Source: an uncultured Bacilli bacterium (GTDB lineage Bacteria > Bacillota_I > Bacilli_A > RF39 > UBA660). Taken from it: a stretch of DNA of 56,831 bases. Below the pieces are notes generated by a model. That model was not told where the DNA came from. It made no database searches and saw only the letters and a program-made list of their open reading frames with translations. The stretch covers positions 1 to 56,831 of the forward strand of contig CALVSK010000002.1 of assembly GCA_944359015.1 (NCBI GenBank), read 5' to 3'. Made by a program: the position numbers and the translations under genes. This document shows, piece after piece, positions 1-56,831 of the stretch (within the stretch, counting starts at the first letter, position 1; every line of letters starts with the position of its first letter).

Positions 1-147
1 TGGGGTGTTATTTTAAAATTAATAATTTTAACTATTTTCTCTTTATTACATATCGGTCTTTATAGTTTAGTTATTGCTGAAATTGCTAATATTTTATTTG
101 TTGTTTTCCTTAATTTTAAATACTTAAACAAGTATATCAATATATAA
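1..147 (+). CDS. 3' end of a membrane-protein gene truncated by the window edge
   Basis: The frame is open from base 1 to TAA at 145-147. It translates to the hydrophobic WGVILKLIILTIFSLLHIGLYSLVIAEIANILFVVFLNFKYLNKYINI. No start codon is visible. Confidence 0.3.
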   Translation, partial: WGVILKLIILTIFSLLHIGLYSLVIAEIANILFVVFLNFKYLNKYINI

Positions 148-157
148 TTTATTTTTA

Positions 158-1267
158 TTAATTTATTCTAAATGGGTCACTGCTTGTTCCAGAACCGCTG
201 ATAAAGGTTGTTGAATGTATTAGATAGAAGCAAGGACGTGCCACATTCGACATGTATACTGGAAAATAATGTAAACTTCCTGTCGAATACACTGAATACG
301 CGTATTCATTACCAGAATTATAATTAGAAATTGTCCATTCATTGGTTTCTAAATATAGCCAATTTGAGTTTATTGCTGCATTATATGCATATAATGCAGT
401 TGCCCAATAATTTGGACTTGCTGCAAATCCATAATCACTTACATACATTAATCCTATTTTCATAATATCTGTTGCGCTACTACTATTTACGCCTAATTCC
501 ATATTGTAATATTGTTTAGCTGTGTAAGTGTTATCTCTAGCCATTCCTCCAACTTTCCATGTATGAGTTGCTATTTTGTTTTGCCATGTTGTACTTAATG
601 TATTGTAGTATGTTGTATTTAATGTATTTCTTATATCAGATGTACTCCATGTATTTACATTTTCACTATCCCACTCATAGCTTCCATAACTTGTCGAATT
701 AATTAATTTTACTTTATCATCAAACACTCCAATAATGCGATATAAATTATCACTCGAGCAAACTTCATCACAGCTTCCAAAACATACATAATTATTCGGG
801 TTCGCTCCTGCATATCGATAACTATTATCTTCTGCACTATTCGCTAAACTAGAATCATGATAATACATTCCATTTTCTCCTTGAAATGTATACAAATTTT
901 TTATATAATCAGCAAAATACATTATCTCTGGTTCTTTATCAAAGTACACATAGCACTTATCACTTTTATTTGTTTGCATTATTATTCTTTTTGTTTCTTC
1001 ATTCCAAGAAAGTGTTCCACCATTTTCACATTTAGATAATCTTTCATTAAATATATAACCTGAACTTGGCCACGAAGTATCATTTGAAATTTGGTATTTA
1101 CCACTACCAGCTTCTGTTTCATAAAGCATGCTTATGGCATTTGATGAAACAATATTATTAATTTTTTCGGATTTTAAAACCTCATTTTCTTCTTTTGGTA
1201 TAATTGTTTTTATAAATATGCATACTAATATTATTAAAAAAATAATACAAATTTTAAAATACTTCAT
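158..1267 (-). CDS. Membrane-anchored surface protein, paralog P1 of a 4-member family (copy without a hypervariable patch)
   Basis: 369-aa ORF with an N-terminal TM segment (FKICIIFLIILVCIFI). It shares YYHD..SAEDNSYRYAGANPNNYVCFGS..NLYRIIGVF..WSTSDIR.TLNTTYYN.LS..WQNKIATHTWKVGGMA..IGLMYVSDYGF..NWLYL..EWT...ARP.FYL..SG.GT..P.RI with ORFs 13974-15404 and 36560-38020. Confidence 0.8.
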   Translation of the reverse strand: MKYFKICIIFLIILVCIFIKTIIPKEENEVLKSEKINNIVSSNAISMLYETEAGSGKYQISNDTSWPSSGYIFNERLSKCENGGTLSWNEETKRIIMQTNKSDKCYVYFDKEPEIMYFADYIKNLYTFQGENGMYYHDSSLANSAEDNSYRYAGANPNNYVCFGSCDEVCSSDNLYRIIGVFDDKVKLINSTSYGSYEWDSENVNTWSTSDIRNTLNTTYYNTLSTTWQNKIATHTWKVGGMARDNTYTAKQYYNMELGVNSSSATDIMKIGLMYVSDYGFAASPNYWATALYAYNAAINSNWLYLETNEWTISNYNSGNEYAYSVYSTGSLHYFPVYMSNVARPCFYLIHSTTFISGSGTSSDPFRIN

Positions 1268-1279
1268 AATATTGTTCCC

Positions 1280-1319
1280 AACTTATTTTAGGTTACAAGT
1301 CAATAACTTATTTTAAGTT
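1280..1319. promoter_or_regulatory. Two operator-like palindromes in the divergent P1/XRE promoter region
   Basis: AACTTATTTTAGGTT (1280-1294) and AACTTATTTTAAGTT (1305-1319) are 25 bp apart start to start. The second is a perfect AACTT-N5-AAGTT inverted repeat. Both lie between the divergent starts at 1267 and 1345. Confidence 0.4.
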
Positions 1320-1344
1320 GTGATATTTTCTTTTTGGTGATAAC

Positions 1345-1590
1345 ATGAATAGATTAAGAGAATTAAGAGAAGATAAAGATTTATTTCAAAAAAATATTGC
1401 AGAATATTTAAATATGTCTCAAACTGGATATTCTCAATATGAAACTGAAACTAATGATATACCTACTGAAGTTTTAAAAAAATTAGCTAAGTTTTATGAT
1501 ACTAGTATTGATTATTTATTATATGAAACTGATGAACGAAAACCTTATCCAAAGTCTATAATGCAAATAAAAAATGAATCTAAAAAATAG
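1345..1590 (+). CDS. XRE/Cro-C1-type helix-turn-helix transcriptional regulator
   Basis: The 81-aa ORF carries LRELREDKDLFQKNIAEYLNMSQTGYSQYETETNDIPTEVLKKLAKFYDTSIDYLL, a typical HTH_XRE layout. Confidence 0.85.
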   Translation: MNRLRELREDKDLFQKNIAEYLNMSQTGYSQYETETNDIPTEVLKKLAKFYDTSIDYLLYETDERKPYPKSIMQIKNESKK

Positions 1591-1605
1591 TCTAGATTCA
1601 TTTTT
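1571..1605. terminator. Bidirectional hairpin terminator between the XRE gene and tig
   Basis: ATGAATCTA ... TAGATTCAT inverted repeat with an A-run before it and a T-run after it. Confidence 0.55.
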
Positions 1606-1611
1606 ACTTTA

Positions 1612-2859
1612 TTAATTGTTTTCTTTTATAATTTCTAAGGCTTTATGCATTTTTAAATCATATTCAATTATGTCCATTGAACCATAAGCTTTAACTAATT
1701 CTTCAACAGATATTCCATATTGTTTTGCCATTTCTTCAGCTCTAGCCTTAATTTCTTCTTCAGTAAATTTTAAAGCTTCTTTTATTGCTACTTCTTCAAT
1801 TAGATAACGATATTTTACACGTTTTGTTGCTTCAGGTTCCATCATTTTGTGTAAATCTTCTTCTTTAGTTCCTGTCATTTTATAATAGTCATCTATGTTC
1901 ATTCCTTGCATTTTTAATTGATTTGCATATTGGTCAAGCATACGATGAACTTCATCTTCAATTATTTCTTCATTTATTTCAACTTTCATGTTTTCTGCAG
2001 CTTTTTCCAAGCATTTTTCTACAAATTCATCTTCTATTTGATGTTCTTTGCTGTGTTTAATATCTTCTTTTATTTTTTCTTTTAATTCTTCTTCAGTTTT
2101 AACATCTTCATATCCTAAATCTTTAAAGAAATCTTCATTTATGTCTGGTAAAACTCTAGTTTTTACTTCATTTATTTTAACTTTAAATGTTACATCTTTA
2201 CCTTTTAAATCTTCAACATAGTTTTCAGGAAATGTTAATTTTAATGTTTTTTCTTCTCCACTCTTAGCACCAACTAAACCTTCTTCAAAACCAGGAATAA
2301 ATGAATGAGAACCTATTTCAAGCGGATAATTTTCTCCTTTTGCTCCTTCAATTTCTTCACCATCAACTATACCAGTAAAATCTATTATTGCTGTGTCCCC
2401 TTCTGCAATAAATCCATTTTCCTTAATAACTACATCTGCTAAATGTTCTCTTAAATGGTCAATTTCATTTTTAACTTCTTCATCACTTACTTTTGCTTTT
2501 TCTTTTTTAATTTTTAAGTTTTTGTATTCTCCTAAAGTAATTTCTGGTTTGGTTATAATTGTAAATTTAAAAATAACATTTGAATCACTAATTCCAGTTA
2601 CATCTACTCTTGGTTCAATTACTGGAACTAATTTATTTTCTTCTAATGCTTTTTTGTAGGCAACACTAATTGATGCATCAACTGCATCCATATATAGTGA
2701 TTCTATACCAAATTTTTTCAAATAAACATCTTTTGGTGCAGAGCCTTTTCTAAAACCGTCAATTTTTGTTTCTTTGTTTTTTTTCTTAAATGCTGCATCT
2801 AATGCAGATTTCCATTCCTTGTCTAATTTAATTTCAATTTCATGTACATTCTTTTTCAT
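1612..2859 (-). CDS. tig: Trigger factor
   Basis: 415 aa. It has the N-terminal GFRKGSAPK ribosome-binding signature, a central FKBP-like region (IPGFEEGLVG) and an acidic helical C-terminus. Confidence 0.93.
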   Translation of the reverse strand: MKKNVHEIEIKLDKEWKSALDAAFKKKNKETKIDGFRKGSAPKDVYLKKFGIESLYMDAVDASISVAYKKALEENKLVPVIEPRVDVTGISDSNVIFKFTIITKPEITLGEYKNLKIKKEKAKVSDEEVKNEIDHLREHLADVVIKENGFIAEGDTAIIDFTGIVDGEEIEGAKGENYPLEIGSHSFIPGFEEGLVGAKSGEEKTLKLTFPENYVEDLKGKDVTFKVKINEVKTRVLPDINEDFFKDLGYEDVKTEEELKEKIKEDIKHSKEHQIEDEFVEKCLEKAAENMKVEINEEIIEDEVHRMLDQYANQLKMQGMNIDDYYKMTGTKEEDLHKMMEPEATKRVKYRYLIEEVAIKEALKFTEEEIKARAEEMAKQYGISVEELVKAYGSMDIIEYDLKMHKALEIIKENN

Positions 2860-2919
2860 AAATATTCCTTCCTAACAGTTTATATTATATTATAAATAAC
2901 TTGTTTTAGCAATTTATTT

Positions 2920-2950
2920 TAAATAAACAAAACTAACTTTGCGTTAGTTT
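2920..2950 (-). terminator. Hairpin overlapping the greA stop codon
   Basis: AAACTAAC-TTTGC-GTTAGTTT, followed on the minus strand by T-rich sequence. Confidence 0.45.
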
Positions 2951-3416
2951 ATGCTATTTTTTCAATTTTTATATTATATCCGCCGTTTGGACTTGCTACC
3001 TCAACTACATCTCCAATTTTATGTTTAAGCAATGCTATTCCTAATGGTGATTCATTAGAAATTTTATTTTCAAATGGGTCAGCTTCCATTGAACCTACTA
3101 ATTTATATTCTTCTGTTTCGCCATCATCATAACTAATTGTTACAGTAGAACCTAAATTTACTTCATTATTATTTTTATTATCAATTATTTCAGCGTGTTC
3201 TAATTTGTATTCTAATTCTTGGATTTTAGCCTCAATCATTGCTTGTTCATTTCTTGCTGCATCATAATCAGCATTTTCAGATAAATCTCCTTGTGCCCTA
3301 GCTTCCTTTAAAGCCTTAATTACTTCTGGACGGCGAACATTCTTTAGTTCGTTTAACTCATTTTCTGCTTCAATAAATCCCTCAGCAGTCATTATAAATT
3401 TATTATCATTTTTCAT
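2949..3416 (-). CDS. greA: Transcription elongation factor GreA
   Basis: 155 aa with a GDLSENADYDAARNEQ coiled-coil motif and a C-terminal FKBP-like domain. Confidence 0.93.
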   Translation of the reverse strand: MKNDNKFIMTAEGFIEAENELNELKNVRRPEVIKALKEARAQGDLSENADYDAARNEQAMIEAKIQELEYKLEHAEIIDNKNNNEVNLGSTVTISYDDGETEEYKLVGSMEADPFENKISNESPLGIALLKHKIGDVVEVASPNGGYNIKIEKIA

Positions 3417-3461
3417 TATATTTTTTCTCCTTTTTTATTTAACTACCAGTTCATAATATTA

Positions 3462-4649
3462 CTATAAAAAATCATTTTTGTCAAATGCTTTTATTCGCAT
3501 CATTGTATTTTTTGATAGTCTCTTATTTATTGGTATTTTTACGATTTTTTTAGGGTGCCTTGATGCTTCTATTTCTTCAAAGTCATCATTATATATTTTA
3601 TTTATCTTATAATTAAAAGTTTCCATATCAGGGCCAAAAAATTGAACTTCATCACCAATTTTAAAATAATTCCTGCTTTCAACTATTGCTAATTTATTAA
3701 CCTCATCATAATCTATTACTAAACCTAAAAAATCTTGATTTGATACTTCTATTCTGCCATCAAAATATTGTTCATTTACTCCCGGCAATTTATCATAAAA
3801 TTGGGGAGTAGATTCACGATTTGCACATCTATTTAAAATGTTTAAATAGTATTTTTCTAATCCTATTGTTAGTTCATCTTTTATTGCTGCATCGATTATT
3901 CTTCGATAACAAAGTATTACTGTTGCTACATAATATATTGAACGCATTCTTCCTTCTATTTTAAATGAATCTATTTTTAAATCTATTTCATCTTTAATAA
4001 ATGGGAGCATATTTAAATCTTTGGGCATAATTGTTAAATCAGGTTTACCATCGATTAAAAAATTCCATCTACATATTTGAGCACATCCCCCACGATTAGA
4101 ATCTCTAAGTGTCATATAATTAGATAAAACACATTTGCCACTAAATGAAGTACACATTGCTCCATGAATAAAAGTTTCTACTTCTATTCCACGTTCTTTT
4201 ATTAATTTTATTTCTTTTCTTGATGCTTCTCTTGCTAATACTATTCTTTTTACTCCTAATTTTTTCCAAAAATCAACTGCTTTTTTATTTAAAACGCTTG
4301 CTTGAGTCGATAAACATAAATGTAATTTTAATCCAAGTTTTTTTACCCTTTTTATAATCAATATATCACTTGCTATTATTCCATCAACATTTATTTTATC
4401 TAAATAAATTAAATATTCATCTATTCCTTTTAAATCTGCGTTATGAAATACTATATTTACTGTTACATAAACTTTTTTATTAAGTTTGTGTGCATATTGT
4501 GTTGCACTTTTTATTTCTTCGTTACTAAAGTTTTTAGCATTTGCTCTTAAACTATAATTTTGTCCCCCAAAATACACAGCATCTGCCCCATATAAAAATG
4601 CAAATTCTAATTTTTCAAAATCACCAGCTGGGGCTAGTAATTCAGGCAT
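3462..4649 (-). CDS. Peptidase U32 family protein (B. subtilis YrrO-like; tRNA U34 hydroxylation family)
   Basis: 395 aa beginning PELLAPAG..EKL..A...GADAVYFGG, the typical U32 N-terminus. Its position matches the yrrM-yrrN-yrrO cluster order. Confidence 0.85.
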   Translation of the reverse strand: MPELLAPAGDFEKLEFAFLYGADAVYFGGQNYSLRANAKNFSNEEIKSATQYAHKLNKKVYVTVNIVFHNADLKGIDEYLIYLDKINVDGIIASDILIIKRVKKLGLKLHLCLSTQASVLNKKAVDFWKKLGVKRIVLAREASRKEIKLIKERGIEVETFIHGAMCTSFSGKCVLSNYMTLRDSNRGGCAQICRWNFLIDGKPDLTIMPKDLNMLPFIKDEIDLKIDSFKIEGRMRSIYYVATVILCYRRIIDAAIKDELTIGLEKYYLNILNRCANRESTPQFYDKLPGVNEQYFDGRIEVSNQDFLGLVIDYDEVNKLAIVESRNYFKIGDEVQFFGPDMETFNYKINKIYNDDFEEIEASRHPKKIVKIPINKRLSKNTMMRIKAFDKNDFL

Positions 4650-5418
4650 CTATATCACCTACTTTATATATTGTTGCTTTATTTAAAAATAATTCATCAC
4701 ACTCGATATTTTCTACATTATTTTCTTTTATTAATTTTAAAGTATCTTCCTTATTTAACAGCGTAGTATCATACCAATAAAAAAATACATTTTCTAATTC
4801 TAATAGTTTTAAAGCATTATAATATTTTAAAGCATAAAACTTAGTCCCATACTCATTTTCAATTATTCTAAATTTTTTATTTTCTATACTTGCTACTTCA
4901 TTATTCTTAAATTCTAAATTATGAAATTTATTATAATTTGTTAAAAGTAACCTTCTAGAATACATTAAAGTTTTTAAACCAAATACATTAAGTACTAAGC
5001 CTTTTTTACTTTTATTAAGTATTTCTTTAATTTCTTCTTCTGTTAAATCATTAGATACTACAACACTATCTACATATTCTAAATAATAATTAATTGATTC
5101 ATAATTAGTTGCTAAATGGTCAAGTAATAATATTTTAACTATATTTAAATCTTTTATAATATCTAATACTCCTAAATCATCAAAGACAATACCTTTTATA
5201 TTACCCTTACCCTTATTTAATACTTTTTTTAATAAATCTAAATCTTCATCATCTAATATTCTATTTACTAATACAAAATCATCAATTTCTTCTATTTCAA
5301 ACAGAACTTCATTGCCAACACAAAAAGATTTAAGAGGATATAGAAGTGTTACATTATCAATTTCTCTTAAATCATTTATTATTTCTTTGCTATTTACAGT
5401 TACTAATTTCTTTTTCAT
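4642..5418 (-). CDS. Short U32-family protein (YrrN-like)
   Basis: 258 aa, overlapping the start of the downstream U32 gene. It shows U32-like stretches (GIVFDDLGVLDII ... SNDLTEEEI ... VFGLKTLMYSRR) and sits in the YrrN position. Confidence 0.6.
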   Translation of the reverse strand: MKKKLVTVNSKEIINDLREIDNVTLLYPLKSFCVGNEVLFEIEEIDDFVLVNRILDDEDLDLLKKVLNKGKGNIKGIVFDDLGVLDIIKDLNIVKILLLDHLATNYESINYYLEYVDSVVVSNDLTEEEIKEILNKSKKGLVLNVFGLKTLMYSRRLLLTNYNKFHNLEFKNNEVASIENKKFRIIENEYGTKFYALKYYNALKLLELENVFFYWYDTTLLNKEDTLKLIKENNVENIECDELFLNKATIYKVGDIDA

Positions 5419-5419
5419 T

Positions 5420-6010
5420 TTATTCTTTCATCTTACTTATTGAAAGCCCATCACCAATATTTTCAAATTTTGTTTCAAATTCTGTATTATTTTTTAAAAA
5501 TTCGATGTAACTTTCAATCTTTTCAACTAAACTTTTTAAATTGCCTTTATCTAATTTGTTTGATTCTCCAACATATCCATGAAAATTAAGATTATCAGTA
5601 ATTATTATTCCCCCAGGATTTAAAAAATGTTTGTACTTTTCAAAAAATTTTATATATTGTCCTTTCGCTGCATCAATAAATATTAAATCATATTTTAGTT
5701 CATCACTTAAATTTAATTCTAATGCATCTTGAAAAACTACATTTATTTTCTTTTCCATTCCACACTTTTTGACATTTTTTAAACATTCCATGTATCTATT
5801 TTCATCACGCTCTATAGTTGTTACTGTTACTTCTTTCGTACTTGATGCCATTAATATAGCAGAATAACCTATAGCACTACCTATTTCTAAAATACTTTTT
5901 ACGTTATGTTCCTTAATGTATTTCATTATGTATACAATTGATTTTTTTTCTATTATTGGTACATTATTTTCAATTGCATACTTTTCCATTTCTAATATAT
6001 GTTCTTTCAA
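5420..6010 (-). CDS. SAM-dependent O-methyltransferase, class I family 3 (YrrM/TrmR-like)
   Basis: 196 aa with a SAM motif (ILEIGSAIGYS) and an FIDAAKGQY motif. It sits in the yrrM position. Confidence 0.8.
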   Translation of the reverse strand: MKEHILEMEKYAIENNVPIIEKKSIVYIMKYIKEHNVKSILEIGSAIGYSAILMASSTKEVTVTTIERDENRYMECLKNVKKCGMEKKINVVFQDALELNLSDELKYDLIFIDAAKGQYIKFFEKYKHFLNPGGIIITDNLNFHGYVGESNKLDKGNLKSLVEKIESYIEFLKNNTEFETKFENIGDGLSISKMKE

Positions 6011-6021
6011 AATTTATCACC

Positions 6022-7068
6022 TTATCCATATATCTCTTTTAATTCTAAAAATTCTTCATAACTATCTGTAAAATATACATTACCAGTTATTATATCAGCA
6101 TAAAAATACACATAATTTGTATCTGCTGGTTCTAAAACTGCTTTTATGCTCTCAATAGATGGATTGCAAATCGGACCTATTGGCAAACCTAAAAAATCAG
6201 TTCTACGAGTATTATAAGGATTATCATCATTTAAGTCAACATTTGTTAAATTTTCCTTCATACTCTTTCCTACTCCATAATAAGTTGTTACATCCATACC
6301 AAGATTCATATTAATATCTAATCTTTTATATATTACTTGGCTAACTTTTGTCCTATCTTCATAACTTACAGCTTCTTTTTCTACTATACTTGCCATAGTA
6401 AAAATTTCATGTATATTATACTTGCTATTTTCAATTTCTTCTTTATATTCTTCTAATCTCTTGGATGTTTCATTCAATATTTTTTTTATTGCACTTTCTA
6501 ATGTTGTATCAACATAAAAATTGTAAGTATTAGGAAATAAATATCCTTCAAGTGCATAATATATATCATCTTTTAATATATCTTCAGTTAAAAACCAATA
6601 TTCATTAATTAAATTATTTAAAAACTCTTTTTCATTTATTTCTTCAATTATTTCATCATATTCAAGTACTGTGTTATCTGCCAGTAACTTTAAATATTCT
6701 TTTAATGTTATACCTTCATTAAATGTAATTGTTACTTCTTCTTTCTTGCTATTCATTATATCCCCATTAGCTAATATTTCAATTATTTTTCCAGTAGACA
6801 TATCTCTTTTTAATTCGTATTTTCCCGCCTGGATATTGGTATTGCCACTTAAAAAAATATATATTAATGTTACATACTTGTTTCTAATTAAATTTGCATT
6901 TTTTAAATTATCTACAATTTCTTCTTTACTATCTCCATTATTAACTACAAAATTTATTATTTCATTTTTATTAGATACTTTTCTTAATGACAAACAAAAA
7001 AAACTACTGAGTAATATAATAACTATTAATATTACTCCTAATATTATTGCTATTTTCTTTTTAGTCAT
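6022..7068 (-). CDS. mltG: Endolytic murein transglycosylase MltG (YceG-like)
   Basis: 348 aa with an N-terminal TM segment and the C-terminal YceG signature NPYNTRRTDFLGLPIGPICNP. Confidence 0.9.
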   Translation of the reverse strand: MTKKKIAIILGVILIVIILLSSFFCLSLRKVSNKNEIINFVVNNGDSKEEIVDNLKNANLIRNKYVTLIYIFLSGNTNIQAGKYELKRDMSTGKIIEILANGDIMNSKKEEVTITFNEGITLKEYLKLLADNTVLEYDEIIEEINEKEFLNNLINEYWFLTEDILKDDIYYALEGYLFPNTYNFYVDTTLESAIKKILNETSKRLEEYKEEIENSKYNIHEIFTMASIVEKEAVSYEDRTKVSQVIYKRLDINMNLGMDVTTYYGVGKSMKENLTNVDLNDDNPYNTRRTDFLGLPIGPICNPSIESIKAVLEPADTNYVYFYADIITGNVYFTDSYEEFLELKEIYG

Positions 7069-7333
7069 TTACTTCACTTCCATTCATTTTTCTTTGAATT
7101 TGAATTAATATTGTATCTAAGAACTCTAATATTGTATCATCTTCAACTGGTTTAACATGTTGTTTACCGTCTTTAAATTCGTAATTTCCAGCATACGCAA
7201 TTGTATCTCCGCATTCATTTTCTTCATGTTTAGTATATATTATATAATTATTATCATTTAACTCTATATTAATTAGTATGTCATAAATTTCTTTTCCATC
7301 ATCTTTTTCTATTATTAATTTATTTTCTTTCAT
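7061..7333 (-). CDS. DUF1292 (UPF0473, YrzB-like) protein
   Basis: 90 aa, acidic. It has the D.GKE..Y.IL...E.....Y pattern and lies between ruvX and mltG as in Bacillus. Confidence 0.75.
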   Translation of the reverse strand: MKENKLIIEKDDGKEIYDILINIELNDNNYIIYTKHEENECGDTIAYAGNYEFKDGKQHVKPVEDDTILEFLDTILIQIQRKMNGSEVND

Positions 7334-7748
7334 CTTGATTCCTTTTTAAAAATTTTTCTAATATTAACACTGCTGATAAAATATCTTTTTTACCACTTTT
7401 ATTTATTTTTTTTGTTCCGTTTTGTTTCATTATATTTATTGCTTCTACTGTTGTTAATCTCTCATCTTCTAAATAAACTTTTATATCGTTTTCTTCAAGC
7501 ATTTTTTTAAAATTTAAACTCCTTTTAGCAGCAAAACCTTCAGTGTTATCCATATTTTTAGGCAGACCCAATACAACTTCATTTATATTATTTTCTTTTA
7601 ATATAATAAGTAATTTTTCTAATGCTTGTTCATAGTTTTCTTTTGTAAATTCAATTAATGTCAAAGGATTTGCTAAAGTATTTGTCTTATCACTTATTGC
7701 CACTCCTAATGTTTTAATTCCTAAGTCTAATCCTATATATCTTTTCAT
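7320..7748 (-). CDS. ruvX: Holliday-junction-resolvase-like nuclease RuvX/YqgF
   Basis: 142 aa with RYIGLDLGIKTLGVAISD at the N-terminus and DERLTT near the C-terminus. Confidence 0.9.
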   Translation of the reverse strand: MKRYIGLDLGIKTLGVAISDKTNTLANPLTLIEFTKENYEQALEKLLIILKENNINEVVLGLPKNMDNTEGFAAKRSLNFKKMLEENDIKVYLEDERLTTVEAINIMKQNGTKKINKSGKKDILSAVLILEKFLKRNQDERK

Positions 7749-7993
7749 TTACCCATATATGAATTTAATAAAGCCATTAATATTTCACTACGTTCATACT
7801 TACTAATTTTTTTTCTTGAATCATTAAATGTTGTAATATATTTATAATCTCCTGTTGTTAAATATCCAACTAATTGATTGGTGGGATTATATCCTTTAAA
7901 TTCTAATGCTTCAATTACTTCATTTAAAGTTATTAATATTAATTCTTGTCTTAATTCTGCTACATTAAATATTGATGTTTTATTTAAATCCAT
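7745..7993 (-). CDS. ireB: IreB family regulatory phosphoprotein (UPF0297, YrzL-like)
   Basis: 82 aa with a KGYNPTNQLVGYLTTGD motif. Confidence 0.85.
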   Translation of the reverse strand: MDLNKTSIFNVAELRQELILITLNEVIEALEFKGYNPTNQLVGYLTTGDYKYITTFNDSRKKISKYERSEILMALLNSYMGK

Positions 7994-8049
7994 ATATTCA
8001 CCTTCTTTACTTCAAAATAATTCTAACAAAAATATTGCTTTTAAGCAAG

Positions 8050-8259
8050 TTAATTCAAGTTCATTTCTATATCACTTGCATATTCAATATTAAAATAATT
8101 ATTTAATGTAAATTTAACCTCTAAACCACTTTTTAAATAATCTGGTTCAAATAGTAAATTATCAAATAAAAAATAGTACATTTTATCATCATAACCAATT
8201 ATATAACCACAATTTTCAGAATAATCAAACCATTTTACCAAACCATAGATTTTTTGCAT
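8050..8259 (-). CDS. Small cold-shock-domain-like (OB-fold) protein, divergent
   Basis: The 69-aa sequence GLVKWFDYSENCGYIIGYDDKMYYFLFDNLL....LKSGLEVKFTL follows the GxVKWF..KGYGFI...D.F.H......L..G..V.F layout of CspA-type proteins. Its start ATG overlaps the upstream stop (TAATG), with a GGAGG ribosome-binding site inside the upstream ORF. Confidence 0.55.
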   Translation of the reverse strand: MQKIYGLVKWFDYSENCGYIIGYDDKMYYFLFDNLLFEPDYLKSGLEVKFTLNNYFNIEYASDIEMNLN

Positions 8260-10382
8260 TATCTACCTCCACTATCCATATTTAATTTTTTCTTTTGTTC
8301 ATCTAGTACACTAAGATATTCTTCATCCAATTCATCTTTGGCTTCAGTTATTAATTCATTTTCTTGAGTTATTATTATAAACCAATCCTCTGTATAATAT
8401 ATTGTCTTAATATTATAAAAATCAATTTGAATATTTAACCCTTTTTCTTGCAAAATATCCTTAATTATTTCCACTAAGTCTTTAAAATCACTATATAAAT
8501 CTCTTTTTTTATCCTTCATTATTCTAAATAATTCTTGATATTTTTGGTAAAATTGTTCATCTATTTTTTTAATTTCTCTTAGTAATTCCATTGCTGCAAC
8601 TTCTTGATGTATTTTTAACATTTGATATCGGTAATTTGTATTATTAATTTTACTTTCTTCAAGTTCATATAATTTTCTAATTATCTGTATTTCTTCAAAA
8701 GAAAAATTAACTTGACTGTATGATGTTGGCTTTAACTCTTTATAATCATAATCATATTCTACCGGTTCATCATATGATATATCATTTAGTGTTTTTGCTT
8801 CTTTTAATGAAACTAAAAAATGAGCGTATTCTAAATTACTATAAACTTCTTTCATTTCACTTTGTGGGTCATAAAAATGAAATTTGTATTTTGAAGATAT
8901 TTCTCCATATGTTTGACATTTATCTAAATTAGGGTTGTTTGTAGTTAGTACTGCTACTATACCGTACTCTCCTTCACTTTTTGCACTTTCTAATATTATT
9001 TTATCTGCCCACTCTCTTAGCATTGATGTAACTAACCTTTTTTCATTTTTATTTAATTTTATTCCTTCAATAGAATGTATTAACATTACATTTCCATTTC
9101 TTAATATTGGACAAAATGCTAAAGTATTACCACTTTGATTTTTTATTTCTACGCCTCCACCATAAGGCGTAGTTGCACAATAATGAAGTAAACTTGGATT
9201 ATAGCCAACTGAATCACCTGCTCCAACAGGTAAAAAACAATTATCGGTCCTAAAACCAGCACTTAATATATCTCTATCTTGAGGATGAAAAGTATATAAA
9301 GTATAATCACTAAAATTTATTGTAATATTTGGAAACTTTTTACTGTAATTGCCTTCCATCATTCGAGAAAGTTCTATTGTCCTATCAATTAATTTATGTA
9401 GTAATAAAACATATTTACTATTTGTCCCTATATAATCTAATATATCAGATTCTAATAACGGCTCATCTCTTTCTTCATATTGAGACAACTTGCTAATTCG
9501 AGTCTTTTTCTTACCTTTATAATATTCTTTTTGTTTTATTCTTCTTTTTGTATTTGCTAGTTCATTTAAAATATCTCTAATTTGTGCAATATTAAAACGC
9601 AAATTTAATGGTACTAAATTTTTTCGTTTAGTATATTCTATTAGTATTTTATACCATTCTTTTGCAATTAAATTTATATTTTCTACAAAAAATATTACAT
9701 CTTGACTTGCAAGTTTTGCTAAGTATTGTTTTATTGGTGTATCTTTCGCATTATAGTTTTCACCTAGTAACATTTTAATTAATTTTTCATTCAAATTAGG
9801 TTCTTTTTTATTAATATCATAAGTTACGTTACTTAAATCTATGTCAGAAAAAATATTTTCAATTTCTGTTTTACTTATAACCCCATATCTTTGATTTAAT
9901 AAATCTCTGCCTTTAAAATAACCCATAAAGTTATATATTTTTACACTATATTCTACTGCTTCATGATATAAAAAACCTAACCCCATTAATAAGTCTACAA
10001 ATTCGTTAAAGTGATTGACATTCATGTTTTTTAATATATCGATAGATAAACGAGATACAAAATTTTCAAGTTCTTTTGGTAAATTTCCATAATATTTAAC
10101 ATATAAATATTGTTTATAATTTTTTATATTAATTATACTTTCTATACTTCTTTTGTCACTAAATGCTAAAGTCAATAAACTATATTTTTCTGCATCATCT
10201 ATTTCTTTTATTTTTATTTTTGCTAGTAAACTACCTAAATATTCATAATATGTACTATTTTGAGGGATATCTAATTTAAATTCGTATACTTTCTTTGCCA
10301 TTTGCCACTTTTCGGGATTATTATTATTTAATGAATCAAATGTCTCCCAAAATGTTTTTATATTAAATTCTTCATTTTCCAT
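8259..10382 (-). CDS. Large hypothetical protein with no recognisable domain
   Basis: The ORF track gives 8259-10391. The first GTG overlaps the AGGTG ribosome-binding site, so ATG at 10382 (MENEEF...) is the likely start, giving 707 aa. The middle carries a Cys/His-containing block, FRTDNCFLPVGAGDSVGYNPSLLHYCATTPYGGG...LIHSIEG. The C-terminus looks coiled-coil. Confidence 0.8.
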   Translation of the reverse strand: MENEEFNIKTFWETFDSLNNNNPEKWQMAKKVYEFKLDIPQNSTYYEYLGSLLAKIKIKEIDDAEKYSLLTLAFSDKRSIESIINIKNYKQYLYVKYYGNLPKELENFVSRLSIDILKNMNVNHFNEFVDLLMGLGFLYHEAVEYSVKIYNFMGYFKGRDLLNQRYGVISKTEIENIFSDIDLSNVTYDINKKEPNLNEKLIKMLLGENYNAKDTPIKQYLAKLASQDVIFFVENINLIAKEWYKILIEYTKRKNLVPLNLRFNIAQIRDILNELANTKRRIKQKEYYKGKKKTRISKLSQYEERDEPLLESDILDYIGTNSKYVLLLHKLIDRTIELSRMMEGNYSKKFPNITINFSDYTLYTFHPQDRDILSAGFRTDNCFLPVGAGDSVGYNPSLLHYCATTPYGGGVEIKNQSGNTLAFCPILRNGNVMLIHSIEGIKLNKNEKRLVTSMLREWADKIILESAKSEGEYGIVAVLTTNNPNLDKCQTYGEISSKYKFHFYDPQSEMKEVYSNLEYAHFLVSLKEAKTLNDISYDEPVEYDYDYKELKPTSYSQVNFSFEEIQIIRKLYELEESKINNTNYRYQMLKIHQEVAAMELLREIKKIDEQFYQKYQELFRIMKDKKRDLYSDFKDLVEIIKDILQEKGLNIQIDFYNIKTIYYTEDWFIIITQENELITEAKDELDEEYLSVLDEQKKKLNMDSGGR

Positions 10383-10410
10383 TTTATACACCTATTATTA
10401 TTATAACATA

Positions 10411-10440
10411 TAAAAAAAGATGAGCAAAATTACTTCATCT
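10411..10440 (-). terminator. Terminator/attenuator-like hairpin upstream of the 707-aa gene
   Basis: On the minus strand the sequence is AGATGAAG-N8-CTCATCT followed by T7. The hairpin lies about 20 nt upstream of the ribosome-binding site of the gene starting at 10382. Confidence 0.45.
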
Positions 10441-10446
10441 ATTTTT

Positions 10447-10594
10447 AGAGGATAAGGCAGATATTTATTTGCTTATGTTTAAAAAGAAAACTTTAATTTA
10501 TATTGTAGGAACTATAAAACTATAATTTATATTATAGAAAGGTTTGTAAAAGAGTTAATGATTTATAAACAAATATCTTTGCCTTCCTCGCTCT
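10447..10594. other. Long imperfect inverted repeat (structured leader RNA, or a MITE- or inverton-like element)
   Basis: The arms AGAGGATAAGGCAGATATTTATTT (10447-10470) and AAACAAATATCTTTGCCTTCCTCGCTCT (10568-10594) are largely complementary. The interior holds the direct repeat TAATTTATATTGTAG (10494-10508) / TAATTTATATTATAG (10523-10537). Confidence 0.5.
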
Positions 10595-10692
10595 TAATAT
10601 TAATAAATAGATTTGATAAAAGTATGTTTTTAATGTGAAAAAAAAGTGAAATTAGGTTTTAAATTAATAATAAAAATTTAATAAAAAAAAAC

Positions 10693-10721
10693 TTGAAACA
10701 AACAATTAAATGTGATATTAT
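10693..10721 (+). promoter_or_regulatory. Sigma-A-type promoter for the tRNA pair
   Basis: TTGAAA (10693-10698), a 17-nt spacer, then TATTAT (10716-10721), ending about 10 nt before the tRNA 5' end. Confidence 0.5.
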
Positions 10722-10731
10722 TATTTTGCAT

Positions 10732-10808
10732 GGACCTCTAGCTCAGTTGGTTAGAGCATCCGGCTCATAACCGGGCGGTCGTAGGTTCGAGTCCTACGAG
10801 GTCCACCA
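10732..10808 (+). tRNA. tRNA with anticodon CAT, most like lysidine-dependent tRNA-Ile2 rather than elongator or initiator Met
   Basis: It folds as a cloverleaf: acceptor GGACCTC/GAGGTCC, D-arm TAGCTCAGTTGGTTAGAGCA, anticodon loop CTCATAA, T-arm GTAGGTTCGAGTCCTAC and an encoded CCA. G1-C72 excludes an initiator. From memory the sequence is close to B. subtilis tRNA-Ile(CAU). Confidence 0.9.
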
Positions 10809-10819
10809 TTTTTTTATTT

Positions 10820-10904
10820 GCAGGTATGGCGGAATTGGTAGACGCGATAGACTTAGGATCTATTGGATTATTCTGTGGGGGTTCAAGTCCCTCTACCTGC
10901 ACCA
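10820..10904 (+). tRNA. tRNA-Leu (anticodon TAG)
   Basis: Acceptor GCAGGTA/TACCTGC, D-arm GCGGAATTGGTAGACGC, anticodon loop CTTAGGA, a long variable arm, a TTCAAGT T-loop and an encoded CCA. Confidence 0.9.
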
Positions 10905-11041
10905 TTATTTATGTATTTTATATGATAATAAATAATATTTAAATTTTGAGTCAAAGGAATGATTTAACATTCTTTTTTTATTGGTTAATTATCAAATAAC
11001 TTGTTTGGCACAATATAATTTAAAAAAGCATTAACAAATCG

Positions 11042-12082
11042 TTAATCCTTTTTATTTTCTAAAATCCTTTTTTGAACATCGGATGGAAAAAATGAGTTAT
11101 TGATTCCTATTTCAAAATATGCATCTTTTAATGACATTCCTCCATTTTGGTATTTAATTGGTAATAAATCTATTCCTAATAAACTTTTTACCTCATCGGC
11201 ACTAAATCTATCAAAACATACTCCTACTAAATTATCAAATAAGGGGATTCCAAGTTGAAGAAAAAACTTTCTTATTTCTTCTATCTTTTGTACCATAGTG
11301 TAATCCAGATTTTGAAATAATGCCCCTATTTGTTTTATAACTTCACTATATGTTCCGCTAGAAACTTTAGGCAAAACCTTATTTTTTGTTTCTATTTCTT
11401 CTCCGAACTTTTCTTCTGTTAGATAAACATGTAAGTCATCTTTATTTGTTTCTCCACAACTGAAAACACCCGCATATTTTTTGTATGGATAGTTTCCTTT
11501 TTCAAAATCATAATTCCCCTTTGCTATACTATGTAATATATATCCATTTAAATTATCAAATGGCATTACATAAATCTTTTCTTGATATCCATCAGTAAAC
11601 TCTTCATAAGAAAACATTCTACTGTTTTTAAAAAAATTAATTATTGTTTTTTTGCCTTCTTTATTTTCATAATGTAGGCTCGGATGACATAAACAACTTA
11701 TTCCATACTCATTATCAGTAGTACAACTAAGTAAAAATTCCCCTTTAATTTTGGCTTCTTTACTCTCTAAATCAAAAATTATTTTATTTGTCCAACTTCC
11801 AAATACTCCTTTTTTCTCTTTATTGTTTGCTCTTTCTACAATACCAAATACATTGGGTATTGTATGTTTAGCATTTAATATATAATTATCTGTTTTAACT
11901 TCTATTTGAAAATAATCGTCATAAATTATAACTTTACCTACAATATTATTATTAGAGTCTATTATATTAATTGTTTTAAGATTTTCTGAAAGTTCACGAG
12001 CATCTAATATTAATTCAAAAGTATTTAAAAACACTTTTATTGCATTTATTGCTTGTTTCTTAGTTAATTTTAATTTGCTCAT
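11042..12082 (-). CDS. Hypothetical protein (orphan)
   Basis: The ORF track gives 11042-12091. AGGTGG followed 5 nt later by ATG at 12082 (MSKLKL...) is the likely start, giving 346 aa. No motif was recognised. Confidence 0.7.
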   Translation of the reverse strand: MSKLKLTKKQAINAIKVFLNTFELILDARELSENLKTINIIDSNNNIVGKVIIYDDYFQIEVKTDNYILNAKHTIPNVFGIVERANNKEKKGVFGSWTNKIIFDLESKEAKIKGEFLLSCTTDNEYGISCLCHPSLHYENKEGKKTIINFFKNSRMFSYEEFTDGYQEKIYVMPFDNLNGYILHSIAKGNYDFEKGNYPYKKYAGVFSCGETNKDDLHVYLTEEKFGEEIETKNKVLPKVSSGTYSEVIKQIGALFQNLDYTMVQKIEEIRKFFLQLGIPLFDNLVGVCFDRFSADEVKSLLGIDLLPIKYQNGGMSLKDAYFEIGINNSFFPSDVQKRILENKKD

Positions 12083-12096
12083 TATTACCACCTATA

Positions 12097-12133
12097 CTAA
12101 AAATAAAAGATTTAAGAAACCCCCTTAAATCTT
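12097..12133 (-). terminator. Rho-independent terminator after the 139-aa gene
   Basis: AAGATTTAAG-N7-CTTAAATCTT forms a perfect 10-bp stem, followed on the minus strand by TTATTTTT. Confidence 0.65.
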
Positions 12134-12147
12134 AAACCTTTTCTAAA

Positions 12148-12567
12148 TTATTTATCTTGTAACATGTTTAATAAATCTATTTTAAACATATCTTTTGAAG
12201 CATTTGCTTTAGAAATCATTATTCCCTTATATGTTGTTAGTTCACTTCTATGACCTTCTAATAATATATCAGATGGTGTTATTGTTTCTAATACAACAAC
12301 TTCTTCTTTTTTATGTACTGTGTAAATTAATTTAACTTCTCCATGAATTTGTGCAAACATTTTATCGCTTGGAAGTTTTAATTCATACTTTTCAGTACCA
12401 TTTTTCTTATTAACTGAGATTAATTCTCCAAGAAATTTTCCATTTCTTAATGCTGGATAATAATCAAAGTTTAATTTTTTGAAAGCTAGCATGTTATATT
12501 TTTTTAATGCCCTTTCTAACTTCTTAAATTCATTTTCACAAATGTATTCTAAAACATATCCTTTCAT
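12148..12567 (-). CDS. Hypothetical protein (orphan) with weak RelE/Gp49-like beta-strand pattern
   Basis: The track ORF runs to 12657, but a strong promoter (TTGACA 12629-12624, 17-nt spacer, TATAAT 12606-12601) lies inside it. The likely start is ATG at 12567 (MKGYVLEY...), preceded by AGGGGG, giving 139 aa. The stretch VKLIYTVHKKEEVVVLETI only loosely resembles RelE/ParE-type toxins. Confidence 0.6.
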   Translation of the reverse strand: MKGYVLEYICENEFKKLERALKKYNMLAFKKLNFDYYPALRNGKFLGELISVNKKNGTEKYELKLPSDKMFAQIHGEVKLIYTVHKKEEVVVLETITPSDILLEGHRSELTTYKGIMISKANASKDMFKIDLLNMLQDK

Positions 12568-12704
12568 TTTTCCATACCCCCTAATTACTCGAACAATATC
12601 ATTATAGCACAAACTACTTTTTTTGTCAAATTTGTGTAAATTTCTCATATTGTTCATAGTATTTCCATATTGGACCCAAATTATACCAAATTTTACTAAT
12701 TATG

Positions 12705-12953
12705 TCAAATTTTTAATTTTACTATTGTTTGGCCTAGGTTCCAATTATCTTTTTTACACTCTAAAACATTACTATTATTTTTTAATACTCTATAAACTTC
12801 ATTACTTAAAATATTAGAACTTTTCCCATGAATTATTATAATATATTCATTTTTTAAAATCACATTATCTTTTATAAATTCTTCTATTAATACTTCTACC
12901 ATTGCACTTATTTCACCATGCAAATCCAATTTTGGTGTTTTACTTGTTATCAT
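12705..12953 (-). CDS. Stand-alone Smr-domain protein
   Basis: 82 aa with LDLHGE....VE.LIEEFI......EYIIIIHGKSS.IL...V..L, matching the Smr LDLHG ... HGxG layout. Confidence 0.75.
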   Translation of the reverse strand: MITSKTPKLDLHGEISAMVEVLIEEFIKDNVILKNEYIIIIHGKSSNILSNEVYRVLKNNSNVLECKKDNWNLGQTIVKLKI

Positions 12954-13891
12954 TTTGCTGTAGTTGTTTCTGGAACTTGGTTATTTATATTCATCTTTTT
13001 TGAATAATAATCTAATACTTCTGATAATGTTGGCATAGATAATCTTGAACCCATTTTTTGAACAGATAATCCTGCTGCAATATTGGCAAGCGTTATTGTT
13101 TTATCTATATCAAAATTATTGGCTAATCCGTATACAAATGCTCCATGAAAGATATCTCCTGCACCTGTTGTATCAATTGCATCGCATTTTAACCCCGGCA
13201 TGATTTTAATTTGATTACCCGATTGATATAATGCTCCATGTTCTTCAAGGGTAACTACAATTATAGAATTTGGATATTTATTTTGCAATTTATTATATAT
13301 ATTAACCAAACTTTGAGGATTATTATAATCAAACTTTAAATTTGTAACTGTTTCAGCAAAACCTTTACTACATACTATGTATTTAACATATTTACATAAC
13401 TCTAATAGTTCCGGTGTAATTCTTCCTGCATCTATAACACTTATAGCATTAGGATTTTTACTAATAGCATTTTGACTTGCACCATAATCATGGCCATCAG
13501 TTAAAATAATATCTGGTGTAAATTCATAATTATACTTTTTTAACATTGGATGTTCTGTTGCCACATTAAAAACAGTTCTATTACCATTTTTTTTATTTAT
13601 TAATATAAAAGAAAATGATGTGTCTTTATCATACGTCGTTTCAATATAATCAGTACTCATATTTAAATCTTGAAACTCTTTTTTTATTTTAGTTCCAAAA
13701 TCATCACTGCCTACAACAGTCGCTATTACAGTATCAATACCCCACTTACCTAATAAATAAGCAGCATTCGACGCTGGGCCTCCTCCCATTTGATATTTTT
13801 CATTAAATCGATATTTTGTGTTTTCTATTGGGTAATCATCTACTGGAACTGTCATATCCCAACTAGAGTGTCCTATACATAATACTTTCAT
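12950..13891 (-). CDS. PfkB/ribokinase-family carbohydrate kinase
   Basis: 313 aa with the N-terminal GG dipeptide motif (YQMGGGPASNAA) and the C-terminal DTTGAGDIFHGAF signature. Confidence 0.85.
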   Translation of the reverse strand: MKVLCIGHSSWDMTVPVDDYPIENTKYRFNEKYQMGGGPASNAAYLLGKWGIDTVIATVVGSDDFGTKIKKEFQDLNMSTDYIETTYDKDTSFSFILINKKNGNRTVFNVATEHPMLKKYNYEFTPDIILTDGHDYGASQNAISKNPNAISVIDAGRITPELLELCKYVKYIVCSKGFAETVTNLKFDYNNPQSLVNIYNKLQNKYPNSIIVVTLEEHGALYQSGNQIKIMPGLKCDAIDTTGAGDIFHGAFVYGLANNFDIDKTITLANIAAGLSVQKMGSRLSMPTLSEVLDYYSKKMNINNQVPETTTAK

Positions 13892-13910
13892 TAAATCAAA
13901 TCCTTTCTAT

Positions 13911-14066
13911 TTTATGTTGATAACTCGCGGACCCTCGCCGTTTTAGATGCGGCGAGGGCTTTTGTTTCTCCTTCTAACTTATTTTATACGGATTACTCTC
14001 TGTTCCATCTCCACTAACATATGTGACATTAGAGTTTAGATAAAAGACTGGTCTGGCCGAATAGCC
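13911..14066 (-). repeat. Near-identical 3' module shared by P2 and P3 (gene tail, stop codon, GC hairpin and about 20 nt beyond)
   Basis: 13911-14066 aligns with 36498-36652 with only a handful of substitutions and one 1-nt indel, by eye. It includes TTTATGTTGATAACTCGCG, the hairpin, and codons for GYSARPVFYLNSNVTYVSGDGTE.NPY.IS. Confidence 0.85.
13932..13958. other. GC-rich 9-bp-stem hairpin downstream of P2
   Basis: CCCTCGCCG-N9-CGGCGAGGG. The T-run lies on the plus-strand side only, which is the wrong side for terminating the minus-strand gene. The same stem with a different loop occurs at 36518-36544. Confidence 0.8.
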
Positions 14067-15404
14067 ATTGTTCGCGCTGAAGTCGTACAAGCTGCCGTTG
14101 ATGTACAGACAGAAAACAATACTACTATCCGACGAATGCGGAGTAATTGTCCATTCATAATCGCCTAAATATAGCCAATTATTACCACTATATAAATCTG
14201 AATAAAAATAATCATATAACGGGATTGTCCAATCTGAAATTTCGGATGAAAATCCATAATCACTTACATACATTAATCCTATTTTCATACTGTCTGTTGT
14301 ACTACTTGAACTACTTCCTACTTCTGTATCATAATATTGTTTTGCTGTATTTGTGTCACTCCAAGCCATTCCTCCGACTTTCCAAGTATGTGTTGCTATT
14401 TTGTTTTGCCATGTTTCACTTAATGTATTGTAATATGTGGTATTTAATGTCGTTCTTATATCTGACGTACTCCATGTATTGCTTCCGCTACTTGCCCATG
14501 CATAATCTCCATAACTTGTTGACTTTATTAGTTTTACTTCACTCCCAAAAACTCCAATTATTCGGTATAAGTTATCACTTGGACAAGTTTCTGCATCACT
14601 GCCAAAGCATACATAATTATTTGGATTTGCTCCAGCATACCTATAACTATTATCTCCTGCACTGTTTGATAAATTTGCATCATGATAATATAAACCATTT
14701 GAACCATCTGTATATGTACTTATTATATAATCTGCAAAAGTTTCTTTATGTTCTTCTTTTTGAATTTGAATTTCTGTAATCAATCTTTTACCAAAATTTA
14801 AAGATTGGTCAAAACTAAGATTTAAGTATGTCAATTTAAAATTCCAAGTTTGAGTTGTTGCGGTTTTGCTAGAATTTGAAGTTATTGTATAGGAATTTGC
14901 AACAGTAAATAAACCTGTTTTAGTTGTAATGTCAAATCCTGATACACCATTAAATGTTCCATAAGTTAAACCATCAATATTTGTAACTTCGCTACCATTA
15001 GGGTCTGTTATTGTAAGAATAATTTCAGGTGTTGAACCATCTGAATAAACAAATGTGTTTGTTGGAATATTAAAATATACAAAATATGTATGTTCCGCTG
15101 TATTATTTGTTGTATTCGCTAAAAGTGAGGCACTTGCTGTTGTAGTAGATACTAAATTTGCACCATTTTCTGGCAATGTTGTTGGTGTTGCATCTATTTT
15201 TAACGGGTCCCCTACTGCAAATTCTAATTTATCAACATCATCACTATTTAATGTAACGTTTTCTCTCGCTTCATTAATGTTAGCTGCTAAAAATGCATAT
15301 GTAATTCGAACTACTAATACTAAAAATACACCTATAATTAATACACCTAAAAAATATAATATATCTTTTTTCTTTATTTTGTTTAGCAATTTCACTTGAC
15401 TCAC
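13974..15404 (-). CDS. Membrane-anchored surface protein, paralog P2, with a C-terminal hypervariable (DGR-VR-like) patch
   Basis: 476-aa ORF with a basic N-terminus and a TM segment (ILYFLGVLIIGVFLVLVV). The N-terminal half is unique. The C-terminal ~250 aa is homologous to P1 and P3. The start may be a GTG or TTG a few codons in. Confidence 0.85.
   Translation of the reverse strand: MSQVKLLNKIKKKDILYFLGVLIIGVFLVLVVRITYAFLAANINEARENVTLNSDDVDKLEFAVGDPLKIDATPTTLPENGANLVSTTTASASLLANTTNNTAEHTYFVYFNIPTNTFVYSDGSTPEIILTITDPNGSEVTNIDGLTYGTFNGVSGFDITTKTGLFTVANSYTITSNSSKTATTQTWNFKLTYLNLSFDQSLNFGKRLITEIQIQKEEHKETFADYIISTYTDGSNGLYYHDANLSNSAGDNSYRYAGANPNNYVCFGSDAETCPSDNLYRIIGVFGSEVKLIKSTSYGDYAWASSGSNTWSTSDIRTTLNTTYYNTLSETWQNKIATHTWKVGGMAWSDTNTAKQYYDTEVGSSSSSTTDSMKIGLMYVSDYGFSSEISDWTIPLYDYFYSDLYSGNNWLYLGDYEWTITPHSSDSSIVFCLYINGSLYDFSANNGYSARPVFYLNSNVTYVSGDGTESNPYKIS
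14067..14147 (-). other. Candidate variable region (VR) of P2
   Basis: The coding strand reads att act ccg cat tcg tcg gat agt agt att gtt ttc tgt ctg tac atc aac ggc agc ttg tac gac ttc agc gcg aac aat. The run of C/G-ending codons is atypical for this genome, and differences from P3 concentrate here. Confidence 0.6.
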
Positions 15405-15466
15405 CCTACTATTCTTATATAGTATAACATAAAAAAAGAAAAAGACATAGTGTTTTTTCTTAAAAT

Positions 15467-16114
15467 TTATTTTACTTCTGTTTTTTTTATTATATATACT
15501 TTTTTGTTTTTATAAAAAGCATAAAATATATCTTTTGGTTTCAAGTTTTTTTGTTCTAATTCTTCATATAACCATTCTTCATCTTTTCGGATAAATTTTA
15601 ATGCTTCTTTTTGAATCGAACCATCTAAAATAAGGGCCATCGGATAACTACTTTTTAATTTAAAAATATTATATTTAAATACTGATAACTCTCCATTAGG
15701 CTCTAAAAATGCATATTCTACCATCTCTAAATCTTTTATCCCTTGTTGTCTTAAACTAACTAATAAATCATCTAATGAATATCTTTGTTTTACCATTTCT
15801 CGATAATTGATTTTTCCATTACATATTATAAGTGATGGTTTGCCATCAAAAATAACTCTAAATTTACGTGATTTAATAGCTACATATGCAAATGCCACTT
15901 CTAAAACTACTAATAATGCTATTGGTACTATTGTTAGATAAATTGGATTTTCTGTTTCTTCAATTGATATTGCCACTAATTCAGCAATTAATATTGATAC
16001 TATTAAATCTATTACTCCAAGTTGCCCTATTTCTCTTTTTCCCATTATTCTATAAGCTAATAAAACAAAAAAATAGAAAAATAATGTTCTAAATAAAACG
16101 GTAAATAGTTCCAT
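15467..16114 (-). CDS. DUF421 (YetF-like) membrane protein
   Basis: 215 aa with N-terminal TM helices and an MGKREIGQLGVIDLIVSILIAELVA motif. Confidence 0.75.
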   Translation of the reverse strand: MELFTVLFRTLFFYFFVLLAYRIMGKREIGQLGVIDLIVSILIAELVAISIEETENPIYLTIVPIALLVVLEVAFAYVAIKSRKFRVIFDGKPSLIICNGKINYREMVKQRYSLDDLLVSLRQQGIKDLEMVEYAFLEPNGELSVFKYNIFKLKSSYPMALILDGSIQKEALKFIRKDEEWLYEELEQKNLKPKDIFYAFYKNKKVYIIKKTEVK

Positions 16115-16185
16115 TGCATCACCATTTATATTATGAGTTAATTCATATTATTTTAATCATCACATAATATTTATTAGGTGATTTA

Positions 16186-16545
16186 ATGAAATATTTATTT
16201 AAAACATTGGGATTTTATTCTATTTTTATAATATTAGTTGTATTTATTTGTAGTTTACTAAATTTAATTGGGGTAAATTCTACTATTACAAATTTTTTGT
16301 TATTTTTATTTAATGTTGGCGCTTTCTTCTTTTTTGGTTTTAAAAATGGAAAAAGAGTTAATAGTAAAGGCTACATAGCTGGTATTAAAATGTCTTTATT
16401 ATTTTTATTGGTTTTAATCATTATTAATTTGTTTACTAGCAATAACTTCTTTAGTATCATAACTTTAGTTTATTATTTAATTCTTGTATTTACTGGTATT
16501 GCTGGTTCTATGCTAGGTATTAATAAAAAGAAAGATACTAATTAA
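16186..16545 (+). CDS. Small multi-pass membrane protein
   Basis: 119 aa with about four hydrophobic segments. A GGTG ribosome-binding site lies upstream. Confidence 0.65.
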   Translation: MKYLFKTLGFYSIFIILVVFICSLLNLIGVNSTITNFLLFLFNVGAFFFFGFKNGKRVNSKGYIAGIKMSLLFLLVLIIINLFTSNNFFSIITLVYYLILVFTGIAGSMLGINKKKDTN

Positions 16546-16843
16546 TTTCAATAAATACATATTCTTTATTCTTTAATGTAATATATGATTCTTCATTATA
16601 ATATTCTTTTGTTATAGGGTTAACTTGTTTTTCTAAATATCCTAAATCATAAAGTGTTTTTAAAGTAATTTTTTCTGTTAAACACTTTTTTTCATTAATA
16701 CAAGTTTTGGCTTTTTCAATTATTTCTTTTTCTTTTACTGTTATTAATTTATCATTGTGTTCATTTACTACCTTATATGTTGTAAAACCACCGATTAAAC
16801 TAAATATTATTATAATTGTTATAGTGATTATTAATTTATTCAT
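16538..16843 (-). CDS. Small N-terminally anchored protein (two-Cys domain, loosely pilin-like)
   Basis: 101 aa with TM segment IITITIIIIFSLIGGF. The C..KKC...ITLKTLYDLGYL..QVNPIT pattern resembles the C-terminal part of the prepilin at 35511-35918. It overlaps the upstream gene's stop. Confidence 0.6.
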   Translation of the reverse strand: MNKLIITITIIIIFSLIGGFTTYKVVNEHNDKLITVKEKEIIEKAKTCINEKKCLTEKITLKTLYDLGYLEKQVNPITKEYYNEESYITLKNKEYVFIEIN

Positions 16844-17492
16844 TTACTCCAACCCCTTTATTAATTTGTTTTCTAACAAGTGATAATTCATCTATAATTT
16901 TCTTTCTTATCTCTTGTACTTTAATATCATATTCTATTTCTAATTTAGCTAATTTTTCTTTTCTTTTAACACTTACCAATCCCATATGCATTTCTAAATA
17001 ACTCTTTAATAAAAATAAATATTCATCTTCTGTCAATAAAATTATTTCACCATCTTTTATTCCTTTTTCTTTCTTAACACATTCTTCTACATAAGCAAGA
17101 AAATCTAAAAGATATGAAAAACATGAAAAATTTGCTTTAATTTTTGTTTTATCTAGAGTTAATGGTATAGTTGAACTACTTTTAAAAACTTTATTTTCTT
17201 CTTTATCTTCACTCTTGCTTTCTTCAACTGTATCTAATATAACTAATTCATTTCTTCTTAGCATTTTATCATGTATTCTATTTATTTCTTGCTCATCAAA
17301 ACATATACTTACTATTCTATAAAAAGGAGATTCTTCACGGTATAAACCCCTAGTGTAATATTTTACAAAAGTATTTGAATTATGAAGTTTCTTTTTCATA
17401 ATACTTGTACGATATACAAATTCTTCTCCTTCAATAAAACTAACTAATTTTGCTAAAGTATTTCCCATTTTATTACTATCAAATTTTAACAT
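16836..17492 (-). CDS. Hypothetical protein
   Basis: 218-aa ORF directly downstream of tgt with a 2-nt gap. No motif was recognised. Confidence 0.65.
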   Translation of the reverse strand: MLKFDSNKMGNTLAKLVSFIEGEEFVYRTSIMKKKLHNSNTFVKYYTRGLYREESPFYRIVSICFDEQEINRIHDKMLRRNELVILDTVEESKSEDKEENKVFKSSSTIPLTLDKTKIKANFSCFSYLLDFLAYVEECVKKEKGIKDGEIILLTEDEYLFLLKSYLEMHMGLVSVKRKEKLAKLEIEYDIKVQEIRKKIIDELSLVRKQINKGVGVNE

Positions 17493-17494
17493 TT

Positions 17495-18637
<1,143 letters not shown>

Positions 18638-18678
18638 TTAATAGACAAAAACAATTTTATATGTTATTAATTTATTAG

Positions 18679-19059
18679 GTGATTAATATGCAAGAAAAAA
18701 CTTTCTTATTCGTTATTTTTTATTCTTTTGCTACTATTATTTTTATTAAATACTTTAAAATTAAAGAAAAAGCAAGAAAAATGTCTGTTGCATATTGTAC
18801 TTGTACAAATTTAACTACAAAAACTACTTTAAATGGTAATTTGTATTTATATTATTACATTTTTATAAAAAATAAAAAAGAAATTTTAGTAATCGATAAA
18901 ATTAAAAGATTTAATATGTTTTTTAAACCTACTATTGGTAAAAAATATAAAATTTATGTAGATGAAAAAAACATAATTAGCCCTTATCAAATTTATTTGA
19001 CTAAAATTATGTTTGTTTCAATTATTATATCATTAATATTACCTTTATTATTTTATTAA
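18679..19059 (+). CDS. Small membrane protein (TM, beta-rich domain, TM; DUF3592-like topology)
   Basis: 126 aa with hydrophobic segments at both ends. Confidence 0.55.
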   Translation: MINMQEKTFLFVIFYSFATIIFIKYFKIKEKARKMSVAYCTCTNLTTKTTLNGNLYLYYYIFIKNKKEILVIDKIKRFNMFFKPTIGKKYKIYVDEKNIISPYQIYLTKIMFVSIIISLILPLLFY

Positions 19060-19062
19060 ATA

Positions 19063-21324
19063 TTATTTAAAATATGTTTTGTGTATTTCACTAAAGTTTT
19101 CAATTGGGATAATTTCTATTTTTTCTAAAATAATTTTAGGTACTTCTTCTAAATCTTTTATATTCATCTTAGGAATATAAACTTTTTTTATTTCTTTATT
19201 ATATGCTCCAATTAATTTTTCTTTTAAACCACCTATTTTTAAAATACTACCATTTAGGGATATTTCACCAGTAAATGCTATATCATCTGGTATAACCTTT
19301 TTTTCTAATAATGAAACTAAAGCTACTGCTATACTTAAGCCTGCTGATGGCCCATCTTTTTTTGTTGAGGCATCTAAAAAATGAAAGTGTAAATCAATAT
19401 TATTTAAATTGTATTTATAATTATTTTTAATATATGAAATTATTACTTCAATACTTTCTTTCATTATTATGCCAACATTTCCTGTAACTTTTATTTTACC
19501 ATTTCCTTTGTAATCAATTACTTCTGTTTTAGTTACTTGCCCTCCATGATTAGTATATGCTAAAGAATTTACAACTCCAGGTAATACTTCTAACAATAGT
19601 TCATTTTCGTATTTGGGATTGCCTAATAATTTTATAATTTTTTCTTCATTAATTGTCTTTATATTATTTATTGCAATTTTTCTAATTAATGATGTCAATA
19701 CTCTTTCTAATTCCCTAACTCCTGCTTCATTAGTGTAATTATTTATTATAAAATATAATAAATCATCAGACAATTTAAAATTATTATCAATTATTATATG
19801 TTCTGATAATATTTTAGGCAATAAATATTTTTTAGCAATATCTTTTTTTTCAAATAATGTATAACTATGTAATTCTATTAATTCTACCCTATCTAATAAT
19901 GCAATTGGTATATCTTCAATTGTATTAGCTGTTAATATAAATAACACTTTACTTAAATCAAATGGTTCTTCTATATAATTATCAACAAAATATTTATTTT
20001 GAACAGGGTCTAATATTTCTAGTAAAGTACTTGCTGGATCTCCTTTATAATCTTTTACCATCTTGTCTACTTCATCTACTAATATTACTGGGTTGTTTAC
20101 ACCACTTTTATATAAGCCTTGAATTATTTTTCCGGGCGATGCTGCTATATAGGTACGTCGATTACCAATTAATTCAGTTGAATCATTTAACCCACCAACA
20201 CTTATTTTATAAAATTTCCTATTTAAAGCACTTGCTATAGACATTGCTATACTAGTTTTTCCAACTCCTGGTGGACCTACAAGACATATTACAGGACTTT
20301 TTATATTTTTATTGATATTCTTTATTGCTACAAATTCACTAATTCTCGTTTTTATTTCAACTAAACCATAATGACTTTTGTCTAATTCTTTTGCTACTTC
20401 GTTAAAATTATTGTTTTCTTTTGTACTTTTATTCCATGGAAGATTCAACATATATTCTATATAATTTCTTAATATGCTAAGTTCAGGAGATGATTCATTC
20501 ATTAATTCATATTTTTCTATTTCGTGTCTTATTTTTTCTTTTATTTTTTGATTAATTTTTAAATTTTCTAATAATTGCCTAAATTTTTTACTTTCTTCTT
20601 CCTGTAATGATTCTTCTCCTAATTCTTTTTTTATCGTTTTTAATTTTTCTTTTAATAAGAATTTCTTTTGTTCTTCATTAAAACTAGCATTTACCTTTTC
20701 GTCTAATTCTTCATCAAGCTCTAAAAATTTTATTTCCTCATTTAAATCTTTTATTAATGCTTTTGCCCTTTTTATCGGATTAATAGTTTGCATATAATTT
20801 AACTTTTTCATAGTATCAAATGGTAAAAATGATACTATAGCATCTGTTATTTTATTTATATCTTTTTTTTCATTCATATAACTTAATATATCATTTGATG
20901 CATAATTGGCTAATGCTATATATTTTTTTAGTACTTCAATTAATTTTCTTAGTACGGCATTTTCTTCTTCTTCAATTAATGATGGTAAATCTATAGACAT
21001 AACTTCACTATATAATATGTCATTTTCATCACTATAAAATTTATTTACTGCCACTCTTTGAATACCACATAATTTTACTTGTATTCCACTTTTTACACCA
21101 ATTTTACTTTTTATTTTAGCTAAAACTCCTACTTTTGGTAAATCATCAACTGATGGATTTTCTTCCTTTTCATCCGTTGGTGCTATTATTAGTAATTGGT
21201 CTTTATAGTTTAGTGTTGCTTCTTTTATTGTTTTGGCACTTAAAGTATTACTTAATTCAAGTTTAATTTCTTGATTTGGAAGAATAACTGTTTGTTTTAA
21301 AATTATTACTGGTATATTAAACAT
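19063..21324 (-). CDS. lon: ATP-dependent Lon protease (LonA)
   Basis: 753 aa with an N-terminal LON domain, Walker A GPPGVGKTS and the catalytic-Ser motif KDGPSAG. Confidence 0.93.
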   Translation of the reverse strand: MFNIPVIILKQTVILPNQEIKLELSNTLSAKTIKEATLNYKDQLLIIAPTDEKEENPSVDDLPKVGVLAKIKSKIGVKSGIQVKLCGIQRVAVNKFYSDENDILYSEVMSIDLPSLIEEEENAVLRKLIEVLKKYIALANYASNDILSYMNEKKDINKITDAIVSFLPFDTMKKLNYMQTINPIKRAKALIKDLNEEIKFLELDEELDEKVNASFNEEQKKFLLKEKLKTIKKELGEESLQEEESKKFRQLLENLKINQKIKEKIRHEIEKYELMNESSPELSILRNYIEYMLNLPWNKSTKENNNFNEVAKELDKSHYGLVEIKTRISEFVAIKNINKNIKSPVICLVGPPGVGKTSIAMSIASALNRKFYKISVGGLNDSTELIGNRRTYIAASPGKIIQGLYKSGVNNPVILVDEVDKMVKDYKGDPASTLLEILDPVQNKYFVDNYIEEPFDLSKVLFILTANTIEDIPIALLDRVELIELHSYTLFEKKDIAKKYLLPKILSEHIIIDNNFKLSDDLLYFIINNYTNEAGVRELERVLTSLIRKIAINNIKTINEEKIIKLLGNPKYENELLLEVLPGVVNSLAYTNHGGQVTKTEVIDYKGNGKIKVTGNVGIIMKESIEVIISYIKNNYKYNLNNIDLHFHFLDASTKKDGPSAGLSIAVALVSLLEKKVIPDDIAFTGEISLNGSILKIGGLKEKLIGAYNKEIKKVYIPKMNIKDLEEVPKIILEKIEIIPIENFSEIHKTYFK

Positions 21325-21435
21325 AATTATCCCTCCTAAACTAAAAGTTATTATATATGTTTTGTTATATTTTGTAAAGTCAAATCACCAACAATTTTTA
21401 TTTACATAAACTACTACTATGTAAGGAGGATTTTT

Positions 21436-21833
21436 GTGATTGATTACTTTTTAAGTTTTCCATATTATGTTCAAGCTCTTATTGCCACTTTATTTACTTG
21501 GGCTATTACTGCACTAGGTGCTTCTGTCGTTTTTTTATTCAAAAAAGTAAATAAAAGTATTTTAGATGCTATGCTAGGATTTTCAGCTGGAGTTATGATT
21601 GCTGCAACATTTTGGTCTTTATTATCTCCTGCTATAGAAATGGCTGAGGGTTTAAAAATGAATGCTTGGGTAACTGTTAGTATTGGTTTTTTACTAGGAG
21701 GTCTATTACTTTTTATTGGAGATAAAATTTTTGATAAAATTATGAATAAAAAAGAAAAGGATTTAAAAAAAAGTAGTAGTTTTAAAAGATGTTTGATGCT
21801 GATTTCATCCGTTACCCTTCATAACATACCAGA
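21436..21833 (+). pseudogene. 5' fragment of a ZIP-family metal transporter gene (zupT/gufA-like) interrupted by an integrative element
   Basis: GTG start with an AAGGAGG ribosome-binding site. The TM-rich sequence ends ...SSVTLHNIP, after which the frame runs into element DNA (DGIFY stop). The conserved HNIPEG motif is cut after IP. Confidence 0.85.
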
Positions 21834-21839
21834 TGGTAT
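21826..21839 (+). repeat. attL core
   Basis: ATACCAGATGGTAT is an imperfect palindrome (ATACC / GGTAT arms) with central GA at 21832-21833. Confidence 0.75.
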
Positions 21840-21854
21840 ATTTTATTAGAAATG

Positions 21855-21883
21855 TAGACATGCAAAAGACATTATGGTATAAT
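21855..21883 (+). promoter_or_regulatory. Promoter of the element cargo operon
   Basis: TAGACA (21855-21860), a 17-nt spacer, then TATAAT (21878-21883) with an extended -10 element (TGgTATAAT). Confidence 0.55.
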
Positions 21884-21911
21884 TTTAGTAATTATGAAAG
21901 GAATTTGATGT

Positions 21912-23822
21912 ATGACAGAAGAAAATTTAGAAAAATTTGAAAAAAATGGTTTTAAAATCATAGATGCTAAAAAACTAGCCAAAGAATTGTATGGAAAAGA
22001 TTTAGATGAATTTATGGACAGATTACATGCTTTAAAAGAAAGTACGCGAGAAACTAAAATGTTGGATTTTTTTGCTGAATTTCAAAAAAAGATGGGAAAA
22101 ATTGAAGAAATAGTAAATGCTGATGAAATGGTTAGAGCTGGGAATCCAGAAAAACAGGAAACATTTAAGACTAATTTTAAAAAAGTTCAAAATCTTTTTT
22201 TGACTTTACAAAGATACATATCTGCTGAAGCAAATCTTGAAACACAGCACAAAAATATTATTGATGTATCTAAAAGAATACACGAAATAAATAAAGAAAC
22301 TAACTTAACAGAAAGAGAAAAAAACAAGGCAATTTTTGAACTTGTTGCTGGTCAAAAACCTTGTAGAGATGCTTATAATGATGCTTTAACAGTTTTAAAT
22401 GAGCAAAAAAGAGAACTTAAGGGTTTTAGCATTCTAGATATTAGAAATGATTTATTGAAAGAAATTAATAATCTTGATATATCAAGTAAAGAATTGGCAT
22501 TAAATGAAACTAGTAAAAAATCACTCGAAAGTATTATTGGCGAACTTAGAAATGATGCTGCTCTTTATGATTTAGAAACAGTTAAAGCAAGAGATGATTT
22601 TAATATTTTGTGTGAACAATGTGGTTTAGAGTATGATGCTTCTAAGGATTTAAGTCATGAATTGGAAGAACCTGATTTAGATGAACCTGCTAAAGAAAAA
22701 ACTGATTCTGAAGAAAAACAACCACAAGAACTCTTCACTGATGGGCCTGCAAACGATGGACCTTCTAATGATGGGCCTTCAAACGATGTCCCTTCAAATG
22801 ATGTCCCTTCAAATGATGGGCCTGCAAACGATGGACCTTCAAATGACAGACCTTCAAACGATGGACCTTCAAATGATGGACCTTCAAATGATGGACCTTC
22901 TAATGATGGGCCTTCAAACGATGGACCTACTTATGAAAATACTGAACCTGTAGGTAACAAAATAAAAGTAGTTGCAAAAAAATCTTGGGAATGGATAAAA
23001 ACACATAAAAAACAAATATTAATCGCTGCTGGTATTACAGCCTTAGTTGTTGCTTCTATAATTGCGTTTCAAGCTTTGATTCCTGCAATAACTTCTATGA
23101 TGGAATCTTCTTATATTTCAACTTTGAGTACAAGTATGGTTAATAATGGAATATTATGGCATAGTTCCGTGGCGGCTGAGCAAGCTGCTTTACATGCTGC
23201 CAATCAAGCTGGGGCTTCAATTATTAATGCTATAACTGGTGCTTCTACATCTTTTGATGCTGTTACTGGTGTTTGGACCATTGGAGGTCAATCTTTAGCT
23301 TCTTTTGCAAGTGCTGCTGCTGAGACTGCCGCTGTTGCTAGTGCGAAAGTTGCTTCCTTAACCGCTCTTACCCAAGGTACAGTTATTGGTGGCCTTGGAT
23401 TAACTGGTTTAGGTTTAATACTACCGAATGAAAAGAAATCAGCAGAATATAAAGAAATTGATAAAGTAATTAAAAATATTTCAAGAAATATCGATAATTT
23501 TCAAGAAGAAGATGTGATAAATCAATGTAATATGATAATTAATTACATACATACTTCTGTCCATTTAAGTGATAAAGAAAAGCAAGTTTTATTGAAAAAA
23601 GTTGAAAGAATTCTAAAAAAATTACAAAAGAAAGCCAAAAAAGGTAAAACTTTAAATAATCCTGTAGATTCTGAAGAAAATACTTTAGATGTACCAAATG
23701 ATGAAGAAAATATTGAAGAAGAAATTTTGGAAGAACCTGTTATTGATAATGATTTAGGAAATAATAATGATTTAGATGATCCTTTTGCTGATGAAGAAAT
23801 AACAGAAAGTTTTGGGAGGTAA
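21912..23822 (+). CDS. Element cargo: repeat-containing membrane protein of unknown function
   Basis: 636 aa. In order it has an N-terminal coiled-coil-like region, 13 NDGPS-type pentapeptide repeats, a TM helix (ILIAAGITALVVASIIAFQALIPAI), an Ala/Ser/Gly-rich segment, a second hydrophobic stretch and an acidic C-terminus. Confidence 0.8.
   Translation: MTEENLEKFEKNGFKIIDAKKLAKELYGKDLDEFMDRLHALKESTRETKMLDFFAEFQKKMGKIEEIVNADEMVRAGNPEKQETFKTNFKKVQNLFLTLQRYISAEANLETQHKNIIDVSKRIHEINKETNLTEREKNKAIFELVAGQKPCRDAYNDALTVLNEQKRELKGFSILDIRNDLLKEINNLDISSKELALNETSKKSLESIIGELRNDAALYDLETVKARDDFNILCEQCGLEYDASKDLSHELEEPDLDEPAKEKTDSEEKQPQELFTDGPANDGPSNDGPSNDVPSNDVPSNDGPANDGPSNDRPSNDGPSNDGPSNDGPSNDGPSNDGPTYENTEPVGNKIKVVAKKSWEWIKTHKKQILIAAGITALVVASIIAFQALIPAITSMMESSYISTLSTSMVNNGILWHSSVAAEQAALHAANQAGASIINAITGASTSFDAVTGVWTIGGQSLASFASAAAETAAVASAKVASLTALTQGTVIGGLGLTGLGLILPNEKKSAEYKEIDKVIKNISRNIDNFQEEDVINQCNMIINYIHTSVHLSDKEKQVLLKKVERILKKLQKKAKKGKTLNNPVDSEENTLDVPNDEENIEEEILEEPVIDNDLGNNNDLDDPFADEEITESFGR
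22740..22934 (+). repeat. 13 tandem in-frame 15-bp repeats (GATGGNCCTTCAAAY consensus)
   Basis: Read directly: gatgggcctgcaaac gatggaccttctaat gatgggccttcaaac gatgtcccttcaaat ... gatggacctacttat. Confidence 0.9.
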
Positions 23823-23830
23823 TATAAAAT

Positions 23831-24085
23831 ATGAACGTTGATGAAGTGATACAATTAGAAGATAATAATAACTATGGCTTATTATTAAAAGCTGATATAG
23901 ATGACTGCAACTATTTTTTAGCAGTTAAGCTTAATGAAAAAGAAGAGCCAACTAATGAATATAAAGTTTTAAAAGAAATTAATGAAAATACTGATACTTA
24001 TGTTCAAGAAATAAATGACCCATTAATTTTATCACAACTTTTAGAAGAATATTCTATGCAATATGATGAAACTTATAATGATTAA
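23831..24085 (+). CDS. Element cargo: small acidic protein, DUF1292-like
   Basis: The 84-aa pattern L.DNNNYGLLLK....DCNYFLAV...E.E...EYKVL resembles the chromosomal DUF1292 protein at 7061-7333. It starts 9 nt after the upstream stop. Confidence 0.6.
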   Translation: MNVDEVIQLEDNNNYGLLLKADIDDCNYFLAVKLNEKEEPTNEYKVLKEINENTDTYVQEINDPLILSQLLEEYSMQYDETYND

Positions 24086-24089
24086 CTAG

Positions 24090-24111
24090 AGATGCTTATG
24101 CATCTTTTTTT
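24090..24111 (+). terminator. Rho-independent terminator after the cargo operon
   Basis: AGATGC-TTAT-GCATCT followed by T7. Confidence 0.7.
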
Positions 24112-24195
24112 ATATTTTATAAAATATTTTCATATAATTTAATATGAAAAAATTTAAGTTTATATATATTTATTTGCAAAAAAAGGATAATTCTT

Positions 24196-25335
24196 ATGAA
24201 AATCTGGAATAAAACAGTTGCACTCTATTTAAGACTATCTAAAGAAGACAAAAATGAAAGTATTGATAAACAATTAAAATTATTATTGGATTATTTAAAC
24301 AACAATGGTATAAGAAATTATAAAACTTATATTGATGATGGATATACTGGTACTAATTTTAATAGACCTTCTTTTAAAAAAATGATTTTGGATATAGAAG
24401 CAAAATTAATTGATACTATTATTGTTAAAGATTTATCGAGACTTGGTAGAGATTACATAAAACTTGGTGAATTTGTAGAACATTATTTCCCTACTCACAA
24501 TATAAGATTTATTTCAATTAATGATAATATAGATACTCAAAATGATAGTGCTTATAATGATATTCTACCTTTTAAATCTATTTTAAATGATTTATATGCC
24601 AAAGATTTATCTAAAAAAATTAGAAGTTCAATTAAAATTATGCAAAATAACGGCTTATGGACAGGTGGATGTATACCTCTTGGATATAAACAAAGTAAGA
24701 AAAAGAAAAATAAATTAATAGTTAATCCTAAAGAAAAAGAAATCGTAGAAGCTATTTTTTCTTTAGCCTTAAAATTAAATACAATTAATGATATAAAAAA
24801 TGAGTTAAATAAAAATAATCAACCAACACTATCAAAGATAAGAAAAAATAAAAATACTTTATGGAGTACCACTACTATAAAAAACATTCTTAATAATGAA
24901 GTTTATATAGGAAATTTAGTTCAAAATAAACATCAACGATTAAGTTATAAATATAGAGTTACTATTAATAATCCTAAGGCTCAATGGATAAAATGTAACA
25001 ATACCCATGATGCTATAATTGATAAAGATACTTTTTTCAAAGTACAAAAAAAATTTAATAATAAAAAAATAAATAAAACTTTTTTAAATAATATTTATTG
25101 CTTTGAGTGTAAACATAAATTAAGTATTAGAAAAGGCAGAAATAATAAAAAATATTTTTGTTGTAATTTTTACAAAAACAATTTAAAAAATAAATGTTGC
25201 ACCGCTCATGCATTTAGTTATTCAATTTTTATAAAAGAATTTTTTGAATCTATAAAAGAAAATAATATTAAATTAGATAAAATTTGTAAAATTGAGATTT
25301 CCAAAGATAAAAATGTTTATATTTTTTTATCTTGA
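24196..25335 (+). CDS. Large serine recombinase (resolvase catalytic domain, recombinase domain and zinc ribbon)
   Basis: 379 aa. VALYLRLSKED contains the catalytic Ser. Also present are YIDDGYTGTNFNRP, VKDLSRLGRD, the WTGGCIPLGYK recombinase-domain motif and the Cys cluster CFECKHKL...YFCCNFY. Confidence 0.88.
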   Translation: MKIWNKTVALYLRLSKEDKNESIDKQLKLLLDYLNNNGIRNYKTYIDDGYTGTNFNRPSFKKMILDIEAKLIDTIIVKDLSRLGRDYIKLGEFVEHYFPTHNIRFISINDNIDTQNDSAYNDILPFKSILNDLYAKDLSKKIRSSIKIMQNNGLWTGGCIPLGYKQSKKKKNKLIVNPKEKEIVEAIFSLALKLNTINDIKNELNKNNQPTLSKIRKNKNTLWSTTTIKNILNNEVYIGNLVQNKHQRLSYKYRVTINNPKAQWIKCNNTHDAIIDKDTFFKVQKKFNNKKINKTFLNNIYCFECKHKLSIRKGRNNKKYFCCNFYKNNLKNKCCTAHAFSYSIFIKEFFESIKENNIKLDKICKIEISKDKNVYIFLS

Positions 25336-25353
25336 TTTACATTACTTTTAAAT

Positions 25354-25367
25354 ATACCAGAAGGTAT
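25354..25367 (+). repeat. attR core
   Basis: ATACCAGAAGGTAT with central GA at 25360-25361, in the same orientation as attL. Confidence 0.75.
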
Positions 25368-25770
25368 GGCAATTGGAGTTGCATTTGGTTCTGTTGCATA
25401 TGGAATTGAAGGAGCGACTGTTATGGCAGCAGTAATGTTAGCAATTGGAATTGGTATTCAAAATTTTCCAGAAGGCTCAGCTGTTTCTTTGCCTTTAAGA
25501 CGTGAAGGACTGAGTCGTAAAAAAGCTTTTATGTTTGGAAATTTAAGTGGAATAGTAGAACCTATATCTGCAGTAATTGGTGCTATTCTAGTTTTAAAAA
25601 TTCAGATATTATTGCCTATTTTGCTAGCATTTGCTGGTGGGGCTATGATATATGTTGTTGTACAAGAATTAATACCAGAAAGTCAAACTAACGAAAAAAA
25701 AGACCTAATGGCCTTATTTACAATATTTGGATTTATAATTATGATGGTTTTTGATGTAGCACTAGGCTAA
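25362..25770 (+). pseudogene. 3' fragment of the interrupted ZIP-family transporter gene
   Basis: It continues (E)GMAIGVAFG...GIQNFPEGSAVSLPL...GGAMIYVVVQELIPE, typical ZupT/GufA C-terminal TM motifs. The ATG at 25366 has no properly spaced ribosome-binding site. Confidence 0.85.
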
Positions 25771-25781
25771 ACACATTGTGT

Positions 25782-27521
25782 TTAGTTTTTATTTTCATTT
25801 TTATACAAATTTTTATATACTTCACAGTTTTTTAATAAATATTTGTGTTTACCATGAGCAACTACTTTACCATTATCAATAACATATATTATGTCGGAAT
25901 CTATTATTGTTGATAATCGATGGGCAACAATTATTACTGTATGATTTTTAATTAAATTATCAATGGCATTTTTTATTTTTTCTTGGTTTTCATTATCTAA
26001 GGCACTTGTTGCTTCATCAAATAAGATAATCTTTGTGTTTTTTAAAAGAGCTCTTGCTATTGCCAATCTTTGTTTTTGGCCACCACTTAAATTAACTCCC
26101 CCTTCTCCTATTAATGTGTTATATTTGTTGGGAAGACTCATTATATAATCATCGATTTCTGCTGTTTTACAGGCTTCTCTTATTGTTTTTAATGAGACAT
26201 ATTTATCGATTATTTTAAAATTATCTATTATACTTTTATTAAAAATAAATGGTTCTTGACGAATTATAGCTATATTTTGATTAAAAGATTCTTCATCAAA
26301 TTCATTAATTGGTATATCATCTATTAATATTTTCCCTTCATTTGGTTCAAAATATCTTAATAATAAATTAAATATCGAAGTTTTTCCCTGTCCACTTTTT
26401 CCTACTAATGCAATTTTTTTGTTTTTTTCTAATTTTAAATTAAAATTTTTGAAAATATATGCTTCCTTTTCACTATATTTAAAAGTTACATCTCTAAACT
26501 CAATATTACCTTCAATGTCTGTTTTATGCACGTTTCCAAAATAAATGTCATCATATATTTTATTATCCACTATTTCTGCTATTCTTTCTAGTGATACTTT
26601 GGCTCTTTGATAAGAACCAGAAAAATTCATGCCCCACTCGATTAATCCCATAAATCTATATATGTAGTAAGTTATTGAAATAAAAAAGCCAATTGTTGTT
26701 TTTTCTAATGCTATTAAGATAATACATGTAATAAAAGCTGTTACTTCTAACATAGCACTTAATATGTATGATGTTGCATAATAATTTTCTTCATCTTTTA
26801 CTTGCTTTTTACTTTTATTAAATATATTATTTATAATTTCTTTCATCTTTATATTAATAGTCTTTCTTATTCCTAAAGCTCTTATTTCTCTAATTCCTCT
26901 AATGGATTCATTAGCTTCGGCAACTGCTTTATCTTTTTCGGCGGTTATTTCTTTTTGAACTTCTTTTAATATAGGTAAATATTTTTTAGAATATAAATAA
27001 AATATTATAAAATATAGGATTATTTCTAAAGCAATTAGCCAAGAATTAAACAAAATATAAATAAAAATAACAAATGCAGAAAAAAACGTTGTTCCGATAT
27101 TTATAAATTGTCTAAATGTTTCTGTTACATTACTTGAGTCACTAGTCATTCTATTTAATAACTCTCCACTACTTTTTTCTTCAAAGGCTCTTGCAGGTAA
27201 TAATCCAACCTTATAAAATACTTGATAATTTATCTTTTCCATTATATTTATACAGACATTTTTCATTGAAATTTTACCAGTTTTATTTAAATACATATTA
27301 TCTATTATTATAAATATAAAATATAGTATTAATGTTAATACGGCTAGTATATATTTTTCATTTGTTGTATAATCTACTGCTAAGCCAATTAAATATCCAA
27401 AACTAACTCCTATCATAGAGCTAAGTAATATGCATATCATTGCTTTAAATAATAATCTTTTTTCTCCAATAATATATCTTTTAAAAAATTTTATAGTTTC
27501 TTTAAATCCCATATCAATCAC
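25782..27521 (-). CDS. ABC exporter, fused permease/ATPase (MsbA/MdlB-like)
   Basis: 579 aa with an N-terminal 6-TM domain, Walker A GKSGQGKTS, the signature LSGGQKQRLAIARA and Walker B ILFDEATSALD. Confidence 0.9.
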   Translation of the reverse strand: MIDMGFKETIKFFKRYIIGEKRLLFKAMICILLSSMIGVSFGYLIGLAVDYTTNEKYILAVLTLILYFIFIIIDNMYLNKTGKISMKNVCINIMEKINYQVFYKVGLLPARAFEEKSSGELLNRMTSDSSNVTETFRQFINIGTTFFSAFVIFIYILFNSWLIALEIILYFIIFYLYSKKYLPILKEVQKEITAEKDKAVAEANESIRGIREIRALGIRKTINIKMKEIINNIFNKSKKQVKDEENYYATSYILSAMLEVTAFITCIILIALEKTTIGFFISITYYIYRFMGLIEWGMNFSGSYQRAKVSLERIAEIVDNKIYDDIYFGNVHKTDIEGNIEFRDVTFKYSEKEAYIFKNFNLKLEKNKKIALVGKSGQGKTSIFNLLLRYFEPNEGKILIDDIPINEFDEESFNQNIAIIRQEPFIFNKSIIDNFKIIDKYVSLKTIREACKTAEIDDYIMSLPNKYNTLIGEGGVNLSGGQKQRLAIARALLKNTKIILFDEATSALDNENQEKIKNAIDNLIKNHTVIIVAHRLSTIIDSDIIYVIDNGKVVAHGKHKYLLKNCEVYKNLYKNENKN

Positions 27522-30066
27522 CTTTTTTTATTCTTTCTTTTAATTCATATAGATAATTTAATGCACTAATCGGAGTCAAATTCATGATATCTAAATTTTC
27601 AATTTCATTTTTTAAATTTTCTTCTTTTTCTTTAGGTTGTTCAAAATTCATGCTTAATTGTATTGTTTCTATACCTTTTTTATTTTTAGCATTACTTTCA
27701 TGTTCTTCTAATATTTGAGAAGCTCTTTCTAATAATTCTTCTGGCATTTTTGCTAGTCTTGCAACATGTATTCCATAACTTTTGTCAATTGCCCCATTTT
27801 TAATTTTGTGCAAGAAGGTTATAGAGTCACCATTTTCAACTGCACTTACATGAATATTTTTTATATTTTTAAATTTCTTTTCAAGTTTTGTTAATTCATG
27901 GTAATGGGTGGAAAATAATGTATATGCATGAATGTTTTTGCTTAGATACTCAAGTATTGCTTGGGCCAAACTCATACCATCATAGGTTGCTGTTCCTCTA
28001 CCTAATTCATCAAATAATATTAAGCTTTTTTTTGTAGCTTTTACTATTGCGTTTCTTGCTTCCTTCATTTCTACCATGAAAGTTGATTCTCCACTTACTA
28101 AATCATCACTAGCTCCTATTCTAGTAAAAATTTTATCAACAATTGTTAAATTAGCACTTTTTGCAGGAACAAAAGAACCTATTTGAGCCATAATTACGAT
28201 TATTGCTAATTGTCTCATATAGGTTGACTTACCACTCATATTTGGCCCTGTAATTAATAATGTGTTTATTCCTTCTGCCATTGTACAATCATTTGGCACA
28301 TATTCTTCTTTGCTTACAATTTCAACAACTGGATGTCTTCCTTCTTTGATATCGATTATTCCATCATCGTTTAAATTTGGTCTTACAAAGTTGTATTCAT
28401 CACTACATACTGATAGTGCAACTAGTACGTCTATATCACTTATTATATTAGATGTTATAAATAAATTTGGTACTTCTTTTTTTATTTGATTTCTAATTTC
28501 ACAAAATAATTCATATTCTAAATCAATTATCTTTTCCTCAGCATTCAAAATTAAAGACTCTTTTTCTTTTAAATCTGGTGATATATATCTTTCACAATTA
28601 ACTAATGTTTGCTTACGATACCAATTAAATTCCTCTTTAATTAAATTTCTTTGACCATTTGGTACTTCAATATAATAGCCAAATACTTTGTTAAATCCTA
28701 CTTTTAGGTTTTTTATGCCTGTTTGCTCTTTTAACTCTGATTCAAACCTAGCAACAAAGTCTTTTCCACCACTTCTTATATTTCTAAGTTCATCTAACTC
28801 TTTATTATATCCACTTTTTATAATATAACCTTCTCTTACACTAATCGGAGGTTCTTCAGCAATCGATTTTTCTAACAAATCATAAATATCATCATGAGTA
28901 TTTATTTCATAATCAAAGCCTAACTTTTTAACTATTTCTTTTATTTTGGGTAAAACACTTAAACTTCCTTTTAATTGCAATAAATCTCTAGCATTTAAAT
29001 TGCCATTTATTGTTTTACCCGCTAATCTTTCAATATCATAAATTTCATATAATAATTGTTTTAATTCATCTTTTAAAATAAATTCGTTATTTAATATTTC
29101 GATTTTATCATATCTATTATTTAATTTACTTTTATCTTTTATAGGATTTAAAATCCAACTTTTTAATTTCCTACTTCCCATTGCAGTTTTACATTTATCT
29201 AATAACCATAATAATGAATATGTTCTTTCTTTAAGCCTTATTGTTTCAATTAATTCCAAGTTTCTAACTGTGTGGACATCCATCTCTACATATTCTTGCT
29301 TTTCAATTATATTTATTTTATTAATATAACTTAAATCTTTTAATTGTCTAACATCTAAATAATAAAATAAATGTTCTACCCCACTTTTTATTCTTTGATT
29401 ATCAATTGTATTTAATAATTCTTGATATTTATTAACTAACATTTCAGAACTTATTACTATACCAATTCCATAAGTATTCTTCATTAAATTTATAAATTCT
29501 GTATTTAAATTATCTACTAATATTATTTCTTTAATATTATAATTTAAAATTTCATTTACTAATTTTTCTAAATTATTTTCTATTGTTAAATTAGCTAAAT
29601 AACCAGTTGAAATATCTAAAATTGTTAGCATTATTACATCTTTGAAAAATAATACACTTGCAATATATGATGAATCACGTTCATTTAATAATTCATTATC
29701 AGCGATTGTTCCTTTACTTATTACATCAACAATGCCCCTTTTTACCATTCTGTTGCCTGTATCTTTAGGATTTTCTAGTTGTTCACAAATTGCAACTCTA
29801 TATCCTTTATTTACTAATTTTTCAATATATGCCTTAACATTATTATGAGGTACACCACACATTGGTACTCGTTCTTCTAATCCTGCAACTCTTCCTGTTA
29901 ATGTTAATTCTAATTCTTTTGATGCAATTAAAGCATCATCAAAAAACATTTCATAAAAGTCTCCTAAACGATAAAAGACAAGTTCTTCTGAATACTTATC
30001 TTTTATTTCCATGTATTGTTGCATCATGGGACTTAATTTATTTCTATCTACTTCACTACGTTTCAT
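27514..30066 (-). CDS. mutS: DNA mismatch repair protein MutS
   Basis: 850 aa with N-terminal TPMMQQY..IK, mismatch-binding GDFYE and Walker A GPNMSGKST. Confidence 0.93.
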   Translation of the reverse strand: MKRSEVDRNKLSPMMQQYMEIKDKYSEELVFYRLGDFYEMFFDDALIASKELELTLTGRVAGLEERVPMCGVPHNNVKAYIEKLVNKGYRVAICEQLENPKDTGNRMVKRGIVDVISKGTIADNELLNERDSSYIASVLFFKDVIMLTILDISTGYLANLTIENNLEKLVNEILNYNIKEIILVDNLNTEFINLMKNTYGIGIVISSEMLVNKYQELLNTIDNQRIKSGVEHLFYYLDVRQLKDLSYINKINIIEKQEYVEMDVHTVRNLELIETIRLKERTYSLLWLLDKCKTAMGSRKLKSWILNPIKDKSKLNNRYDKIEILNNEFILKDELKQLLYEIYDIERLAGKTINGNLNARDLLQLKGSLSVLPKIKEIVKKLGFDYEINTHDDIYDLLEKSIAEEPPISVREGYIIKSGYNKELDELRNIRSGGKDFVARFESELKEQTGIKNLKVGFNKVFGYYIEVPNGQRNLIKEEFNWYRKQTLVNCERYISPDLKEKESLILNAEEKIIDLEYELFCEIRNQIKKEVPNLFITSNIISDIDVLVALSVCSDEYNFVRPNLNDDGIIDIKEGRHPVVEIVSKEEYVPNDCTMAEGINTLLITGPNMSGKSTYMRQLAIIVIMAQIGSFVPAKSANLTIVDKIFTRIGASDDLVSGESTFMVEMKEARNAIVKATKKSLILFDELGRGTATYDGMSLAQAILEYLSKNIHAYTLFSTHYHELTKLEKKFKNIKNIHVSAVENGDSITFLHKIKNGAIDKSYGIHVARLAKMPEELLERASQILEEHESNAKNKKGIETIQLSMNFEQPKEKEENLKNEIENLDIMNLTPISALNYLYELKERIKKGD

Positions 30067-30103
30067 ACTACAAAACTCCTATGTAGTATTATACCATGTT
30101 ATA

Positions 30104-31807
30104 TTATTTATAGCCAAATAAAAATTTCTTATTGGGTATTATAAATTCATATTTTTTTATTGCTAATCCTGTATTAGGAACCCTAATGCTAATCTTATAA
30201 TTAGTAACATTTATCGTTACAATTTCATTATTTTCTTTTATTTCAAATTCAATATAATCTTTTAGGCATTGGTAACCTATTGGTGCTTCTACTTCTTTAA
30301 GATAATACTTACCTATTTTTAAGTTTTCTATTTTTATTTCTCCGTTTTGAGCAGTTGTTCCACTTGCTACTTCTTCATAGTTAGTATTATATAAAACAAA
30401 CTTTGCTTTTTCTAATGGCTCATTGTTTATATCTACTTTTTTAATAATTATGGTTCCTTTTTTATAATTATTTATTATTTCCAGTTCTTTATTTATAATT
30501 TTATTGTTTTTATTATCAATTTCTAAATAAATTTCATACTCTTTTATATTTTTTACGTATTCATTTTTTGTTTCTAGTTCTCTTATTACATATTTTCCAA
30601 CTTTTAAATTTTCAAATATTAAATATCCTGAAATATTGGTATATTTTTCATCTATTAAATTATTATGTTTATCATATAAGCCAAATTTAACATTTTCTAC
30701 AAAATTGCCTTCTTCATCTTTTTTTATTATTTCAATATTTCCTTTTAAAGGTTCGTTTTCAAAATATATTATAACTGGTTCTTCACTTTCTAAATCAAAG
30801 TATTTTTTTATTTCATTTATTGTGTAACCATCAATTATTTGATTTGTTTTTTCCTTAATATAATATTTACCTATTTTTAAATTATTTAATATAATTTCGC
30901 CATTTTTATCTGTTTTTTCTACGGTAATTAATTCATTGTCCAAATTATATATCTCAAAAATAATTCCTTCTTGTTTAATTGGATTATTTGTCTCACTATC
31001 TATTTTTATTATTTTTAAACAAGTTTCTTTAACTTCGTATTCTAAATTATAAATTATAGTTTCAAAATTCCCAACAGCCATAATATTTTGACTTGTTGGA
31101 TTAATATATACTATTGTTTTACTGCTATATTTATTGCTTGCTTTTTCTAAAGAAATATTATATTTTCCAAGTTTATCACCATTTATGTTTAATGCATTAT
31201 TTTCAATTTTTACATTATTATTTTCAATTTTAAAATTTTCTAATACATTATTATAATCTTTAAAAGTTTTTTGTTCTCCATACATTAATTCTATTTTATC
31301 AAAGACCGGATTTTTAAAATGATTATCTACTAGATTATATATTTCTTCTATTTCTTTTTCATATTTTTGATAATCTATTTCCCCACCAAGTTCATTTATA
31401 AAATAAAATTTTGAATCTTTATCAGCTTCTCTCCATATTAAAATTTGAGTTATATAGTACCAATAATCTTCTACATGATGCTTGTACATATACCCATAAT
31501 AAGAAATTAATTCTATTTTTTGCCACTCTTCCTCTGTAATTTTTAATATTTTTTCATATTCACCCATATATTCTTCATAGTCCATATTTGTATTTAATTT
31601 TACAAATGGTTCTAAACAATATACAAAAAAATTATCACTTGTTCTTCTTATAAAGTTTCCTTGTTTTTCTTTTCTTTCTCCTTTATCATTTATTTTTACT
31701 ACATACATACCTTCAATTTTACTTCCTTCATAAAAACTTTCTGCTTTTGCTTTATTTACAAAACAAATCATTAATAAAAATATAATAATAAATTTTTTTA
31801 TGTTCAT
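30104..31807 (-). CDS. Secreted thioester-domain adhesin with three Cna-B/SpaA-like repeats
   Basis: 567 aa with signal peptide ...VNKAKA/ES. The thioester pair consists of a Cys in VYCLEP and a Gln in ITQILIW (a TQxxIW motif). Three ...KID/KKD..G.P....F.LY......T...G...ENLK.GKY..KE... repeats follow. The C-terminal VPNTG lacks a following hydrophobic anchor. Confidence 0.7.
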   Translation of the reverse strand: MNIKKFIIIFLLMICFVNKAKAESFYEGSKIEGMYVVKINDKGERKEKQGNFIRRTSDNFFVYCLEPFVKLNTNMDYEEYMGEYEKILKITEEEWQKIELISYYGYMYKHHVEDYWYYITQILIWREADKDSKFYFINELGGEIDYQKYEKEIEEIYNLVDNHFKNPVFDKIELMYGEQKTFKDYNNVLENFKIENNNVKIENNALNINGDKLGKYNISLEKASNKYSSKTIVYINPTSQNIMAVGNFETIIYNLEYEVKETCLKIIKIDSETNNPIKQEGIIFEIYNLDNELITVEKTDKNGEIILNNLKIGKYYIKEKTNQIIDGYTINEIKKYFDLESEEPVIIYFENEPLKGNIEIIKKDEEGNFVENVKFGLYDKHNNLIDEKYTNISGYLIFENLKVGKYVIRELETKNEYVKNIKEYEIYLEIDNKNNKIINKELEIINNYKKGTIIIKKVDINNEPLEKAKFVLYNTNYEEVASGTTAQNGEIKIENLKIGKYYLKEVEAPIGYQCLKDYIEFEIKENNEIVTINVTNYKISIRVPNTGLAIKKYEFIIPNKKFLFGYK

Positions 31808-31909
31808 AAATATCTCCTTTTTTGCCTTCTACATATATATTTATGATTTATTTTTTCATTTTCCTTTTTTAACTAATAAAAAAAGGAAAACATATTCAAG
31901 TTTCCCAAT

Positions 31910-32755
31910 TTAATAATTGTCATTATAACCATTTTTAACAGTTTCAAATGCTTTTTTCCAATATCGTTCTCTTTGTTTTATATATTCATCTGATATGCTT
32001 ATATCAAAAAACTCTATTAAAACAAACTTTATATTTTTTTTAAAATAATCTCCACATTCTTTTTCTTTTAAACTTATAAGTTCTTTATTCCCACCATCTT
32101 GGGTAATAATATAATCTTTCCAACGTCCTGCTATTCCATCTTTACCTGTTGCAGAACCAATATAAAGTTTTCCGGTAAATGTATCTGTCAAACAATATAT
32201 TCCCTTTATATGCTCTAAAATTTTGTAATAATCACATGAAGGATTATTTAAAATTGTTTCGACATCTTTATAAGATAATGTTACTTCATTAAATCCTTTA
32301 AACTTTACAATTTCCTTATTTTTATCATCTATAGCGATTACTTCTGCTTTCTCAATATAAGTGCTTAGATTATAAACAAAACCAAATCTTTTGCCAGTTG
32401 CTAAATTTATTCTTAGCCTTCCAATCATTCCATCATATTTTTTTATTGGTTCATATTTACATATTGCATTACCACTTGGACTTTCTAAAATTTTGCCAAC
32501 CGAAACTAATATCCAATGTTTATTATTTTCAGGAAATTGCACAAACGCAAAAACTGTTTGTCCTACCTTATAATTTTTTTGTTTATCAGAATTATAATAA
32601 GCATAGGAAATATCTTTTTGATTACTTTCGAACCAAATATCATAAATATTTTTATTCAAATCATAACTATAGGAACATAAAGCTATTTTAGAATTATCTA
32701 TTTCTTCTTCTGTTAAATTTAATAATTCCCTTAAAGTTATTTTTTTATCGTCCAT
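31910..32755 (-). CDS. GIY-YIG nuclease-domain protein with an unknown ~170-aa N-terminal domain
   Basis: 281 aa. The C-terminus reads KGIYCLTDTFTGKLYIGSA...GIAGRWKDY...GGNKEL...RERYWKKAF, which covers the GIY...YIG...R...E pattern. Confidence 0.75.
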   Translation of the reverse strand: MDDKKITLRELLNLTEEEIDNSKIALCSYSYDLNKNIYDIWFESNQKDISYAYYNSDKQKNYKVGQTVFAFVQFPENNKHWILVSVGKILESPSGNAICKYEPIKKYDGMIGRLRINLATGKRFGFVYNLSTYIEKAEVIAIDDKNKEIVKFKGFNEVTLSYKDVETILNNPSCDYYKILEHIKGIYCLTDTFTGKLYIGSATGKDGIAGRWKDYIITQDGGNKELISLKEKECGDYFKKNIKFVLIEFFDISISDEYIKQRERYWKKAFETVKNGYNDNY

Positions 32756-32773
32756 TTTTACCTCTAGTTTTTT

Positions 32774-32799
32774 AAAAAAAGCCTGCTTAAGGCTTTTTT
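32774..32799. terminator. Bidirectional terminator after ppdK
   Basis: AAAAAAAGCC-TGCTTAA-GGCTTTTTT. Confidence 0.65.
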
Positions 32800-32803
32800 A
32801 AAT

Positions 32804-35431
32804 TTAATTTCTTTTTTGGCGTATTGCGGCTTGAGCAGCAGCAAGTCTTGCTATTGGAACTCTAAATGGTGAACATGATACATAGTTAAATCCTAAAGAT
32901 TCACAAAAAGCTATACTTGATGGGTCTCCCCCATGTTCTCCACAAATACCTAAACTAATATTTTTGTTTACGCTTCGACCTTTTTCACTAGCCATTTTCA
33001 TAAGCAAACCAACTCCTTCAGTGTCAACTTTTGCAAATGGGTCTGATTCAAAAATTCCTTTTTCATAGTAAGAATCTAAGAATTTACCAGCATCATCACG
33101 GCTAAAGCCATAAGTCATTTGTGTTAAATCGTTTGTTCCAAAACTAAAGAAGTCTGCTTCTGTTGCTATTTTATCAGCAAGTAGGGCTGCTCTTGGAATT
33201 TCAATCATTGTTCCTACTTCATATTTTAAATCAATATTTGCTTCTTTAATTATTTCATCTGCAGTACTTACGACAATTTCTTTAACATATTTTAATTCAT
33301 TTATATCACCAACTAATGGTATCATTATTTCTGGTGTAACATTTATACCCTTTTTATTTACATTTATTGCTGCTTCTATAACTGCTCTAGTTTGCATTTT
33401 AGCAATTTCTGGATATGTTATTGCTAATCGACATCCACGATGTCCCATCATTGGGTTAAATTCTTTTAATGAATCGATAATATGATGTAATTCTTCAACA
33501 CTTTTTCCTAAATCATCAGCTAATTCTTTAATTTCATGTGGTAACTTAGGTAAAAATTCATGTAAAGGTGGGTCTAAATATCTGATAACAACACTGTATG
33601 GGGCCATTGCTTCATATAATTCTTCAAAATCTTTTCTTTGGTATGGTAGGATATTTTCTAATGCTTTTTCTCTTTCTTCTACAGTTGTAGCACAAATCAT
33701 TTTTCTAAAATTAAAGATTCTATCACGTTCAAAAAACATATGTTCCGTTCTACATAAACCAATTCCTTCAGCACCAAATTCTTTTGCTTGTTTTGCATCT
33801 CTTGGAGTATCAGCATTTGTTCTAATTTTTAAATTTCTAGCTTCATCAGCCCAAGACATAAATGTTTTGAAATCTCCACTTATTGATGCTTCTTGCATTT
33901 CTAATTTTCCATCATATACTAATCCAGTAGAACCATCAATTGATAAGTAATCTCCTTCTTTATATACTTTACCAGATGCAGTTGTTAATGTTTTTTCTTC
34001 TTCATTTATTTTAAATGAACCAACACCAGATACACAACAAATTCCCATTCCACGAGCTACTACTGCTGCATGACTAGTCATTCCACCACGAATGGTTAAA
34101 ACTCCTTTACTAGAATTCATTCCTTCAATATCTTCTGGAGATGTTTCAAGTCTTACTAGTATTGCATCAATTCCATTTTCTTTAGCTTTAATTACATCTG
34201 CTGCAGTAAAATAAATTTTACCTGTTCCTGCTCCAGGTGATGCAGCTAATCCTCTACCTATAACTTCCCCTGCTTTTATTGCTTCTTGAGTAAATGTTGG
34301 ATGTAATAATGCATCTAATTGTTTTGGTTCAACCATTAATACAGCATCTTCTTTACTTATTTTTCCTTCATTTACTAAATCTACTGCTATTTTTACTGCT
34401 GCAGATGCAGTTCTTTTACCATTTCTTGTTTGAAGAATAAATAATTTACCATTTTCAATTGTAAATTCCATATCTTGCATATCATTATAATGATTTTCTA
34501 GTCTTTGAGCAATATTTGCAAATTGTTCATAAACTTCAGGCATTTCTGTTTTTAATGTTTCAATTTCTGATGGTGTTCTAATACCAGCAACTACATCTTC
34601 TCCTTGAGCATTAATTAAGTATTCACCAAATAATTTCTTTTCTCCAGTTGCTGGATTTCTAGTGAAGGCAACTCCTGTTCCAGATGTATTTCCACTATTA
34701 CCATAAACCATTTCTTGAACGTTTACTGCAGTTCCCCAAGATGATGGAATATCATTTATTCTACGATAATAGATTGCTCTTTCATTATTCCAACTTCTAA
34801 ATACTGCTTTTACTGCTTCAATTAATTGAGTAAAAGGTTCTTGTGGAAATTCTTCTCCAGCAAATTCTTTATATACTTCTTTAAATCTATTTACAAGATT
34901 TACCATATCGTTTTCATCTAAATCAATGTCATCTTTTACACCTTTTTGTTCTTTGATTTCATCAATTATTGTTTCAAATTTGCTTTTGGAATATCCTTTA
35001 ACTACATCAGCAAACATTTGAATAAAACGACGATATGAATCATATACAAATCTTTTATTATTGATTTTTTTAGCAAAAGATTCTGCTATTTCATCATTTA
35101 ATCCTAGATTTAATACTGTATCCATCATTCCAGGCATACTAGCTCTTGCTCCACTTCGAACACTAACTAAAAGTGGGTTATCTAAATCTCCAAATTTCTT
35201 TCCTGTTTTTTCTTCTAATTTTGTAAGATTTTCTTTTATTTCAGATATTATTGAATCTGCTAAAACCTTACCATCATCGTAATATTTGTTACAAGCTTCT
35301 GTTGTAACTGTAAATCCACTAGGTACTGGTAATCCAATATTAGTCATTTCTGCTAAATTAGCTCCTTTGCCACCTAGAAGATTTCTCATGTCTTTGTTTC
35401 CTTCATTAAACAAATATACATATTTTTCCAT
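32804..35431 (-). CDS. ppdK: Pyruvate, phosphate dikinase
   Basis: 875 aa with an N-terminal ATP-grasp (GGKGANLAEM), the phosphohistidine motif GGMTSHAAVVARG and a C-terminal PEP-utilising TIM barrel (GTNDLTQ). Confidence 0.93.
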   Translation of the reverse strand: MEKYVYLFNEGNKDMRNLLGGKGANLAEMTNIGLPVPSGFTVTTEACNKYYDDGKVLADSIISEIKENLTKLEEKTGKKFGDLDNPLLVSVRSGARASMPGMMDTVLNLGLNDEIAESFAKKINNKRFVYDSYRRFIQMFADVVKGYSKSKFETIIDEIKEQKGVKDDIDLDENDMVNLVNRFKEVYKEFAGEEFPQEPFTQLIEAVKAVFRSWNNERAIYYRRINDIPSSWGTAVNVQEMVYGNSGNTSGTGVAFTRNPATGEKKLFGEYLINAQGEDVVAGIRTPSEIETLKTEMPEVYEQFANIAQRLENHYNDMQDMEFTIENGKLFILQTRNGKRTASAAVKIAVDLVNEGKISKEDAVLMVEPKQLDALLHPTFTQEAIKAGEVIGRGLAASPGAGTGKIYFTAADVIKAKENGIDAILVRLETSPEDIEGMNSSKGVLTIRGGMTSHAAVVARGMGICCVSGVGSFKINEEEKTLTTASGKVYKEGDYLSIDGSTGLVYDGKLEMQEASISGDFKTFMSWADEARNLKIRTNADTPRDAKQAKEFGAEGIGLCRTEHMFFERDRIFNFRKMICATTVEEREKALENILPYQRKDFEELYEAMAPYSVVIRYLDPPLHEFLPKLPHEIKELADDLGKSVEELHHIIDSLKEFNPMMGHRGCRLAITYPEIAKMQTRAVIEAAINVNKKGINVTPEIMIPLVGDINELKYVKEIVVSTADEIIKEANIDLKYEVGTMIEIPRAALLADKIATEADFFSFGTNDLTQMTYGFSRDDAGKFLDSYYEKGIFESDPFAKVDTEGVGLLMKMASEKGRSVNKNISLGICGEHGGDPSSIAFCESLGFNYVSCSPFRVPIARLAAAQAAIRQKRN

Positions 35432-35510
35432 AAAAAATCCTCCGTATCTATTTTAGCATATACGTTTATTTATTTTCAATTAAAAAAAGAAGGTTTTTCA
35501 CTTTCTTTAC

Positions 35511-35918
35511 TTAAAATGATGCATAAATCATATTATTCTCTAAATATATTTTAACTTGCATATCATTAACTATATAATTTGTATCATCTTCATTTAATGT
35601 ATCATTTGTCATTATTTTATTTCCTGAGGCATCTGTTTCATCTGTTGTTATATAATTTTCATTTATTAATTCTCCAACAGTTTTTATAATACATTTAGTT
35701 TTAGTTGCACCATCTACAGTACAACTACCACTTAATTTATTTTTATTATCTTCTCCATAGTGTTTTGCACCATTTATTATCAATTCTTCTTTCGATTGCC
35801 ATAAATTTTTATTTATATTTTTTTGAACTCCAGTAACACTTACAAAGCCAATCACTGTTATGATTGCTATTAATACTATTACTGCCATTAATTCTACTAG
35901 CGTAAAACCATTTTTCAT
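35511..35918 (-). CDS. Prepilin-type N-terminal cleavage/methylation domain protein (type IV pilin or pseudopilin)
   Basis: The 135-aa protein begins MKNG/FTLVELMAVIVLIAIITVIGF, a class III signal peptide with Glu at +5. Confidence 0.85.
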   Translation of the reverse strand: MKNGFTLVELMAVIVLIAIITVIGFVSVTGVQKNINKNLWQSKEELIINGAKHYGEDNKNKLSGSCTVDGATKTKCIIKTVGELINENYITTDETDASGNKIMTNDTLNEDDTNYIVNDMQVKIYLENNMIYASF

Positions 35919-35925
35919 AAGTCAC

Positions 35926-36483
35926 CTACTTCATTAATAATTTTAATGCTTCTTTTACTTGTTCTTCTAAAGTATTACTCTTATTTACTTGACCAATTAC
36001 TTTTCTTATTTCATTATTTTTATAGCCTAATGCCACTAAAGTATCAATTAAATCTTCAGTTTCATCAGTTTCTATTTCTTCACATATTTCTATATTTATT
36101 TTACCTTTTAAATCTAAAATTATTTGTCTTGCTAATTTATCACCAATTTTAGGAAATTTAGTTAAATATAATGTATTTTCTCTATCTATTGCATCTACTA
36201 TACCTGCAATAGAACCAGTTGCAAGTATTGGAAGGGCAAGTTTAGCACCAAGACCTTTAACACTGATTAATTTTAAAAATAGTTCATATTCTTCTTTAGT
36301 TTTAAAACCATATAAACTATATTCATCTTCACTTATTTTATTATATACATATACTTTATATTCATTATTTAAAACATAACTAAAAGGATTAGGTACATAT
36401 ATTAAGTAACCAATCCCATTACATTCCAATACTATATTATTACTATTTATTTCACTAACTTTTCCAATTATATAACTATACAT
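35926..36483 (-). CDS. ruvA: Holliday junction DNA helicase subunit RuvA
   Basis: 185 aa beginning MYSYIIGKV...IVLECNGIGY (OB domain), with HhH motifs (L.SVKGLGAKLAL) and a C-terminal domain III. Confidence 0.88.
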   Translation of the reverse strand: MYSYIIGKVSEINSNNIVLECNGIGYLIYVPNPFSYVLNNEYKVYVYNKISEDEYSLYGFKTKEEYELFLKLISVKGLGAKLALPILATGSIAGIVDAIDRENTLYLTKFPKIGDKLARQIILDLKGKINIEICEEIETDETEDLIDTLVALGYKNNEIRKVIGQVNKSNTLEEQVKEALKLLMK

Positions 36484-36497
36484 ACAATCTCCCTAAA

Positions 36498-36652
36498 TTT
36501 ATGTTGATAACTCGCGACCCTCGCCGTTTTATAGGCGGCGAGGGCTTTGGTTTTTCCCTTTAACTTATTCTATACGGATTATTCTCAGTTCCATCTCCGC
36601 TAACATATGTGACATTAGAGTTTAGATAAAAGACTGGTCTGGCCGAATAGCC
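36498..36652 (-). repeat. P3 copy of the shared 3' module
   Basis: See 13911-14066. Confidence 0.85.
36518..36544. other. GC-rich 9-bp-stem hairpin downstream of P3
   Basis: CCCTCGCCG-TTTTATAGG-CGGCGAGGG. The stems are identical to the P2 copy and the loop differs. Confidence 0.8.
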
Positions 36653-38020
36653 GTTGCTCGCGTTGCTGATGTTCAAGTTGCCGTCGTGGTACAGAAGAAA
36701 CGCGCTATAACTGTTCGACGAATACGAAGTAACTGTCCATTCAAGATTACCTAAATATAGCCAATTTGTACTTCTAACTGAATAATAATTCGATAGTGCT
36801 GTTGTCCAATTACTATTACTTGCTGCAAAGCCAAAGTCGCTTACGTACATTAATCCTATTTTCATACTATCTGTTGTACTACTTGAACTACTTCCTACTT
36901 CTATATCATAATATTGTTTTGCTGTATTTGTGTCACTCCAAGCCATTTCTCCGACTTTCCAGGTATGTGTTGCTATTTTGTTTTGCCATGTTGCACTTAA
37001 TGTACTGTAATATGTTGTATTTAATGTACTTCTTATTGTTGAACTACTCCATGTATTACTACTTCCACTATCCCACGCATAACCCCCAATATCCGACAAG
37101 TTCATATTACCGCTGTATGTCCCAGTATCACCAATAAAATTTTCATAATTATCTATAGCTCCATATTCTGTGGACAAATAATCTGCTTTTATTAATTTTA
37201 CTTCATCATCAAATACTCCAATTATGCGATATAAATTATCATTTGGACAAGTTTCTTCATCTGAACCAAAACATACATAATTATTTGGGTCTGCTCCTGC
37301 ATATCTGTAACTATTATCTTCTGCACTATTTGCTAAACTTGAGTCGTGATAATAAAGTCCATTTTCTCCACCACCATATGTGCTTATTATATATTCTGAA
37401 AATGTACCTTCTCTATCATATGATTTAACAGCGACACCGGCATTAAATGTTTTATTCATAGTGGATGCATCAGTTACAGATTCATCTACATATAAATATA
37501 AATCATAAGTTGATTCACCTTTTAAGGGTATGGAATCATTGTATAATTTATAAATAGTTGAAAAAGTTCCATTTATTCCATTGTTATATTGTGTTTGTTC
37601 TTCAGCTGTAAATTCACTTATAGCATTTGTGGCATTAGATAAAATTCCTTCTGTTAAAATATCTTTAGAGTTATTTTTAGTTATTATATAATGAATATTT
37701 GATGCATCTAAAGTATTTGTATTTAAAGTAGCTAAATAAAGATTAAATCCTACATAATTTTCACATGAACTTGTTACAGTGAATGTATATGGTGTAGTTT
37801 GTAATGCTTTATTCTTGCTCATAGGATATGTATTATTTAAATCTATTGATACATCTGTATCTTCTAATGTTATTTTGGCACAACTTTGTAGTGTTACTTC
37901 TGTTACTGATTCTGTATCTATACCTGGCCTCATAAAAGAGTAAGTAACTCCTAAAACTATTGTTATAATTATTAATACTGAAATGATACTTAATAGTATA
38001 ATTCTTGTTCTTGGTTTCAT
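36560..38020 (-). CDS. Membrane-anchored surface protein, paralog P3, with a C-terminal hypervariable (DGR-VR-like) patch
   Basis: 486 aa with TM segment IILLSIISVLIIITIVLGV and a unique beta-rich N-terminal half. The C-terminal half is homologous to P1 and P2, with stretches of near-identical DNA to P2. Confidence 0.85.
   Translation of the reverse strand: MKPRTRIILLSIISVLIIITIVLGVTYSFMRPGIDTESVTEVTLQSCAKITLEDTDVSIDLNNTYPMSKNKALQTTPYTFTVTSSCENYVGFNLYLATLNTNTLDASNIHYIITKNNSKDILTEGILSNATNAISEFTAEEQTQYNNGINGTFSTIYKLYNDSIPLKGESTYDLYLYVDESVTDASTMNKTFNAGVAVKSYDREGTFSEYIISTYGGGENGLYYHDSSLANSAEDNSYRYAGADPNNYVCFGSDEETCPNDNLYRIIGVFDDEVKLIKADYLSTEYGAIDNYENFIGDTGTYSGNMNLSDIGGYAWDSGSSNTWSSSTIRSTLNTTYYSTLSATWQNKIATHTWKVGEMAWSDTNTAKQYYDIEVGSSSSSTTDSMKIGLMYVSDFGFAASNSNWTTALSNYYSVRSTNWLYLGNLEWTVTSYSSNSYSAFLLYHDGNLNISNASNGYSARPVFYLNSNVTYVSGDGTENNPYRIS
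36653..36733 (-). other. Candidate variable region (VR) of P3
   Basis: The coding strand reads gtt act tcg tat tcg tcg aac agt tat agc gcg ttt ctt ctg tac cac gac ggc aac ttg aac atc agc aac gcg agc aac. Confidence 0.6.
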
Positions 38021-38116
38021 ATCATCACCTATAATATGATGATAACATTAATTTGTGCTTTTTTCAATTATTATTGCAAAAATTAATGTAAAATAAAAAT
38101 TAGTATTTTGTTTTTA

Positions 38117-39400
38117 CTAATCTTTATTATATTCATCATCTTTAAAAGTAAACATATAATCAAGTATTTGAACTTCATCGCCAGGTTTAGCACCTAATCT
38201 TGTAAGTTCATCTTCTATACCCATACCTTTAAATTTTCTTGCAAATCTTAAAACTCCTTCATCTTCATTAAATTTTGTCATTTTTAATAAAGTTTCTATT
38301 TCTTTACCACTTACAACCCAGATATTTCCATCTTTTTTAATATTAAATGGTTTTATATCTTCATATTTATAAAGTTTATATTCACTTTCTTCATATAGTT
38401 TTACTTCTGGTAATGTATCAAGAATATCAGCTAATTTAATTATTAATTTATCAATACCTTCGTTATTCATACAACTAATAGGGATTATTTCTAAATTTGG
38501 ATATTCATTTTTAAAAATTTCTAAATTTTTTGTAGCATTTTCTAAATCCATTTTGTTTGCAATAATTATTTCTTTTTTATTTTTTAATATATCATTATAA
38601 GTTTCAATTTCTTTTCTTATTATTTTATAGTCATTTACTGTGTTTCTTCCTTCTTCACTACCCATATCTATAACATGAGCAAGTATTTTAGTACGCATTG
38701 CATGTTTTAAAAATTCAGTCCCTAAACCTACTCCTTTACTAGCCCCTTCAATTAAACCCGGTAAATCAGCCATAATAAAAGAACGCCTATCTTTTAGTTT
38801 TACAACACCTAAATTTGGAGAAAGTGTTGTAAAGTGATATGCTGCTATTTTAGGTTGAGCTGATGATATTATTGATAATAATGTAGATTTTCCAACACTA
38901 GGCATACCAACTAAACCAACATCTGCTAGCACTTTTAATTCTAAACGTACTATTTTTTCTTCTCCTGGTTCACCATTTTCACTAAATTTTGGTGCTGGTA
39001 GATTATGAGTTGCAAAAGATTTATTACCTTTGCCGCCCCTACCACCTTTAGCAACTACTATTTCTTCATCATAATTTATTAAATCTGCTATAATTTCATT
39101 AGTATTTGCATCATAAATTGTAGTTCCTGCTGGTACTTTTATAATTATATCTTCAGCATTTTTTCCATATTTATTAGAACCTTTGCCGTTTTCACCTTTA
39201 TCAGCCTTAATTATTTTTTTATAACTTAAATCAATTAAAGTTTTTAAATTTTTATCGACCTTAAAAATTATGCTGGCACCTTTACCACCATTTCCTCCAT
39301 CTGGTCCACCCATAGGAACAAATTTTTCTCTTCTAAATGATGTACATCCATCCCCACCAGCACCTGCTATTAATTTAATAGTTAATTCATCTACAAACAT
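38117..39400 (-). CDS. obg: GTPase Obg/CgtA
   Basis: The track ORF runs to 39409. AGGTG followed 6 nt later by ATG at 39400 (MFVDE...) is the canonical Obg start. Features are the Gly-rich Obg fold (GGDGG.GG.GG), the G1 motif GMPSVGKST and a C-terminal OCT domain. Confidence 0.92.
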   Translation of the reverse strand: MFVDELTIKLIAGAGGDGCTSFRREKFVPMGGPDGGNGGKGASIIFKVDKNLKTLIDLSYKKIIKADKGENGKGSNKYGKNAEDIIIKVPAGTTIYDANTNEIIADLINYDEEIVVAKGGRGGKGNKSFATHNLPAPKFSENGEPGEEKIVRLELKVLADVGLVGMPSVGKSTLLSIISSAQPKIAAYHFTTLSPNLGVVKLKDRRSFIMADLPGLIEGASKGVGLGTEFLKHAMRTKILAHVIDMGSEEGRNTVNDYKIIRKEIETYNDILKNKKEIIIANKMDLENATKNLEIFKNEYPNLEIIPISCMNNEGIDKLIIKLADILDTLPEVKLYEESEYKLYKYEDIKPFNIKKDGNIWVVSGKEIETLLKMTKFNEDEGVLRFARKFKGMGIEDELTRLGAKPGDEVQILDYMFTFKDDEYNKD

Positions 39401-39500
39401 GTAAATCACCTAAATTTATTGTAACATAAGAGAATATAAAAAACAAATGGCATTTACGGAATATATTTTATCGTGTTATAATTATTTTGGATGTGATAGT

Positions 39501-40139
39501 ATGGAATATAATGTAGTTAAAAATGCTGATGAAATATTAAAAAATAGTAATTATTTTGTAAATGTTCCAGCAAAATATAAAAATAAATGGAATGATTTTT
39601 TTAGTAATCATAACCCTATCTATTTAGAACTTGGCTCTGGCCGTGGAGAATTTATTATTAAAATGGCTAAAAAGTTTCCTAATATTAATTTTATTGCTTT
39701 AGAATTAAATAAATCTCAACTTGCTACTGCTGCTAAAAGATTGGAAAATGAAAACTTAAGTAATTTAAAACTAATTAATGATGATGCCAGAAATATTACT
39801 AAAATATTTGGTAAAGAAATTAATACTATTTATTTAACTTTTTCTGAACCTTGGCCAAAAAAAAGAGATGAAAAGGAACGTTTTACTCATGAATCATATT
39901 TAAAATTATATGACCAAATTTTTAAAAAAGATAAACACATAATTATGAAAACTGATAATAAAGGGCTTTTTGCTTATTCTTTACAAACTTTATCGCAATA
40001 TTGGTACATTTTTGATTGTGTTAGCCTAGATTTACATAATGATGAGCGAAATATATCTAATATTATGACTGATTTTGAAATACAATATTTTAAAGAAAAA
40101 AGGCCAATATATTATTTAGATGCTTATTTTAAAAATTAG
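39501..40139 (+). CDS. trmB: tRNA (guanine-N7)-methyltransferase
   Basis: The track ORF starts at 39447. A TGTTATAAT promoter lies inside it, so ATG at 39501 (MEYNVV...) is the likely start, giving 212 aa. Motifs are LELGSGRGEF (SAM binding) and FSEPWPKKR. Confidence 0.85.
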   Translation: MEYNVVKNADEILKNSNYFVNVPAKYKNKWNDFFSNHNPIYLELGSGRGEFIIKMAKKFPNINFIALELNKSQLATAAKRLENENLSNLKLINDDARNITKIFGKEINTIYLTFSEPWPKKRDEKERFTHESYLKLYDQIFKKDKHIIMKTDNKGLFAYSLQTLSQYWYIFDCVSLDLHNDERNISNIMTDFEIQYFKEKRPIYYLDAYFKN

Positions 40140-40157
40140 AACTTTATATTTATATAT

Positions 40158-40193
40158 AAAACAATATGGTAATTTTTAAATATTGTTTTTTTG
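40158..40193 (+). terminator. Terminator after trmB
   Basis: AAAACAATAT-N12-ATATTGTTTT followed by a T-run. Confidence 0.65.
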
Positions 40194-40202
40194 TATTTTA
40201 AA

Positions 40203-40230
40203 TAATTAAAAAAGCATTTACTTTATGCTT
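40203..40230 (-). terminator. Terminator after rpmA
   Basis: On the minus strand AAGCAT-N7-ATGCTT is followed by TTTTTT. The hairpin overlaps the stop codon. Confidence 0.55.
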
Positions 40231-40498
40231 CGTAAACGCTTACCTTTTTTCTATTTTTACCAGTTCTTTCATATTTAACTACACCAGCAATTTTTGCAAA
40301 TAATGTATGGTCTTTACCCATACCTACATTTGTACCTGGATAAATCTTAGTTCCTCTTTGACGATAAATAATTGAACCTGCACTTACTACTTGTCCATCG
40401 CTTGCTTTAGCACCTAAACGACGTCCTGCAGAATCACGACCATTTTTCGTAGAACCTTGAGCTTTAACATGAGCAAATAACTGAATATTTAACTTCAT
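40223..40498 (-). CDS. rpmA: 50S ribosomal protein L27 with a Prp-cleaved N-terminal extension
   Basis: [23 protein letters not shown]. The start overlaps the prp stop (TAATG). The track start at 40507 is probably 3 codons too far upstream. Confidence 0.9.
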
Positions 40499-40806
40499 TA
40501 ATTCCATAGTTCTTCCTCCTTAATAATTTTTATATTTTTTTTATAAGTTTTTGCTAGTTCTTCTAAAAGTTCTAGCATATTTTCAATTATTTTTTTTGTT
40601 TGTTCATCATCTTCTATAACATTAATAGTAAATTTGTCTTTTTCTTCTTTATAATTAATAGATTTGCTATTAAATTTTAACGCTAAATTAACGCTTGTAG
40701 TTACAATTGCTGATGCACTAGCGCATATTATATCTTTACCATAATCAGCATAATCAGCATGACCTTTAACTACAATTTTTTTATTGCTAATATCTACCTT
40801 TATCAT
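40498..40806 (-). CDS. prp: Ribosomal-processing cysteine protease Prp (YsxB-like)
   Basis: 102 aa lying between rplU and rpmA, with [17 protein letters not shown] carrying the His/Cys dyad. Confidence 0.85.
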
Positions 40807-41102
40807 TAACCAATTTTTTTAACTACTAATTTAGTATATGGTTGACGATGACCTTGAGTCTTTCTAAATTTTTTCTTAGGTCTGTATTTAAACACTTTTA
40901 TTTTCTTATTTTTTCCATGTTTTTCTACAGTACATACTACACTTACACCTTCAACATATGGGTTTCCAGCAACACCATTAGCAAATAATACTTGATTAAA
41001 TGTAATATCACTTCCTACTTCTGCATCTAATTTTTCAACATAAATTTCATCTCCAACAGATACATAATATTGCTTTCCACCTGTTTCAAATATAGCTTTC
41101 AT
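40806..41102 (-). CDS. rplU: 50S ribosomal protein L21
   Basis: 98 aa beginning [20 protein letters not shown], with the C-terminal [19 protein letters not shown]. Confidence 0.92.
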
Positions 41103-41222
41103 TTCATACCTCCTTATTTTTGAAGTCGCGCCTTTAAGGTACTTATTTAATAAGTTTATTAACCTTTTTAGTGCGGTTTTTTAAGAAATTACTTAAAGAA
41201 CATTTCAATTTTACCAAATAAA

Positions 41223-41966
41223 CTATACTTTGTCAAACAATTTACCAAGTTTTTGTTTTTCACTTACTACTTTATTATTTTCTTTAAAATATTGATATGT
41301 ATCTATTTTTAAAATATCTAAATTACCTTCTTTTGTATTTAAATACTTAAATTCATATTTATTTAAGTATCTTTCAAGTAAAAATCTATTAAACAAATAA
41401 TGATAATTTTTATAAGCATAATATGTTTTAACAATTAAAAGACCAACTATTAAATAATTATTTAAAGAATAATAATAGTTTGAAAATATATAGAGTATTA
41501 TTCCTACTATCGATATTGTTAAATATATATAATACGATTTCTTATATGAAAAAAGTTTATTTAGTATACTATTTAAAATTACACTTCCATCTAATGGGAT
41601 TATTGGTAAAATGTTAAAAAATATTATACTCATATTATACTTTAATAGTATATTTTCTGTATATGCACTTATTGGTAAATATTTGATAACAATTAGCAAT
41701 ATTAACTGAAATATTATTCCTCCACTTGCTATTAAAATTTCTTTGTTGGTTGATGTATTGATATCTTTTTCTATTTTAGTAATTCCCCCGAAAGGAAAAA
41801 TTTCAATTTTTTTTACTTTATATTTTAATATTTTAATAAAAAATACATGACCTAATTCATGAATTAAAATTATTAAAAATATACATAGACCAATTTTTAA
41901 ATAACCACATAAAAATAATATAAATAAAAAATATATTGTTAAAAAATTAACTTTGATAATCTTCAT
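41223..41966 (-). CDS. M50 site-2 metalloprotease (SpoIVFB-like)
   Basis: 247 aa, multi-TM, with HELGH (IHELGHVFF) and NILPIIPLDG motifs. Confidence 0.8.
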   Translation of the reverse strand: MKIIKVNFLTIYFLFILFLCGYLKIGLCIFLIILIHELGHVFFIKILKYKVKKIEIFPFGGITKIEKDINTSTNKEILIASGGIIFQLILLIVIKYLPISAYTENILLKYNMSIIFFNILPIIPLDGSVILNSILNKLFSYKKSYYIYLTISIVGIILYIFSNYYYSLNNYLIVGLLIVKTYYAYKNYHYLFNRFLLERYLNKYEFKYLNTKEGNLDILKIDTYQYFKENNKVVSEKQKLGKLFDKV

Positions 41967-42546
41967 ATTTTATAAATTCATTATCTTTTTTTATAACTAA
42001 ATATAAATACTCATCTTTAGTTTCTCCAATAATTGTTTCAGCTTCAATGTAATCATATAAATTTACTGCTATATTTTCTAAATTTCCATACCATATATCT
42101 ACTCCATCAACCCCTTGAACTATAACAGTATTACCGTAATCATCTTTTGTTCCACTATATACCACAATCCCACTACTTATATTATTAACTAAAGATTTAT
42201 TATTAACTGTTAAACGTTCGCCATCTTTGTAATCTTCTATATTTTTATATACTAATTTTCCATTAAATACTGTTTTTGTCCCATCTTCTTTAGGAAGAAC
42301 TTCTCCAAATAACTCTTCATACCAACCCTTTAATTTAGTAAAAGGTAATGATTCAGTAAATACATATTGTTTATATAAAAGTAAATTGTTATCACTGTAA
42401 TTAGTAAATATTAAACTTATTAAAAAAAATATAATCGCTAATAACATTTTAGTTATATACTTACTTATATTTTTATTTATCTTCTTTTTTTCAAAATTTT
42501 TAAAATTCTTTTTTTTGTTTTTAAATGAAGCTAGATATTCATCCAT
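41947..42546 (-). CDS. M23/LytM-domain membrane protein (SpoIVFA-like position)
   Basis: 199 aa with one TM segment. The C-terminus reads GIVVYSGTKDDYGNTVIVQGVDGVDIWYGNL......Y..I......IGE. Confidence 0.65.
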   Translation of the reverse strand: MDEYLASFKNKKKNFKNFEKKKINKNISKYITKMLLAIIFFLISLIFTNYSDNNLLLYKQYVFTESLPFTKLKGWYEELFGEVLPKEDGTKTVFNGKLVYKNIEDYKDGERLTVNNKSLVNNISSGIVVYSGTKDDYGNTVIVQGVDGVDIWYGNLENIAVNLYDYIEAETIIGETKDEYLYLVIKKDNEFIKYEDYQS

Positions 42547-42550
42547 ACCA

Positions 42551-42937
42551 TCACCTAAGTAATAATATGTTCCTATTATCCTTTTTATAACAAATTAAAA
42601 TAAATATACTATTTATAAAAAATAGATTTAAAATATTTAAAATATTTATACTTGAATATATTAAAGAACTAATTATATAATACAAGATTATAAATGATAT
42701 ATTTACTATATAATAATATAATAAATTATTATAATTAAACTTAAATATATGTTTTTTTAATAAATATATAATTGTTATAAATATAACATTATAAAAGGGT
42801 ATTTTTAATAATATATCTATTATTACTGCTATTATAATATTATAAATAAACGGTTTATTATTAATATTTAGGATAAAAAAATAGGATAAGTATGGAGTAT
42901 AATTATAAATCAATATATCTAATAATAAATAAAACAT
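42551..42937 (-). CDS. mreD: Rod shape-determining protein MreD
   Basis: 128 aa, very hydrophobic, immediately downstream of mreC. Confidence 0.65.
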   Translation of the reverse strand: MFYLLLDILIYNYTPYLSYFFILNINNKPFIYNIIIAVIIDILLKIPFYNVIFITIIYLLKKHIFKFNYNNLLYYYIVNISFIILYYIISSLIYSSINILNILNLFFINSIFILICYKKDNRNILLLR

Positions 42938-43614
42938 TATCCCACCACATATAAGTAATTCAAATTATTCAGATTACTTCCTAAAGAAATTTCTAATGTT
43001 TTTTCAATATTATTTTTATCTATATCTATATTTTTTACTTTACCAATAAAAATGTTTCCTAATAAATTTCCTATTCCTGATGTGTATACTTCATCATCTA
43101 CATTTATTTCATCATATAGTGTCAAATCTGTTACTATAATTTTTCCATCACGCAATTTTAATATACCATATGAGTTATTTATTTTTACAGATATATTTAT
43201 ATCTTTATTAGTTATTAATTTTACTTCACTATTATTTTTATATACTTTATCTATTATACCAACTAGACCATTTTCATCTAAAACCAACATTCCTTTAACT
43301 ATATTATCCTTACTTCCTTTATATACAGTTAAACTATTTTTATAATTATAGATATTTCTAAACTTTACTTTTGTCAGTATTGCATTTATATTATTTGTTA
43401 TTAAAAATTGATTAGCTTTTAATAATTCTTCATAGTCTTTTTTAATATTTTCACAATAAATATTAGAAAGACTATTTAATGTTTTTTCTTGATAATCATT
43501 TAATGAAAAAGTATTTATATTAAATATAAATATTCCTAATAAAAAAAGAAATAATAATATTATATATTCTTTATTTTTTTTCATCATATTTTTATTATGT
43601 ACTATTTTCTTCAA
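42937..43614 (-). CDS. mreC: Rod shape-determining protein MreC
   Basis: 225 aa with a TM segment, a coiled coil, and then G.LV.DENGLVG.I..V..N.S.V.LIT......SVKI.....G.L......DEVYTSGIGN..G.I.IGKV. Confidence 0.8.
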   Translation of the reverse strand: MKKIVHNKNMMKKNKEYIILLFLFLLGIFIFNINTFSLNDYQEKTLNSLSNIYCENIKKDYEELLKANQFLITNNINAILTKVKFRNIYNYKNSLTVYKGSKDNIVKGMLVLDENGLVGIIDKVYKNNSEVKLITNKDINISVKINNSYGILKLRDGKIIVTDLTLYDEINVDDEVYTSGIGNLLGNIFIGKVKNIDIDKNNIEKTLEISLGSNLNNLNYLYVVG

Positions 43615-44050
43615 AATATCCCTTTAGGAGATTTAACATATTTTTATTAATACTTTCTATTACTTCTTCTTTATTACTTTTGATTATTACTACTTCATAG
43701 TTTTCTAATTCTTCTATTAATTTTTCATTTACTTTTATTGTTTTTAAATAATATGTTATTCCTTTTTCAATAAATAGCGACTCTAATTTTATTTTATTTT
43801 CTTCATGATAACTCAAACCTATAATTACTCTATATAATTCGTTATCTTCATATATTATAGAATTTTCAAAATTGCTTTGAAAATTTTTAGCATTATCTAA
43901 GTTTTTAAATACTCCAACTTGAAATAAACTAATTTCATTTTTTTTAGTAGTTATAGCAATTACATCATTTTTGATATCTTTATAAAAAAAATAAGCAAAA
44001 ATACCCCCAATAAAAATTGCACTTATAAAAATTTTTACATATGCCTTCAT
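43595..44050 (-). CDS. Membrane-anchored SPOR-like domain protein
   Basis: 151 aa with a TM segment, followed by LFQVGVFKNLDNAKNF......IYEDNELYRVIIG, which matches the SPOR pattern QvGaF....A......Y.V..G. Confidence 0.55.
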   Translation of the reverse strand: MKAYVKIFISAIFIGGIFAYFFYKDIKNDVIAITTKKNEISLFQVGVFKNLDNAKNFQSNFENSIIYEDNELYRVIIGLSYHEENKIKLESLFIEKGITYYLKTIKVNEKLIEELENYEVVIIKSNKEEVIESINKNMLNLLKGYFEENST

Positions 44051-44093
44051 ACCATCACCTTATATGAATTATAAAACTTAAAAACAAAAAAAT

Positions 44094-44122
44094 TTGTCAA
44101 ATTATAATAATTTTGCTATAAT
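44094..44122 (+). promoter_or_regulatory. Sigma-A-type promoter of the orphan gene at 44146
   Basis: TTGTCA, a 17-nt spacer, then TATAAT. Confidence 0.6.
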
Positions 44123-44145
44123 AACTTCCACGAAGGAGGTTGTTT

Positions 44146-44841
44146 ATGTATAATTTGTGTTACGAAAGCGAATATATTCCAGAAAAAGATATAAATTCAA
44201 TAAAGGTTTTTAAAGAAAATTCTAAGGGTACAAAAGAATTAATTTATGAATATATTGGTTTTTATTTAATTAAAAGATTAGATAATTGTACTTTACTTAT
44301 TATTGAATTGGGGAATTCTAAAAAGAGACTTTATGCTGATGAACATATTAATAAGCTTTTAATTTCTTTGCATGGGGATGCCCATACTATAAGTAAATTT
44401 AAAGAACAATTAGAAGATTTAGGTAAAGAAGACGTTATTAAAAAAATTAAAAAAGCTATTGTGAAAATCGGTAATAGGTTTGCAATTTATTCATATGAAT
44501 TTGGAATTGTAGTTTCTGCTTGTTTTGATTCAATTAAGTATAGTGATGAAGATAATGAGTTTTTGGTTTCATATAATTTAGTTACAAAATTTGGTTTGAT
44601 TAAATTATACGGAGTTTTAAACAAAGAGGGATACTTGTATAGTAATACACTTTATTTCTTTGCTTTTGGAAAATCAATAACTATTAATGTAAATCCTGAA
44701 AATTTAGATGAAAGTATAAAAAAGCAATTACCTAAAATTGAAAAAATTATTGAAAGACAAAAACAATTCGATAAAAAAAGAATTTTATTAGAAAATGAAT
44801 GTGATATGTACTTAAGAAGAAAAAAAGGTTCGCAATTATAA
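44146..44841 (+). CDS. Hypothetical protein (orphan, plus strand)
   Basis: GAAGGAGG followed 6 nt later by ATG at 44146. The track start TTG at 44140 is less likely. 231 aa with no recognisable motif. Confidence 0.7.
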   Translation: MYNLCYESEYIPEKDINSIKVFKENSKGTKELIYEYIGFYLIKRLDNCTLLIIELGNSKKRLYADEHINKLLISLHGDAHTISKFKEQLEDLGKEDVIKKIKKAIVKIGNRFAIYSYEFGIVVSACFDSIKYSDEDNEFLVSYNLVTKFGLIKLYGVLNKEGYLYSNTLYFFAFGKSITINVNPENLDESIKKQLPKIEKIIERQKQFDKKRILLENECDMYLRRKKGSQL

Positions 44842-44852
44842 TGAACCTTTTT

Positions 44853-45014
44853 TTAATTAATTTTTTTAGAAATCATATCTTCAGCACTATTCATTGCTTT
44901 TATTGCTTTTTTTCCTACCATTTTTTTAGTATCATGGTCTTGCATCATATATACTGCTCCACCTGCAACTGCAGCCATTGCTGCTATAGATACAACTTTT
45001 AACATATTTTTCAA
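44853..45014 (-). CDS. Unannotated small (53-aa) membrane protein
   Basis: This ORF is absent from the ORF track because it is under 60 aa. GAGGTGG (45028-45022) is followed 7 nt later by TTG at 45014. It translates to (M)KNMLKVVSIAAMAAVAGGAVYMMQDHDTKKMVGKKAIKAMNSAEDMISKKIN with a TAA stop at 44855-44853. Confidence 0.5.
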   Translation of the reverse strand: MKNMLKVVSIAAMAAVAGGAVYMMQDHDTKKMVGKKAIKAMNSAEDMISKKIN

Positions 45015-45049
45015 AATTTATCCACCTCTTACTTTTATTATAACCTATT

Positions 45050-47230
45050 TTAGTTGTTATATACTTCTATTATTTTTTCTTTTAACGAAGTTTTTCTGTT
45101 ACTTGAATAATTATTATTTATTGCTTTAATAAAAGATTGAGGATTTCCAATTATAGTCAATGTTTTTTTAGCTCTACTTACACCCGTATAAATTAATTTA
45201 TTATATAACATTTTATAATAACTTGATGATATAGGCATTATAACATGTTCAAATTCACTTCCTTGACTTTTATGAATCGTTATGGCATAAGCATGCTTTA
45301 TTTGTTTTAAATCTTTTTTTTGATATTCTACTATATTTCCTTCAAAATCTATTGTAATTGTATTTTTATCTATACTTTTAATAAAACCAATATCACCATT
45401 AAATACATTTTTTTCTAAATCATTTACCAATTGTAATACTTTATCATTTTCGCGATAAATAATATCCCCATATATGATTTCATTTTTATTTGGCCTTTCT
45501 GGGTTATATATTTTTTGTAATATATTATTTAAATTATCTATTCCATTTGCTCCCTTATACATTGGAGCTAAAACTTGCATTTTTTTCTCATCTATTTTTT
45601 TATTTAATGATATTTTAATTATTTGTTCTATAGCGTCTTTAATTTGAGAATCTGTTGTTTGTACAAATGTATAGTCATCCTTTTTATTTAAAAATTCTTC
45701 ATTAATTTCATTTGATTTAATATCTTTTGCTAAATATGGAATATATGAGTTTTCACTTTGACGGTATATTTGGTTTAAAGGTACATATGTAAAATAATCG
45801 CTACTTATTAAATCATCTAAAACTAAACCCGGCCCAACACTAGGTAATTGAAATGTATCTCCTACTAAAATAAGTTTTACATTTGAATTTATTCCATTTA
45901 GTAATGCATTGAATAAATCTACATCTATCATGCTTACTTCATCTACTATAATTAATTTATGATTAGTTTTGTTATATTCATTATAAAAGAAATCATTAGA
46001 ATCTTTATACCACTTTAAATACCTGTGAATTGTTGATGCCGGTAATGAAGTAGATGTTGCCAATTTTTTACTTGCTCTTCCTGTTGGAGCTAATAAAGCA
46101 ACTGTTTCAAGAATTTGGGCAGGACCTAATTTTTTTTCTTCGATATATAATTTTGTTATTGCATTAATTATAGTTGTTTTACCTGTTCCTGGTCCCCCAC
46201 AAATTATTGTTATATTGTTATTTAAAGCATTTATTATTGCTTTTTCTTGCTCTATATTATAATTTATTTTGTATTTTTCTTCTAATTTTTTTAACTTTTC
46301 ATTAATATTTGCTATTTTAATTACATTTTTATCTTCTATTTTCTTTAAACAATTTGCAATATTTAACTCTTTTTTATAATATTCCATTAAATATATTCTT
46401 CTTTTATCAAAATATATTTTTTCTTCATCTATTAATTCATTTAATAATTCATCTATTACGTCTTCTGATAAAATAATAGCAAAATTTTTATTTAAACTTT
46501 CTAATATTTCTTCTTTATAATGAAATGTATCACCATTACTAAAACTTAATATATTCATAGATTCTAAAATACAGGCTTTGATTCTTATTTTATTATCATT
46601 ACTATAATTTTTTATGTATATATTATCAACTTTAGAAAAATCTATAATCTCTTTTAAATCATAAAAATAATCCCCTAAAATTTCATCTATTCTATTTTTA
46701 AATTTATTATATATTTTAGAACATTCTTCAATAGAAAAACCTAAATTTTGAAATTTTAGTATTGCTTCACTGCTCTTATTATAATTTTGTAACGAATTAT
46801 ATATTTTACTGGCTTTTAATTCTGTAATGCCTTCGATATTTAATAAGACATTTTTATTTTCTTTTATTTTATCTAATGCTTTTTCACCCAGTTCATCTAC
46901 AATTTTTTTAGCAGTTTTTTCTCCACAACCTTCAATGAAAGAACTAGATAAAAATTCTATTATTGCATCTTTTGTTGTCGGTATTTCTATTTCATAATTG
47001 TTTACTGCATATTGCATACCAAATTTTGCACTTTTTGTGTAATAACCATATAATGTCATATTTATATCTATATTCGTTTCTGTAAATACTCCAACTACTG
47101 TTATACTTTTATTTATCTTATCAAGCAATAAATTATCATTAGTTTCTTTAATACGAAATAAGGCTACAACGTAGCCGTTTTCATTGTTATGATAAATAAT
47201 TTTTTTTATTTTTCCCTTTATATAATTCAT
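45050..47230 (-). CDS. recD2: SF1 ATP-dependent RecD-like DNA helicase (RecD2/YrrC)
   Basis: 726 aa with an N-terminal OB/HhH region, Walker A GGPGTGKTT, Walker B IIVDEVSMID and C-terminal TIHKSQGSEF. Confidence 0.9.
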   Translation of the reverse strand: MNYIKGKIKKIIYHNNENGYVVALFRIKETNDNLLLDKINKSITVVGVFTETNIDINMTLYGYYTKSAKFGMQYAVNNYEIEIPTTKDAIIEFLSSSFIEGCGEKTAKKIVDELGEKALDKIKENKNVLLNIEGITELKASKIYNSLQNYNKSSEAILKFQNLGFSIEECSKIYNKFKNRIDEILGDYFYDLKEIIDFSKVDNIYIKNYSNDNKIRIKACILESMNILSFSNGDTFHYKEEILESLNKNFAIILSEDVIDELLNELIDEEKIYFDKRRIYLMEYYKKELNIANCLKKIEDKNVIKIANINEKLKKLEEKYKINYNIEQEKAIINALNNNITIICGGPGTGKTTIINAITKLYIEEKKLGPAQILETVALLAPTGRASKKLATSTSLPASTIHRYLKWYKDSNDFFYNEYNKTNHKLIIVDEVSMIDVDLFNALLNGINSNVKLILVGDTFQLPSVGPGLVLDDLISSDYFTYVPLNQIYRQSENSYIPYLAKDIKSNEINEEFLNKKDDYTFVQTTDSQIKDAIEQIIKISLNKKIDEKKMQVLAPMYKGANGIDNLNNILQKIYNPERPNKNEIIYGDIIYRENDKVLQLVNDLEKNVFNGDIGFIKSIDKNTITIDFEGNIVEYQKKDLKQIKHAYAITIHKSQGSEFEHVIMPISSSYYKMLYNKLIYTGVSRAKKTLTIIGNPQSFIKAINNNYSSNRKTSLKEKIIEVYNN

Positions 47231-48459
47231 AGTATTCTGTTATATATCTTTCCTTTTTCTAAATTTTCATTAATTTTAACATATAAATAATTACTTGTAT
47301 GTCCTAAACTTATATTATTATCACATTCTTCTATTAAAATATCAACATTTTTTCCTTTAAACTTATTATAATATTCTTTTTCTAGTTCGTTAGATAATTC
47401 AATTAGTCTATTTACTCTTTCCTTTTTTATTTGCGGTGAAACTTGTTCTGGCATTAATGCCGCTTTTGTTCCTTCACGAAGAGAATATGGAAAAACATGA
47501 ATTTTTGAAAATTTAATTTTGTTACAAAAATTAAAACAATCATTAAATTCTTGTTCTGTTTCTCCAGGGAATCCTACTATTACATCTGTAGTGATTGATA
47601 TATCAGGTCTAATTTTCCTAATTTCTTTTATTTTGTTTTCAAAATATGTTAAATCGTATTTTCTGTTCATTCTTTGCAATACTGTGTTACTTCCTGATTG
47701 CAATGGTATGTGCAGATGATTGCATATTTTAGGATTTTTTCTTAACGTTTCCATAAATTTATCATTTAATTCTGTTATTTCTATACTCGATATTCTAATC
47801 CTTTTTAAATCTTTGATTTTTGCTAGTTCATTTAATAAATCACTTAAAACGTAATTATTACTGTTATATCTTCCTGTATGAATTCCAGTTAATACTATTT
47901 CTTGATGACCATTATTTACTAATGTTTTGGCTTCATCTATAACTTTTTCAAAATCTTTGCAGCGAACAGTTCCCCTAACATAAGGTATTATGCAATATGA
48001 GCAAAAATTATCACAACCATCTTCAATTTTAATAAATGCCCTAACATGATTAAAATTATCTATTTTCATATCTTCAAATTCTAAATTTCGACTATTATAA
48101 AATTTTACATATCTTTGTTTATTTGTTAAATAATCTTTTATAATATCCACTATTTTACTTTTATCTTTATTACCTATTAGTATATCTACGTCCAGTCCTT
48201 TATATAAAACTTGCTTATTTTGAGCACTACAACCACATACTACTAATATTATTTTAGGATTTATTTTCTTAATTTGCCTTATTGTTTTTAAACATTTTTT
48301 ATCTGCTACATTTGTTACAGAACAGGTATTAATAATTACTATATCTGCTTGTTCTGTTTTTTCTTCATAACAAAAATTATGATGAAGCATTAATTCCTTC
48401 ATCACATTAGATTCATATTGGTTAACTTTACAGCCAAAAGTAATAATACTAAATTTCAT
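47227..48459 (-). CDS. mtaB: Radical-SAM tRNA methylthiotransferase (MtaB/YqeV-like)
   Basis: 410 aa with the N-terminal MTTase Cys triad (GCKVN...TCSVT...GCS), radical-SAM motif CDNFCSYC and a C-terminal TRAM-like region. Confidence 0.82.
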   Translation of the reverse strand: MKFSIITFGCKVNQYESNVMKELMLHHNFCYEEKTEQADIVIINTCSVTNVADKKCLKTIRQIKKINPKIILVVCGCSAQNKQVLYKGLDVDILIGNKDKSKIVDIIKDYLTNKQRYVKFYNSRNLEFEDMKIDNFNHVRAFIKIEDGCDNFCSYCIIPYVRGTVRCKDFEKVIDEAKTLVNNGHQEIVLTGIHTGRYNSNNYVLSDLLNELAKIKDLKRIRISSIEITELNDKFMETLRKNPKICNHLHIPLQSGSNTVLQRMNRKYDLTYFENKIKEIRKIRPDISITTDVIVGFPGETEQEFNDCFNFCNKIKFSKIHVFPYSLREGTKAALMPEQVSPQIKKERVNRLIELSNELEKEYYNKFKGKNVDILIEECDNNISLGHTSNYLYVKINENLEKGKIYNRIL

Positions 48460-48462
48460 AAC

Positions 48463-48954
48463 CTACCCCAATTCTTTTTGTAATTGTTTTAAAGCTTGTA
48501 AAAACGCTTCTTCTTTAGCAAAACTAATTACTCTTACATCTACTTTTGATGATATTTCAGCATTTTTATTAACTAAATTCTCTAAGTTAACTTTTTTTAC
48601 CGATAAATCATCATACAATTCTTCTTTTTCATAATTTAACTCATAATTATTGTTTTTATGTAAAAGTTCATCATAACTTATAATCGCTTTATCTTCTTGT
48701 TCTTTTTCATAATTAGTAAAATTTATTTCTGGAGTTTCTTTATTAATGTTTTCTTGTATTTCTTTTATTATTTTCATTTCAGCCGTCTCTTCCTTTTCAT
48801 CACTTTTTTCTTCATTATTTATTGTAATAAAATATATGAGAGTGACTATTAATATCATTAATATTAATACTGCAAAGAAAAATACAATATCAACAAAATT
48901 TAAAGTTTTTAAAAAACTTAAAATATCACTAAATACTTTCACTTCTACCACCAC
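48463..48954 (-). CDS. Hypothetical single-pass membrane protein with an acidic cytoplasmic region
   Basis: 163-aa ORF with one TM segment (IVFFFAVLILMILIVTLIYFI). It is the first gene of the mtaB-recD2 transcription unit. Confidence 0.65.
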   Translation of the reverse strand: MVVEVKVFSDILSFLKTLNFVDIVFFFAVLILMILIVTLIYFITINNEEKSDEKEETAEMKIIKEIQENINKETPEINFTNYEKEQEDKAIISYDELLHKNNNYELNYEKEELYDDLSVKKVNLENLVNKNAEISSKVDVRVISFAKEEAFLQALKQLQKELG

Positions 48955-49016
48955 AATAATATTTTAACATTTAATTAATTATTTATTAATACTTTACTTA
49001 TAACTTGACACGTTTA

Positions 49017-49064
49017 AATGTAAAACATTTACATTATTCTAATAAAATAAATGTTTTATGTCAA
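49017..49064 (-). promoter_or_regulatory. Promoter with an overlapping perfect 8-bp inverted repeat
   Basis: On the minus strand: TTGACA (49064-49059), a 17-nt spacer, then TAGAAT (49041-49036). The palindrome AATGTAAA-ACA-TTTACATT (49017-49035) starts immediately after the -10 element. Confidence 0.5.
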
Positions 49065-49092
49065 CAATCTTTTTTTAAAAAAGAGACTTTAT

Positions 49093-50316
49093 TTATTTAG
49101 TCTCCATTATTATTTTATATGGTTCTTCAGCTGTACCTAGCCCTTCAACTTTTGCTGTTTTTATTATATTTATTACTGGTCTAATGCCACGGAGTAATGT
49201 ACCATTTGTTTCATATGTTATCGCTCCATTTGTATTTATTATAAAAGGATAATATAAATTATTGCTCATTTTGGCACTGCTCATCGTGTAATAATCAGTT
49301 TTTATTGACTCATTATATAAATAGTAATCTTGATTACCAAAGGTTGATGCTCCAGCCATTGCTACTTCATCAATTGTGAGTAAACCAATCTTTGTATTAA
49401 TTAAATTTCCTAAACATATATAAGTTGGTATTTTATTAGTTATTATCCTATTATAAGCAATAAAAGTTGTACCATCACTTTCTTTATTTACATCATTACA
49501 AAATTTATAATATGCTATATAATCACTATAATCTTTTAAATACGTTTCATACCAACTATTTAATGTTTTATTTATTTCTGAATTAGAAAAATCATAATCT
49601 TCTTCATAATACTTTCCAATTTCTTCTATTATGCCATCTAAAACCAATTTAACCGAGCCATCACCATTTATTTTTACAATTTTCCAATTAAAATCACCAA
49701 ATGAAACATTATTATTGCTTATTGCTCCCCTAAAGTAATAGGCTATACCAGTATCATCTTGACTTTGTATTAAGCCTTCGTTTAAAGTAGCGTTTTCCAT
49801 AAAATTTGTTAATTTTGTTTCGCTTATTTTATTGTTTTTTAGGATTGTTTCAAAAAATGTATTTGAATCAGTTTTCTTTAAACCTACTGTTAATTTTCCT
49901 GAATACTCGCTTTCATCTTCACTAATAAATTCTAATGTATAGTTTATTGTTTCATTTCCTTGAATTGCTATTTGTTCTGATATTATATCTGACTTTAATT
50001 CATTCGATACTTCTAAATTGTTTGATGATTTTAATATATATGTTATGCCATTTGCATATACATCTGATAACTGAATATAATAATACCTTTGCTCACTACT
50101 ACTATTTGTCACTGAAAATTCTATTGTTGTATTTCCTTTATATTTAAAACTGTCTCCATTTATATAATTTATTGTTAAGTCTCCATCTACAACTATGTCT
50201 GCCGCTTCTATTACTTCTGTATAAAATAAATATCCTATACCAATTGATGCACAGCCAATAATTAATAAAAATATAATACTTAATATAGATTTAAATCTAA
50301 AACGCATTTGCATCAC
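49093..50316 (-). CDS. Membrane-anchored surface protein, distant paralog P4
   Basis: 407 aa with TM segment ILSIIFLLIIGCASIGIGYLF. The architecture matches P1-P3: a beta-rich stalk, then YYFRG....NNVSFG.FNWKIVKINGDGSVKLVLDG...LN.WY......KIGLLTIDEV..AG........RGIRPVINI.....EGLGTAEEPYKI. Confidence 0.75.
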   Translation of the reverse strand: MMQMRFRFKSILSIIFLLIIGCASIGIGYLFYTEVIEAADIVVDGDLTINYINGDSFKYKGNTTIEFSVTNSSSEQRYYYIQLSDVYANGITYILKSSNNLEVSNELKSDIISEQIAIQGNETINYTLEFISEDESEYSGKLTVGLKKTDSNTFFETILKNNKISETKLTNFMENATLNEGLIQSQDDTGIAYYFRGAISNNNVSFGDFNWKIVKINGDGSVKLVLDGIIEEIGKYYEEDYDFSNSEINKTLNSWYETYLKDYSDYIAYYKFCNDVNKESDGTTFIAYNRIITNKIPTYICLGNLINTKIGLLTIDEVAMAGASTFGNQDYYLYNESIKTDYYTMSSAKMSNNLYYPFIINTNGAITYETNGTLLRGIRPVINIIKTAKVEGLGTAEEPYKIIMETK

Positions 50317-50394
50317 CTTGAACTTTGTCTTAATTATACTTTACGATTTTTTTTATGTCAATAAATTACCTAATAAACAAAAAAATTAATTAAC

Positions 50395-50422
50395 TTTAAA
50401 AAAACTCAAATTTATTGAGTTT
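50395..50422 (-). terminator. Terminator after dnaJ
   Basis: AAACTCAA-N5-TTGAGTTT, followed on the minus strand by T5. Confidence 0.6.
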
Positions 50423-51542
50423 ACTTTAAATATTTTTTAAAATTTTTAAATTCTGCATTGTCTTCCAAATCTGTTTGGGCTAATTCTTGTAATAAACTTT
50501 TTTGCTTTCTATCAAGTTTTGTAGGCATTATTATATTTATCACTGCATACATATTTCCTCTACTAAATGAATTTGGAGTTTTTATACCTTTACCCTTTAG
50601 TTTTAGTTTTGTATAATTTTGAGTTCCTGGTTTTATATCTAAATAAACATTACCTGTTAATGTAGGTATTTCTTTTTTACAGCCTAAAATTGCATCTGTT
50701 ATGGTAATAGGAACTTCAAGGTATATATCTGCATTATCTCTTTCAAAGATTGGATGTTCTTTAATTTTAAATTCTATAAAAACATCTCCATTACTTCCTC
50801 CATTAATACCAGCATTACCTTTACCACTTAAGCGAAGTTGAAAGCCTTCATCTACTCCTTCTGGTATAGTTACAGTTAATGTTTTTGTTTTGGACACTAT
50901 TCCTTTACCATGACACACGTTACAATCTATTTCAAAAGTTTTTCCACTTCCTTTACATGTTGGACATATCTTTTGAGTTTGAATATAACCAAATAGTGAT
51001 TGTTGTTGCTCTATTACTCTTCCTGCTCCTTTACAGGTTGAACATGTTTTTTCATTAAAGCCACCTTTGCCATGACATTCAGAACATTCTGCATCTAATT
51101 CTAATTTAATATCTTTTTCACATCCAAATGCCGCTTCTTCAAAAGAAAGGTTTAAAACAACTCTGATGTCTTTTCCTTTTGTTGTTCTATTTGTTTGAGT
51201 TTTTGTTCTTCCCCCAAAACCAAAACCTGAGAAAGCACCACCAAAGAAGTCATTTAATATGTCATCTAAGTTGATATCACTTGCATCAAAACCACCAAAG
51301 CCGCTAGTTCCACCACCATTTTGAAATGCTGCATGACCAAATTGGTCATATTGTCTTCTTTTACTAGCATCAGATAGCACTGCGTAAGCTTCACCAATTT
51401 CTTTAAATTTTTCTTCTGCTCCTGGCTCTTTATTTACATCTGGGTGGTATTGCTTGGCAAGTTTTCTAAATGCTCTTTTTATTTCTTCATCAGTTGCAGT
51501 TTTACTAACACCTAATATTTCATAATAATCTTTTTTATTCAT
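50421..51542 (-). CDS. dnaJ: Chaperone DnaJ
   Basis: 373 aa with a J-domain (YHPDVNK), a G/F-rich linker and four CxxCxGxG zinc motifs. Confidence 0.93.
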
Positions 51543-51544
51543 TA

Positions 51545-53341
51545 TTATTCACCTTCATTTATCAATTTTTCTAATTCATTTAATTTGTTTTCTACTAGTT
51601 CAAAAGCGCTTTCTATTACTGTTTTATTTGTTATGTCAACACCAACTGTTTTTAATATATCTAATGGATAATCAGATGCTCCCAAAGATAAAAATTTTAA
51701 ATATTTATTTTTAACTTCAGAATCATTTTTCAATAAATTATTAGCTATATATAAAGCTGCAATTAAACCAGTAGCATATTTATATACATAAAAAGGAGTA
51801 TAAAAGTGCGGTATTCTTGCCCATTCGTACTTAATATCTTCATCTATTTTAATATTTTTTCCAAAATATAGTTTGTTTAAATCATAATAAATATTAGATA
51901 ATTCTGCTGCTGTTATCGCTACTCCTTCACTATATTTTTCAAACACTATTTTTTCAAATTCTGCAAACATTGTTTGGCGAAATATTGTTGTTCGAACTTT
52001 ATTTAAAAAATCTGCTAAATGCATTATTTTTTCTTCTTTTGTTTTAGCATTCTTATAAAAATATTCACCTACTAATACTTCATTTACTGTCGATGCTATT
52101 TCTGCTAAAAATATAGGATAATTTGCATCATAATATTCTTGATTATTATTTGAATAATATGAGTGCATAGCATGTCCTAATTCATGACCTAGTGTTGAAA
52201 CAGAATCTACATCGTTTTCATAGTTTAACGATACATAAGGATGAACACCATATGTTCCCCATTGATATGCCCCGCTTCTTTTATATTGATTAGCATAGAC
52301 ATCAATCCAACCATCTTTAAATGATTTATTTAAATCTTTTATATATTCTTGTCCTAAAGGTTGTAGTGCTTCGTTTAATATTTTTATACCTTCAGAATAA
52401 GGAATTTCTTTTTCTTCTACTTTTCCTATATCAACATATATATCATACATATGAGATTTTATTCCAAGTTTTTTATTTCTTAATTCCATATATTTATACA
52501 TTAATGGTAAATATTTATGGGTTTCTGTTACAAAATTAGTATAAAATTCTTCATCAATATTGTCACTATATAAACTTTTTTGTAATGGATTTTTAAATCC
52601 TCGAACATTACTAGAAAAATATTTTTCTTTAATTACCCCTTTATATGAAGAAGCTAAAGTATTAATAATACTTTTAAAATATTTATACATTTTCTTAAAA
52701 GCATTTTTTCTTACTTGTCTATTTTTGCTATTCATATATTTTATATAATTAGAATTTGTTAATTTAACTTTCTTACCAGTTTCATCTATAATAAACCCTA
52801 AATCAATATCAACATTATCTAAATTTGAAAAAACTTCGTGACCAGTTCCAAAGCTATTTTGGGCTTCTGCTATTACTTTTTCTTCCTTTTCGCTTAAAGT
52901 GTATTTTTGATATCTAAAAGTTTTTTCTAATGTAAATTTATATTTTTTTAATTCTGGACATTGATTAATAAATGCTAATATTTTCTCATAAGGCACGTTC
53001 ATCAATTCACTGTTTGCAAATGAAATTTTAACATTTATTTTTTCCATTAATGAATCTGCTTTACTTTTATATTTTAACCCTTTTTCATCAGACATATTTT
53101 GATAATGATACATATATGAATAAACATATATTTTTTCTAGTAACATGTCTAATTTTTCGTTAGTTTCTAAGTATATATGTAAATTTTGAGCATTTTCTAC
53201 AATTTTTCCTTTCATAGCAACTATTTTGTCTGCTAACAAATTTATTTCTACACATATTCTTTCATATTCTTCATCATTTTTAATTATATCTTCTAGTTGC
53301 CATTTAAATTTAGACTCTATTTCATTTCTCTTTTTTTCCAT
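51545..53341 (-). CDS. pepF: Oligoendopeptidase F (M3B family)
   Basis: 598 aa with an HELGHAMH zinc motif and an overall PepF-like layout. Confidence 0.85.
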
Positions 53342-53388
53342 ATTTTCTCCAATCTTATTAAAGGTCCTAGTTTCCTAGAACCTTTATT

Positions 53389-55224
<1,836 letters not shown>

Positions 55225-55241
55225 TTATCATCCTTCCTTTT

Positions 55242-55778
55242 TTATTCGTTTACCTTTACCATGGCAACTCGAATCACTTTATCTTTATATGTATAACCTT
55301 TTTGTAAAACTTCTATTACTACATTTTGCGGTAAGTTTTCATCTTTTTCAGTTAAAACTGCTTCCATTTTTGTTGGATCAAATTCCATACCTTGACAATC
55401 TATTTCTTTTACTTCCATAGTATTTAAAATATTTAATAAACTACTATAAATTAATTTAAAACCACTTAAGAATTTAGATAATTCATCAGTTAAGTCTCTA
55501 TCATCAAGTTTTATTGCTCTTTCAAAATTATCAACTATAGATAATAAGCTAATAACTAATTTCTCTCCATCATATTTATATATTTTAGATATTTCATCTT
55601 CATATCTTCTTTTCATATTTTGCATTTCTGCTGTAACTCTTAAAAGTTTATCGTTTAATATACTTTTTTCTTCTTCTAATTTTTTTATTTTTTCATCACT
55701 TTTATTATCTTTTGGTTTAGTTGTTTTTTTCTTTTCTTTTATGCTTTTAACTTTTATTTTCTCTTCCTTAGTTTCCAT
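55242..55778 (-). CDS. grpE: Nucleotide exchange factor GrpE
   Basis: 178 aa with a Lys-rich N-terminus, a coiled coil (RVTAEMQNMKRR), a C-terminal beta domain (GYTYKDKVIRVAMV) and the expected operon position. Confidence 0.9.
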   Translation of the reverse strand: METKEEKIKVKSIKEKKKTTKPKDNKSDEKIKKLEEEKSILNDKLLRVTAEMQNMKRRYEDEISKIYKYDGEKLVISLLSIVDNFERAIKLDDRDLTDELSKFLSGFKLIYSSLLNILNTMEVKEIDCQGMEFDPTKMEAVLTEKDENLPQNVVIEVLQKGYTYKDKVIRVAMVKVNE

Positions 55779-56790
55779 TTTCTTCCTTTCTGCTATCTAA
55801 TTTTTTATCAATATAATCTAACATGCTGACTATTCTTTGATAATCCATTCTTTTGGGACCTATTACTGCTATAGTGCCTTCTTCACCATTTATATGATAT
55901 TTTTTACGAATGATAGTTACATTTGGGTCAAATTTCGATTCATCACCAATATATATCTTTATCTCATTTTCATCCCCAATATCTTTACTACTAACTTTTT
56001 CTATAAACTTTACATCATCTAATTTGTTAGCTAATCTTTTTAATTCTGTTATATCGTTATATTCTGGCTGTTCAAATAATTTTGTTCTACCAGATATATG
56101 GATATTACTATTATTATTAACAAAGTCATTAAATGCACTGTAAAATATATTATACACTGTTTCATACTGGTGAATTTGTTTTTTAATAATTGGTTTTACA
56201 TCTAATTCCAATCTTCTACTAACTTCATTAATTGGTGTTCCAACTAACATTTTATTAATTATTTCACTTGTTTTTATTATTTCATTTATGTTAATTGTGC
56301 TTGGAATCGTAAATGCCTTGTTTTCTACTATTCCCTTATCCGTGCATACTATAGCAACTAATTCTTTTTCTGATATTGCAATAATATTTACTTGTAATAA
56401 TGCATTATCAGAACTATTTTTTCCTAAAACTACACTAGTATAGTTGGTTATGTCGCTAATTATTTCCATACATTTTGTTATTGCATCACTTAACTTTAAT
56501 TCGTGATTTGCAAATATCTTTTGCAATTTTAACATATCACTTCCAGTTATTTTTTCTGCTTCCATTAAATTCTCAACATAATACCGATACCCTTTTTCAC
56601 TGGGAACTCTGCCCGATGATATGTGGTTTTTTTCAATGTAGCCTAGTTCTTCTAGATTCGCCATCTCGTTTCTTATCGTTGCACTAGAACAATCAAATTG
56701 ACAACATAATGCTTTGGACCCAACTGGTTTAGCAGTTTTAATATAAGTTTCAACAATCTCTTTTAATAGATTATTTCTTCTTTCATCCAT
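55768..56790 (-). CDS. hrcA: Heat-inducible transcription repressor HrcA
   Basis: 340 aa beginning with the winged helix MDERRNNLLKEIVETYIKTAKPVGSK...SSATIRNEMANLEELGYIEK.HISSGRVPS. Confidence 0.92.
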   Translation of the reverse strand: MDERRNNLLKEIVETYIKTAKPVGSKALCCQFDCSSATIRNEMANLEELGYIEKNHISSGRVPSEKGYRYYVENLMEAEKITGSDMLKLQKIFANHELKLSDAITKCMEIISDITNYTSVVLGKNSSDNALLQVNIIAISEKELVAIVCTDKGIVENKAFTIPSTININEIIKTSEIINKMLVGTPINEVSRRLELDVKPIIKKQIHQYETVYNIFYSAFNDFVNNNSNIHISGRTKLFEQPEYNDITELKRLANKLDDVKFIEKVSSKDIGDENEIKIYIGDESKFDPNVTIIRKKYHINGEEGTIAVIGPKRMDYQRIVSMLDYIDKKLDSRKEENGN

Positions 56791-56802
56791 ATCCTTACCT
56801 CA

Positions 56803-56829
56803 TTGGCACTTGTTTTATCTAAGTGCTAA
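56803..56829 (-). promoter_or_regulatory. CIRCE operator (HrcA binding site)
   Basis: The minus strand reads TTAGCACTT-N9-AAGTGCCAA, against the consensus TTAGCACTC-N9-GAGTGCTAA. It lies 13 nt upstream of the hrcA start. Confidence 0.88.
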
Positions 56830-56831
56830 TT

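Follow-up and report, generated by a model that had tools for sequence, protein, structure and literature searches.

A conserved gene pair coding for a predicted GNAT-fold protein and a divergent cold-shock-domain protein lies upstream of ireB in uncultured Bacilli

The window analyzed here, a stretch of 56,831 nucleotides from an uncultured Bacilli bacterium, carries on its minus strand two open reading frames that had been described as a translationally coupled pair, and both frames as well as their overlap were verified. The larger one (8262..10382) codes for a protein of 707 amino acids and starts with an ATG at 10382, with an AGGTG 6 nt upstream; an alternative GTG start at 10391 would extend the product to 710 amino acids (ORF 8259-10391). 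The smaller one (8050..8259) codes for a protein of 69 amino acids resembling a cold-shock domain (CSD), and its start overlaps the stop of the large gene by 1 nt, stop and start sharing the sequence TAATG. The two are real genes, and their base composition equals that of their surroundings. Downstream of the pair, the gene order given in the initial annotation was found again, namely IreB, RuvX, DUF1292, YceG/MltG, O-methyltransferase and peptidase U32. The pair is located directly upstream of, and is co-directional with, the operon containing RuvX, the O-methyltransferase and the U32 peptidase. The two tRNA genes noted beside it, tRNA-Met(CAT) and tRNA-Leu(TAG), are present on the plus strand at 10732..10904 and are conserved neighbors of the locus; relative to the pair they are oriented oppositely in the window and in the same direction in five other loci. 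The proposal that the pair takes the place that alaS has in Bacillus was not confirmed; it presupposes a B. subtilis gene order in which alaS precedes this cluster, and an intact alaS was found on a separate contig (G000:C3).

Upstream of the pair lies a structured RNA element of about 180 nt (10412..10589, minus strand), in which an invariant core of about 85 nt is combined with a closing stem and, at 10418-10440, a terminator hairpin with a T-run. It had been described as a structured leader with an attenuator-like hairpin belonging to the pair. Structure (z -3.09), hairpin and T-run are indeed present, but the element is conserved genus-wide, is found directly before ireB in 24 genomes without the pair, and belongs to the host locus. 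The unit thus has two parts and not three, as had been supposed. A search of Rfam with the element gave no match (the tRNAs alone were matched), and no Rfam family was found beside ireB in 15 loci from other genera. Assignment to a known RNA was therefore rejected; a genuine 6S RNA lies elsewhere (G000:C12). RNAalifold, applied to a MAFFT alignment of the element, returned only the invariant hairpin with zero covariation, because the flanks align poorly.

The insertion site of the pair is located between the terminator of this RNA element and the promoter of ireB. Between the T-run of the RNA and the AGGTG ribosome-binding site, an extended -10-like sequence, TGTTATAAT (10400..10408, minus strand), was recognized by eye and is possibly a promoter for the pair; it is absent from the results of a consensus promoter scan, a method that requires a -35 element. 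At the other end, a promoter-like region of ireB (TTGCTT / 17 nt / TAGAAT; 8020..8048, minus strand), likewise identified by eye and aligned with genomes lacking the pair, is retained 3′ of the pair, and its -35-like TTGCTT is conserved. The terminator formerly placed at 8031-8048 turned out to be a weak, A/T-rich stem of 6 bp that coincides with this TTGCTT, and a consensus scan of positions 7900-11100 found no terminator.

The large protein is not an orphan, as had been stated, since 89 members of its family occur in a set of 1.84 billion representative proteins. Its 15 orthologues are 705-722 amino acids long and 40-45% identical, and lengths across the family range from 707 to about 1500 amino acids. 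Additional DUF4116 repeats are present in longer relatives (6 of 42 relatives scanned); no functional work on these repeats was found in the parts of the literature that were accessible. The CSD gene adjoins the large gene, either downstream or upstream and in most cases with an overlap, in all 14 informative closer loci, which makes the pair a conserved module of two genes; the earlier view of a self-contained coupled pair thereby holds. At short-form loci with downstream DNA, including the window, the CSD gene follows the large gene with an overlap of 1-4 nt (8 of 8). It also lies alongside the large gene in six of six informative long-form loci (29-34% identity), being upstream and overlapping in four (L074, L075, L076, and L120) and just downstream in two (L118 and L121). 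A single one of the distant family-level loci, many of which have cut flanks, contains an adjacent CSD gene. More distant relatives of the large protein mostly have no neighboring CSD.

A comparison of related genomes, as had been proposed earlier, revealed that the pair is accessory. It is carried by 5 of 41 relatives, by at least 7 of 56 genomes of the genus and by 9 of 201 genomes of the family, and is thus no core gene of the order. Between species, identities amount to 42-66% for the large protein and 38-62% for the CSD protein, compared with 78-94% for IreB and 62-77% for MltG (flanks overall 58-94%). The divergence of the pair tracks that of its flanks but is much faster, and the pair has apparently been inherited vertically at a single site rather than moving between sites. 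Within the species, 11 synonymous and 12 non-synonymous variants of the gene were counted; our rough estimate of omega, 0.3, indicates that the gene is under selection. In two sequencing runs (probably of DNA, with scattered contigs) no contig skips the pair. The neighbors of most long-form relatives are housekeeping genes, and one long-form locus is flanked by genes for RhuM and for AAA-ATPase_like and PDDEXK_9 proteins.

By its sequence, the small protein can be classed as a divergent cold-shock domain, as the proposed CSD/OB-like character had implied. Taken singly, it matches the Pfam family PF00313 with an E-value of 0.009 (16.3 bits vs. a gathering cut-off of 27), and four of its seven orthologues match the same family at E ≤ 0.1 (best E 0.0038). 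Searched against solved structures, a profile of 7 small-protein sequences matched CSDs only (39 of 39 matches at E ≤ 1, best 8e-6), and the same applies to a profile of 13 sequences (30 of 30 matches at E ≤ 0.001, best 1.4e-7). Strands 2 and 3 of cold-shock domains typically carry aromatic motifs of the RNP1 and RNP2 type. The RNP-like motifs of the small protein contain an invariant G18-Y19-I20 and, within a (Y/F)-(Y/F)-F-E stretch, an invariant Y28 and F30; the partners of the long forms read KWF...KGYGYI...YFFE. In length, strand pattern and aromatic pattern the protein is the same as members of the CspA family (PF00313), from which it differs by scoring below the Pfam cut-off when searched singly, by its fast divergence and by its tie to the large gene. 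Since a separate canonical CSD gene is present in all 31 genus genomes searched, the CSD of the pair is an extra copy.

In searches of Pfam, NCBIfam, PADLOC, and PHROG the large protein matched no family; for the protein of the window, Pfam and NCBIfam as well as the system models of PADLOC-DB 2.0 yielded zero families at E ≤ 1. None of the 42 relatives examined matched a curated GNAT sequence model at E ≤ 0.01, a search of PDB sequences with the family profile returned nothing below E 0.09, and a search for longer proteins containing the core returned a single protein that was already known. Clear homology to a housekeeping enzyme was not seen. The initial annotation had found no recognizable domain in this protein, which is correct for sequence families but not for structure, where a GNAT fold can be recognized.

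The predicted model of the full-length protein (pLDDT 81.8) suggests the following layout, with all coordinates on the minus strand. According to secondary structure and pLDDT, residues 1-340 (9363..10382) form an all-helical N-terminal domain, which includes a conserved basic linker (residues ~278-300, nt 9483-9551) that is modeled with low confidence and in which K283, K292, K293, and R295 are invariant. The divergent GNAT-fold core comprises residues ~345-535 (8778..9350). It is followed by a long antiparallel helical hairpin (residues 556-650), which corresponds to the coiled-coil tail noticed before, and by a small C-terminal beta-beta-beta-alpha domain (residues 655-703; together 8274..8717). 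Near-invariant residues of the core are D369, G376, C382, F383, Y401, C402, P425, N429-G-N431, S437, and E439, and this cluster of polar and Cys residues is near-invariant over 81 relatives, down to identities of ~20-25%. Of the block earlier highlighted as bearing Cys and His, the Cys-containing part is indeed the best-conserved stretch of the family, whereas the His within LIHSIEG varies. The large protein might contain a metal-binding Cys-Cys-Cys-His cluster.

Structure prediction assigns the core a GNAT acyltransferase fold of mixed alpha/beta type. Residues 335-560 modeled alone reached a pLDDT of 95.6 and a pTM of 0.92. Foldseek returned five matches to this model at E ≤ 1e-3, all of them GNAT proteins (best E 1.9e-4), and in a wide VIA-align search 43 of 50 among the matches listed were acetyl- or acyl-transferases (Z 7.2-8.8). 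Fold searches with the whole model, although dominated by the hairpin, also point to GNAT. Z scores of 7-9, as obtained with the core, are only moderate. Between strand 4 and helix 3, acetyl-CoA-dependent GNAT enzymes have a loop that binds pyrophosphate, with the motif Q/R-x-x-G-x-G/A. A regular-expression search for this motif over the aligned segment found it in 0 of 81 family members, and the core may have a binding rather than a catalytic role.

GNAT N-acyltransferases such as E. coli YhbS (4rs2), NatD (4u9w), and GCN5 (1ygh) share their fold with the core (Z 8.3-8.7, rmsd 3.4-4.1 Å over 145-147 residues). They differ from it in that sequence identity is 5-13%, a Pfam GNAT match and the acetyl-CoA loop are lacking, and the core is embedded among helical domains and a hairpin, contains conserved Cys residues and has a dedicated CSD partner. 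FemA and FemX (1lrz, 6snr) combine a GNAT-like fold with a long helical hairpin, as does the large protein, and FemA ties for the top structural match to the core (Z 8.8, rmsd 3.1 Å over 134 residues). Compared with the whole model, the Fem proteins reach Z scores of 8.7 and 8.4, with a whole-model rmsd of 15 Å. Fem enzymes, which are likewise not known to carry the acetyl-CoA loop, differ in having two GNAT-like domains, where one is seen here, and in a hairpin that is inserted instead of following the domain; sequence similarity between the large protein and FemA/FemX was not found. The fold of phage Mu Mom (8bv8) also matches the core (Z 7.2 over 141 residues). Mom, a DNA-modifying enzyme, shows that a protein with a GNAT fold can act on nucleic acid, but sequence similarity to it is nil and the pair has no phage context. 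A PcfJ-like identity was rejected and stays a lead: it was indicated solely by the ESM Atlas (0.80 and 0.76) and by weak BFVD matches (E 0.04-0.3), the Pfam family PF14284 did not match the large protein or anything in the genome of the window (G000), and hhalign gave a probability of 0.1-0.2% against a PcfJ profile built from three sequences.

Next to these structural relationships, we searched for links to mobile elements and defense systems. A tblastn search against phages and plasmids and a scan of viral contigs revealed no relative, and a phage or plasmid origin of the pair was rejected. The BFVD model of an uncharacterized phage protein aligns to the large protein with an E-value of 2.5e-6 at a TM-score of only 0.25. 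The small protein is weakly similar to two models, namely the CSD model of type V retrons (PADLOC CSD_V, E 7.5e-4) and NF038236 of NCBIfam, which describes the Se72 effector (E 0.016, 15.1 bits vs. a cut-off of 82). No reverse-transcriptase family was found in the open reading frames flanking the pair, and in contrast to retrons the RNA upstream of the pair is an element of the host locus that is present without it. Among the literature matches listed, no pair of this kind was described. The suspicion of a defense or stress context is partly supported, as the pair borders a variable island in which other genomes carry genes for an AAA_21 ATPase, MvaI/BcnI nucleases and a C5 methylase. A direct sign of defense was not seen: the PADLOC models yielded nothing for the large protein, and phages, plasmids and viral contigs contain no relative.

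With gene structure, folds, co-conservation, insertion site, patchy distribution and fast divergence as the observed basis, we tentatively favor, at a confidence that stays short of even, a nucleic-acid-directed transferase module that is accessory and related to conflict or stress rather than to housekeeping; possibly, the two proteins form a complex employed in phage conflict or stress. The large protein would be cytoplasmic and composed of the helical N-terminal domain, the basic linker, the divergent GNAT-fold core, the long hairpin and the small C-terminal domain. The product of the second gene would be its dedicated, equally fast-evolving CSD subunit, and CSD and basic linker together may hold single-stranded nucleic acid, with RNA as the most likely kind. 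The core, devoid of the acetyl-CoA loop, keeps its cluster of Cys, Asp, Asn, Ser, and Glu residues and might catalyze acyl or aminoacyl transfer, the bound nucleic acid or a bound protein serving as acceptor or donor of the group. As a long-resident, rapidly diverging insert, the module could be expressed from the extended -10-like sequence as a promoter of its own, through read-through, or by both routes. Housekeeping neighbors of most long forms, the lack of a match of the large protein to defense models and the lack of relatives in phages, plasmids and viral contigs speak against the transferase model, as do the missing acetyl-CoA loop motif, the moderate Z scores and the scarcity of adjacent CSD genes among more distant relatives. 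Co-direction with an RNA-metabolism operon fits a housekeeping-like RNA function equally well. A more specific version of it is doubtful. It would comprise a new transferase whose loop-less, Cys-bearing GNAT fold is combined with a helical arm like that of tRNA synthetases or Fem proteins, with RNA (e.g., aminoacyl-tRNA) as donor or target and the CSD subunit delivering this RNA. Such a protein pair would represent a fast-evolving conflict system of small-genome gut Bacilli, positioned behind a genus-invariant structured RNA whose terminator may gate expression.

Among the alternatives, anti-phage defense or abortive infection, with the CSD as sensor of phage nucleic acid and the large protein acting as effector, ranks highest, although we consider it rather unlikely. 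Patchy distribution and fast divergence, the adjoining island with its MvaI/BcnI nucleases, C5 methylase and AAA_21 ATPase, the weak similarity of the CSD to CSD_V and the Se72 effector, and the one long-form locus beside RhuM, AAA-ATPase_like and PDDEXK_9 genes would all fit such a role. Yet a PADLOC match to the large protein is missing, a reverse transcriptase is absent beside the pair, the retron-like scores are far under their cut-offs (15.1 vs. 82 bits), the pair seemingly stays at one site in vertical descent, and housekeeping genes surround most long-form loci. Ranked just behind, and likewise not probable, is an accessory enzyme that modifies or handles tRNA or rRNA, with the CSD as RNA chaperone and co-expression with the ireB-ruvX operon. 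Enzymes with a GNAT fold, such as TmcA and FemX, are known to act on RNA or to draw on aminoacyl-tRNA, and the placement directly upstream of and co-directional with RuvX, the O-methyltransferase and the U32 peptidase, the CSD partner with the basic linker, and FemA as a tied best structural match (Z 8.8, rmsd 3.1 Å, 134 residues) are all consistent with this. It is less easily reconciled with the presence of the pair in a minority of genus and family genomes, a divergence far faster than that of housekeeping RNA enzymes, the absent acetyl-CoA motif and the lack of matches to known RNA-modification families in Pfam and NCBIfam. Co-direction with an RNA-metabolism operon fits a housekeeping-like RNA function equally well.

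The missing cofactor loop in 81 relatives, together with the mostly helical, repeat-like character of the large protein and the DUF4116 repeats of longer relatives (6 of 42 scanned), might also indicate that the GNAT-like core is a pseudoenzyme and the large protein a scaffold or regulator tethered to RNA by the CSD. This is improbable in our view, as the polar and Cys cluster, near-invariant across 81 relatives down to ~20-25% identity, looks like that of a catalytic or a ligand site. If the pair were a toxin-antitoxin system in which one protein neutralizes the other, this would explain why the genes overlap and always occur together; GNAT-fold toxins are known, and a "bacterial toxin" GNAT structure (7byy_A, E 7.8e-3) is among the weaker Foldseek matches. 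Type II systems of this kind consist of a small, acetyl-CoA-dependent toxin and a DNA-binding antitoxin. The large protein, however, far exceeds GNAT toxins in size (707-1467 amino acids) and lacks the acetyl-CoA motif, the partner is a CSD and not a DNA-binding antitoxin, both gene orders exist, and PADLOC and toxin-antitoxin models are unmatched, all of which makes this explanation very unlikely.

Should the GNAT-like core and the CSD act on RNA, they would add a new pairing to the ways in which cells modify or disable nucleic acids. A protein family that is nameless in every sequence library used can now be assigned a predicted fold, a constant partner and a cluster of putative active-site residues open to testing. 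The locus is also an example of an accessory module residing long inside a housekeeping promoter region, and the structured RNA before ireB, unclassified and invariant, merits study itself.

Both open reading frames of the proposed translationally coupled pair were confirmed on the minus strand of the window. The large one extends from 10391 (GTG) or 10382 (ATG) to 8259, with the ATG start, 6 nt behind an AGGTG, giving a protein of 707 aa. The small one (8050-8259) encodes 69 aa, and the TAA of the former and the ATG of the latter have one A in common (TAATG). Downstream of the pair follow the genes for IreB, RuvX, DUF1292, YceG/MltG, an O-methyltransferase and a U32 peptidase. In B. subtilis, the position of the pair is presumably that of alaS, which in this genome is intact on a different contig (G000:C3). 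The assembly (~0.98 Mb in 56 contigs, of which the window is C2) is ~90% complete, the locus lies in DNA of 22-28% GC, and the stretch occurs in sequencing runs labelled as chicken gut metagenomes.

The initial annotation had described the small gene product as a divergent cold-shock domain (CSD)/OB-fold protein, and this description held. Single-sequence matches were all sub-threshold, namely Pfam CSD (E 0.009, 16.3 bits, cut-off 27), PADLOC CSD_V (E 7.5e-4) and the NCBIfam CspC, CspE and retron Se72 effector models (E 0.007-0.016). A profile of seven orthologues matched 39 PDB entries at E<=1, all of them CSD proteins (best 2kcm_A, 8e-6), and a 13-member profile to which the partners of distant relatives had been added matched 30 entries at E<=1e-3, again exclusively CSD proteins (best 1.4e-7). 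G18-Y19-I20 are invariant, as are Y28 and F30 inside a YYF/YFFE stretch, and all of these residues occupy the positions of the RNP motifs of CSD proteins. Since all 31 genus genomes searched contain one canonical CSD gene elsewhere (C7:2325-2513 in the genome of the window), the small protein is an extra, dedicated paralogue.

For the large protein, no family was matched at E<=1 in Pfam, NCBIfam, PADLOC or PHROGs, and a sequence-profile search of the PDB yielded nothing below E 0.09. Fifteen relatives of 705-722 aa (40-45% identity) came from a word-indexed search; none is named or contains a Pfam domain. An exhaustive search of 1.84 billion representatives yielded 89 relatives at E<=1e-3, 49 of them at E<=1e-30. 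Lengths of 1000-1500 aa are common among them, and the large protein then aligns to the C-terminal ~650 residues. Among 42 relatives that were scanned, six contain N-terminal DUF4116 repeats and none matches GNAT or another enzymatic family. The module as a whole has no name in Pfam, NCBIfam, PADLOC or PHROGs, nor in the literature at the level of a surface search.

The claim that the large protein lacks a recognisable domain is thus true for sequence families, but it did not survive structural comparison. A full-length AlphaFold model (16-sequence alignment, pLDDT 81.8, pTM 0.58) predicts a helical region (residues 1-340), a low-confidence basic linker (~280-300) with invariant K283, K292, K293 and R295, an alpha/beta core (345-535), two long antiparallel helices (556-650) and a small C-terminal beta-beta-beta-alpha end. 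Foldseek with the whole model gave no match at E<=1e-3, with GCN5-type acetyltransferases as top rows (E ~1e-2); a wide VIA search was dominated by the helical hairpin, and a second whole-model search found NatD (Z 8.1, rmsd 3.2 A, 148 residues). When the core alone was modeled (residues 335-560, 81-sequence alignment, pLDDT 95.6, pTM 0.92), all five Foldseek matches at E<=1e-3 were GNAT proteins (best 8gxf_A, 1.9e-4). In a search independent of Foldseek, 43 of the best 50 rows were named acetyl- or acyl-transferases, the remaining seven being FemA, PA3270 with CoA, Rv0802c, Rv1347c, an unnamed M. jannaschii domain, 4cry_B and phage Mu Mom. FemA ranked first among the listed matches (Z 8.8, rmsd 3.1 A, 134 residues), although the Z values are moderate (7.2-8.8) and rows up to one unit apart are ties. 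As the listed rows are nearly all of GNAT type, the core is filed as GNAT fold on the basis of the model, a call that no single match carries. None of the 81 relatives has the acetyl-CoA loop motif of such enzymes, Q/R-x-x-G-x-G/A, between strand 4 and helix 3, while other residues are kept in at least 80% of the rows (K348, P351, D369, G376, C381/C382, F383, G387, D390, Y401, C402, Y407-G408, P425, R428-N-G-N431, S437, E439, Y514 and Y545). The core is therefore not filed as an acetyl-CoA-dependent acetyltransferase.

The genes of the pair are kept together. In all eight short-form loci whose sequence extends downstream (the window, G012, G009, G020, G024, L069, L070 and L116), the CSD gene lies downstream and overlaps the stop of the large gene by 1 or 4 nt. 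Since L116 is nearly identical to G020, at least seven of these are distinct; a further short-form locus, L073, stops at a contig edge. A long form of the large protein (1118-1467 aa, 29-34% identical) is accompanied by an overlapping upstream CSD gene in four loci (L074, L075, L076 and L120) and by one 9-30 nt downstream in two (L118 and L121); L119 starts 77 nt before the large gene, has no CSD gene downstream and is thus uninformative. More distant relatives, namely a 493-aa paralogue in the same genus (G238) and family-level relatives, mostly have no adjoining CSD gene, with L011 as an exception and with several of these loci cut at the gene. No third gene is common to the module loci. From coupling and co-conservation, we infer that the large protein and its partner bind each other physically.

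The initial annotation had counted a structured leader, an attenuator and a terminator behind the CSD gene as parts of the same unit. The leader is indeed structured, being more stable than shuffled sequences (z -3.09), but it does not belong to the pair. It contains an RNA element (~10589-10412, minus strand) with an invariant core of ~85 nt, a closing stem and its own terminator. About 100 invariant nt are common to the upstream regions of six pair-bearing loci, whose proteins are 41-45% identical to that of the window. When 278 nt from G012 served as the query, 50 of 56 genus genomes gave matches at E<=1e-3 and 42 did so at E<=1e-19; short weak matches are probably due to chance because the DNA is AT-rich. 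In all 24 pair-less genomes with coordinates for both, the element precedes ireB by ~50-330 nt in the same orientation (in G006, for example, at 6564-6751, with ireB at 6250-6495). The large gene directly follows the element in 5 of 30 loci that were retrieved, and in the other 25 it does not. Alignment of pair-bearing and pair-less loci gave the order promoter-like TGnTATTAT, RNA element, hairpin with T-run, TTGCT(T/A)-17 nt-TA(G/A)AAT, AGGTG ribosome-binding site and ireB. The window retains the TTGCT(T/A)-17 nt-TA(G/A)AAT stretch at 8048-8020, right behind the stop of the CSD gene, which makes the pair an insert of 2.35 kb between the RNA terminator and the ireB promoter region; no integrase or transposase accompanies it. 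The supposed terminator behind the CSD gene is a 6-bp A/T stem over the -35-like hexamer of this region, and a consensus scan of 7900-11100, whose rules require three G-C pairs, found no terminator.

The core of the element is invariant in 27 distinct genus variants (L078-L107), and the closing stem varies but is complementary in most. In 10 of 12 representative variants, the fold of lowest energy has a 5′ (G/A)GAGG paired with a 3′ CCUC around the core, and the terminator stems vary in sequence with pairing kept. Over the 27 variants, flank duplex energies are on average better than those of composition-matched shuffles (mean z -1.9), with at most 5 of 300 shuffles reaching the observed energy in nine; flank pairing is absent in one group of five. 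RNAalifold on a MAFFT alignment recovered the invariant hairpin alone, with zero covariation. No Rfam family matches the element, the true 6S RNA lies at another place in the genome, and no Rfam family adjoins ireB in 15 loci of other genera. BLAST with the core gave a strong match in both genus genomes searched versus five weak ones among the family's other 299 genomes, so the element is apparently restricted to this genus. We regard it as a candidate for a new cis-regulatory RNA, riboswitch or small RNA.

Related genomes differ in whether they have the pair. It is present in at least 7 of 56 genus genomes (G000, G009, G012, G020, G024, G388 and G390); among near relatives by IreB identity, G009 (89%) and G020 (88%) have it, while G006 (88%) and G245 (87%) do not. 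Of 41 relatives, 5 have the large gene (4 of the 24 other genomes of the genus), and a profile search detected it in 9 of the 201 genomes of the family. Across six loci, pairwise identities are 42-66% for the large protein and 38-62% for its partner, against 78-94% for IreB, 68-79% for RuvX and 62-77% for MltG. As the pairs closest by module are also closest by flanks, the pattern fits one old acquisition followed by vertical descent with accelerated change and losses, and does not fit repeated transfer. Base composition does not differ between the pair and its surroundings. Contigs from two other studies contain the pair at ~99% identity, and it is absent from none that spans the site. For the large gene, 23 variants are listed (11 synonymous, 12 non-synonymous), corresponding to an omega near 0.3 by our own rough estimate, which argues for purifying selection. 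The pair is hence a real, selected and co-conserved module of a CSD and a GNAT-fold protein, accessory, fast evolving and inserted behind a host RNA element.

In the reading we favor, the two proteins would form a complex handling single-stranded nucleic acid, in which the core would catalyze a transfer without the classical acetyl-CoA loop. An accessory role in RNA modification is unlikely, and the reading of the large protein as a pseudoenzyme scaffold, with the loop motif absent and other core residues kept, is rather improbable. That the pair is a toxin-antitoxin system appears very improbable. A role in defence is possible, if doubtful. The initial annotation had seen a context typical of defence or stress modules, and a variable, defence-flavored island does adjoin: in other genomes, the interval that separates the RNA element from a conserved 169-aa gene with the tRNA pair contains a varying set of genes, namely an AAA_21/AAA_15 ATPase, MvaI/BcnI nucleases, a C5 methylase, NUDIX, HD and ASCH proteins and a DDE transposase, with only remnants of the ATPase or nuclease in G012 and G024. 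The pair therefore borders the island and is not inside it.

The stretch from the tRNA pair to the RNA element (L051-L063, L116 and L117) is a variable hotspot. The window instead contains there an unmatched 349-aa ORF (11042-12091, minus strand) and, next to it, tRNA-Met(CAT) and tRNA-Leu(TAG) (10732-10904, plus strand). No family library matches the ORF, and none of the 14 related loci compared has a counterpart. These tRNA genes run opposite to the gene pair, and in the same direction as it in five distinct other loci having them, which suggests a local inversion. The 169-aa protein (12148-12657, minus strand) matches no family and is 81-95% identical across the genus, exceeding the conservation of IreB; its C-terminal half is RelE/ParE-like by eye, with a weak PADLOC match (E 0.019). 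In G056, a 1.1-Mb genome of another genus, distant relatives of the large protein (580-875 aa) are encoded at three loci (L010, L016, L018 and L019), which hints at a small multigene family. Elsewhere in the window, DUF6273 matches lie near the cut-off, just below it for 158-1267 (21.7 bits) and just above it for 13974-15404 (25.4 bits), and relatives of the 158-1267 protein flank the long-form modules in L074 and L075.

Follow-up and report, generated by a model that had tools for sequence, protein, structure and literature searches.

Two GC-rich patches at the 3' ends of the paralogous genes P2 and P3 of an uncultured Bacilli bacterium appear to represent genuine variable regions (VRs) of a diversity-generating retroelement (DGR), a known type of system by which protein binding sites are rewritten, on non-adjacent targets, a reading to which a probability of about 0.85 is assigned. 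No cassette was found in the window, and the patches themselves are probably static at present. The window denotes the whole stretch of DNA that was analysed (56,831 nt), within which the following features could be distinguished:

158 to 1267, minus strand: P1, a VR-less paralogue without GC patch and without hairpin, matching 'target 1' of related cassettes by its N-terminal region and its neighbouring gene
1345 to 1590, plus strand: HTH_3 regulator gene, oriented divergently to P1; its identity to the HTH genes of L023, L010 and L024 is 57-58 %
13915 to 13928, minus strand: conserved GCGAGTTATCAACA motif after the P2 hairpin
13932 to 13958, minus strand: GC-rich hairpin 3' of the P2 stop codon (9-bp stem, 9-nt loop; DNA fold -12.2 kcal/mol, z = -3.5)
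13974 to 15404, minus strand: P2, proposed DGR target gene, surface protein of 476 aa that has a membrane anchor or signal at its N-terminus and DUF6273 as its C-terminal domain
14046 to 14144, minus strand: P2 VR including its GC-rich 3' end (99 nt), with an IMH-like 21-mer at 14046-14066
36502 to 36515, minus strand: conserved GCGAGTTATCAACA motif after the P3 hairpin
36518 to 36544, minus strand: GC-rich hairpin 3' of the P3 stop codon (stem as after P2; -12.4 kcal/mol, z = -2.6)
36560 to 38020, minus strand: P3, 486-aa P2 paralogue and proposed second DGR target gene, 22.6 kb from P2
36632 to 36730, minus strand: P3 VR (99 nt), with an IMH-like 21-mer at 36632-36652

The patches of P2 and P3 have a GC content of 49-52 %, against 25.6 % for the genome, and a GC3 of 64-73 %, against ~12 % in housekeeping genes; for the P2 VR alone these values are 49 % and 64 %, respectively. 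The stop codon is situated 69 nt past the end of the VR in both genes. The minus-strand sequence at 14046-14150 was quoted exactly in the preliminary description of this DNA, and both the thirteen consecutive P2 codons ending in C or G and the AT-rich sequence at the homologous position of P1 that it reported were observed again. The GC-rich variable patch which it described is real, but is longer than the variable stretch it delimited, encompassing 99 nt (14046-14144) with a noisier 5' part of 39 nt. The cleanest DGR signature in the P2 VR is found in the 3' 52 nt (14054-14105).

Twelve differences between P2 and P3 occur in these 52 nt, eleven of them at positions 1-2 of NNC codons, which agrees with the earlier claim that the copies differ almost only at such positions. 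All eleven correspond to adenine sites in the template (TR) of related cassettes (hypergeometric p = 1e-4). Overall, 11/22 adenine sites and 1/30 other sites have changed between P2 and P3, compared with 8 % of bases in the downstream flank, and it can thus be concluded that adenine-specific change postdates the last common ancestor of both 3' ends. P2 and P3 also differ in the 5' 39 nt, at approximately six sites that are non-adenine in every related TR, and this part of the patch holds differences beyond what one template can explain. The flanks, previously described as differing by few substitutions, fit that description downstream of the patch (92 % identity), but not in the 110 nt directly upstream, where identity is 63 % and a 9-nt indel occurs; farther upstream it is 93 %. 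A 21-mer (GGCTATTCGGCCAGACCAGTC) is identical in P2 (14046-14066) and P3 (36632-36652), with zero chance matches expected and no further copies in the window when up to three mismatches are allowed. The identity of this GC-rich 21-mer in both genes is in line with its proposed role as IMH; however, TR/VR homology in the relatives stops inside it, after GGCTATTCGGCCA (window position 14054), so that it can only partly be common to a template.

Scanning of the GTDB species representatives with the invariant scaffold yielded one matching contig, CALVKK010000088.1 (L001), which belongs to the MAG of a related, uncultured gut bacterium of the Bacilli. This contig carries a cassette comprising a VR, a MutS_I-like gene, Avd, a reverse transcriptase (RT) with IGNQSSQ and YMDD motifs, and a TR reading gtg AAC AAC AAC ggc AAC ttg AAC AAC AAC AAC gcg AAC AAT ggc TAT TCG GCC A, almost exactly the AAC-rich template that had been foretold, here in a related species. 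The RT of the relatives is classified as RVT_1 and has as its best PDB match 8ub7 (E = 3e-13), deposited as 'Reverse transcriptase', which we take to be the Bordetella phage DGR RT (bRT). Their Avd is matched by the bAvd Pfam model (E = 7e-8) and the NCBIfam model DivGenRetAVD (E = 7e-11), both below the curated cut-off, while the accessory gene is MutS_I-like (E = 0.002). When eight cassette-adjacent VRs were compared with their own TR, 127/272 adenines and 0/456 other bases differed. Furthermore, these VRs differ between samples with identical RT, a new VR being found in almost every sample. The cassettes of the relatives are located amid chromosomal genes (TruB, ParAB and SNF2 helicase), and the phage RTs nearest to theirs are at most 33 % identical. 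The RT family includes dozens of lineages, and almost all of the related ones sampled carry the cassette. Shortened TRs occur in two of these (L008/L009 and L063), which suggests that decay is common in the clade and that VRs outlive their templates.

As the cognate TR was not found, the L001 TR, which stems from a different species, served as the template with which the 3' 52 nt of the window VRs were compared. Relative to this template, P2 has changed at 8/22 adenine sites and 0/30 others (Fisher p = 4e-4) and P3 at 6/22 and 1/30, while the alleles of strains L012 and L014 have changed at 10/22 (1/30 others) and 9/22 (2/30 others), respectively. The 5' 39 nt of the window VRs fail the same test. 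Several species have the 3' half of the VR scaffold in common; its 5' part, with AGT, CTG and NNT codons, fits none of the observed TRs. We infer that a lineage-specific TR, outside the window or no longer present, was the source of the P2 and P3 VRs; its sequence may be deduced roughly as ACT CCG AAT TCG TCG AAC AGT AAT AAC GTG TTT AAT CTG AAC AAC AAC GGC AAC TTG AAC AAC AAC AAC GCG AAC AAC GGC TAT TCG GCC A.

The lectin-like target domain previously proposed for the C-terminus was recovered as DUF6273 (PF19789), with scores of 25.4 bits (E = 1.4e-5) for P2 and 23.7 for P3 against a gathering cut-off of 23.5; P1, at 21.7 bits, lies just under it. An AlphaFold2 model of the last 199 aa of P2 (pLDDT 90.9) matched many phage DUF6273 proteins and, weakly, C-type lectins in Foldseek searches, as well as the DUF6273 domain of the T. 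ramosa IgA peptidase (9qa6). The VRs of P2 and P3 lie at the 3' end of the target ORF, in a domain for which the Pfam and structural matches predict a C-type-lectin-like, ligand-binding fold. A fold of this kind has been shown for the DUF6273 domain of 'tentaclins' (PMC10743442), and the DUF6273 C-terminus carries the VR in DGR targets of Faecalibacterium prophages (PMC11792537).

Both a candidate IMH-like, GC-rich element at the 3' end of the VR and a putative target-side hairpin are present in P2 and P3. A hairpin is found at the same place in the cassette targets of the relatives, with a stem that differs in L001, L010 and L033 and is identical in L008, and GCGAGTTATCAACA also occurs after the cassette target of L010. 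Considered as an ordinary terminator, the P2 hairpin is without a T-run on the coding strand, the terminator-like call falling on the opposite strand. Over its full length P2 is 34 % identical to the cassette-adjacent target of L008 (3427-5124), which has the same architecture and hairpin. The divergent arrangement of HTH gene and target 1 likewise precedes target 1 in the cassettes of the relatives. The window targets themselves are surrounded by housekeeping genes (YetF/PfkB and Obg/RuvA).

The earlier statement that the window contains no RT holds, with tblastn using the RT, Avd and accessory protein as queries (best E = 0.57 for RT) and blastn using the related TR, the deduced TR and the spacer RNA finding none of these elements in the 56.8 kb. 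There is likewise no RT within 10 kb beyond the left end of the window and no Avd, RT or TR downstream of P1 in any strain examined; the syntenic P1 locus of other strains, considered as a site for the cassette, holds none. The proposed search for a third scaffold copy beside RT and Avd genes succeeded in the relative L001, but the window-type scaffold, which is required of the cognate TR, was absent from the GTDB representatives, two JGI metagenome scans (no matches in the first, three TRs of other types in the second) and two IMG/VR scans. Contigs with RT homologues from six lineages (P0007, P0006, P0121, P0042, P0024 and P0022), a small part of the dozens in the RT family, each hold their own TR variant, none of which fits the window scaffold. 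The RT/TR contig L063 derives from sample ERZ17292904, which also holds the window species. L063 was rejected as the cognate cassette, given its internally shortened TR with 5-6 non-adenine mismatches to the window scaffold in 17 codons.

Alleles of the P2 locus in other strains were collected by means of the neighbouring PfkB gene. A protein search with the P2 C-terminus returned homologues from other species of at most 68 % identity and missed P3, although present in the collection, and was therefore not used for VR variants. The P2 VR is identical in L011, the sole near-identical strain covering it; P2 is 473 aa in other assemblies (L011) versus 476 aa here, likely due to a different start-codon call. 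Other VRs are found at the P2 locus in strains L012 and L014, but their alleles also differ heavily outside the VR, and can thus be considered old alleles rather than fresh homing events. The locus is furthermore mosaic, with a VR-less paralogue in its place in L015 and L017, while the L012 allele aligns better to P3 upstream of the patch. Many contigs break off where P2 terminates on its 3' side, for which heterogeneity of the VR within a sample may be the cause, or else the P2/P3 repeat. The exact P3 protein occurs on eight contigs, the six places listed each being a different ENA sample. Assemblies that contain this species include ENA ERZ28614198, ERZ28614114, ERZ28614555, ERZ24773491, ERZ17292905 and ERZ16268251. 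At least nine contigs from at least seven samples carry one and the same P3 VR, which is invariant in every strain retrieved, as read from consensus assemblies that are blind to low-frequency variants, and the strains concerned are 0.01-1.4 % apart. As the P3 gene has zero nucleotide differences relative to strains with flanks 1.2-1.4 % different, it appears to have moved between strains. Among four window-type VR alleles one scaffold is kept and 34/40 variable columns fall at codon positions 1-2; however, the alleles differ outside the VR too, and the P3 VR does not vary among the strains retrieved.

In the proposed mechanism, RT and Avd would copy the AAC-rich TR into cDNA with misincorporation opposite adenines, and this cDNA would then take the place of the VR. 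The target would be marked by the GC-rich 3' end of the VR and probably also by the downstream GC hairpin. The outcome would be randomisation of positions 1-2 of approximately fifteen AAY-templated codons on the ligand-binding face, with the scaffold codons (ctg, ggc, ttg, gcg and ggc tat tcg gcc) staying unchanged.

The preliminary description proposed either a remote DGR that acts in trans on both targets or another targeted diversification mechanism. The latter is not needed, and present action in trans was not upheld: the cognate RT and TR were not located, the P3 patch is invariant across the strains retrieved and the 5' differences exceed what one template provides. It is probable that the VRs of P2 and P3 undergo no ongoing diversification, in which case a lost or defective cassette is marginally favoured over one that lies silent at another place in the genome. 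Tentatively, the cassette may have been lost or crippled, leaving P2 and P3 as orphan 'fossil' VRs that were once DGR-written and are now frozen, changing only by paralogue recombination and whole-allele transfer. It is rather unlikely that a complete cassette with the cognate TR elsewhere in the genome still rewrites both genes in trans, rarely or under unsampled conditions. Among relatives that share one RT, nearly all samples bring a new VR, whereas the P3 VR is unchanged across at least seven samples and strains up to 1.4 % apart, the divergent P2 alleles of L012 and L014 are old, and the non-adenine differences in the 5' part remain un-overwritten; nor was a cognate TR found in the GTDB representatives, JGI or IMG/VR. 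Live targets would nevertheless be consistent with the intact reading frames, NNC codons, GC-rich 3' end, hairpin and GCGAGTTATCAACA of both VRs, with the presence of different VRs at the P2 locus, with the many assemblies that break exactly at the P2 3' end and with the cassettes of nearly every related lineage sampled. For other DGRs, moreover, targets at a distance of over 100 kb from the RT are on record (PMC5758913).

Two further explanations dispense with a chromosomal cassette. Without any retroelement, the patches could have arisen by ordinary divergence of the paralogues, by selection for diversity in a binding loop or by gene conversion within the P family, and recombination clearly shuffles the P genes, as seen in the mosaic P2 locus and the apparent movement of P3 between strains. 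This is very improbable, as it leaves unexplained an island of 50 % GC with a GC3 of 64-73 % in a genome with a GC3 of 12 %, and the differences are confined to the adenine sites of an independently found template (p = 1e-4); the scaffold is furthermore shared with bona fide TR/VR pairs of the relatives, as is the target-side hairpin. Alternatively, the VRs might be rewritten by a DGR on a phage, a plasmid or a co-resident Bacilli species. In favour of this, species other than that of the window share the 3' half of the VR scaffold, the window hairpin recurs unchanged in L008, and L063 occurs together with the window species in one sample. However, the L063 TR is shortened and mismatched at non-adenine sites, the cassettes of the relatives are chromosomal, their RTs have no close phage counterparts, viral contigs with the window scaffold were absent from IMG/VR, and the cDNA for retrohoming must be made in the same cell, which renders such foreign service extremely improbable. 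Non-adjacent DGR targets that are probably static at present remain the preferred reading.

The mechanism is not new. The present data add a DGR family that is chromosomal, occurs in uncultured human-gut Bacilli of low GC content and diversifies DUF6273 surface proteins, some of them encoded far from the RT. Remote targets of this kind are overlooked by surveys that demand an RT-adjacent VR (PMC8144416). With relatives that rewrite their VRs in almost every sample and the fixed VRs described here, the group constitutes a natural system for the study of target recruitment, upkeep and abandonment. The cassettes of the relatives (L001, L021-L030, L010, L008 and L033) share with the window targets the DUF6273 C-terminus, the RP.(F/L)YL motif and the GC hairpin after the stop codon, and in its 3' half the window VR scaffold agrees with theirs in every codon. 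P2 has the architecture of the L008 target, while P1 and its HTH gene correspond to target 1 and HTH. The targets of the relatives differ in flanking the MutS-like/Avd/RT/TR unit and in matching the TR perfectly at non-adenine sites, whereas those of the window lie 22.6 kb apart among housekeeping genes without a cassette. In Bordetella phage BPP-1 (Mtd, bRT and Avd), AAC-codon mutagenesis likewise affects a VR at the very C-terminal end of a lectin-like fold; this VR has a GC-rich element at its 3' end and is followed by a hairpin, for which Guo and colleagues reportedly described a role in target recognition in 2011. That system is phage-borne and its hairpin adjoins the VR, while the one described here is cellular, with a MutS-like accessory gene, several targets and a hairpin ~90 nt beyond the VR. 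The TvpA proteins of Treponema denticola have a fold of C-type-lectin type, and this species similarly combines one chromosomal, non-phage DGR with several dispersed targets ending in such a fold. Its RT and TR are known and adenines are the only sites at which its VRs depart from the TR, whereas for the window the template is missing and the domain is DUF6273 rather than one of FGE-sulfatase or DUF1566 type. Non-adjacent, remote DGR targets are established, with seven of the TvpA family in T. denticola and others surveyed by Wu et al. in 2018 (PMC5758913). The Faecalibacterium prophage targets and 'tentaclins' (PMC11792537, PMC10743442) have the DUF6273 domain in common with P2 and P3, but are phage receptor-binding proteins encoded beside the RT, while P2 and P3 are chromosomally encoded cell-surface proteins with no adjoining RT.

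The window carries a real variable region (VR) of a diversity-generating retroelement (DGR) on two dispersed genes for DUF6273 surface proteins, P2 and P3. Together with the VR-less P1 these form a set of three paralogues, all matching DUF6273 in Pfam, P1 just below the gathering score:

158-1267, minus strand: P1
13974-15404, minus strand: P2
36560-38020, minus strand: P3, a 1461-nt gene

The minus-strand sequence of 14046-14150 is as the preliminary description quoted it, and alignment of the three 3' ends bears out its reading, with P2/P3 differences clustered at positions 1-2 of NNC codons, between constant ctg, ggc, ttg and gcg codons, and an AT-rich P1 at the homologous place. The 21-mer GGCTATTCGGCCAGACCAGTC occurs in exactly two copies in the window (14046-14066 and 36632-36652); a search of the window for a third site with up to three mismatches, for which the chance expectation is none, found none. 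In a window of 25.6 % GC, both patches rank among the most GC-rich 60-mers, tRNA gene aside. Over 99 nt they reach 49-52 % GC and 64-73 % GC3, compared with a GC3 of 18 % for whole P2 and P3 and a mean of 12 % for ten housekeeping genes. While the patch itself stood, its described extent did not, the 5' border lying further out, at 14144 (P2) and 36730 (P3). Similarly, the flanking DNA was said to be alike in P2 and P3, which holds downstream (92 % identity) and far upstream (93 %), but not for the adjoining 110 nt upstream (only 63 %). Among other loci of the window, a 636-aa ORF (21912-23822, plus strand) has a coiled-coil-like N-terminal half, a weak DUF1542 match as its sole Pfam match, approximately fifteen tandem 15-nt units encoding (D-G/V-P-S/A-N) at 22710-22964 and, after the repeats, a hydrophobic Ala/Gly-rich stretch that is the source of GC-rich patches at 23156-23373. 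Between P2 and P3, precomputed Pfam matches place a 567-aa SpaA-domain (pilin-type) protein (30104-31807) and a small gene that weakly matches N_methyl (prepilin-type; 35511-35918).

A scan of GTDB, one genome per species, with the invariant scaffold as query and N at variable positions, gave a single match, in an uncultured Bacilli MAG, on a contig of 3.5 kb (L001). This contig encodes, in order, the VR-bearing 3' end of a target gene, a 151-aa protein with a weak match to MutS domain I, a 118-aa accessory protein, Avd (Pfam bAvd, E 7e-8; NCBIfam DivGenRetAVD, E 7e-11), and a 354-aa reverse transcriptase (RT), followed by ACTCCGAACTCATCGAACTCGAACAATGTGTTCAACGTGAACAACAACGGCAACTTGAACAACAACAACGCGAACAATGGCTATTCGGCCA directly 3' of the RT gene and a second target gene. 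The RT matches RVT_1 (Pfam), has the motifs IGNQSSQ and YMDD, and is closest in the PDB to 8ub7 (title 'Reverse transcriptase', E 3e-13), which we take to be the Bordetella phage DGR RT. The template repeat (TR) predicted from the window alone proved an almost exact likeness of the L001 TR. RT homologues number 963 at E<1e-20. Contigs from ten different human-gut samples encode one identical RT protein and share the same TR, with different VRs; pooled with L001 they give eight VRs, in which 127/272 adenines of the TR are changed and 0/456 other bases. With changes confined to adenines, the cassettes of these relatives are textbook DGRs and evidently active. The RT family comprises dozens of lineages, and in the six inspected the TR is distinct in each. 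Two contigs of one RT type (P0024; L061 1-26 and L062 1-30) start with an (ACAAAC)n microsatellite, closely followed by the accessory gene. At the cassette loci of another species (L032-L036), the VRs of targets 1 and 2 are the same in 3/4 genomes read (L032-L034) and differ in L036. Just upstream of that cassette, a third P2/P3-like DUF6273 gene (ending near 1013-1033) bears a GC-rich VR-like patch that varies between samples; since it mismatches the adjoining TR, a second DGR may target it, or it may be an orphan.

Fit of window-type VRs (3' 52 nt) to the L001 TR
P2: adenine sites changed 8/22; others 0/30; p = 4e-4
P3: adenine sites changed 6/22; others 1/30
L012, strain allele at the P2 locus: adenine sites changed 10/22; others 1/30
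L014, strain allele at the P2 locus: adenine sites changed 9/22; others 2/30

Read against the TR of L001, which belongs to another species, the window-type VRs thus behave like true VRs in their 3' 52 nt. Between P2 and P3, 11/22 adenine sites but only 1/30 others differ over this stretch, and 8 % of bases downstream of it; adenine-specific change therefore postdates the last common ancestor of the two 3' ends. The 5' 39 nt fit no TR found in relatives. AGT, CTG and NNT codons recur there in all four window-type alleles, compared with TCG, GTG and AAC in L001, which points to writing from a lineage-specific TR. By deduction this would read ACT CCG AAT TCG TCG AAC AGT AAT AAC GTG TTT AAT CTG AAC AAC AAC GGC AAC TTG AAC AAC AAC AAC GCG AAC AAC GGC TAT TCG GCC A.

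Beyond the stop codons, further elements accompany the VRs:

13932-13958: GC hairpin (9-bp stem, 9-nt loop) after the P2 stop codon
36518-36544: GC hairpin (9-bp stem, 9-nt loop) after the P3 stop codon
13915-13928 and 36502-36515 (window), 5125-5138 (relative's contig L010): 14-mer GCGAGTTATCAACA, next after the post-target hairpin

The 3' side of P1 has neither hairpin nor GCGAGTTATCAACA. Targets in the relatives' cassettes have a hairpin at the corresponding place; L008 shares the stem sequence of the window, L001, L010 and L033 have other stems, and L010 keeps the 14-mer despite its different hairpin sequence. In the Bordetella phage DGR a hairpin serves target recognition, and by analogy a putative role of the post-target hairpin in target recognition is plausible.

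As the preliminary description had stated, the window itself holds no DGR cassette. P1 is the counterpart of target 1 in the relatives' cassettes, with the same N-terminal region and a divergent HTH gene 57-58 % identical, but downstream of P1 every assembled strain has a flippase and RelA in place of a cassette. Neither GTDB representatives nor JGI metagenomes nor IMG/VR yielded the window-type scaffold, to which the cognate TR must also conform, and none of the TRs from the six inspected lineages, among dozens, fits the window VRs. Two relatives' TRs have an internal deletion of approximately 30 nt (L008/L009 7065-7160, L063 1838-1895; junctions …AACAACGGCAAT|TCTGCC and …AACGGCAAT|GCGGCC) and look like decaying templates, so template decay would seem to occur in the clade; the VR adjoining the shortened TR remains full-length in L008/L009, and L063 is without a complete VR to compare. 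The cognate cassette is either quiet elsewhere in the genome or lost.

Whether P2 and P3 still diversify was judged from strain comparison, and we put the probability that they do not at roughly two in three. The exact P3 protein occurs on eight contigs, the six places listed being six different samples, and a RuvA look-up gave further contigs with the same P3 VR, one of them with other SNPs in P3. Relative to two other strains (L006, L007), P3 differs at 0/1461 nt amid flanks diverged by 1.2-1.4 % overall (15-29 mismatches per kb in flanking genes), which suggests that the allele recently passed from strain to strain or swept through them. The P2 VR is unchanged in a near-identical strain (L011), while the L012 and L014 alleles differ heavily outside the VR as well. 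In two further samples (L015, L017; 1-493) the P2 position upstream of PfkB is taken by an AT-rich paralogue without VR or hairpin, 15 nt from PfkB. To judge from these alleles, the P2 locus is a replacement hotspot for the P-gene family, its variation best read as long-standing allelic differences combined with recombination and not as new homing events. In the 5' 39 nt, P2 and P3 of this one genome also differ at approximately six positions where no related TR has adenine, unlike the active relatives, with zero VR differences at non-adenine TR sites. Against stasis count the many assemblies that end at the P2 3' end and the masking of minority VR variants in consensus contigs. Searching for homologues of the P2 C-terminus brought up no protein with the window-type 3' module and missed even P3, present in the collection by exact look-up; VR variants therefore could not be collected by that search. 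Many metagenome contigs stop within a P-family gene or just past it, at the P2 3' end or in mid-P1 (L012, L013, L016, L018-L020; L048, L050-L054); paralogue repeats or strain or VR heterogeneity could account for these ends.

The C-terminal fold proposed for checking was modelled confidently with AlphaFold2 (last 199 P2 residues; pLDDT 90.9, pTM 0.87). In the PDB, the model comes closest to the DUF6273 domain at the N-terminus of an IgA peptidase from Thomasclavelia ramosa (9qa6, E 1e-6); classical C-type lectins come next, as weak matches. Viral models yield many DUF6273 matches (E 1e-10 to 1e-5) and weaker ones to DUF1566 proteins. Along the whole of P2, identity to the L008 target, whose gene immediately precedes Avd and RT, is 34 %. 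DUF6273 DGR targets fold C-type-lectin-like (PMC10743442), and targets with the VR at the DUF6273 C-terminus have been described (PMC11792537).

The DGR lineage to which the P2 and P3 VRs belong is a cellular one of gut Bacilli, and its RT reaches no more than 33 % identity with phage RTs. Metagenome surveys acknowledge missing non-adjacent or remote targets (PMC8144416). Such targets are already well known, occurring in 45/372 DGRs surveyed by Wu et al. and numbering seven in a Treponema DGR (PMC5758913).

Follow-up and report, generated by a model that had tools for sequence, protein, structure and literature searches.

We found that, in an uncultured low-GC gut bacterium, a ZIP zinc/metal transporter gene is interrupted by a recombinase-carrying element of 3.5 kb (Table 1). 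The interrupted gene lies in a stretch of 56,831 nucleotides, here called the window. We consider it probable that this gene-intervening element descends, mainly by vertical inheritance and in reduced form, from small non-phage mobile elements with large serine recombinases (LSRs), and that it can now be excised. The data support the initial annotation, in which a minimal LSR element splits the ZIP gene within its HNIPEG codons and GA is the crossover dinucleotide.

Table 1. Features of the interrupted ZIP gene and of the intervening element (positions in the window)
Feature	Position	Strand	Remarks
ZIP transporter gene, 5' part (TM1 to first half of HNIPEG)	21436..21833	+	Pfam Zip 5-109/323, E 2e-12
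attL core ATACCA-GA-TGGTAT	21826..21839	+	crossover GA at 21832-21833
Intervening element	21834..25361	+	3,528 bp, single GA copy counted
Promoter-like site of cargo operon	21855..21883	+	TAGACA-17-TATAAT, TG extension
Cargo gene 1, 'big', 636 aa	21912..23822	+	outside known families
15-bp tandem repeat inside cargo gene 1	22739..22928	+	12.7 copies; encodes (G/V/R)PSND repeats
Cargo gene 2, 'small', 84 aa, acidic	23831..24085	+	cargo gene 1 always its partner
Intrinsic-terminator-like hairpin with T-run, end of cargo operon	24088..24107	+	
Promoter-like site 5' of recombinase gene	24109..24138	+	TTTATA, 18 nt, TATAAT
Degenerate micro-ORF remnant (MKKFKFIYIYLQKKDNSYENLE)	24144..24212	+	intact counterpart of 30-43 aa conserved in relatives
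Large serine recombinase, TnpX/TndX branch, 379 aa	24196..25335	+	Pfam Resolvase, Recombinase, Zn_ribbon_recom
attR core ATACCA-GA-AGGTAT	25354..25367	+	crossover GA at 25360-25361
ZIP transporter gene, 3' part (EG through TM8)	25362..25770	+	Pfam Zip 192-322/323, E 7e-15
Terminator-like hairpin 3' of ZIP gene	25764..25788	+	

Both junction sequences were verified: attL (CATAACATACCAGATGGTATATTTTATTAG) and attR (TTTTAAATATACCAGAAGGTATGGCAATTGGA) carry the matching ATACCA-GA-NGGTAT cores with a shared central GA that had been annotated. In the whole 56.8-kb window, the core ATACCAGANGGTAT has exactly two perfect matches; when at most one mismatch was tolerated, the chance expectation was 0.07, and none of 100 shuffles reached the observed count. 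In the relatives L009 and L185, GA is the sole stretch identical between attL and attR. In most lineages, GA is followed by T at attL but by A at attR, and therefore the codon GAA (Glu) is obtained only by crossover at GA. The reconstructed attP, TTTTAAATATACCA-GA-TGGTATATTTTATT, has the proposed perfect inverted arms, computed here as 10 bp (AAATATACCA / TGGTATATTT). With a GC content of 26.6%, the element hardly differs from the window (25.6%).

At the left junction, the ZIP reading frame runs on into the element for five junk residues (DGIFY) before a stop codon at 21849, while the 3' part can be read from an ATG at 25366. When 21833 is joined to 25362, the two parts are in frame and encode a 268-aa protein (...TLHNIPEGMAIGVAFG...), so that precise excision would rebuild the gene, as predicted by the initial annotation. 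The two halves belong to one ZIP protein: they are complementary parts of one Pfam profile, in alignments with intact homologues of 268 aa, the 5' part falls on the N-terminal half, and the joined protein matches intact proteins end to end (264-268 aa; n > 120; 71-82% identity, 99-100% coverage), including intact ZIPs at 79-82% identity. Furthermore, the syntenic relative L011 has an empty site and an uninterrupted 268-aa ZIP.

The split ZIP genes of the element-bearing lineages contain zero stop codons and zero frameshifts, and their 3' parts are 84-95% identical. Their overall dN/dS is about 0.05-0.2 (3' half, 0.03-0.11; 5' half, 0.07-0.43), with similar values for Lon and MutS. The dN of the split-split pair L097-L100 was 0.083, compared to 0.121 for the intact-intact pair L011-L014. 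The split gene thus changes as slowly as its intact orthologues and is therefore not a pseudogene. We conclude that purifying selection acts on it.

The recombinase gene adjoins attR, as annotated, its stop codon lying 25 bp before the crossover. Its catalytic domain best matched TnpX (E 3e-29), and a fold search found 47% identity to the TnpX domain of solved structure; identity to genes annotated as TndX was 39%. The AF2 model (pLDDT 81.5) had SPbeta integrase complexes as top structural matches. The window recombinase has no coiled-coil segment. Alignments (A1 and A2) showed that the short recombinases lack ~95-110 residues which, in the 518-524-aa relatives P0040 and P0070, follow the Zn-ribbon cysteines and precede the C-terminal strands, and at the coiled-coil position the AF2 model contains a 14-residue helix alone. 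The dN/dS of 0.10-0.38 indicates purifying selection on the recombinase. Upstream of its gene, L002 and L041 share a conserved TCATATAAT element with the window. The micro-ORF, which in relatives lies 5' of the recombinase gene and overlaps it, was matched by its HMM in ~36 related loci, none of which has a recombinase of 379-386 aa.

As initially described, the element contains a promoter-like site, two cargo ORFs and a terminator-like hairpin, and the searches revealed no phage, transfer or replication genes and no phage relatives. The promoter-like site of the cargo operon is sigma-70-like and scored highest in the region (11/12 positions). In Pfam, PHROGs, NCBIfam and PADLOC, neither 'big' nor 'small' had a significant interpretable match. 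The predicted layout of 'big' starts with a helical domain at the N terminus, continues with (GPSND)n repeats, a conserved, putatively membrane-spanning hydrophobic segment and an Ala/Gly-rich core (conserved at about residues 346-515), and closes with an acidic tail whose last residues are GR. It has 29 homologues among 5.8 billion proteins, its AF2 model was poor (pLDDT 53), and the fold search gave no match. The copy number of its 15-bp repeat varies among close relatives of 610, 636 and 661 aa. The 'small' proteins are 43-58% identical between lineages. The cargo pair is present in the element but is not specific to it, since it also stands without a recombinase in L014 and L182-L184: once straight after an intact ZIP gene (L014), where it is preceded by sequence homologous to the cargo promoter-like site, and otherwise at unrelated chromosomal sites. 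Simple excision fails to explain the arrangement in L014.

Homologous elements occupy the identical site in L001-L010, L041, L097-L101 and L185. The order ZIP-5' / big, small, recombinase / ZIP-3' is kept in at least eight diverged lineages, between which identity is 54-87% for the recombinase and 65-88% for Lon, and the junctions recur in independent assemblies from many samples (ENA, NCBI and Logan). Recombinase, Lon and MutS are 87%, 88% and 96% identical between L002 and L041, and 75%, 82% and 82% between L004 and L009. Recombinase and host divergence match in two shallow pairs, synonymous distances are similar, and the distances of recombinase and Lon were correlated in a Mantel test (r = 0.57, p about 0.01). 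In the deep branches, congruence of the recombinase and host trees is not clear, and some horizontal movement is therefore possible. All short-recombinase elements found have one site and one fixed cargo. Vertical inheritance, not mobility, appears to predominate in the window lineage of the element. Since at least eight lineages share the exact site and the broken gene is conserved, the most likely interpretation is that the element interrupts the gene removably and is precisely cut out to restore it.

An attP junction exists in nature: a metagenome contig of the relative L008 contains two tandem element copies, 100% identical over 3,366 bp and joined by exactly the predicted attP junction, which could reflect a true tandem duplication instead of a circle. 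For the window's species, the searched collections yielded no attB or attP junction left by excision. The attB and attP strings were absent from the JGI metagenome contigs, which probably do not include the window species; the exact joined ZIP proteins of four lineages were absent from a collection of 15 billion proteins; and no intact ZIP allele of any element-bearing species was found in the sequence collections searched. Regarding the proposed reversible gene switch, the conserved split gene and the natural attP junction favor a switch indirectly. Reversibility is doubtful, because the recombinase lacks the coiled-coil needed by the LI integrase for efficient intermolecular integration.

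Relatives with recombinases of ~520 aa insert at CCA-GA-AG in two kinds of ZIP genes and in an ABC-ATPase gene. The right ends of the L022 and L025 elements are 94% identical, yet they lie inside different ZIP genes; near-identical ends were also found in ABC-ATPase genes, and the cargo of these elements is diverse. Judging by these sequences, the ~520-aa relatives are clearly mobile. The suggestion of a mobile element targeting a conserved coding motif therefore suits these relatives, with their targets in three gene families, but apparently not the mainly vertical window lineage. Since three unrelated gene contexts share a target that is chosen by DNA sequence, the element need not exist for the 'purpose' of controlling ZIP.

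According to our model, recombinases of this TnpX/TndX-branch family would recognize CAT-RAY-ATW-(C/T)CA-GA-AG, a sequence that happens to encode H(N/D)IPEG, the motif with which ZIP transporters bind metal. The recombinase would bind attL and attR, make the 2-bp staggered cut usual for serine recombinases at the common GA and delete the 3.5-kb element as an attP-carrying circle. CCA-GAA-GGT (P-E-G) would remain, and a functional 268-aa ZIP gene would be rebuilt. In the LI integrase, the coiled-coil prevents attL x attR recombination unless a directionality factor is supplied, and efficient intermolecular integration depends on it (PMC5499577). Having lost it, the window enzyme is predicted to excise the element without help and to reintegrate it poorly, which fits an element fixed at one site and passed on with the chromosome. 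The Tn4451 integrase exchanges strands at a 2-bp identical GA and requires no recombination directionality factor (RDF) (PMC5704250). Coiled-coil deletion abolishes the activity of the phiC31 integrase (PMC10754689), and activity of a natural enzyme without this segment is therefore not guaranteed. We infer that excision takes place in the window organism without the help of a cofactor and that it serves the host as a means of conditional ZIP expression.

A sporulation-type rearrangement, like those of skin, SPbeta, gin and vfbin, in which excision is confined to the terminally differentiated mother cell, appears unlikely to us, and so does its corollary that ZIP is made in the mother cell while the germ line retains the element. 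Germ-line protection would explain the long retention and the conserved split gene, and every experimentally shown LSR-type intervening element is of this kind (PMC5595907). In one relative, a Coat_F gene lies near the cargo pair, and the window contains an M23+M50 peptidase pair within a MreC ... L21-Prp-L27-Obg neighborhood. We take this to be the place corresponding to that of spoIVFA and spoIVFB in B. subtilis. However, NCBIfam assigned none of 10 tested window proteins to SpoIVFB or another sporulation family, leaving the annotated sporulation link through a SpoIVFB-like gene weak, and no clear sporulation gene was found among ~40 scanned window ORFs. Moreover, no ZIP transporter gene is known to be a sporulation gene, the gene is uninterrupted in hundreds of close relatives, and the -10-like element before the recombinase gene fits TATAAT equally well as a CATA-type mother-cell promoter.

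It is similarly doubtful that the element is selfish, without host function and still mobile within each host species, and equally so that element-free and element-bearing cells coexist, with selection on ZIP in the former and re-invasion. The mobility and diverse cargo of the ~520-aa relatives, the position of empty-site species (L011) inside the host clade and the L008 tandem copies, which would fit re-integration, speak for it. Against it stand the single site and fixed cargo of the short-recombinase elements, the missing intact allele in the element-bearing species searched, the loss of the segment that LI integrase needs for efficient intermolecular integration, and the absence of transfer genes, replication genes and phage relatives. 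Permanent inactivation of ZIP without any excision, the halves being conserved merely because the insertions are recent, would agree with the lack of a direct excision product in the window species. We nevertheless hold it to be very improbable: between lineages, the recombinase genes have diverged by 13-46% and track host genes in shallow pairs, with synonymous divergence like that of flanking genes, which suggests insertions older than the species splits. In addition, neither the low dN/dS values of ZIP, which has no frameshifts, and of the recombinase nor the attP junction in L008 agrees with it. That the halves are independent ORFs or a mis-assembly, for which nothing speaks beyond the ATG at the start of the 3' part, has a negligible chance of being true: the junctions are identical in independent assemblies, and the split lies inside an invariant metal-binding motif. 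The complementary Pfam halves, the intact homologues and the syntenic intact gene of L011 rule it out.

The element that we propose, a reduced and excisable descendant of small LSR elements, can be compared with several known systems. Sporulation intervening elements measure 14-135 kb. Those described by Abe et al., namely, skin/SpoIVCA in sigK, SPbeta/SprA in spsM, gin/GirC in gerE, and vfbin (PMC5595907, PMC4191935, PMC5499854), are similarly LSR-encoding elements in a coding sequence, with short att cores and precise excision that rebuilds the ORF. One of them, gin (28.6 kb), shows that gene-intervening elements need not be prophages. They sit in sporulation genes and use full-length LSRs with an RDF (SprB, GirX and the C. 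difficile skin RDF), whereas the 3.5-kb window element sits in a metal transporter gene, its 379-aa recombinase has no coiled-coil, and it carries no cofactor gene that is intact. The closest recombinase branch is that of the small clostridial 'large resolvase' elements Tn4451/Tn4453 (TnpX) and Tn5397 (TndX), which share the GA crossover and are small non-phage elements leaving as a circle. Tn4451 carries Mob/oriT and resistance genes and has many GA insertion sites, while the window element has neither gene set and one conserved site; its recombinase is about half as long as TnpX (707 aa). In active lysogeny, reversible or conditional excision of Listeria phi10403S from comK and of SpyCIM1 from mutL restores the host gene. 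These are phages or phage-like chromosomal islands, in contrast to the window element, in which no phage genes were found.

According to the main text of Durrant et al. 2022, in which a ZIP target is not named, LSR clades each target one conserved coding site, such as comM/Mg-chelatase or a prolyl isomerase (PMC10083194). As in those clades, diverse LSRs here use one conserved intragenic attB, whose DNA sequence is kept constant by a protein motif; unlike them, the window family has its recognition sequence in three gene families, and one sub-lineage is fixed and reduced. Finally, the same consequences as predicted here were described for the engineered coiled-coil deletion of the LI (A118-type) integrase by Gupta et al. 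2017: directionality control is lost, intramolecular attL x attR recombination is RDF independent, and intermolecular integration is poor (PMC5499577). That deletion is a laboratory mutant with reduced efficiency, whereas the window-type deletion is natural, clade-conserved and under purifying selection.

The element splits a metal-transporter gene of the ZIP (Zrt/Irt-like, GufA/ZupT-type) family, and its initial annotation, junctions included, proved accurate base for base. Between the ZIP halves lie a promoter, a 636-aa ORF, an 84-aa ORF, a hairpin terminator and the gene of a serine recombinase, all as annotated. The upstream ORF, which has a GTG start, matched the first third of the Pfam Zip profile (positions 5-109), and the downstream ORF its last 40% (positions 192-322). 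Joined in silico at the GA dinucleotide of the junction cores, they gave one in-frame polypeptide of 268 aa over the Zip profile, in which the invariant metal-site motif HNIPEG (pattern HNxPEG) was restored. Over 120 intact proteins of 264-268 aa aligned with the joined ZIP along its whole length, at 71-82% identity (79-82% for the best matches). Furthermore, a syntenic, uninterrupted ZIP gene was found in a related genome (locus L011). The proposal that site-specific excision would restore the interrupted gene was thus upheld by the in-frame join, the full-length match to intact orthologues and the syntenic empty site. The break interrupts a transmembrane helix midway, at a metal ligand, and the gene can hardly function as two separate pieces; in related elements the 3' part lacks even a start codon. 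At the empty sites of L011 and of L014, another relative with an intact ZIP gene, the target codons are CCC GAA GGT and CCT GAG GGA, not CCA GAA GGT. These differences might lower recognition by the recombinase.

The junction cores, ATACCA-GA-TGGTAT and ATACCA-GA-AGGTAT, were the sole perfect matches to their pattern in the 56.8 kb, where 0.07 chance matches would be expected with up to one mismatch. The GC content is 26.6% for the element and 25.6% for the window. From the aligned junctions, we infer that strand exchange takes place at the GA dinucleotide, which is central to the cores in all lineages. In two lineages (L009 and L185), the bases on either side of GA differ between the left junction, attL, and the right junction, attR (CCT-GA-T versus CCA-GA-A in L185), so that GA is the only possible 2-bp overlap there. 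At this position, most lineages have GAT in attL (Asp, with junk residues after it) and GAA in attR; therefore, exchange at GA always regenerates Pro-Glu-Gly. The crossover of the Tn4451 integrase is likewise GA (PMC5704250). For the window, the predicted rejoined site, attB, contains ...CATAACATACCAGAAGGTATGGCAATT..., and the predicted joint of the circularized element, attP, contains ...TTAAATATACCAGATGGTATATTTTATT....

Of the excised junctions whose existence had been proposed, an attP joint was present in a related contig, L008, and no excised form was found for the window's own species, for which the searchable data are thin. In L008, two tandem copies of the element, repeating every 3,352 bp and without a difference over 3,366 bp, lie between the ZIP halves. 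Their joint consists of the right end, ACATACCAGAAGGT and the left end, exactly the predicted attP. The contig represents a genuine tandem insertion, or else a circle that the assembler walked round or captured; under either origin, attP-junction reads must exist in that sample. An exact look-up of the joined ZIP proteins gave no match. The exact attP and attB strings had no match in JGI metagenome contigs either, a result that is uninformative given that ENA and Logan data were the only ones in which the species was seen.

Recombinase homologues with 51-63% identity, all of 379-418 aa, were found only in metagenome assemblies and metagenome-assembled genomes. Every such homologue whose contig was read, in at least eight diverged lineages, showed one arrangement: Lon, ZIP-5', big ORF, small ORF, recombinase and ZIP-3', then MutS and a SpaA-domain protein, with an ABC transporter gene between ZIP-3' and MutS in most lineages. 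All copies found with a short recombinase occupy one site. In the window, the surface-protein gene next to MutS encodes a thioester (TED) domain and three SpaA/prealbumin-like domains, and its conservation extends to all related loci. Identity between lineages was 65-88% for Lon, 75-96% for MutS and 54-87% for the recombinase. For the shallow pairs L002/L041 (recombinase 87%, Lon 88%, MutS 96%) and L004/L009 (75%, 82% and 82%), synonymous distances were similar too. Recombinase and Lon distances were correlated (Mantel test, r = 0.57, p about 0.01), and the deeper branches of the recombinase and host trees were without clear congruence. Therefore, we claim vertical inheritance of the element firmly only since the L002/L041 and L004/L009 splits.

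Features of the window and of related loci (positions without a locus name are window positions)
Feature	Location	Remarks
ORF with ZIP 5' part	21436-21849	
Sigma-70-like promoter	21855-21883	strong
Tandem repeat in 636-aa ORF	22739-22928	15 bp, 12.7 copies
Hairpin terminator	24088-24107	
Micro-ORF remnant	24144-24212	first six codons (MKKFKF)
379-aa serine recombinase gene	24196-25335	ends 25 bp 5' of right junction
ORF with ZIP 3' part	25366-25770	
TED/SpaA surface-protein gene	30104-31807	adjoins MutS
M50 and M23 peptidase genes	41223-42546	247 aa and 199 aa
Two adjacent tRNA genes; L21-leader RNA	10732-10901; 41114-41188	only Rfam matches in window
Five large ORFs (349-710 aa) without any Pfam/NCBIfam match	8259-10391, 11042-12091, 13974-15404, 36560-38020, 49093-50316	main coding strand
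Tandem element copies	L008:5074-11790	joint at ~8409-8501
Empty-site target codons	L011:8385-8415, L014:8385-8415	
Intact ZIP followed by cargo homologues	L014:8001-11260	also L015
Cargo pair at unrelated sites	L182:6001-8283, L183:3495-5777, L184:117-2527	
Elements in two ZIP types	L022:6147-11592, L025:2225-3893	
ABC-ATPase insertions	L020:~7059-11600, L029:~4993-11600, L031, L045, L026, L023, L024	
Micro-ORF examples	L100:6913-7011, L033:9853-9975, L034:9809-9940, L027:9780-9896	

The split ZIP genes contained no stop codons or frameshifts. Pairwise dN/dS was 0.03-0.11 for the ZIP 3' half and 0.07-0.43 for the 5' half, comparable with Lon (0.09-0.35) and MutS (0.05-0.24), although dS was near saturation and the ratios are rough. 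The comparison at the amino-acid level is clear independently of these ratios: within one host clade, dN was 0.083 for an element-bearing pair (L097-L100) versus 0.121 for an uninterrupted pair (L011-L014). The recombinase is under constraint too (dN/dS 0.10-0.38). Judged by these substitution patterns, the split ZIP is not decaying, and regular rebuilding of the gene is the simplest reading.

Neither cargo ORF gave a significant, interpretable match in Pfam, PHROGs, NCBIfam or PADLOC. For the 636-aa protein, AF2 gave a poor model (pLDDT 53), Foldseek returned just generic helical bundles, and a homologue search retrieved 29 unnamed proteins. A tandem repeat in its gene encodes (G/V/R)PSND repeats; since close relatives have 610 aa and 661 aa, the copy number is variable. 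Homologues of the big and small proteins also occur together, without a recombinase or ZIP gene nearby, at unrelated chromosomal sites: flanked by genes for an Amidase_3 protein and a pseudouridine synthase (L182 and L183), and near Coat_F, Fic and a weak DUF1292 match (L184). We therefore regard the cargo pair as a host-type module specific to the clade and consider the small protein an improbable recombination cofactor. A role of the 84-aa protein as directionality factor (RDF) was rejected as the main idea, since it accompanies the big protein where the recombinase is absent. In L014 and L015, an intact 268-aa ZIP gene is directly followed by both cargo homologues with the same promoter and terminator, but without the recombinase and the left-arm att sequence. 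The L014 host clusters with lineages L097-L100, which bear the element. Neither simple excision nor a clean secondary insertion accounts for the arrangement; the latter was rejected for L014 since no left arm of the element is present there.

Just upstream of the recombinase gene or overlapping it, about 36 related loci carry a micro-ORF of 30-43 aa with the consensus FKFNVYF..GEELE.II..L..IL. It was found with long recombinases (~520 aa) and in the lineages with 407-418-aa recombinases, and only its first six codons were recognizable in the 379-386-aa lineages. This degenerate remnant is the sole RDF candidate encoded in the window element; an RDF gene of the kind that marks skin- or gin-type elements was not found there. 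Based solely on co-occurrence with the recombinase gene, the micro-ORF product is a candidate for a new accessory or directionality factor, which would have become dispensable in the shortest lineages.

The N-terminal part of the recombinase is a serine-recombinase catalytic domain (PF00239, E 1e-23) whose nucleophilic Ser lies within Y-x-R-x-S, and Y11, R13 and S15 were invariant in 55 aligned sequences. The catalytic domain matched TnpX (E 3e-29), and the whole protein was 39% identical to plasmid genes annotated TndX. By sequence similarity, it belongs to the Tn4451 integrase (TnpX/TndX) branch. After the long helix E follows the 'Recombinase' DNA-binding domain (PF07508, E 2e-21). The zinc ribbon PF13408 scored 22.0 bits, under the Pfam cut-off of 25.3; its cysteines C302, C305, C323 and C335 were invariant across 55 homologues, and strands were modelled there.

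Large serine recombinases (LSRs) carry a coiled-coil insert in the zinc ribbon as their module for directionality and synapsis; in the window enzyme it is absent. Compared with 518-524-aa relatives (P0040, P0070; 47-49% identity), the 379-395-aa proteins show a gap of ~95-110 residues that follows the four-cysteine zinc ribbon and precedes the C-terminal strands, where the long proteins have a long, heptad-rich helical segment. We take this position to be that of the LSR coiled-coil motif. The 407-418-aa proteins (L097-L100) lack most of the segment and keep ~25-30 residues more. The AF2 model (pLDDT 81.5) has just a 14-residue helix (342-355) at this place; elsewhere it superposes on the full-length SPbeta, Bxb1 and phiC31 integrases (E down to 2e-19), with ~390/535 columns aligned to the SPbeta integrase. 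In LI integrase, removal of the coiled-coil abolished the block on attL x attR recombination, made intramolecular deletion independent of a directionality factor and crippled intermolecular integration (PMC5499577); in phiC31 integrase, coiled-coil deletion destroys activity (PMC10754689). Given a natural coiled-coil deletion kept under selection, the 379-aa enzyme is predicted to excise unaided and to reintegrate poorly. Such behavior fits the one-site, one-cargo, chromosome-linked pattern of the short-recombinase elements.

The wider family was surveyed in 80 loci from species-representative genomes. Of the closest loci (46-50% identity, ~520 aa), about 21 have a ZIP 3' fragment that starts from CCAGA(A/G)GG just after the recombinase stop codon; on long enough contigs, a 5' ZIP fragment is present 2.8-10.4 kb upstream and ends in H(N/D)IPEG. 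At some long-recombinase loci an in-frame recombinase-ZIP fusion seemed to be present; it was dismissed as a stop-to-stop ORF artefact, with a stop 1-4 codons before the PEG codons. Three targets were found: the first motif of GufA/ZupT-like ZIPs (HNIPEG/MAVG), the second motif of a second ZIP type (LHDIPEG/ISMAVP), and an ABC-transporter ATPase gene at ...VTHDISE/AISMSDR, where the element ends are almost the same. The DNA string at this ATPase site is nearly that of the ZIP H(N/D)IPEG site. In L022 and L025, the recombinase genes and right ends are 94% identical, but L022 sits in the second motif of a type-B ZIP and L025 in the first motif of a GufA-like ZIP, which points to recent movement. 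The cargo of the long relatives is varied (GNAT, ASCH, RhuM-like, radical-SAM-like and many unassigned ORFs), with no phage or transfer genes among it. As the family illustrates, a recombinase tuned to a DNA string that a protein motif (H-N/D-I-P/S-E) keeps constant can move among unrelated genes with that string in common. The suggestion of a mobile element that targets a coding motif holds for the ~520-aa relatives; the family consists of small integrative elements of the TnpX/TndX branch, and the window element is a reduced, one-site member.

A phage or plasmid origin was rejected. The element has no phage structural, lysis or replication genes in PHROGs, where the integrase was the only significant match, in line with the annotated lack of phage genes and at odds with a prophage or phage switch. 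No DNA match was found in 50,697 GenBank phage records, the best IMG/VR relatives were at most 42% identical, and the nearest plasmid-borne relatives are the TndX genes. The cargo has no relaxase or other known domain (Pfam, PHROGs, NCBIfam), and neither Tn4451/Tn5397-type mobilization (Mob relaxase/oriT) nor many-site insertion applies to the element. The main rival is a purely selfish, still-mobile element. We disfavor it, since site and cargo are fixed, the integration module is missing and no intact alleles were present in the searchable data.

Excision only in the sporulating mother cell, as for skin, would explain long-term retention. However, no firm sporulation gene was found in the window, and ZIP is not a known sporulation gene. 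The M50 and M23 peptidase genes lie between MreC and the L21-leader/Prp/L27/Obg block, the position of spoIVFA and spoIVFB in B. subtilis. The annotation of a SpoIVFB-like gene was not sustained: NCBIfam gave the M50 protein no such assignment, nor did it match M23 or eight unannotated window proteins to a sporulation family. A mother-cell promoter 5' of the recombinase gene was discarded as well, since the conserved CATATAAT fits a sigma-A -10 box equally well. Equally possible is stochastic or condition-dependent excision, yielding ZIP-positive cells when zinc is limiting; the empty site of L011, inside the clade, could be its fixed outcome. It is possible, though less likely than not, that in a clade of gut Firmicutes a mobile LSR element was domesticated and became an inherited DNA switch that works by excision only and controls a metal-uptake gene. 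Losing the coiled-coil, another C-terminal piece and the conserved 30-43-aa partner micro-protein step by step would then have made a self-sufficient excisionase of 379 aa out of an integrase that works in both directions. If domestication did occur, conserved gene-intervening elements would for the first time extend beyond sporulation and heterocyst genes, and the enzyme would be a natural minimal LSR with directionality hard-wired by domain loss.

Each ingredient is known: gene-intervening LSR elements (PMC5595907), TnpX-type recombination at GA (PMC5704250), LSR clades with a common intragenic target (PMC10083194) and the laboratory coiled-coil deletion phenotype (PMC5499577). The combination is new, namely, a conserved, apparently fixed 3.5-kb element in a metal-transporter gene with a natural coiled-coil-less 379-aa LSR, from a mobile family aimed at H(N/D)IPE codons. 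We found no paper tying LSRs to ZIP genes. Natural LSRs of 379-418 aa without the coiled-coil, under purifying selection, offer a ready test of the LSR directionality model, and a short LSR is a possible compact, cofactor-free excision tool. To our knowledge, excision has been demonstrated only for gene-intervening elements in developmental genes (sporulation, heterocyst). A conserved intervening element in a metal-transporter gene of gut bacteria would extend the phenomenon to ordinary physiology, such as zinc uptake under host-imposed metal limitation. Compared with Tn4451, the family to which the element belongs is more site-selective.

Follow-up and report, generated by a model that had tools for sequence, protein, structure and literature searches.

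Results and Discussion

The locus examined here raises the question of whether a GC-rich patch near the 3' end of a gene for a membrane-anchored protein (P3) is the variable repeat (VR) of a DGR and, if so, where its template (TR) and reverse transcriptase (RT) lie and whether the patch is still being rewritten. The window, meaning the whole stretch of DNA analysed, comprises 56,831 nucleotides from an uncultured Bacilli bacterium and has a GC content of 25.6%. We consider it probable, at roughly 0.78, that the P3 patch is a DGR VR whose template and RT lie outside the window, that the system is decaying and that this copy is frozen.

The P3 gene and its variable repeat

The features of P3 on which the argument rests are as follows.

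36560..38020, minus strand: P3 gene, 486 aa (open reading frame list)
36638..36733, minus strand: P3 VR, 96 nt, bounds set by TR homology
36632..36652, minus strand: invariant 21-mer GGCTATTCGGCCAGACCAGTC, two exact copies in the window
36563..36637, minus strand: invariant coding tail PVFYLNSNVTYVSGDGTENNPYRIS, from the VR to the stop codon, near-identical in P2 and P3

P3 consists of an N-terminal hydrophobic helix (residues 3-28 in a full-length AlphaFold2 model, pLDDT 83.7), a beta-sandwich domain and, at its C-terminal end, the lectin-like DUF6273 domain in which the VR lies. The protein is predicted to be membrane-anchored and probably surface-exposed. Residues 317-467 matched Pfam DUF6273 with an E value of 4.8e-5 and 23.7 bits, barely exceeding the cut-off of 23.5 bits. 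The C-terminal domain was modelled with a pLDDT of 87.1, and Foldseek matched P3 to phage DUF6273 proteins in BFVD with E values of 2e-8 to 8e-4. With the full-length model, the N-terminal beta-sandwich dominated the Foldseek matches. Against the PDB, Foldseek found no significant solved C-type lectin or DGR variable protein (lectin E >0.5), and a PDB sequence search with P3 returned nothing. The VR corresponds to residues 430-461, at the C-terminal end of the DUF6273 domain.

The codon run described in the initial annotation, tcg tat tcg tcg aac agt tat agc gcg ttt ctt ctg followed by tac cac gac ggc aac ttg aac atc agc aac gcg agc aac, can be read on the minus strand and leads directly into GGCTATTCGGCCAGACCAGTC at 36652-36632. 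The bounds given there for the patch, 36632-36736, were essentially right; TR homology places them at 36638-36733. The first 15 nt of GGCTATTCGGCCAGACCAGTC (36638-36652) form the GC-rich 3' end of the VR and are common to the TR. Homology ends after ...GCCAGA, where the TR reads GGCTATTCGGCCAGA followed by GAGCCC and the VR reads ...AGA followed by CCAGTC, which makes this point a putative IMH-like boundary. In 60-nt windows, the GC content of the patch reached 0.57 in P3 and 0.53 in P2, versus 25.6% for the whole window. In the tail, the motif RP.FYL...G.G...P is kept across 120 homologues, and the segment just before it is hypervariable.

A second gene, P2, carries the same module.

13974..15404, minus strand: P2 gene, second remote target of the same TR (open reading frame list; DUF6273 E 1.4e-5)
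14052..14147, minus strand: P2 VR (TR comparison)

P2 matched DUF6273 with 25.4 bits. The window has just two exact copies of the 21-mer, 14046-14066 and 36632-36652, each on the minus strand, and 0 of 100 shuffled sequences matched it. The two copies lie 22,586 bp apart within a repeat family (D4) of 268 nt and 82% identity, and the coding tail and post-stop hairpin are near-identical between the two genes. The description of a P2-like architecture 22.6 kb away, with 21-mer, tail and hairpin in common, was therefore accurate.

Template and reverse transcriptase found on other scaffolds

Motif and pattern scans found neither an RT nor a TR in the window or in the adjoining 10 kb on its left side. 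With the two VRs as ungapped queries, and with an N-masked scaffold pattern, only the VRs themselves were recovered. The sole Y.DD motif belongs to a serine recombinase (24196-25335), and the remaining GC-rich islands, none of them a TR, correspond to tRNAs (10732-10904) and to two parts of the 21912-23822 reading frame, its repeat array included. Viral contigs scanned with a 27-mer conserved downstream of these TRs held no copy of it.

Related Bacilli assemblies contain MSL-bAvd-RT-TR cassettes with DUF6273-type targets on their flanks. A scaffold-pattern scan of genome and metagenome contig collections reached only related species (L001, L002, L030) and not the source genome. Cassettes reached from proteins P0013, P0014, P0020 and P0036, where compared, were non-cognate, with 8-13 non-adenine TR mismatches. 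A 707-aa protein beside the L015 cassette, followed for synteny, was not homologous to the 707-aa reading frame of the window.

From four VR alleles, AAT had been predicted for codon 9 of the TR, and exactly that TR was later found in L034 and L035. The TR of L036 and L037 likewise has AAT at codon 9, but AAT rather than ACT at codon 2. The P3 VR is homologous to the TR of all four cassettes, which carry a putative bAvd and an RT beside it. The initial annotation had called the patch a DGR-type VR and would have taken the lack of any template in the genome as a refutation; the cognate TR was found with these genes in L034, L035, L036 and L037, all outside the window.

The L035 scaffold comes from sample ERZ28614198 and contains a putative bAvd, a 354-aa RT, the TR and an MSL-like remnant. 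Another scaffold of this sample, scaffold_201, is 99.986% identical to the window. Because L035 and the window co-occur in one metagenome, have similar GC contents (26.1% vs 25.6%) and show an exact TR/VR scaffold match, we infer that they belong to one genome, the link being one of association and not of physical linkage. The cassette RT sequences show IGNMTSQ and YMDD motifs, the RT of the relative L001 matched RVT_1 with an E value of 2e-18, and PF00078 was precomputed for P0024 and P0249. The 118-aa reading frame overlapping the RT start matched bAvd (PF22296) with an E value of 7e-8 and 33 bits, under the 40-bit cut-off, and its precomputed matches were weak. An MSL-like gene adjoins avd in L001 and L030 (weak MutS_I match).

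The window also holds a third DUF6273 paralog.

158..1267, minus strand: P1, without VR, GC patch or hairpin

P1 was ruled out as a cassette neighbour, the next 10 kb holding housekeeping genes only, and no cassette lies downstream of P1 in L031. The position of P1 and a divergent HTH gene (1345-1590) resembles that of the upstream target and HTH gene in the L017 and L030 cassettes by tblastx synteny.

Differences between VR and TR concentrate on adenines

Each VR was compared with its TR, and changes were counted separately at template adenines and at other sites.

P3 VR: adenine sites 12/36 changed, other sites 2/60 (p = 1e-4)
P2 VR: adenine sites 15/36, other sites 6/60
L035 upstream target: adenine sites 18/36, other sites 3/60
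L035 downstream target: adenine sites 16/36, other sites 4/60
L019 VR: adenine sites 18/36, other sites 2/60
L021 VR: adenine sites 17/36, other sites 2/60
L036 adjacent target: adenine sites 22/37, other sites 1/59 (column 1, at the VR 5' edge)

Of the 60 non-adenine positions, 58 are thus the same in the TR and the P3 patch. Taken allele by allele, the concentration on adenines gave p values of 1e-4 to 8e-8. A set of variable columns shared by all copies had been proposed as a check, and across six VR alleles 33 of the 36 template adenine columns varied, against 14 of the 60 others (p = 3e-11). Ten AAC-derived codons change at positions 1 and 2 only, with position 3 constant, and the GGC, TTG and GCG codons that stand among them stay the same.

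The same template fits P2, the two cassette-adjacent targets and two other P2-locus alleles. This gives one TR at least four targets, two of them remote (P2 and P3). The suggestion that P2 and P3 are dispersed targets sharing one recognition module agrees with this fit to one template. The further suggestion of a multi-target, trans-acting system is supported as well, although as a known architecture (PMC5758913) and not a new one.

Could the pattern have arisen with no retroelement at all, through gene conversion homogenising the 3' ends of P2 and P3 and ordinary diversifying selection acting on a binding loop? The DUF6273 family is very large (7,948 matches), the P2 locus has a mosaic make-up (the identity of L019 is 95-99% in the N-terminal half of the gene and ~80% in the C-terminal domain), and a non-VR paralog occupies the P2 locus in some strains (L020, L024), so recombination clearly acts on these genes. 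The P2-locus alleles were reached by way of PfkB, the exact GTG-start P2 protein being absent from the collection. However, the differences concentrate on the adenines of a non-coding template beside an RT, and mutation with selection does not predict AAC codons that vary at positions 1 and 2 but not 3 among constant GGC, TTG and GCG codons. Gene conversion alone was already refuted by the discovery of the TR, and we regard this explanation as extremely improbable.

Most probably, mutagenic retrohoming wrote the P3 VR, which is predicted to lie on the C-terminal face of the C-type-lectin-like DUF6273 domain of a membrane-anchored protein. An RNA copy of the TR would be reverse transcribed with random misincorporation opposite adenines, and the cDNA would replace the VR as far as its GC-rich end, ...GGCTATTCGGCCAGA. 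The machinery (bAvd, RT, TR and an MSL-like remnant) would reside on another scaffold of the same organism, with a single TR serving two cassette-adjacent targets and the two remote ones.

A hairpin and motif behind the target genes

Two further elements follow the stop codon.

36518..36544, minus strand: P3 hairpin, GC-rich, 9-bp stem, 9-nt loop (fold -12.4 kcal/mol, z -2.8)
13932..13958, minus strand: P2 hairpin, 9-bp GC stem (fold -12.2 kcal/mol, z -4.1)
36502..36516, minus strand: motif CGCGAGTTATCAACA directly behind the P3 hairpin, with variants in relatives

The P3 hairpin begins 15 nt past the stop codon and ~94 nt past the end of TR/VR homology. Variants of (G)TTATC(A/C)ACA stand behind the hairpin in P2 and P3 of the window and in L001, L017, L030, L035 and L036. 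In L038 and L039 the P3 hairpin is weakened by a GGG to AAG change. An Rfam search at the VR, hairpin and TR gave no match.

The P3 hairpin is a candidate DGR target-recognition structure, and it probably helps the machinery to locate its target. It might instead be only a terminator or regulatory site of the target genes which, together with the GTTATCAACA motif, travels as a passenger of the 3' module and has no part in DGR targeting. Its position ~94 nt from the VR and past the stop codon would suit such a role, since hairpins of described phage DGRs lie 4-34 bp from the VR and have 4-nt GRNA loops (PMC3240598), and a consensus scan scored it as terminator-like on the opposite strand. On the gene strand, however, the stem has no T-run behind it. 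Across the related loci, a hairpin stands at the same position behind every VR-bearing gene despite two unrelated stem sequences, and it is missing behind the non-VR paralogs, namely P1 and those of L020 and L024. A purely regulatory role is therefore possible but rather doubtful, and a role in target recognition is preferred.

Decay of the cassette and invariance of P3

In L035 the RT reading frame is interrupted by TAA at codon 182, before the YMDD catalytic motif is reached, and the TR has a 1-nt deletion. The stop would be expected to abolish RT activity. The split RT products (P0248, P0249, P0250, P0251) recur in NCBI, ENA and Logan assemblies. An intact RT allele, P0247, is 98.9% identical (GTG start read as Met), and L036 and L037 have an intact RT and a full-length TR.

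The P3 VR was identical in every assembly found, from 9 identified samples of several projects other than the intact-RT samples (L036, L037). These sequences are metagenome assembly consensuses, in which low-frequency VR variants would be invisible, so that homing at P3 may still occur at a low rate. An exact-protein look-up of P3 covered 6 samples, and a look-up of the locus anchored on RuvA was independent of the P3 sequence. Members of the P3 90% identity cluster differ solely outside the VR; in L038 and L039, 17 differences fall within 36480-38120 and 0 in the VR. The cassette-adjacent target, in comparison, is 90-100% identical between L035 and L036 per 96-nt window but 66% identical in the VR window.

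Because the strains carrying the same P3 VR are ~1% diverged, the invariance of P3 is probably older than the RT stop, and a further cause is therefore needed, such as selection on the allele or a rarely used target. All sampled strains share the P3 VR as a fixed allele, and in the window strain the system appears to be decaying through the RT stop and the lost TR base.

The opposite possibility is that P3 is actively and repeatedly diversified today, with a DGR in trans still rewriting its VR. The cis elements (GC-rich VR end, tail and hairpin) are all intact in the window, the species holds intact RT alleles and full-length TRs (L036, L037), the cassette-adjacent VR differs strongly between strains, and adenine columns differ among P2-locus alleles. 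Numerous contigs also end at a VR or hairpin, of which population heterogeneity could be the cause; the ~150-nt module, of which P2, P3 and the cassette targets each have a copy, explains these breaks equally well. Against ongoing rewriting, however, stand the P3 VR that stays the same in 9 identified samples even where strains differ elsewhere in the gene, the RT stop at codon 182 and TR deletion in the window-matching sample, the non-adenine changes (two in P3, six in P2) and the weakened hairpin of L038 and L039. We judge current diversification of P3 quite improbable and favour a frozen copy.

The initial annotation had argued from the rare tcg, gcg and ggc codons kept in both copies that the sequence is repeatedly overwritten and escapes the local AT bias. 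The invariant P3 VR, the RT stop and the TR deletion speak against repeated overwriting of P3. Local AT-biased drift is not absent either: four of the six non-adenine changes in the P2 VR are G/C-to-T at codon third positions, a pattern consistent with such drift. The tcg, gcg and ggc codons are kept because they belong to the GC-rich scaffold that the most recent homing event took over from the TR, and their retention does not by itself show present activity.

It is also conceivable, if unlikely, that one DGR makes very unequal use of targets whose recognition modules are identical, each made up of the VR end, the 25-codon tail, the distal hairpin and the GTTATCAACA motif. Strains differ from one another at the cassette-adjacent target and at the P2 locus, and P3 is fixed across ~1% strain divergence. 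If so, the choice of target would depend either on the distal element formed by hairpin and motif or on the local context, remote targets could be kept 'parked' with fixed alleles, and this would be an undescribed layer of DGR target regulation.

Comparison with known systems

Chromosomal DGRs have been described in Treponema denticola, with seven remote targets, and in Legionella pneumophila, with an MSL accessory gene (Wu et al. 2018, PMC5758913). The present system resembles these in having one TR, a putative bAvd and an RT with several targets, some distant, in its adenine-specific differences, in the VR at the 3' end of the target gene and, in the relatives L001 and L030, in the MSL-like accessory gene beside avd. 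It differs in its DUF6273 target, the earlier ones being of the FGE-sulfatase-type CLec, in its host, an uncultured AT-rich Bacilli lineage, and in its RT stop codon, MSL-like remnant and 1-nt TR deletion.

Published work already names DUF6273 among DGR targets and gives it a C-lec-like fold (PMC11792537; fold from PMC10743442). Phage DGRs that act on DUF6273 proteins are those of the Faecalibacterium prophages Lelie, CP11, Roos and Pioen, whose targets carry the VR at the DUF6273 C-terminus (PMC11792537), and those diversifying the tentaclins of nd4 and nd12 (PMC10743442). P2 and P3 share this target domain and a predicted lectin-like fold, with the VR C-terminal as in the Faecalibacterium prophages. 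The DUF6273 DGR targets in both reports are phage proteins, whereas those described here are cellular, with an N-terminal membrane helix, and are not phage tail or receptor-binding proteins; in the window they stand among housekeeping genes (ruvA, obg, pfkB).

As at the BPP-1 Mtd site (PMC3240598), TR/VR homology stops at the GC-rich 3' end of the VR, and a GC-rich inverted repeat follows whose structure, not sequence, is conserved across lineages. Unlike that site, the hairpin here lies ~94 nt past the VR, behind a 25-codon invariant tail and stop codon, its loop has 9 nt instead of the 4-nt GRNA, and an extra conserved motif, GTTATCAACA, stands behind the stem.

The DUF6273 target domain and remote multi-target DGRs are thus already described, and the present case is an instance caught while decaying. 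Its host is an uncultured Bacilli lineage of very high AT content, in which a chromosomal DGR with several targets diversifies lectin-like DUF6273 proteins anchored in the membrane. Finding a VR-like signature in genomic DNA shows that a DGR was active in the past, not that it is active now. Three states occur among related strains and lineages: an intact RT with a full TR, an RT stop with a TR deletion, and an insertion-split TR with a truncated RT. Frozen VRs, AT-biased drift and eroding hairpins go with these states, a decay series useful for studying how hypervariable loci become ordinary.

Repeated Module in P2 and P3

The window is AT-rich (25.6% GC) and is bacterial chromosome, not phage. 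It carries tRNA genes and an L21 leader; obg and ruvA lie on either side of P3, and P2 adjoins pfkB. The features considered here are:

36560-38020, minus strand: gene P3, 486-aa product
36638-36733, in P3: DGR variable repeat (VR)
36502-36516: CGCGAGTTATCAACA motif, directly after the P3 hairpin
13974-15404, minus strand: gene P2
14052-14147, in P2: DGR VR
13916-13930: CGCGAGTTATCAACA motif, directly after the P2 hairpin
158-1267, minus strand: gene P1, third paralog

The initial annotation had proposed a second DGR-type patch in P3 that shares its module with P2. The codon run it quoted ends the ORF at 36560-38020 and is directly followed by GGCTATTCGGCCAGACCAGTC (36652-36632, minus strand). 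This 21-mer occurs exactly twice in the window, at 36632-36652 (P3) and 14046-14066 (P2); 0 of 100 shuffles contained a match. The 3' modules of P2 and P3 are 82% identical over 268 nt at a spacing of 22,586 bp, and their mismatches cluster in the patch, the tail and post-stop hairpin being almost the same. The shared architecture was thereby confirmed. No further copy of the patch was found on either strand of the window, and no window ORF carried a reverse transcriptase (RT) motif, the sole Y.DD match being a large serine recombinase. Other GC islands of the window, considered as template repeats (TRs), were tRNAs and two stretches of ORF 21912-23822, including its repeat array. With neither TR nor RT in the window, a DGR reading requires a template elsewhere.

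Cognate Cassette

Species-representative genomes were scanned with the invariant scaffold, with N at variable positions. The matches were two short uncultured Bacilli contigs, L001 and L002, each with a complete DGR cassette:

MSL-like ORF, small, weak MutS_I match
bAvd-like ORF, 118 aa
RT, 354 aa, RVT_1, with IGN..SQ and YMDD motifs
TR, non-coding, AAC codons set in the GGC/TTG/GCG scaffold seen in the patch
96-aa ORF
target genes, DUF6273-type, with VR and a hairpin like that of P2 and P3

Homologues of this RT type were abundant in ENA assemblies, and look-ups returned the same layout in contigs L015-L017, L028-L030, and L032-L033. About 50 nt 3' of the TR, a 27-mer, AATAAGCATTAAGGACATGAATTATCC (L001:2391-2417), sits in a conserved non-coding stretch of ~130 nt. 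It is identical at the equivalent site in L002, L015-L017, L028, L030, and L032, has one mismatch in L035, and is absent from the window. This 27-mer is probably part of a structured DGR RNA; an Rfam search gave no match. The cassette of L032 and L033, from a related lineage, is a degenerate DGR, with an AT-rich insertion of ~420 nt splitting the TR (L032:5864-6480) and an RT truncated to 287 aa. In L002, the RT is interrupted and the TR is longer by two bases.

With the identical PfkB protein as anchor, further P2-locus alleles were recovered, two of which (L019 and L021) combine the same scaffold with different VRs. Codon 9 has T at its third position in all four VRs (P2, P3, L019, and L021), so the cognate TR was predicted to read AAT there, unlike the TR of L002, the closest known at prediction. 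Contig L034 (sample ERZ16268251), found via RT cluster P0024, carried exactly the predicted TR; this sample also contains two contigs from the window's species, L008 and L019. Through members of this 90% cluster, L035 (scaffold_3548, sample ERZ28614198) was found; it has the TR of L034 and, adjacent to the cassette, two targets. Sample ERZ28614198 also holds scaffold_201, which matches the window at 99.986% identity over 21 kb. Contigs L036 and L037, from two further samples, carry an intact RT allele and full-length TR. The cassette lies on a different scaffold from scaffold_201, which covers window coordinates ~10,850 to 136,650, and the 10 kb to the window's left contained no cassette; these coordinates would place P3 at least ~46 kb from the cassette on one side or ~100 kb on the other.

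Adenine-Specific Variation

Each VR was compared with the cognate TR at 36 adenine sites and 60 other sites.

Table. Changes relative to the cognate TR (Fisher p)
VR; adenine sites changed; other sites changed; p
P3; 12/36; 2/60; 1e-4
P2; 15/36; 6/60; 6e-4
L035 upstream target; 18/36; 3/60; 4e-7
L035 downstream target; 16/36; 4/60; 2e-5
L019; 18/36; 2/60; 8e-8
L021; 17/36; 2/60; 3e-7

With the six alleles pooled, 33 of the 36 adenine columns were variable, compared with 14/60 others (p = 3e-11). From CTG to the VR end, positions 1 and 2 vary in 10/10 AAC codons and template adenines make up 20 of the 22 variable columns; the GGC, TTG, and GCG codons between them are never variable. TR/VR homology stops after ...GCCAGA, followed by GAGCCC in the TR and CCAGTC in the VR. 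This pattern is the signature of mutagenic retrohoming. The P3 patch is a real DGR VR, and in this organism at least four targets, two cassette-adjacent and two elsewhere (P2 and P3), fit one TR. The proposed set of shared variable columns and the multi-target system acting on dispersed genes are both supported.

Multi-target and remote-target DGRs are already established. A survey of 372 DGRs, which also described the MSL accessory class, found 45 with non-adjacent targets and ten with targets >100 kb away (PMC5758913).

Target Protein and Hairpin

DUF6273, a very large family, is likewise described as a domain targeted by DGRs, its fold being C-lec-like (PMC10743442), and Faecalibacterium phage targets carry the VR at its C-terminal end (PMC11792537). 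P2 and P3 score narrowly above the Pfam DUF6273 threshold and P1 just below. The AlphaFold2 model of P3 (mean pLDDT 83.7) has an N-terminal helix (residues 3-28), a beta-sandwich, and a well-predicted C-terminal domain, in which the VR is modeled as the last strands and loops ahead of the conserved RPVFYL tail. Foldseek matched phage DUF6273 proteins (E 2e-8 to 8e-4); against PDB, T. ramosa IgA peptidase was the only significant match, with C-type lectins and the Lcl C-terminal domain at non-significant E-values. Among 120 close homologues, the EWTISR-to-AVRPSFYL segment is hypervariable and its flanks are constant.

A GC-rich hairpin follows every VR-bearing gene in the set, ~10-15 nt past the stop and ~94 nt past the end of TR/VR homology; non-VR paralogs have none. 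Two unrelated stem sequences occupy this position, and a (G)TTATC(A/C)ACA motif follows most hairpins. No T-run follows the stem on the gene strand, the terminator-like prediction being on the opposite strand only. A putative role in target recognition is plausible. The hairpin follows the VR immediately in BPP-1 and lies 4-34 bp from it, with a 4-nt GRNA loop, in described phage DGRs (PMC3240598), unlike the ~94 nt here. In contigs L038 and L039, the 3' arm of the P3 hairpin changes from GGG to AAG. At L035:4628-4654, the 9-nt loop is inverted relative to L036 (TTTTATAGG versus CCTATAAAA) with the stem unchanged; the loop of this cassette-adjacent hairpin seems to have flipped within the palindrome.

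P2 Locus and P1

Four of the six non-adenine differences in the P2 VR are G/C-to-T at third positions. This pattern is consistent with the AT-biased drift expected after overwriting ends. Among strains with identical PfkB (L019, L020, L021, and L024), the P2 locus (13892-15404) is polymorphic and more than the VR changes. Identity of L019 to P2 is 95-99% over the N-terminal half and ~80% over the C-terminal domain; alleles here are mosaics in which the C-terminal domain has been swapped, and L020 and L024 have a non-VR paralog without hairpin at the site. Besides the DGR, recombination between paralogs thus acts here. Contig breaks at the tail and hairpin follow from the repeated module and are no proof of heterogeneity.

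P1 aligns with P2 and P3 over the C-terminal domain, an AT-rich segment replacing the patch (34% GC versus 47-50%), and has no hairpin. With its divergent HTH gene (158-1590), it resembles the upstream target and HTH gene of the L017 and L030 cassettes (47-60% tblastx identity). P1 lacks a VR, and what follows it is a MurJ-like gene rather than a cassette (L031); the site may reflect ancestral cassette loss.

Probable DGR Decay and Invariance of P3

The L035 RT (L035:1802-2866) is interrupted at codon 182 by an in-frame TAA that precedes YMDD and splits it into ORFs of 181 and 166 aa; NCBI, ENA, and Logan assemblies show the same split. The intact allele of L036 and L037 (protein P0247) is 98.9% identical. 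The TRs of L035 (2869-2965) and L034 (1776-1872) have a 1-nt deletion (ACTC-GAAT) near the 5' end relative to all VRs and the L036/L037 TR (GTAAATCCGAAT), and homing across it would frameshift the target. The MSL-like gene of L035 is a remnant.

Eight contigs encode the exact P3 protein, in six samples among the matches listed. A RuvA-anchored look-up, not conditioned on P3 sequence, gave the same VR in every contig that extended to it, L012 among them. Three members make up the 90% identity cluster of P3 and vary outside the VR only; comparing L038 and L039 with the window gave 17 differences within 36480-38120, none in the VR. For a cassette-adjacent target of L035 versus L036, the VR window is 66% identical, compared with 90-100% elsewhere in the gene. 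The adjacent VR of the intact-RT strain has 22 adenine-site changes and no non-adenine changes inside the repeat. The evidence says that P3 is diversified now rarely at most, if at all, so the proposed repeated overwriting of P3 was not borne out: its VR is the same across look-ups and diverged strains, and RT and TR are broken in L035. The P3 VR is invariant across strains ~1% diverged, and the broken (L035) and intact (L037) cassettes differ by ~1.3% over 2.7 kb; the RT stop by itself is therefore probably insufficient to explain it, and allele selection or poor use of P3 as a target would be needed as an additional cause.

Apart from present-day diversification of P3, every defining DGR feature tested was present or compatible. 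The mechanism proposed initially was right in kind; in the window's strain, the DGR appears to be in decay and the P3 copy frozen.

Contigs L007 and L008, from a look-up selected for identical P3 protein, are ~1.4% diverged from the window in the flanks, yet match it without a single difference over 36498-38917, which spans P3 and the 3' half of obg; flanking blocks (e.g., 35685-35862) are SNP-dense. This suggests that the P3 allele spread by recombination. Near P3, just downstream of ruvA, 35511-35918 encodes a protein of 135 aa whose N terminus bears a prepilin-type methylation motif. Elsewhere, ORF 21912-23822 contains a 15-nt tandem repeat of ~16 units (22710-22964) that encodes D-G-P-S-N-like pentapeptides. 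The ORF belongs to a plus-strand block (21436-25770), together with the large serine recombinase (24196-25335), that may be an integrated element.
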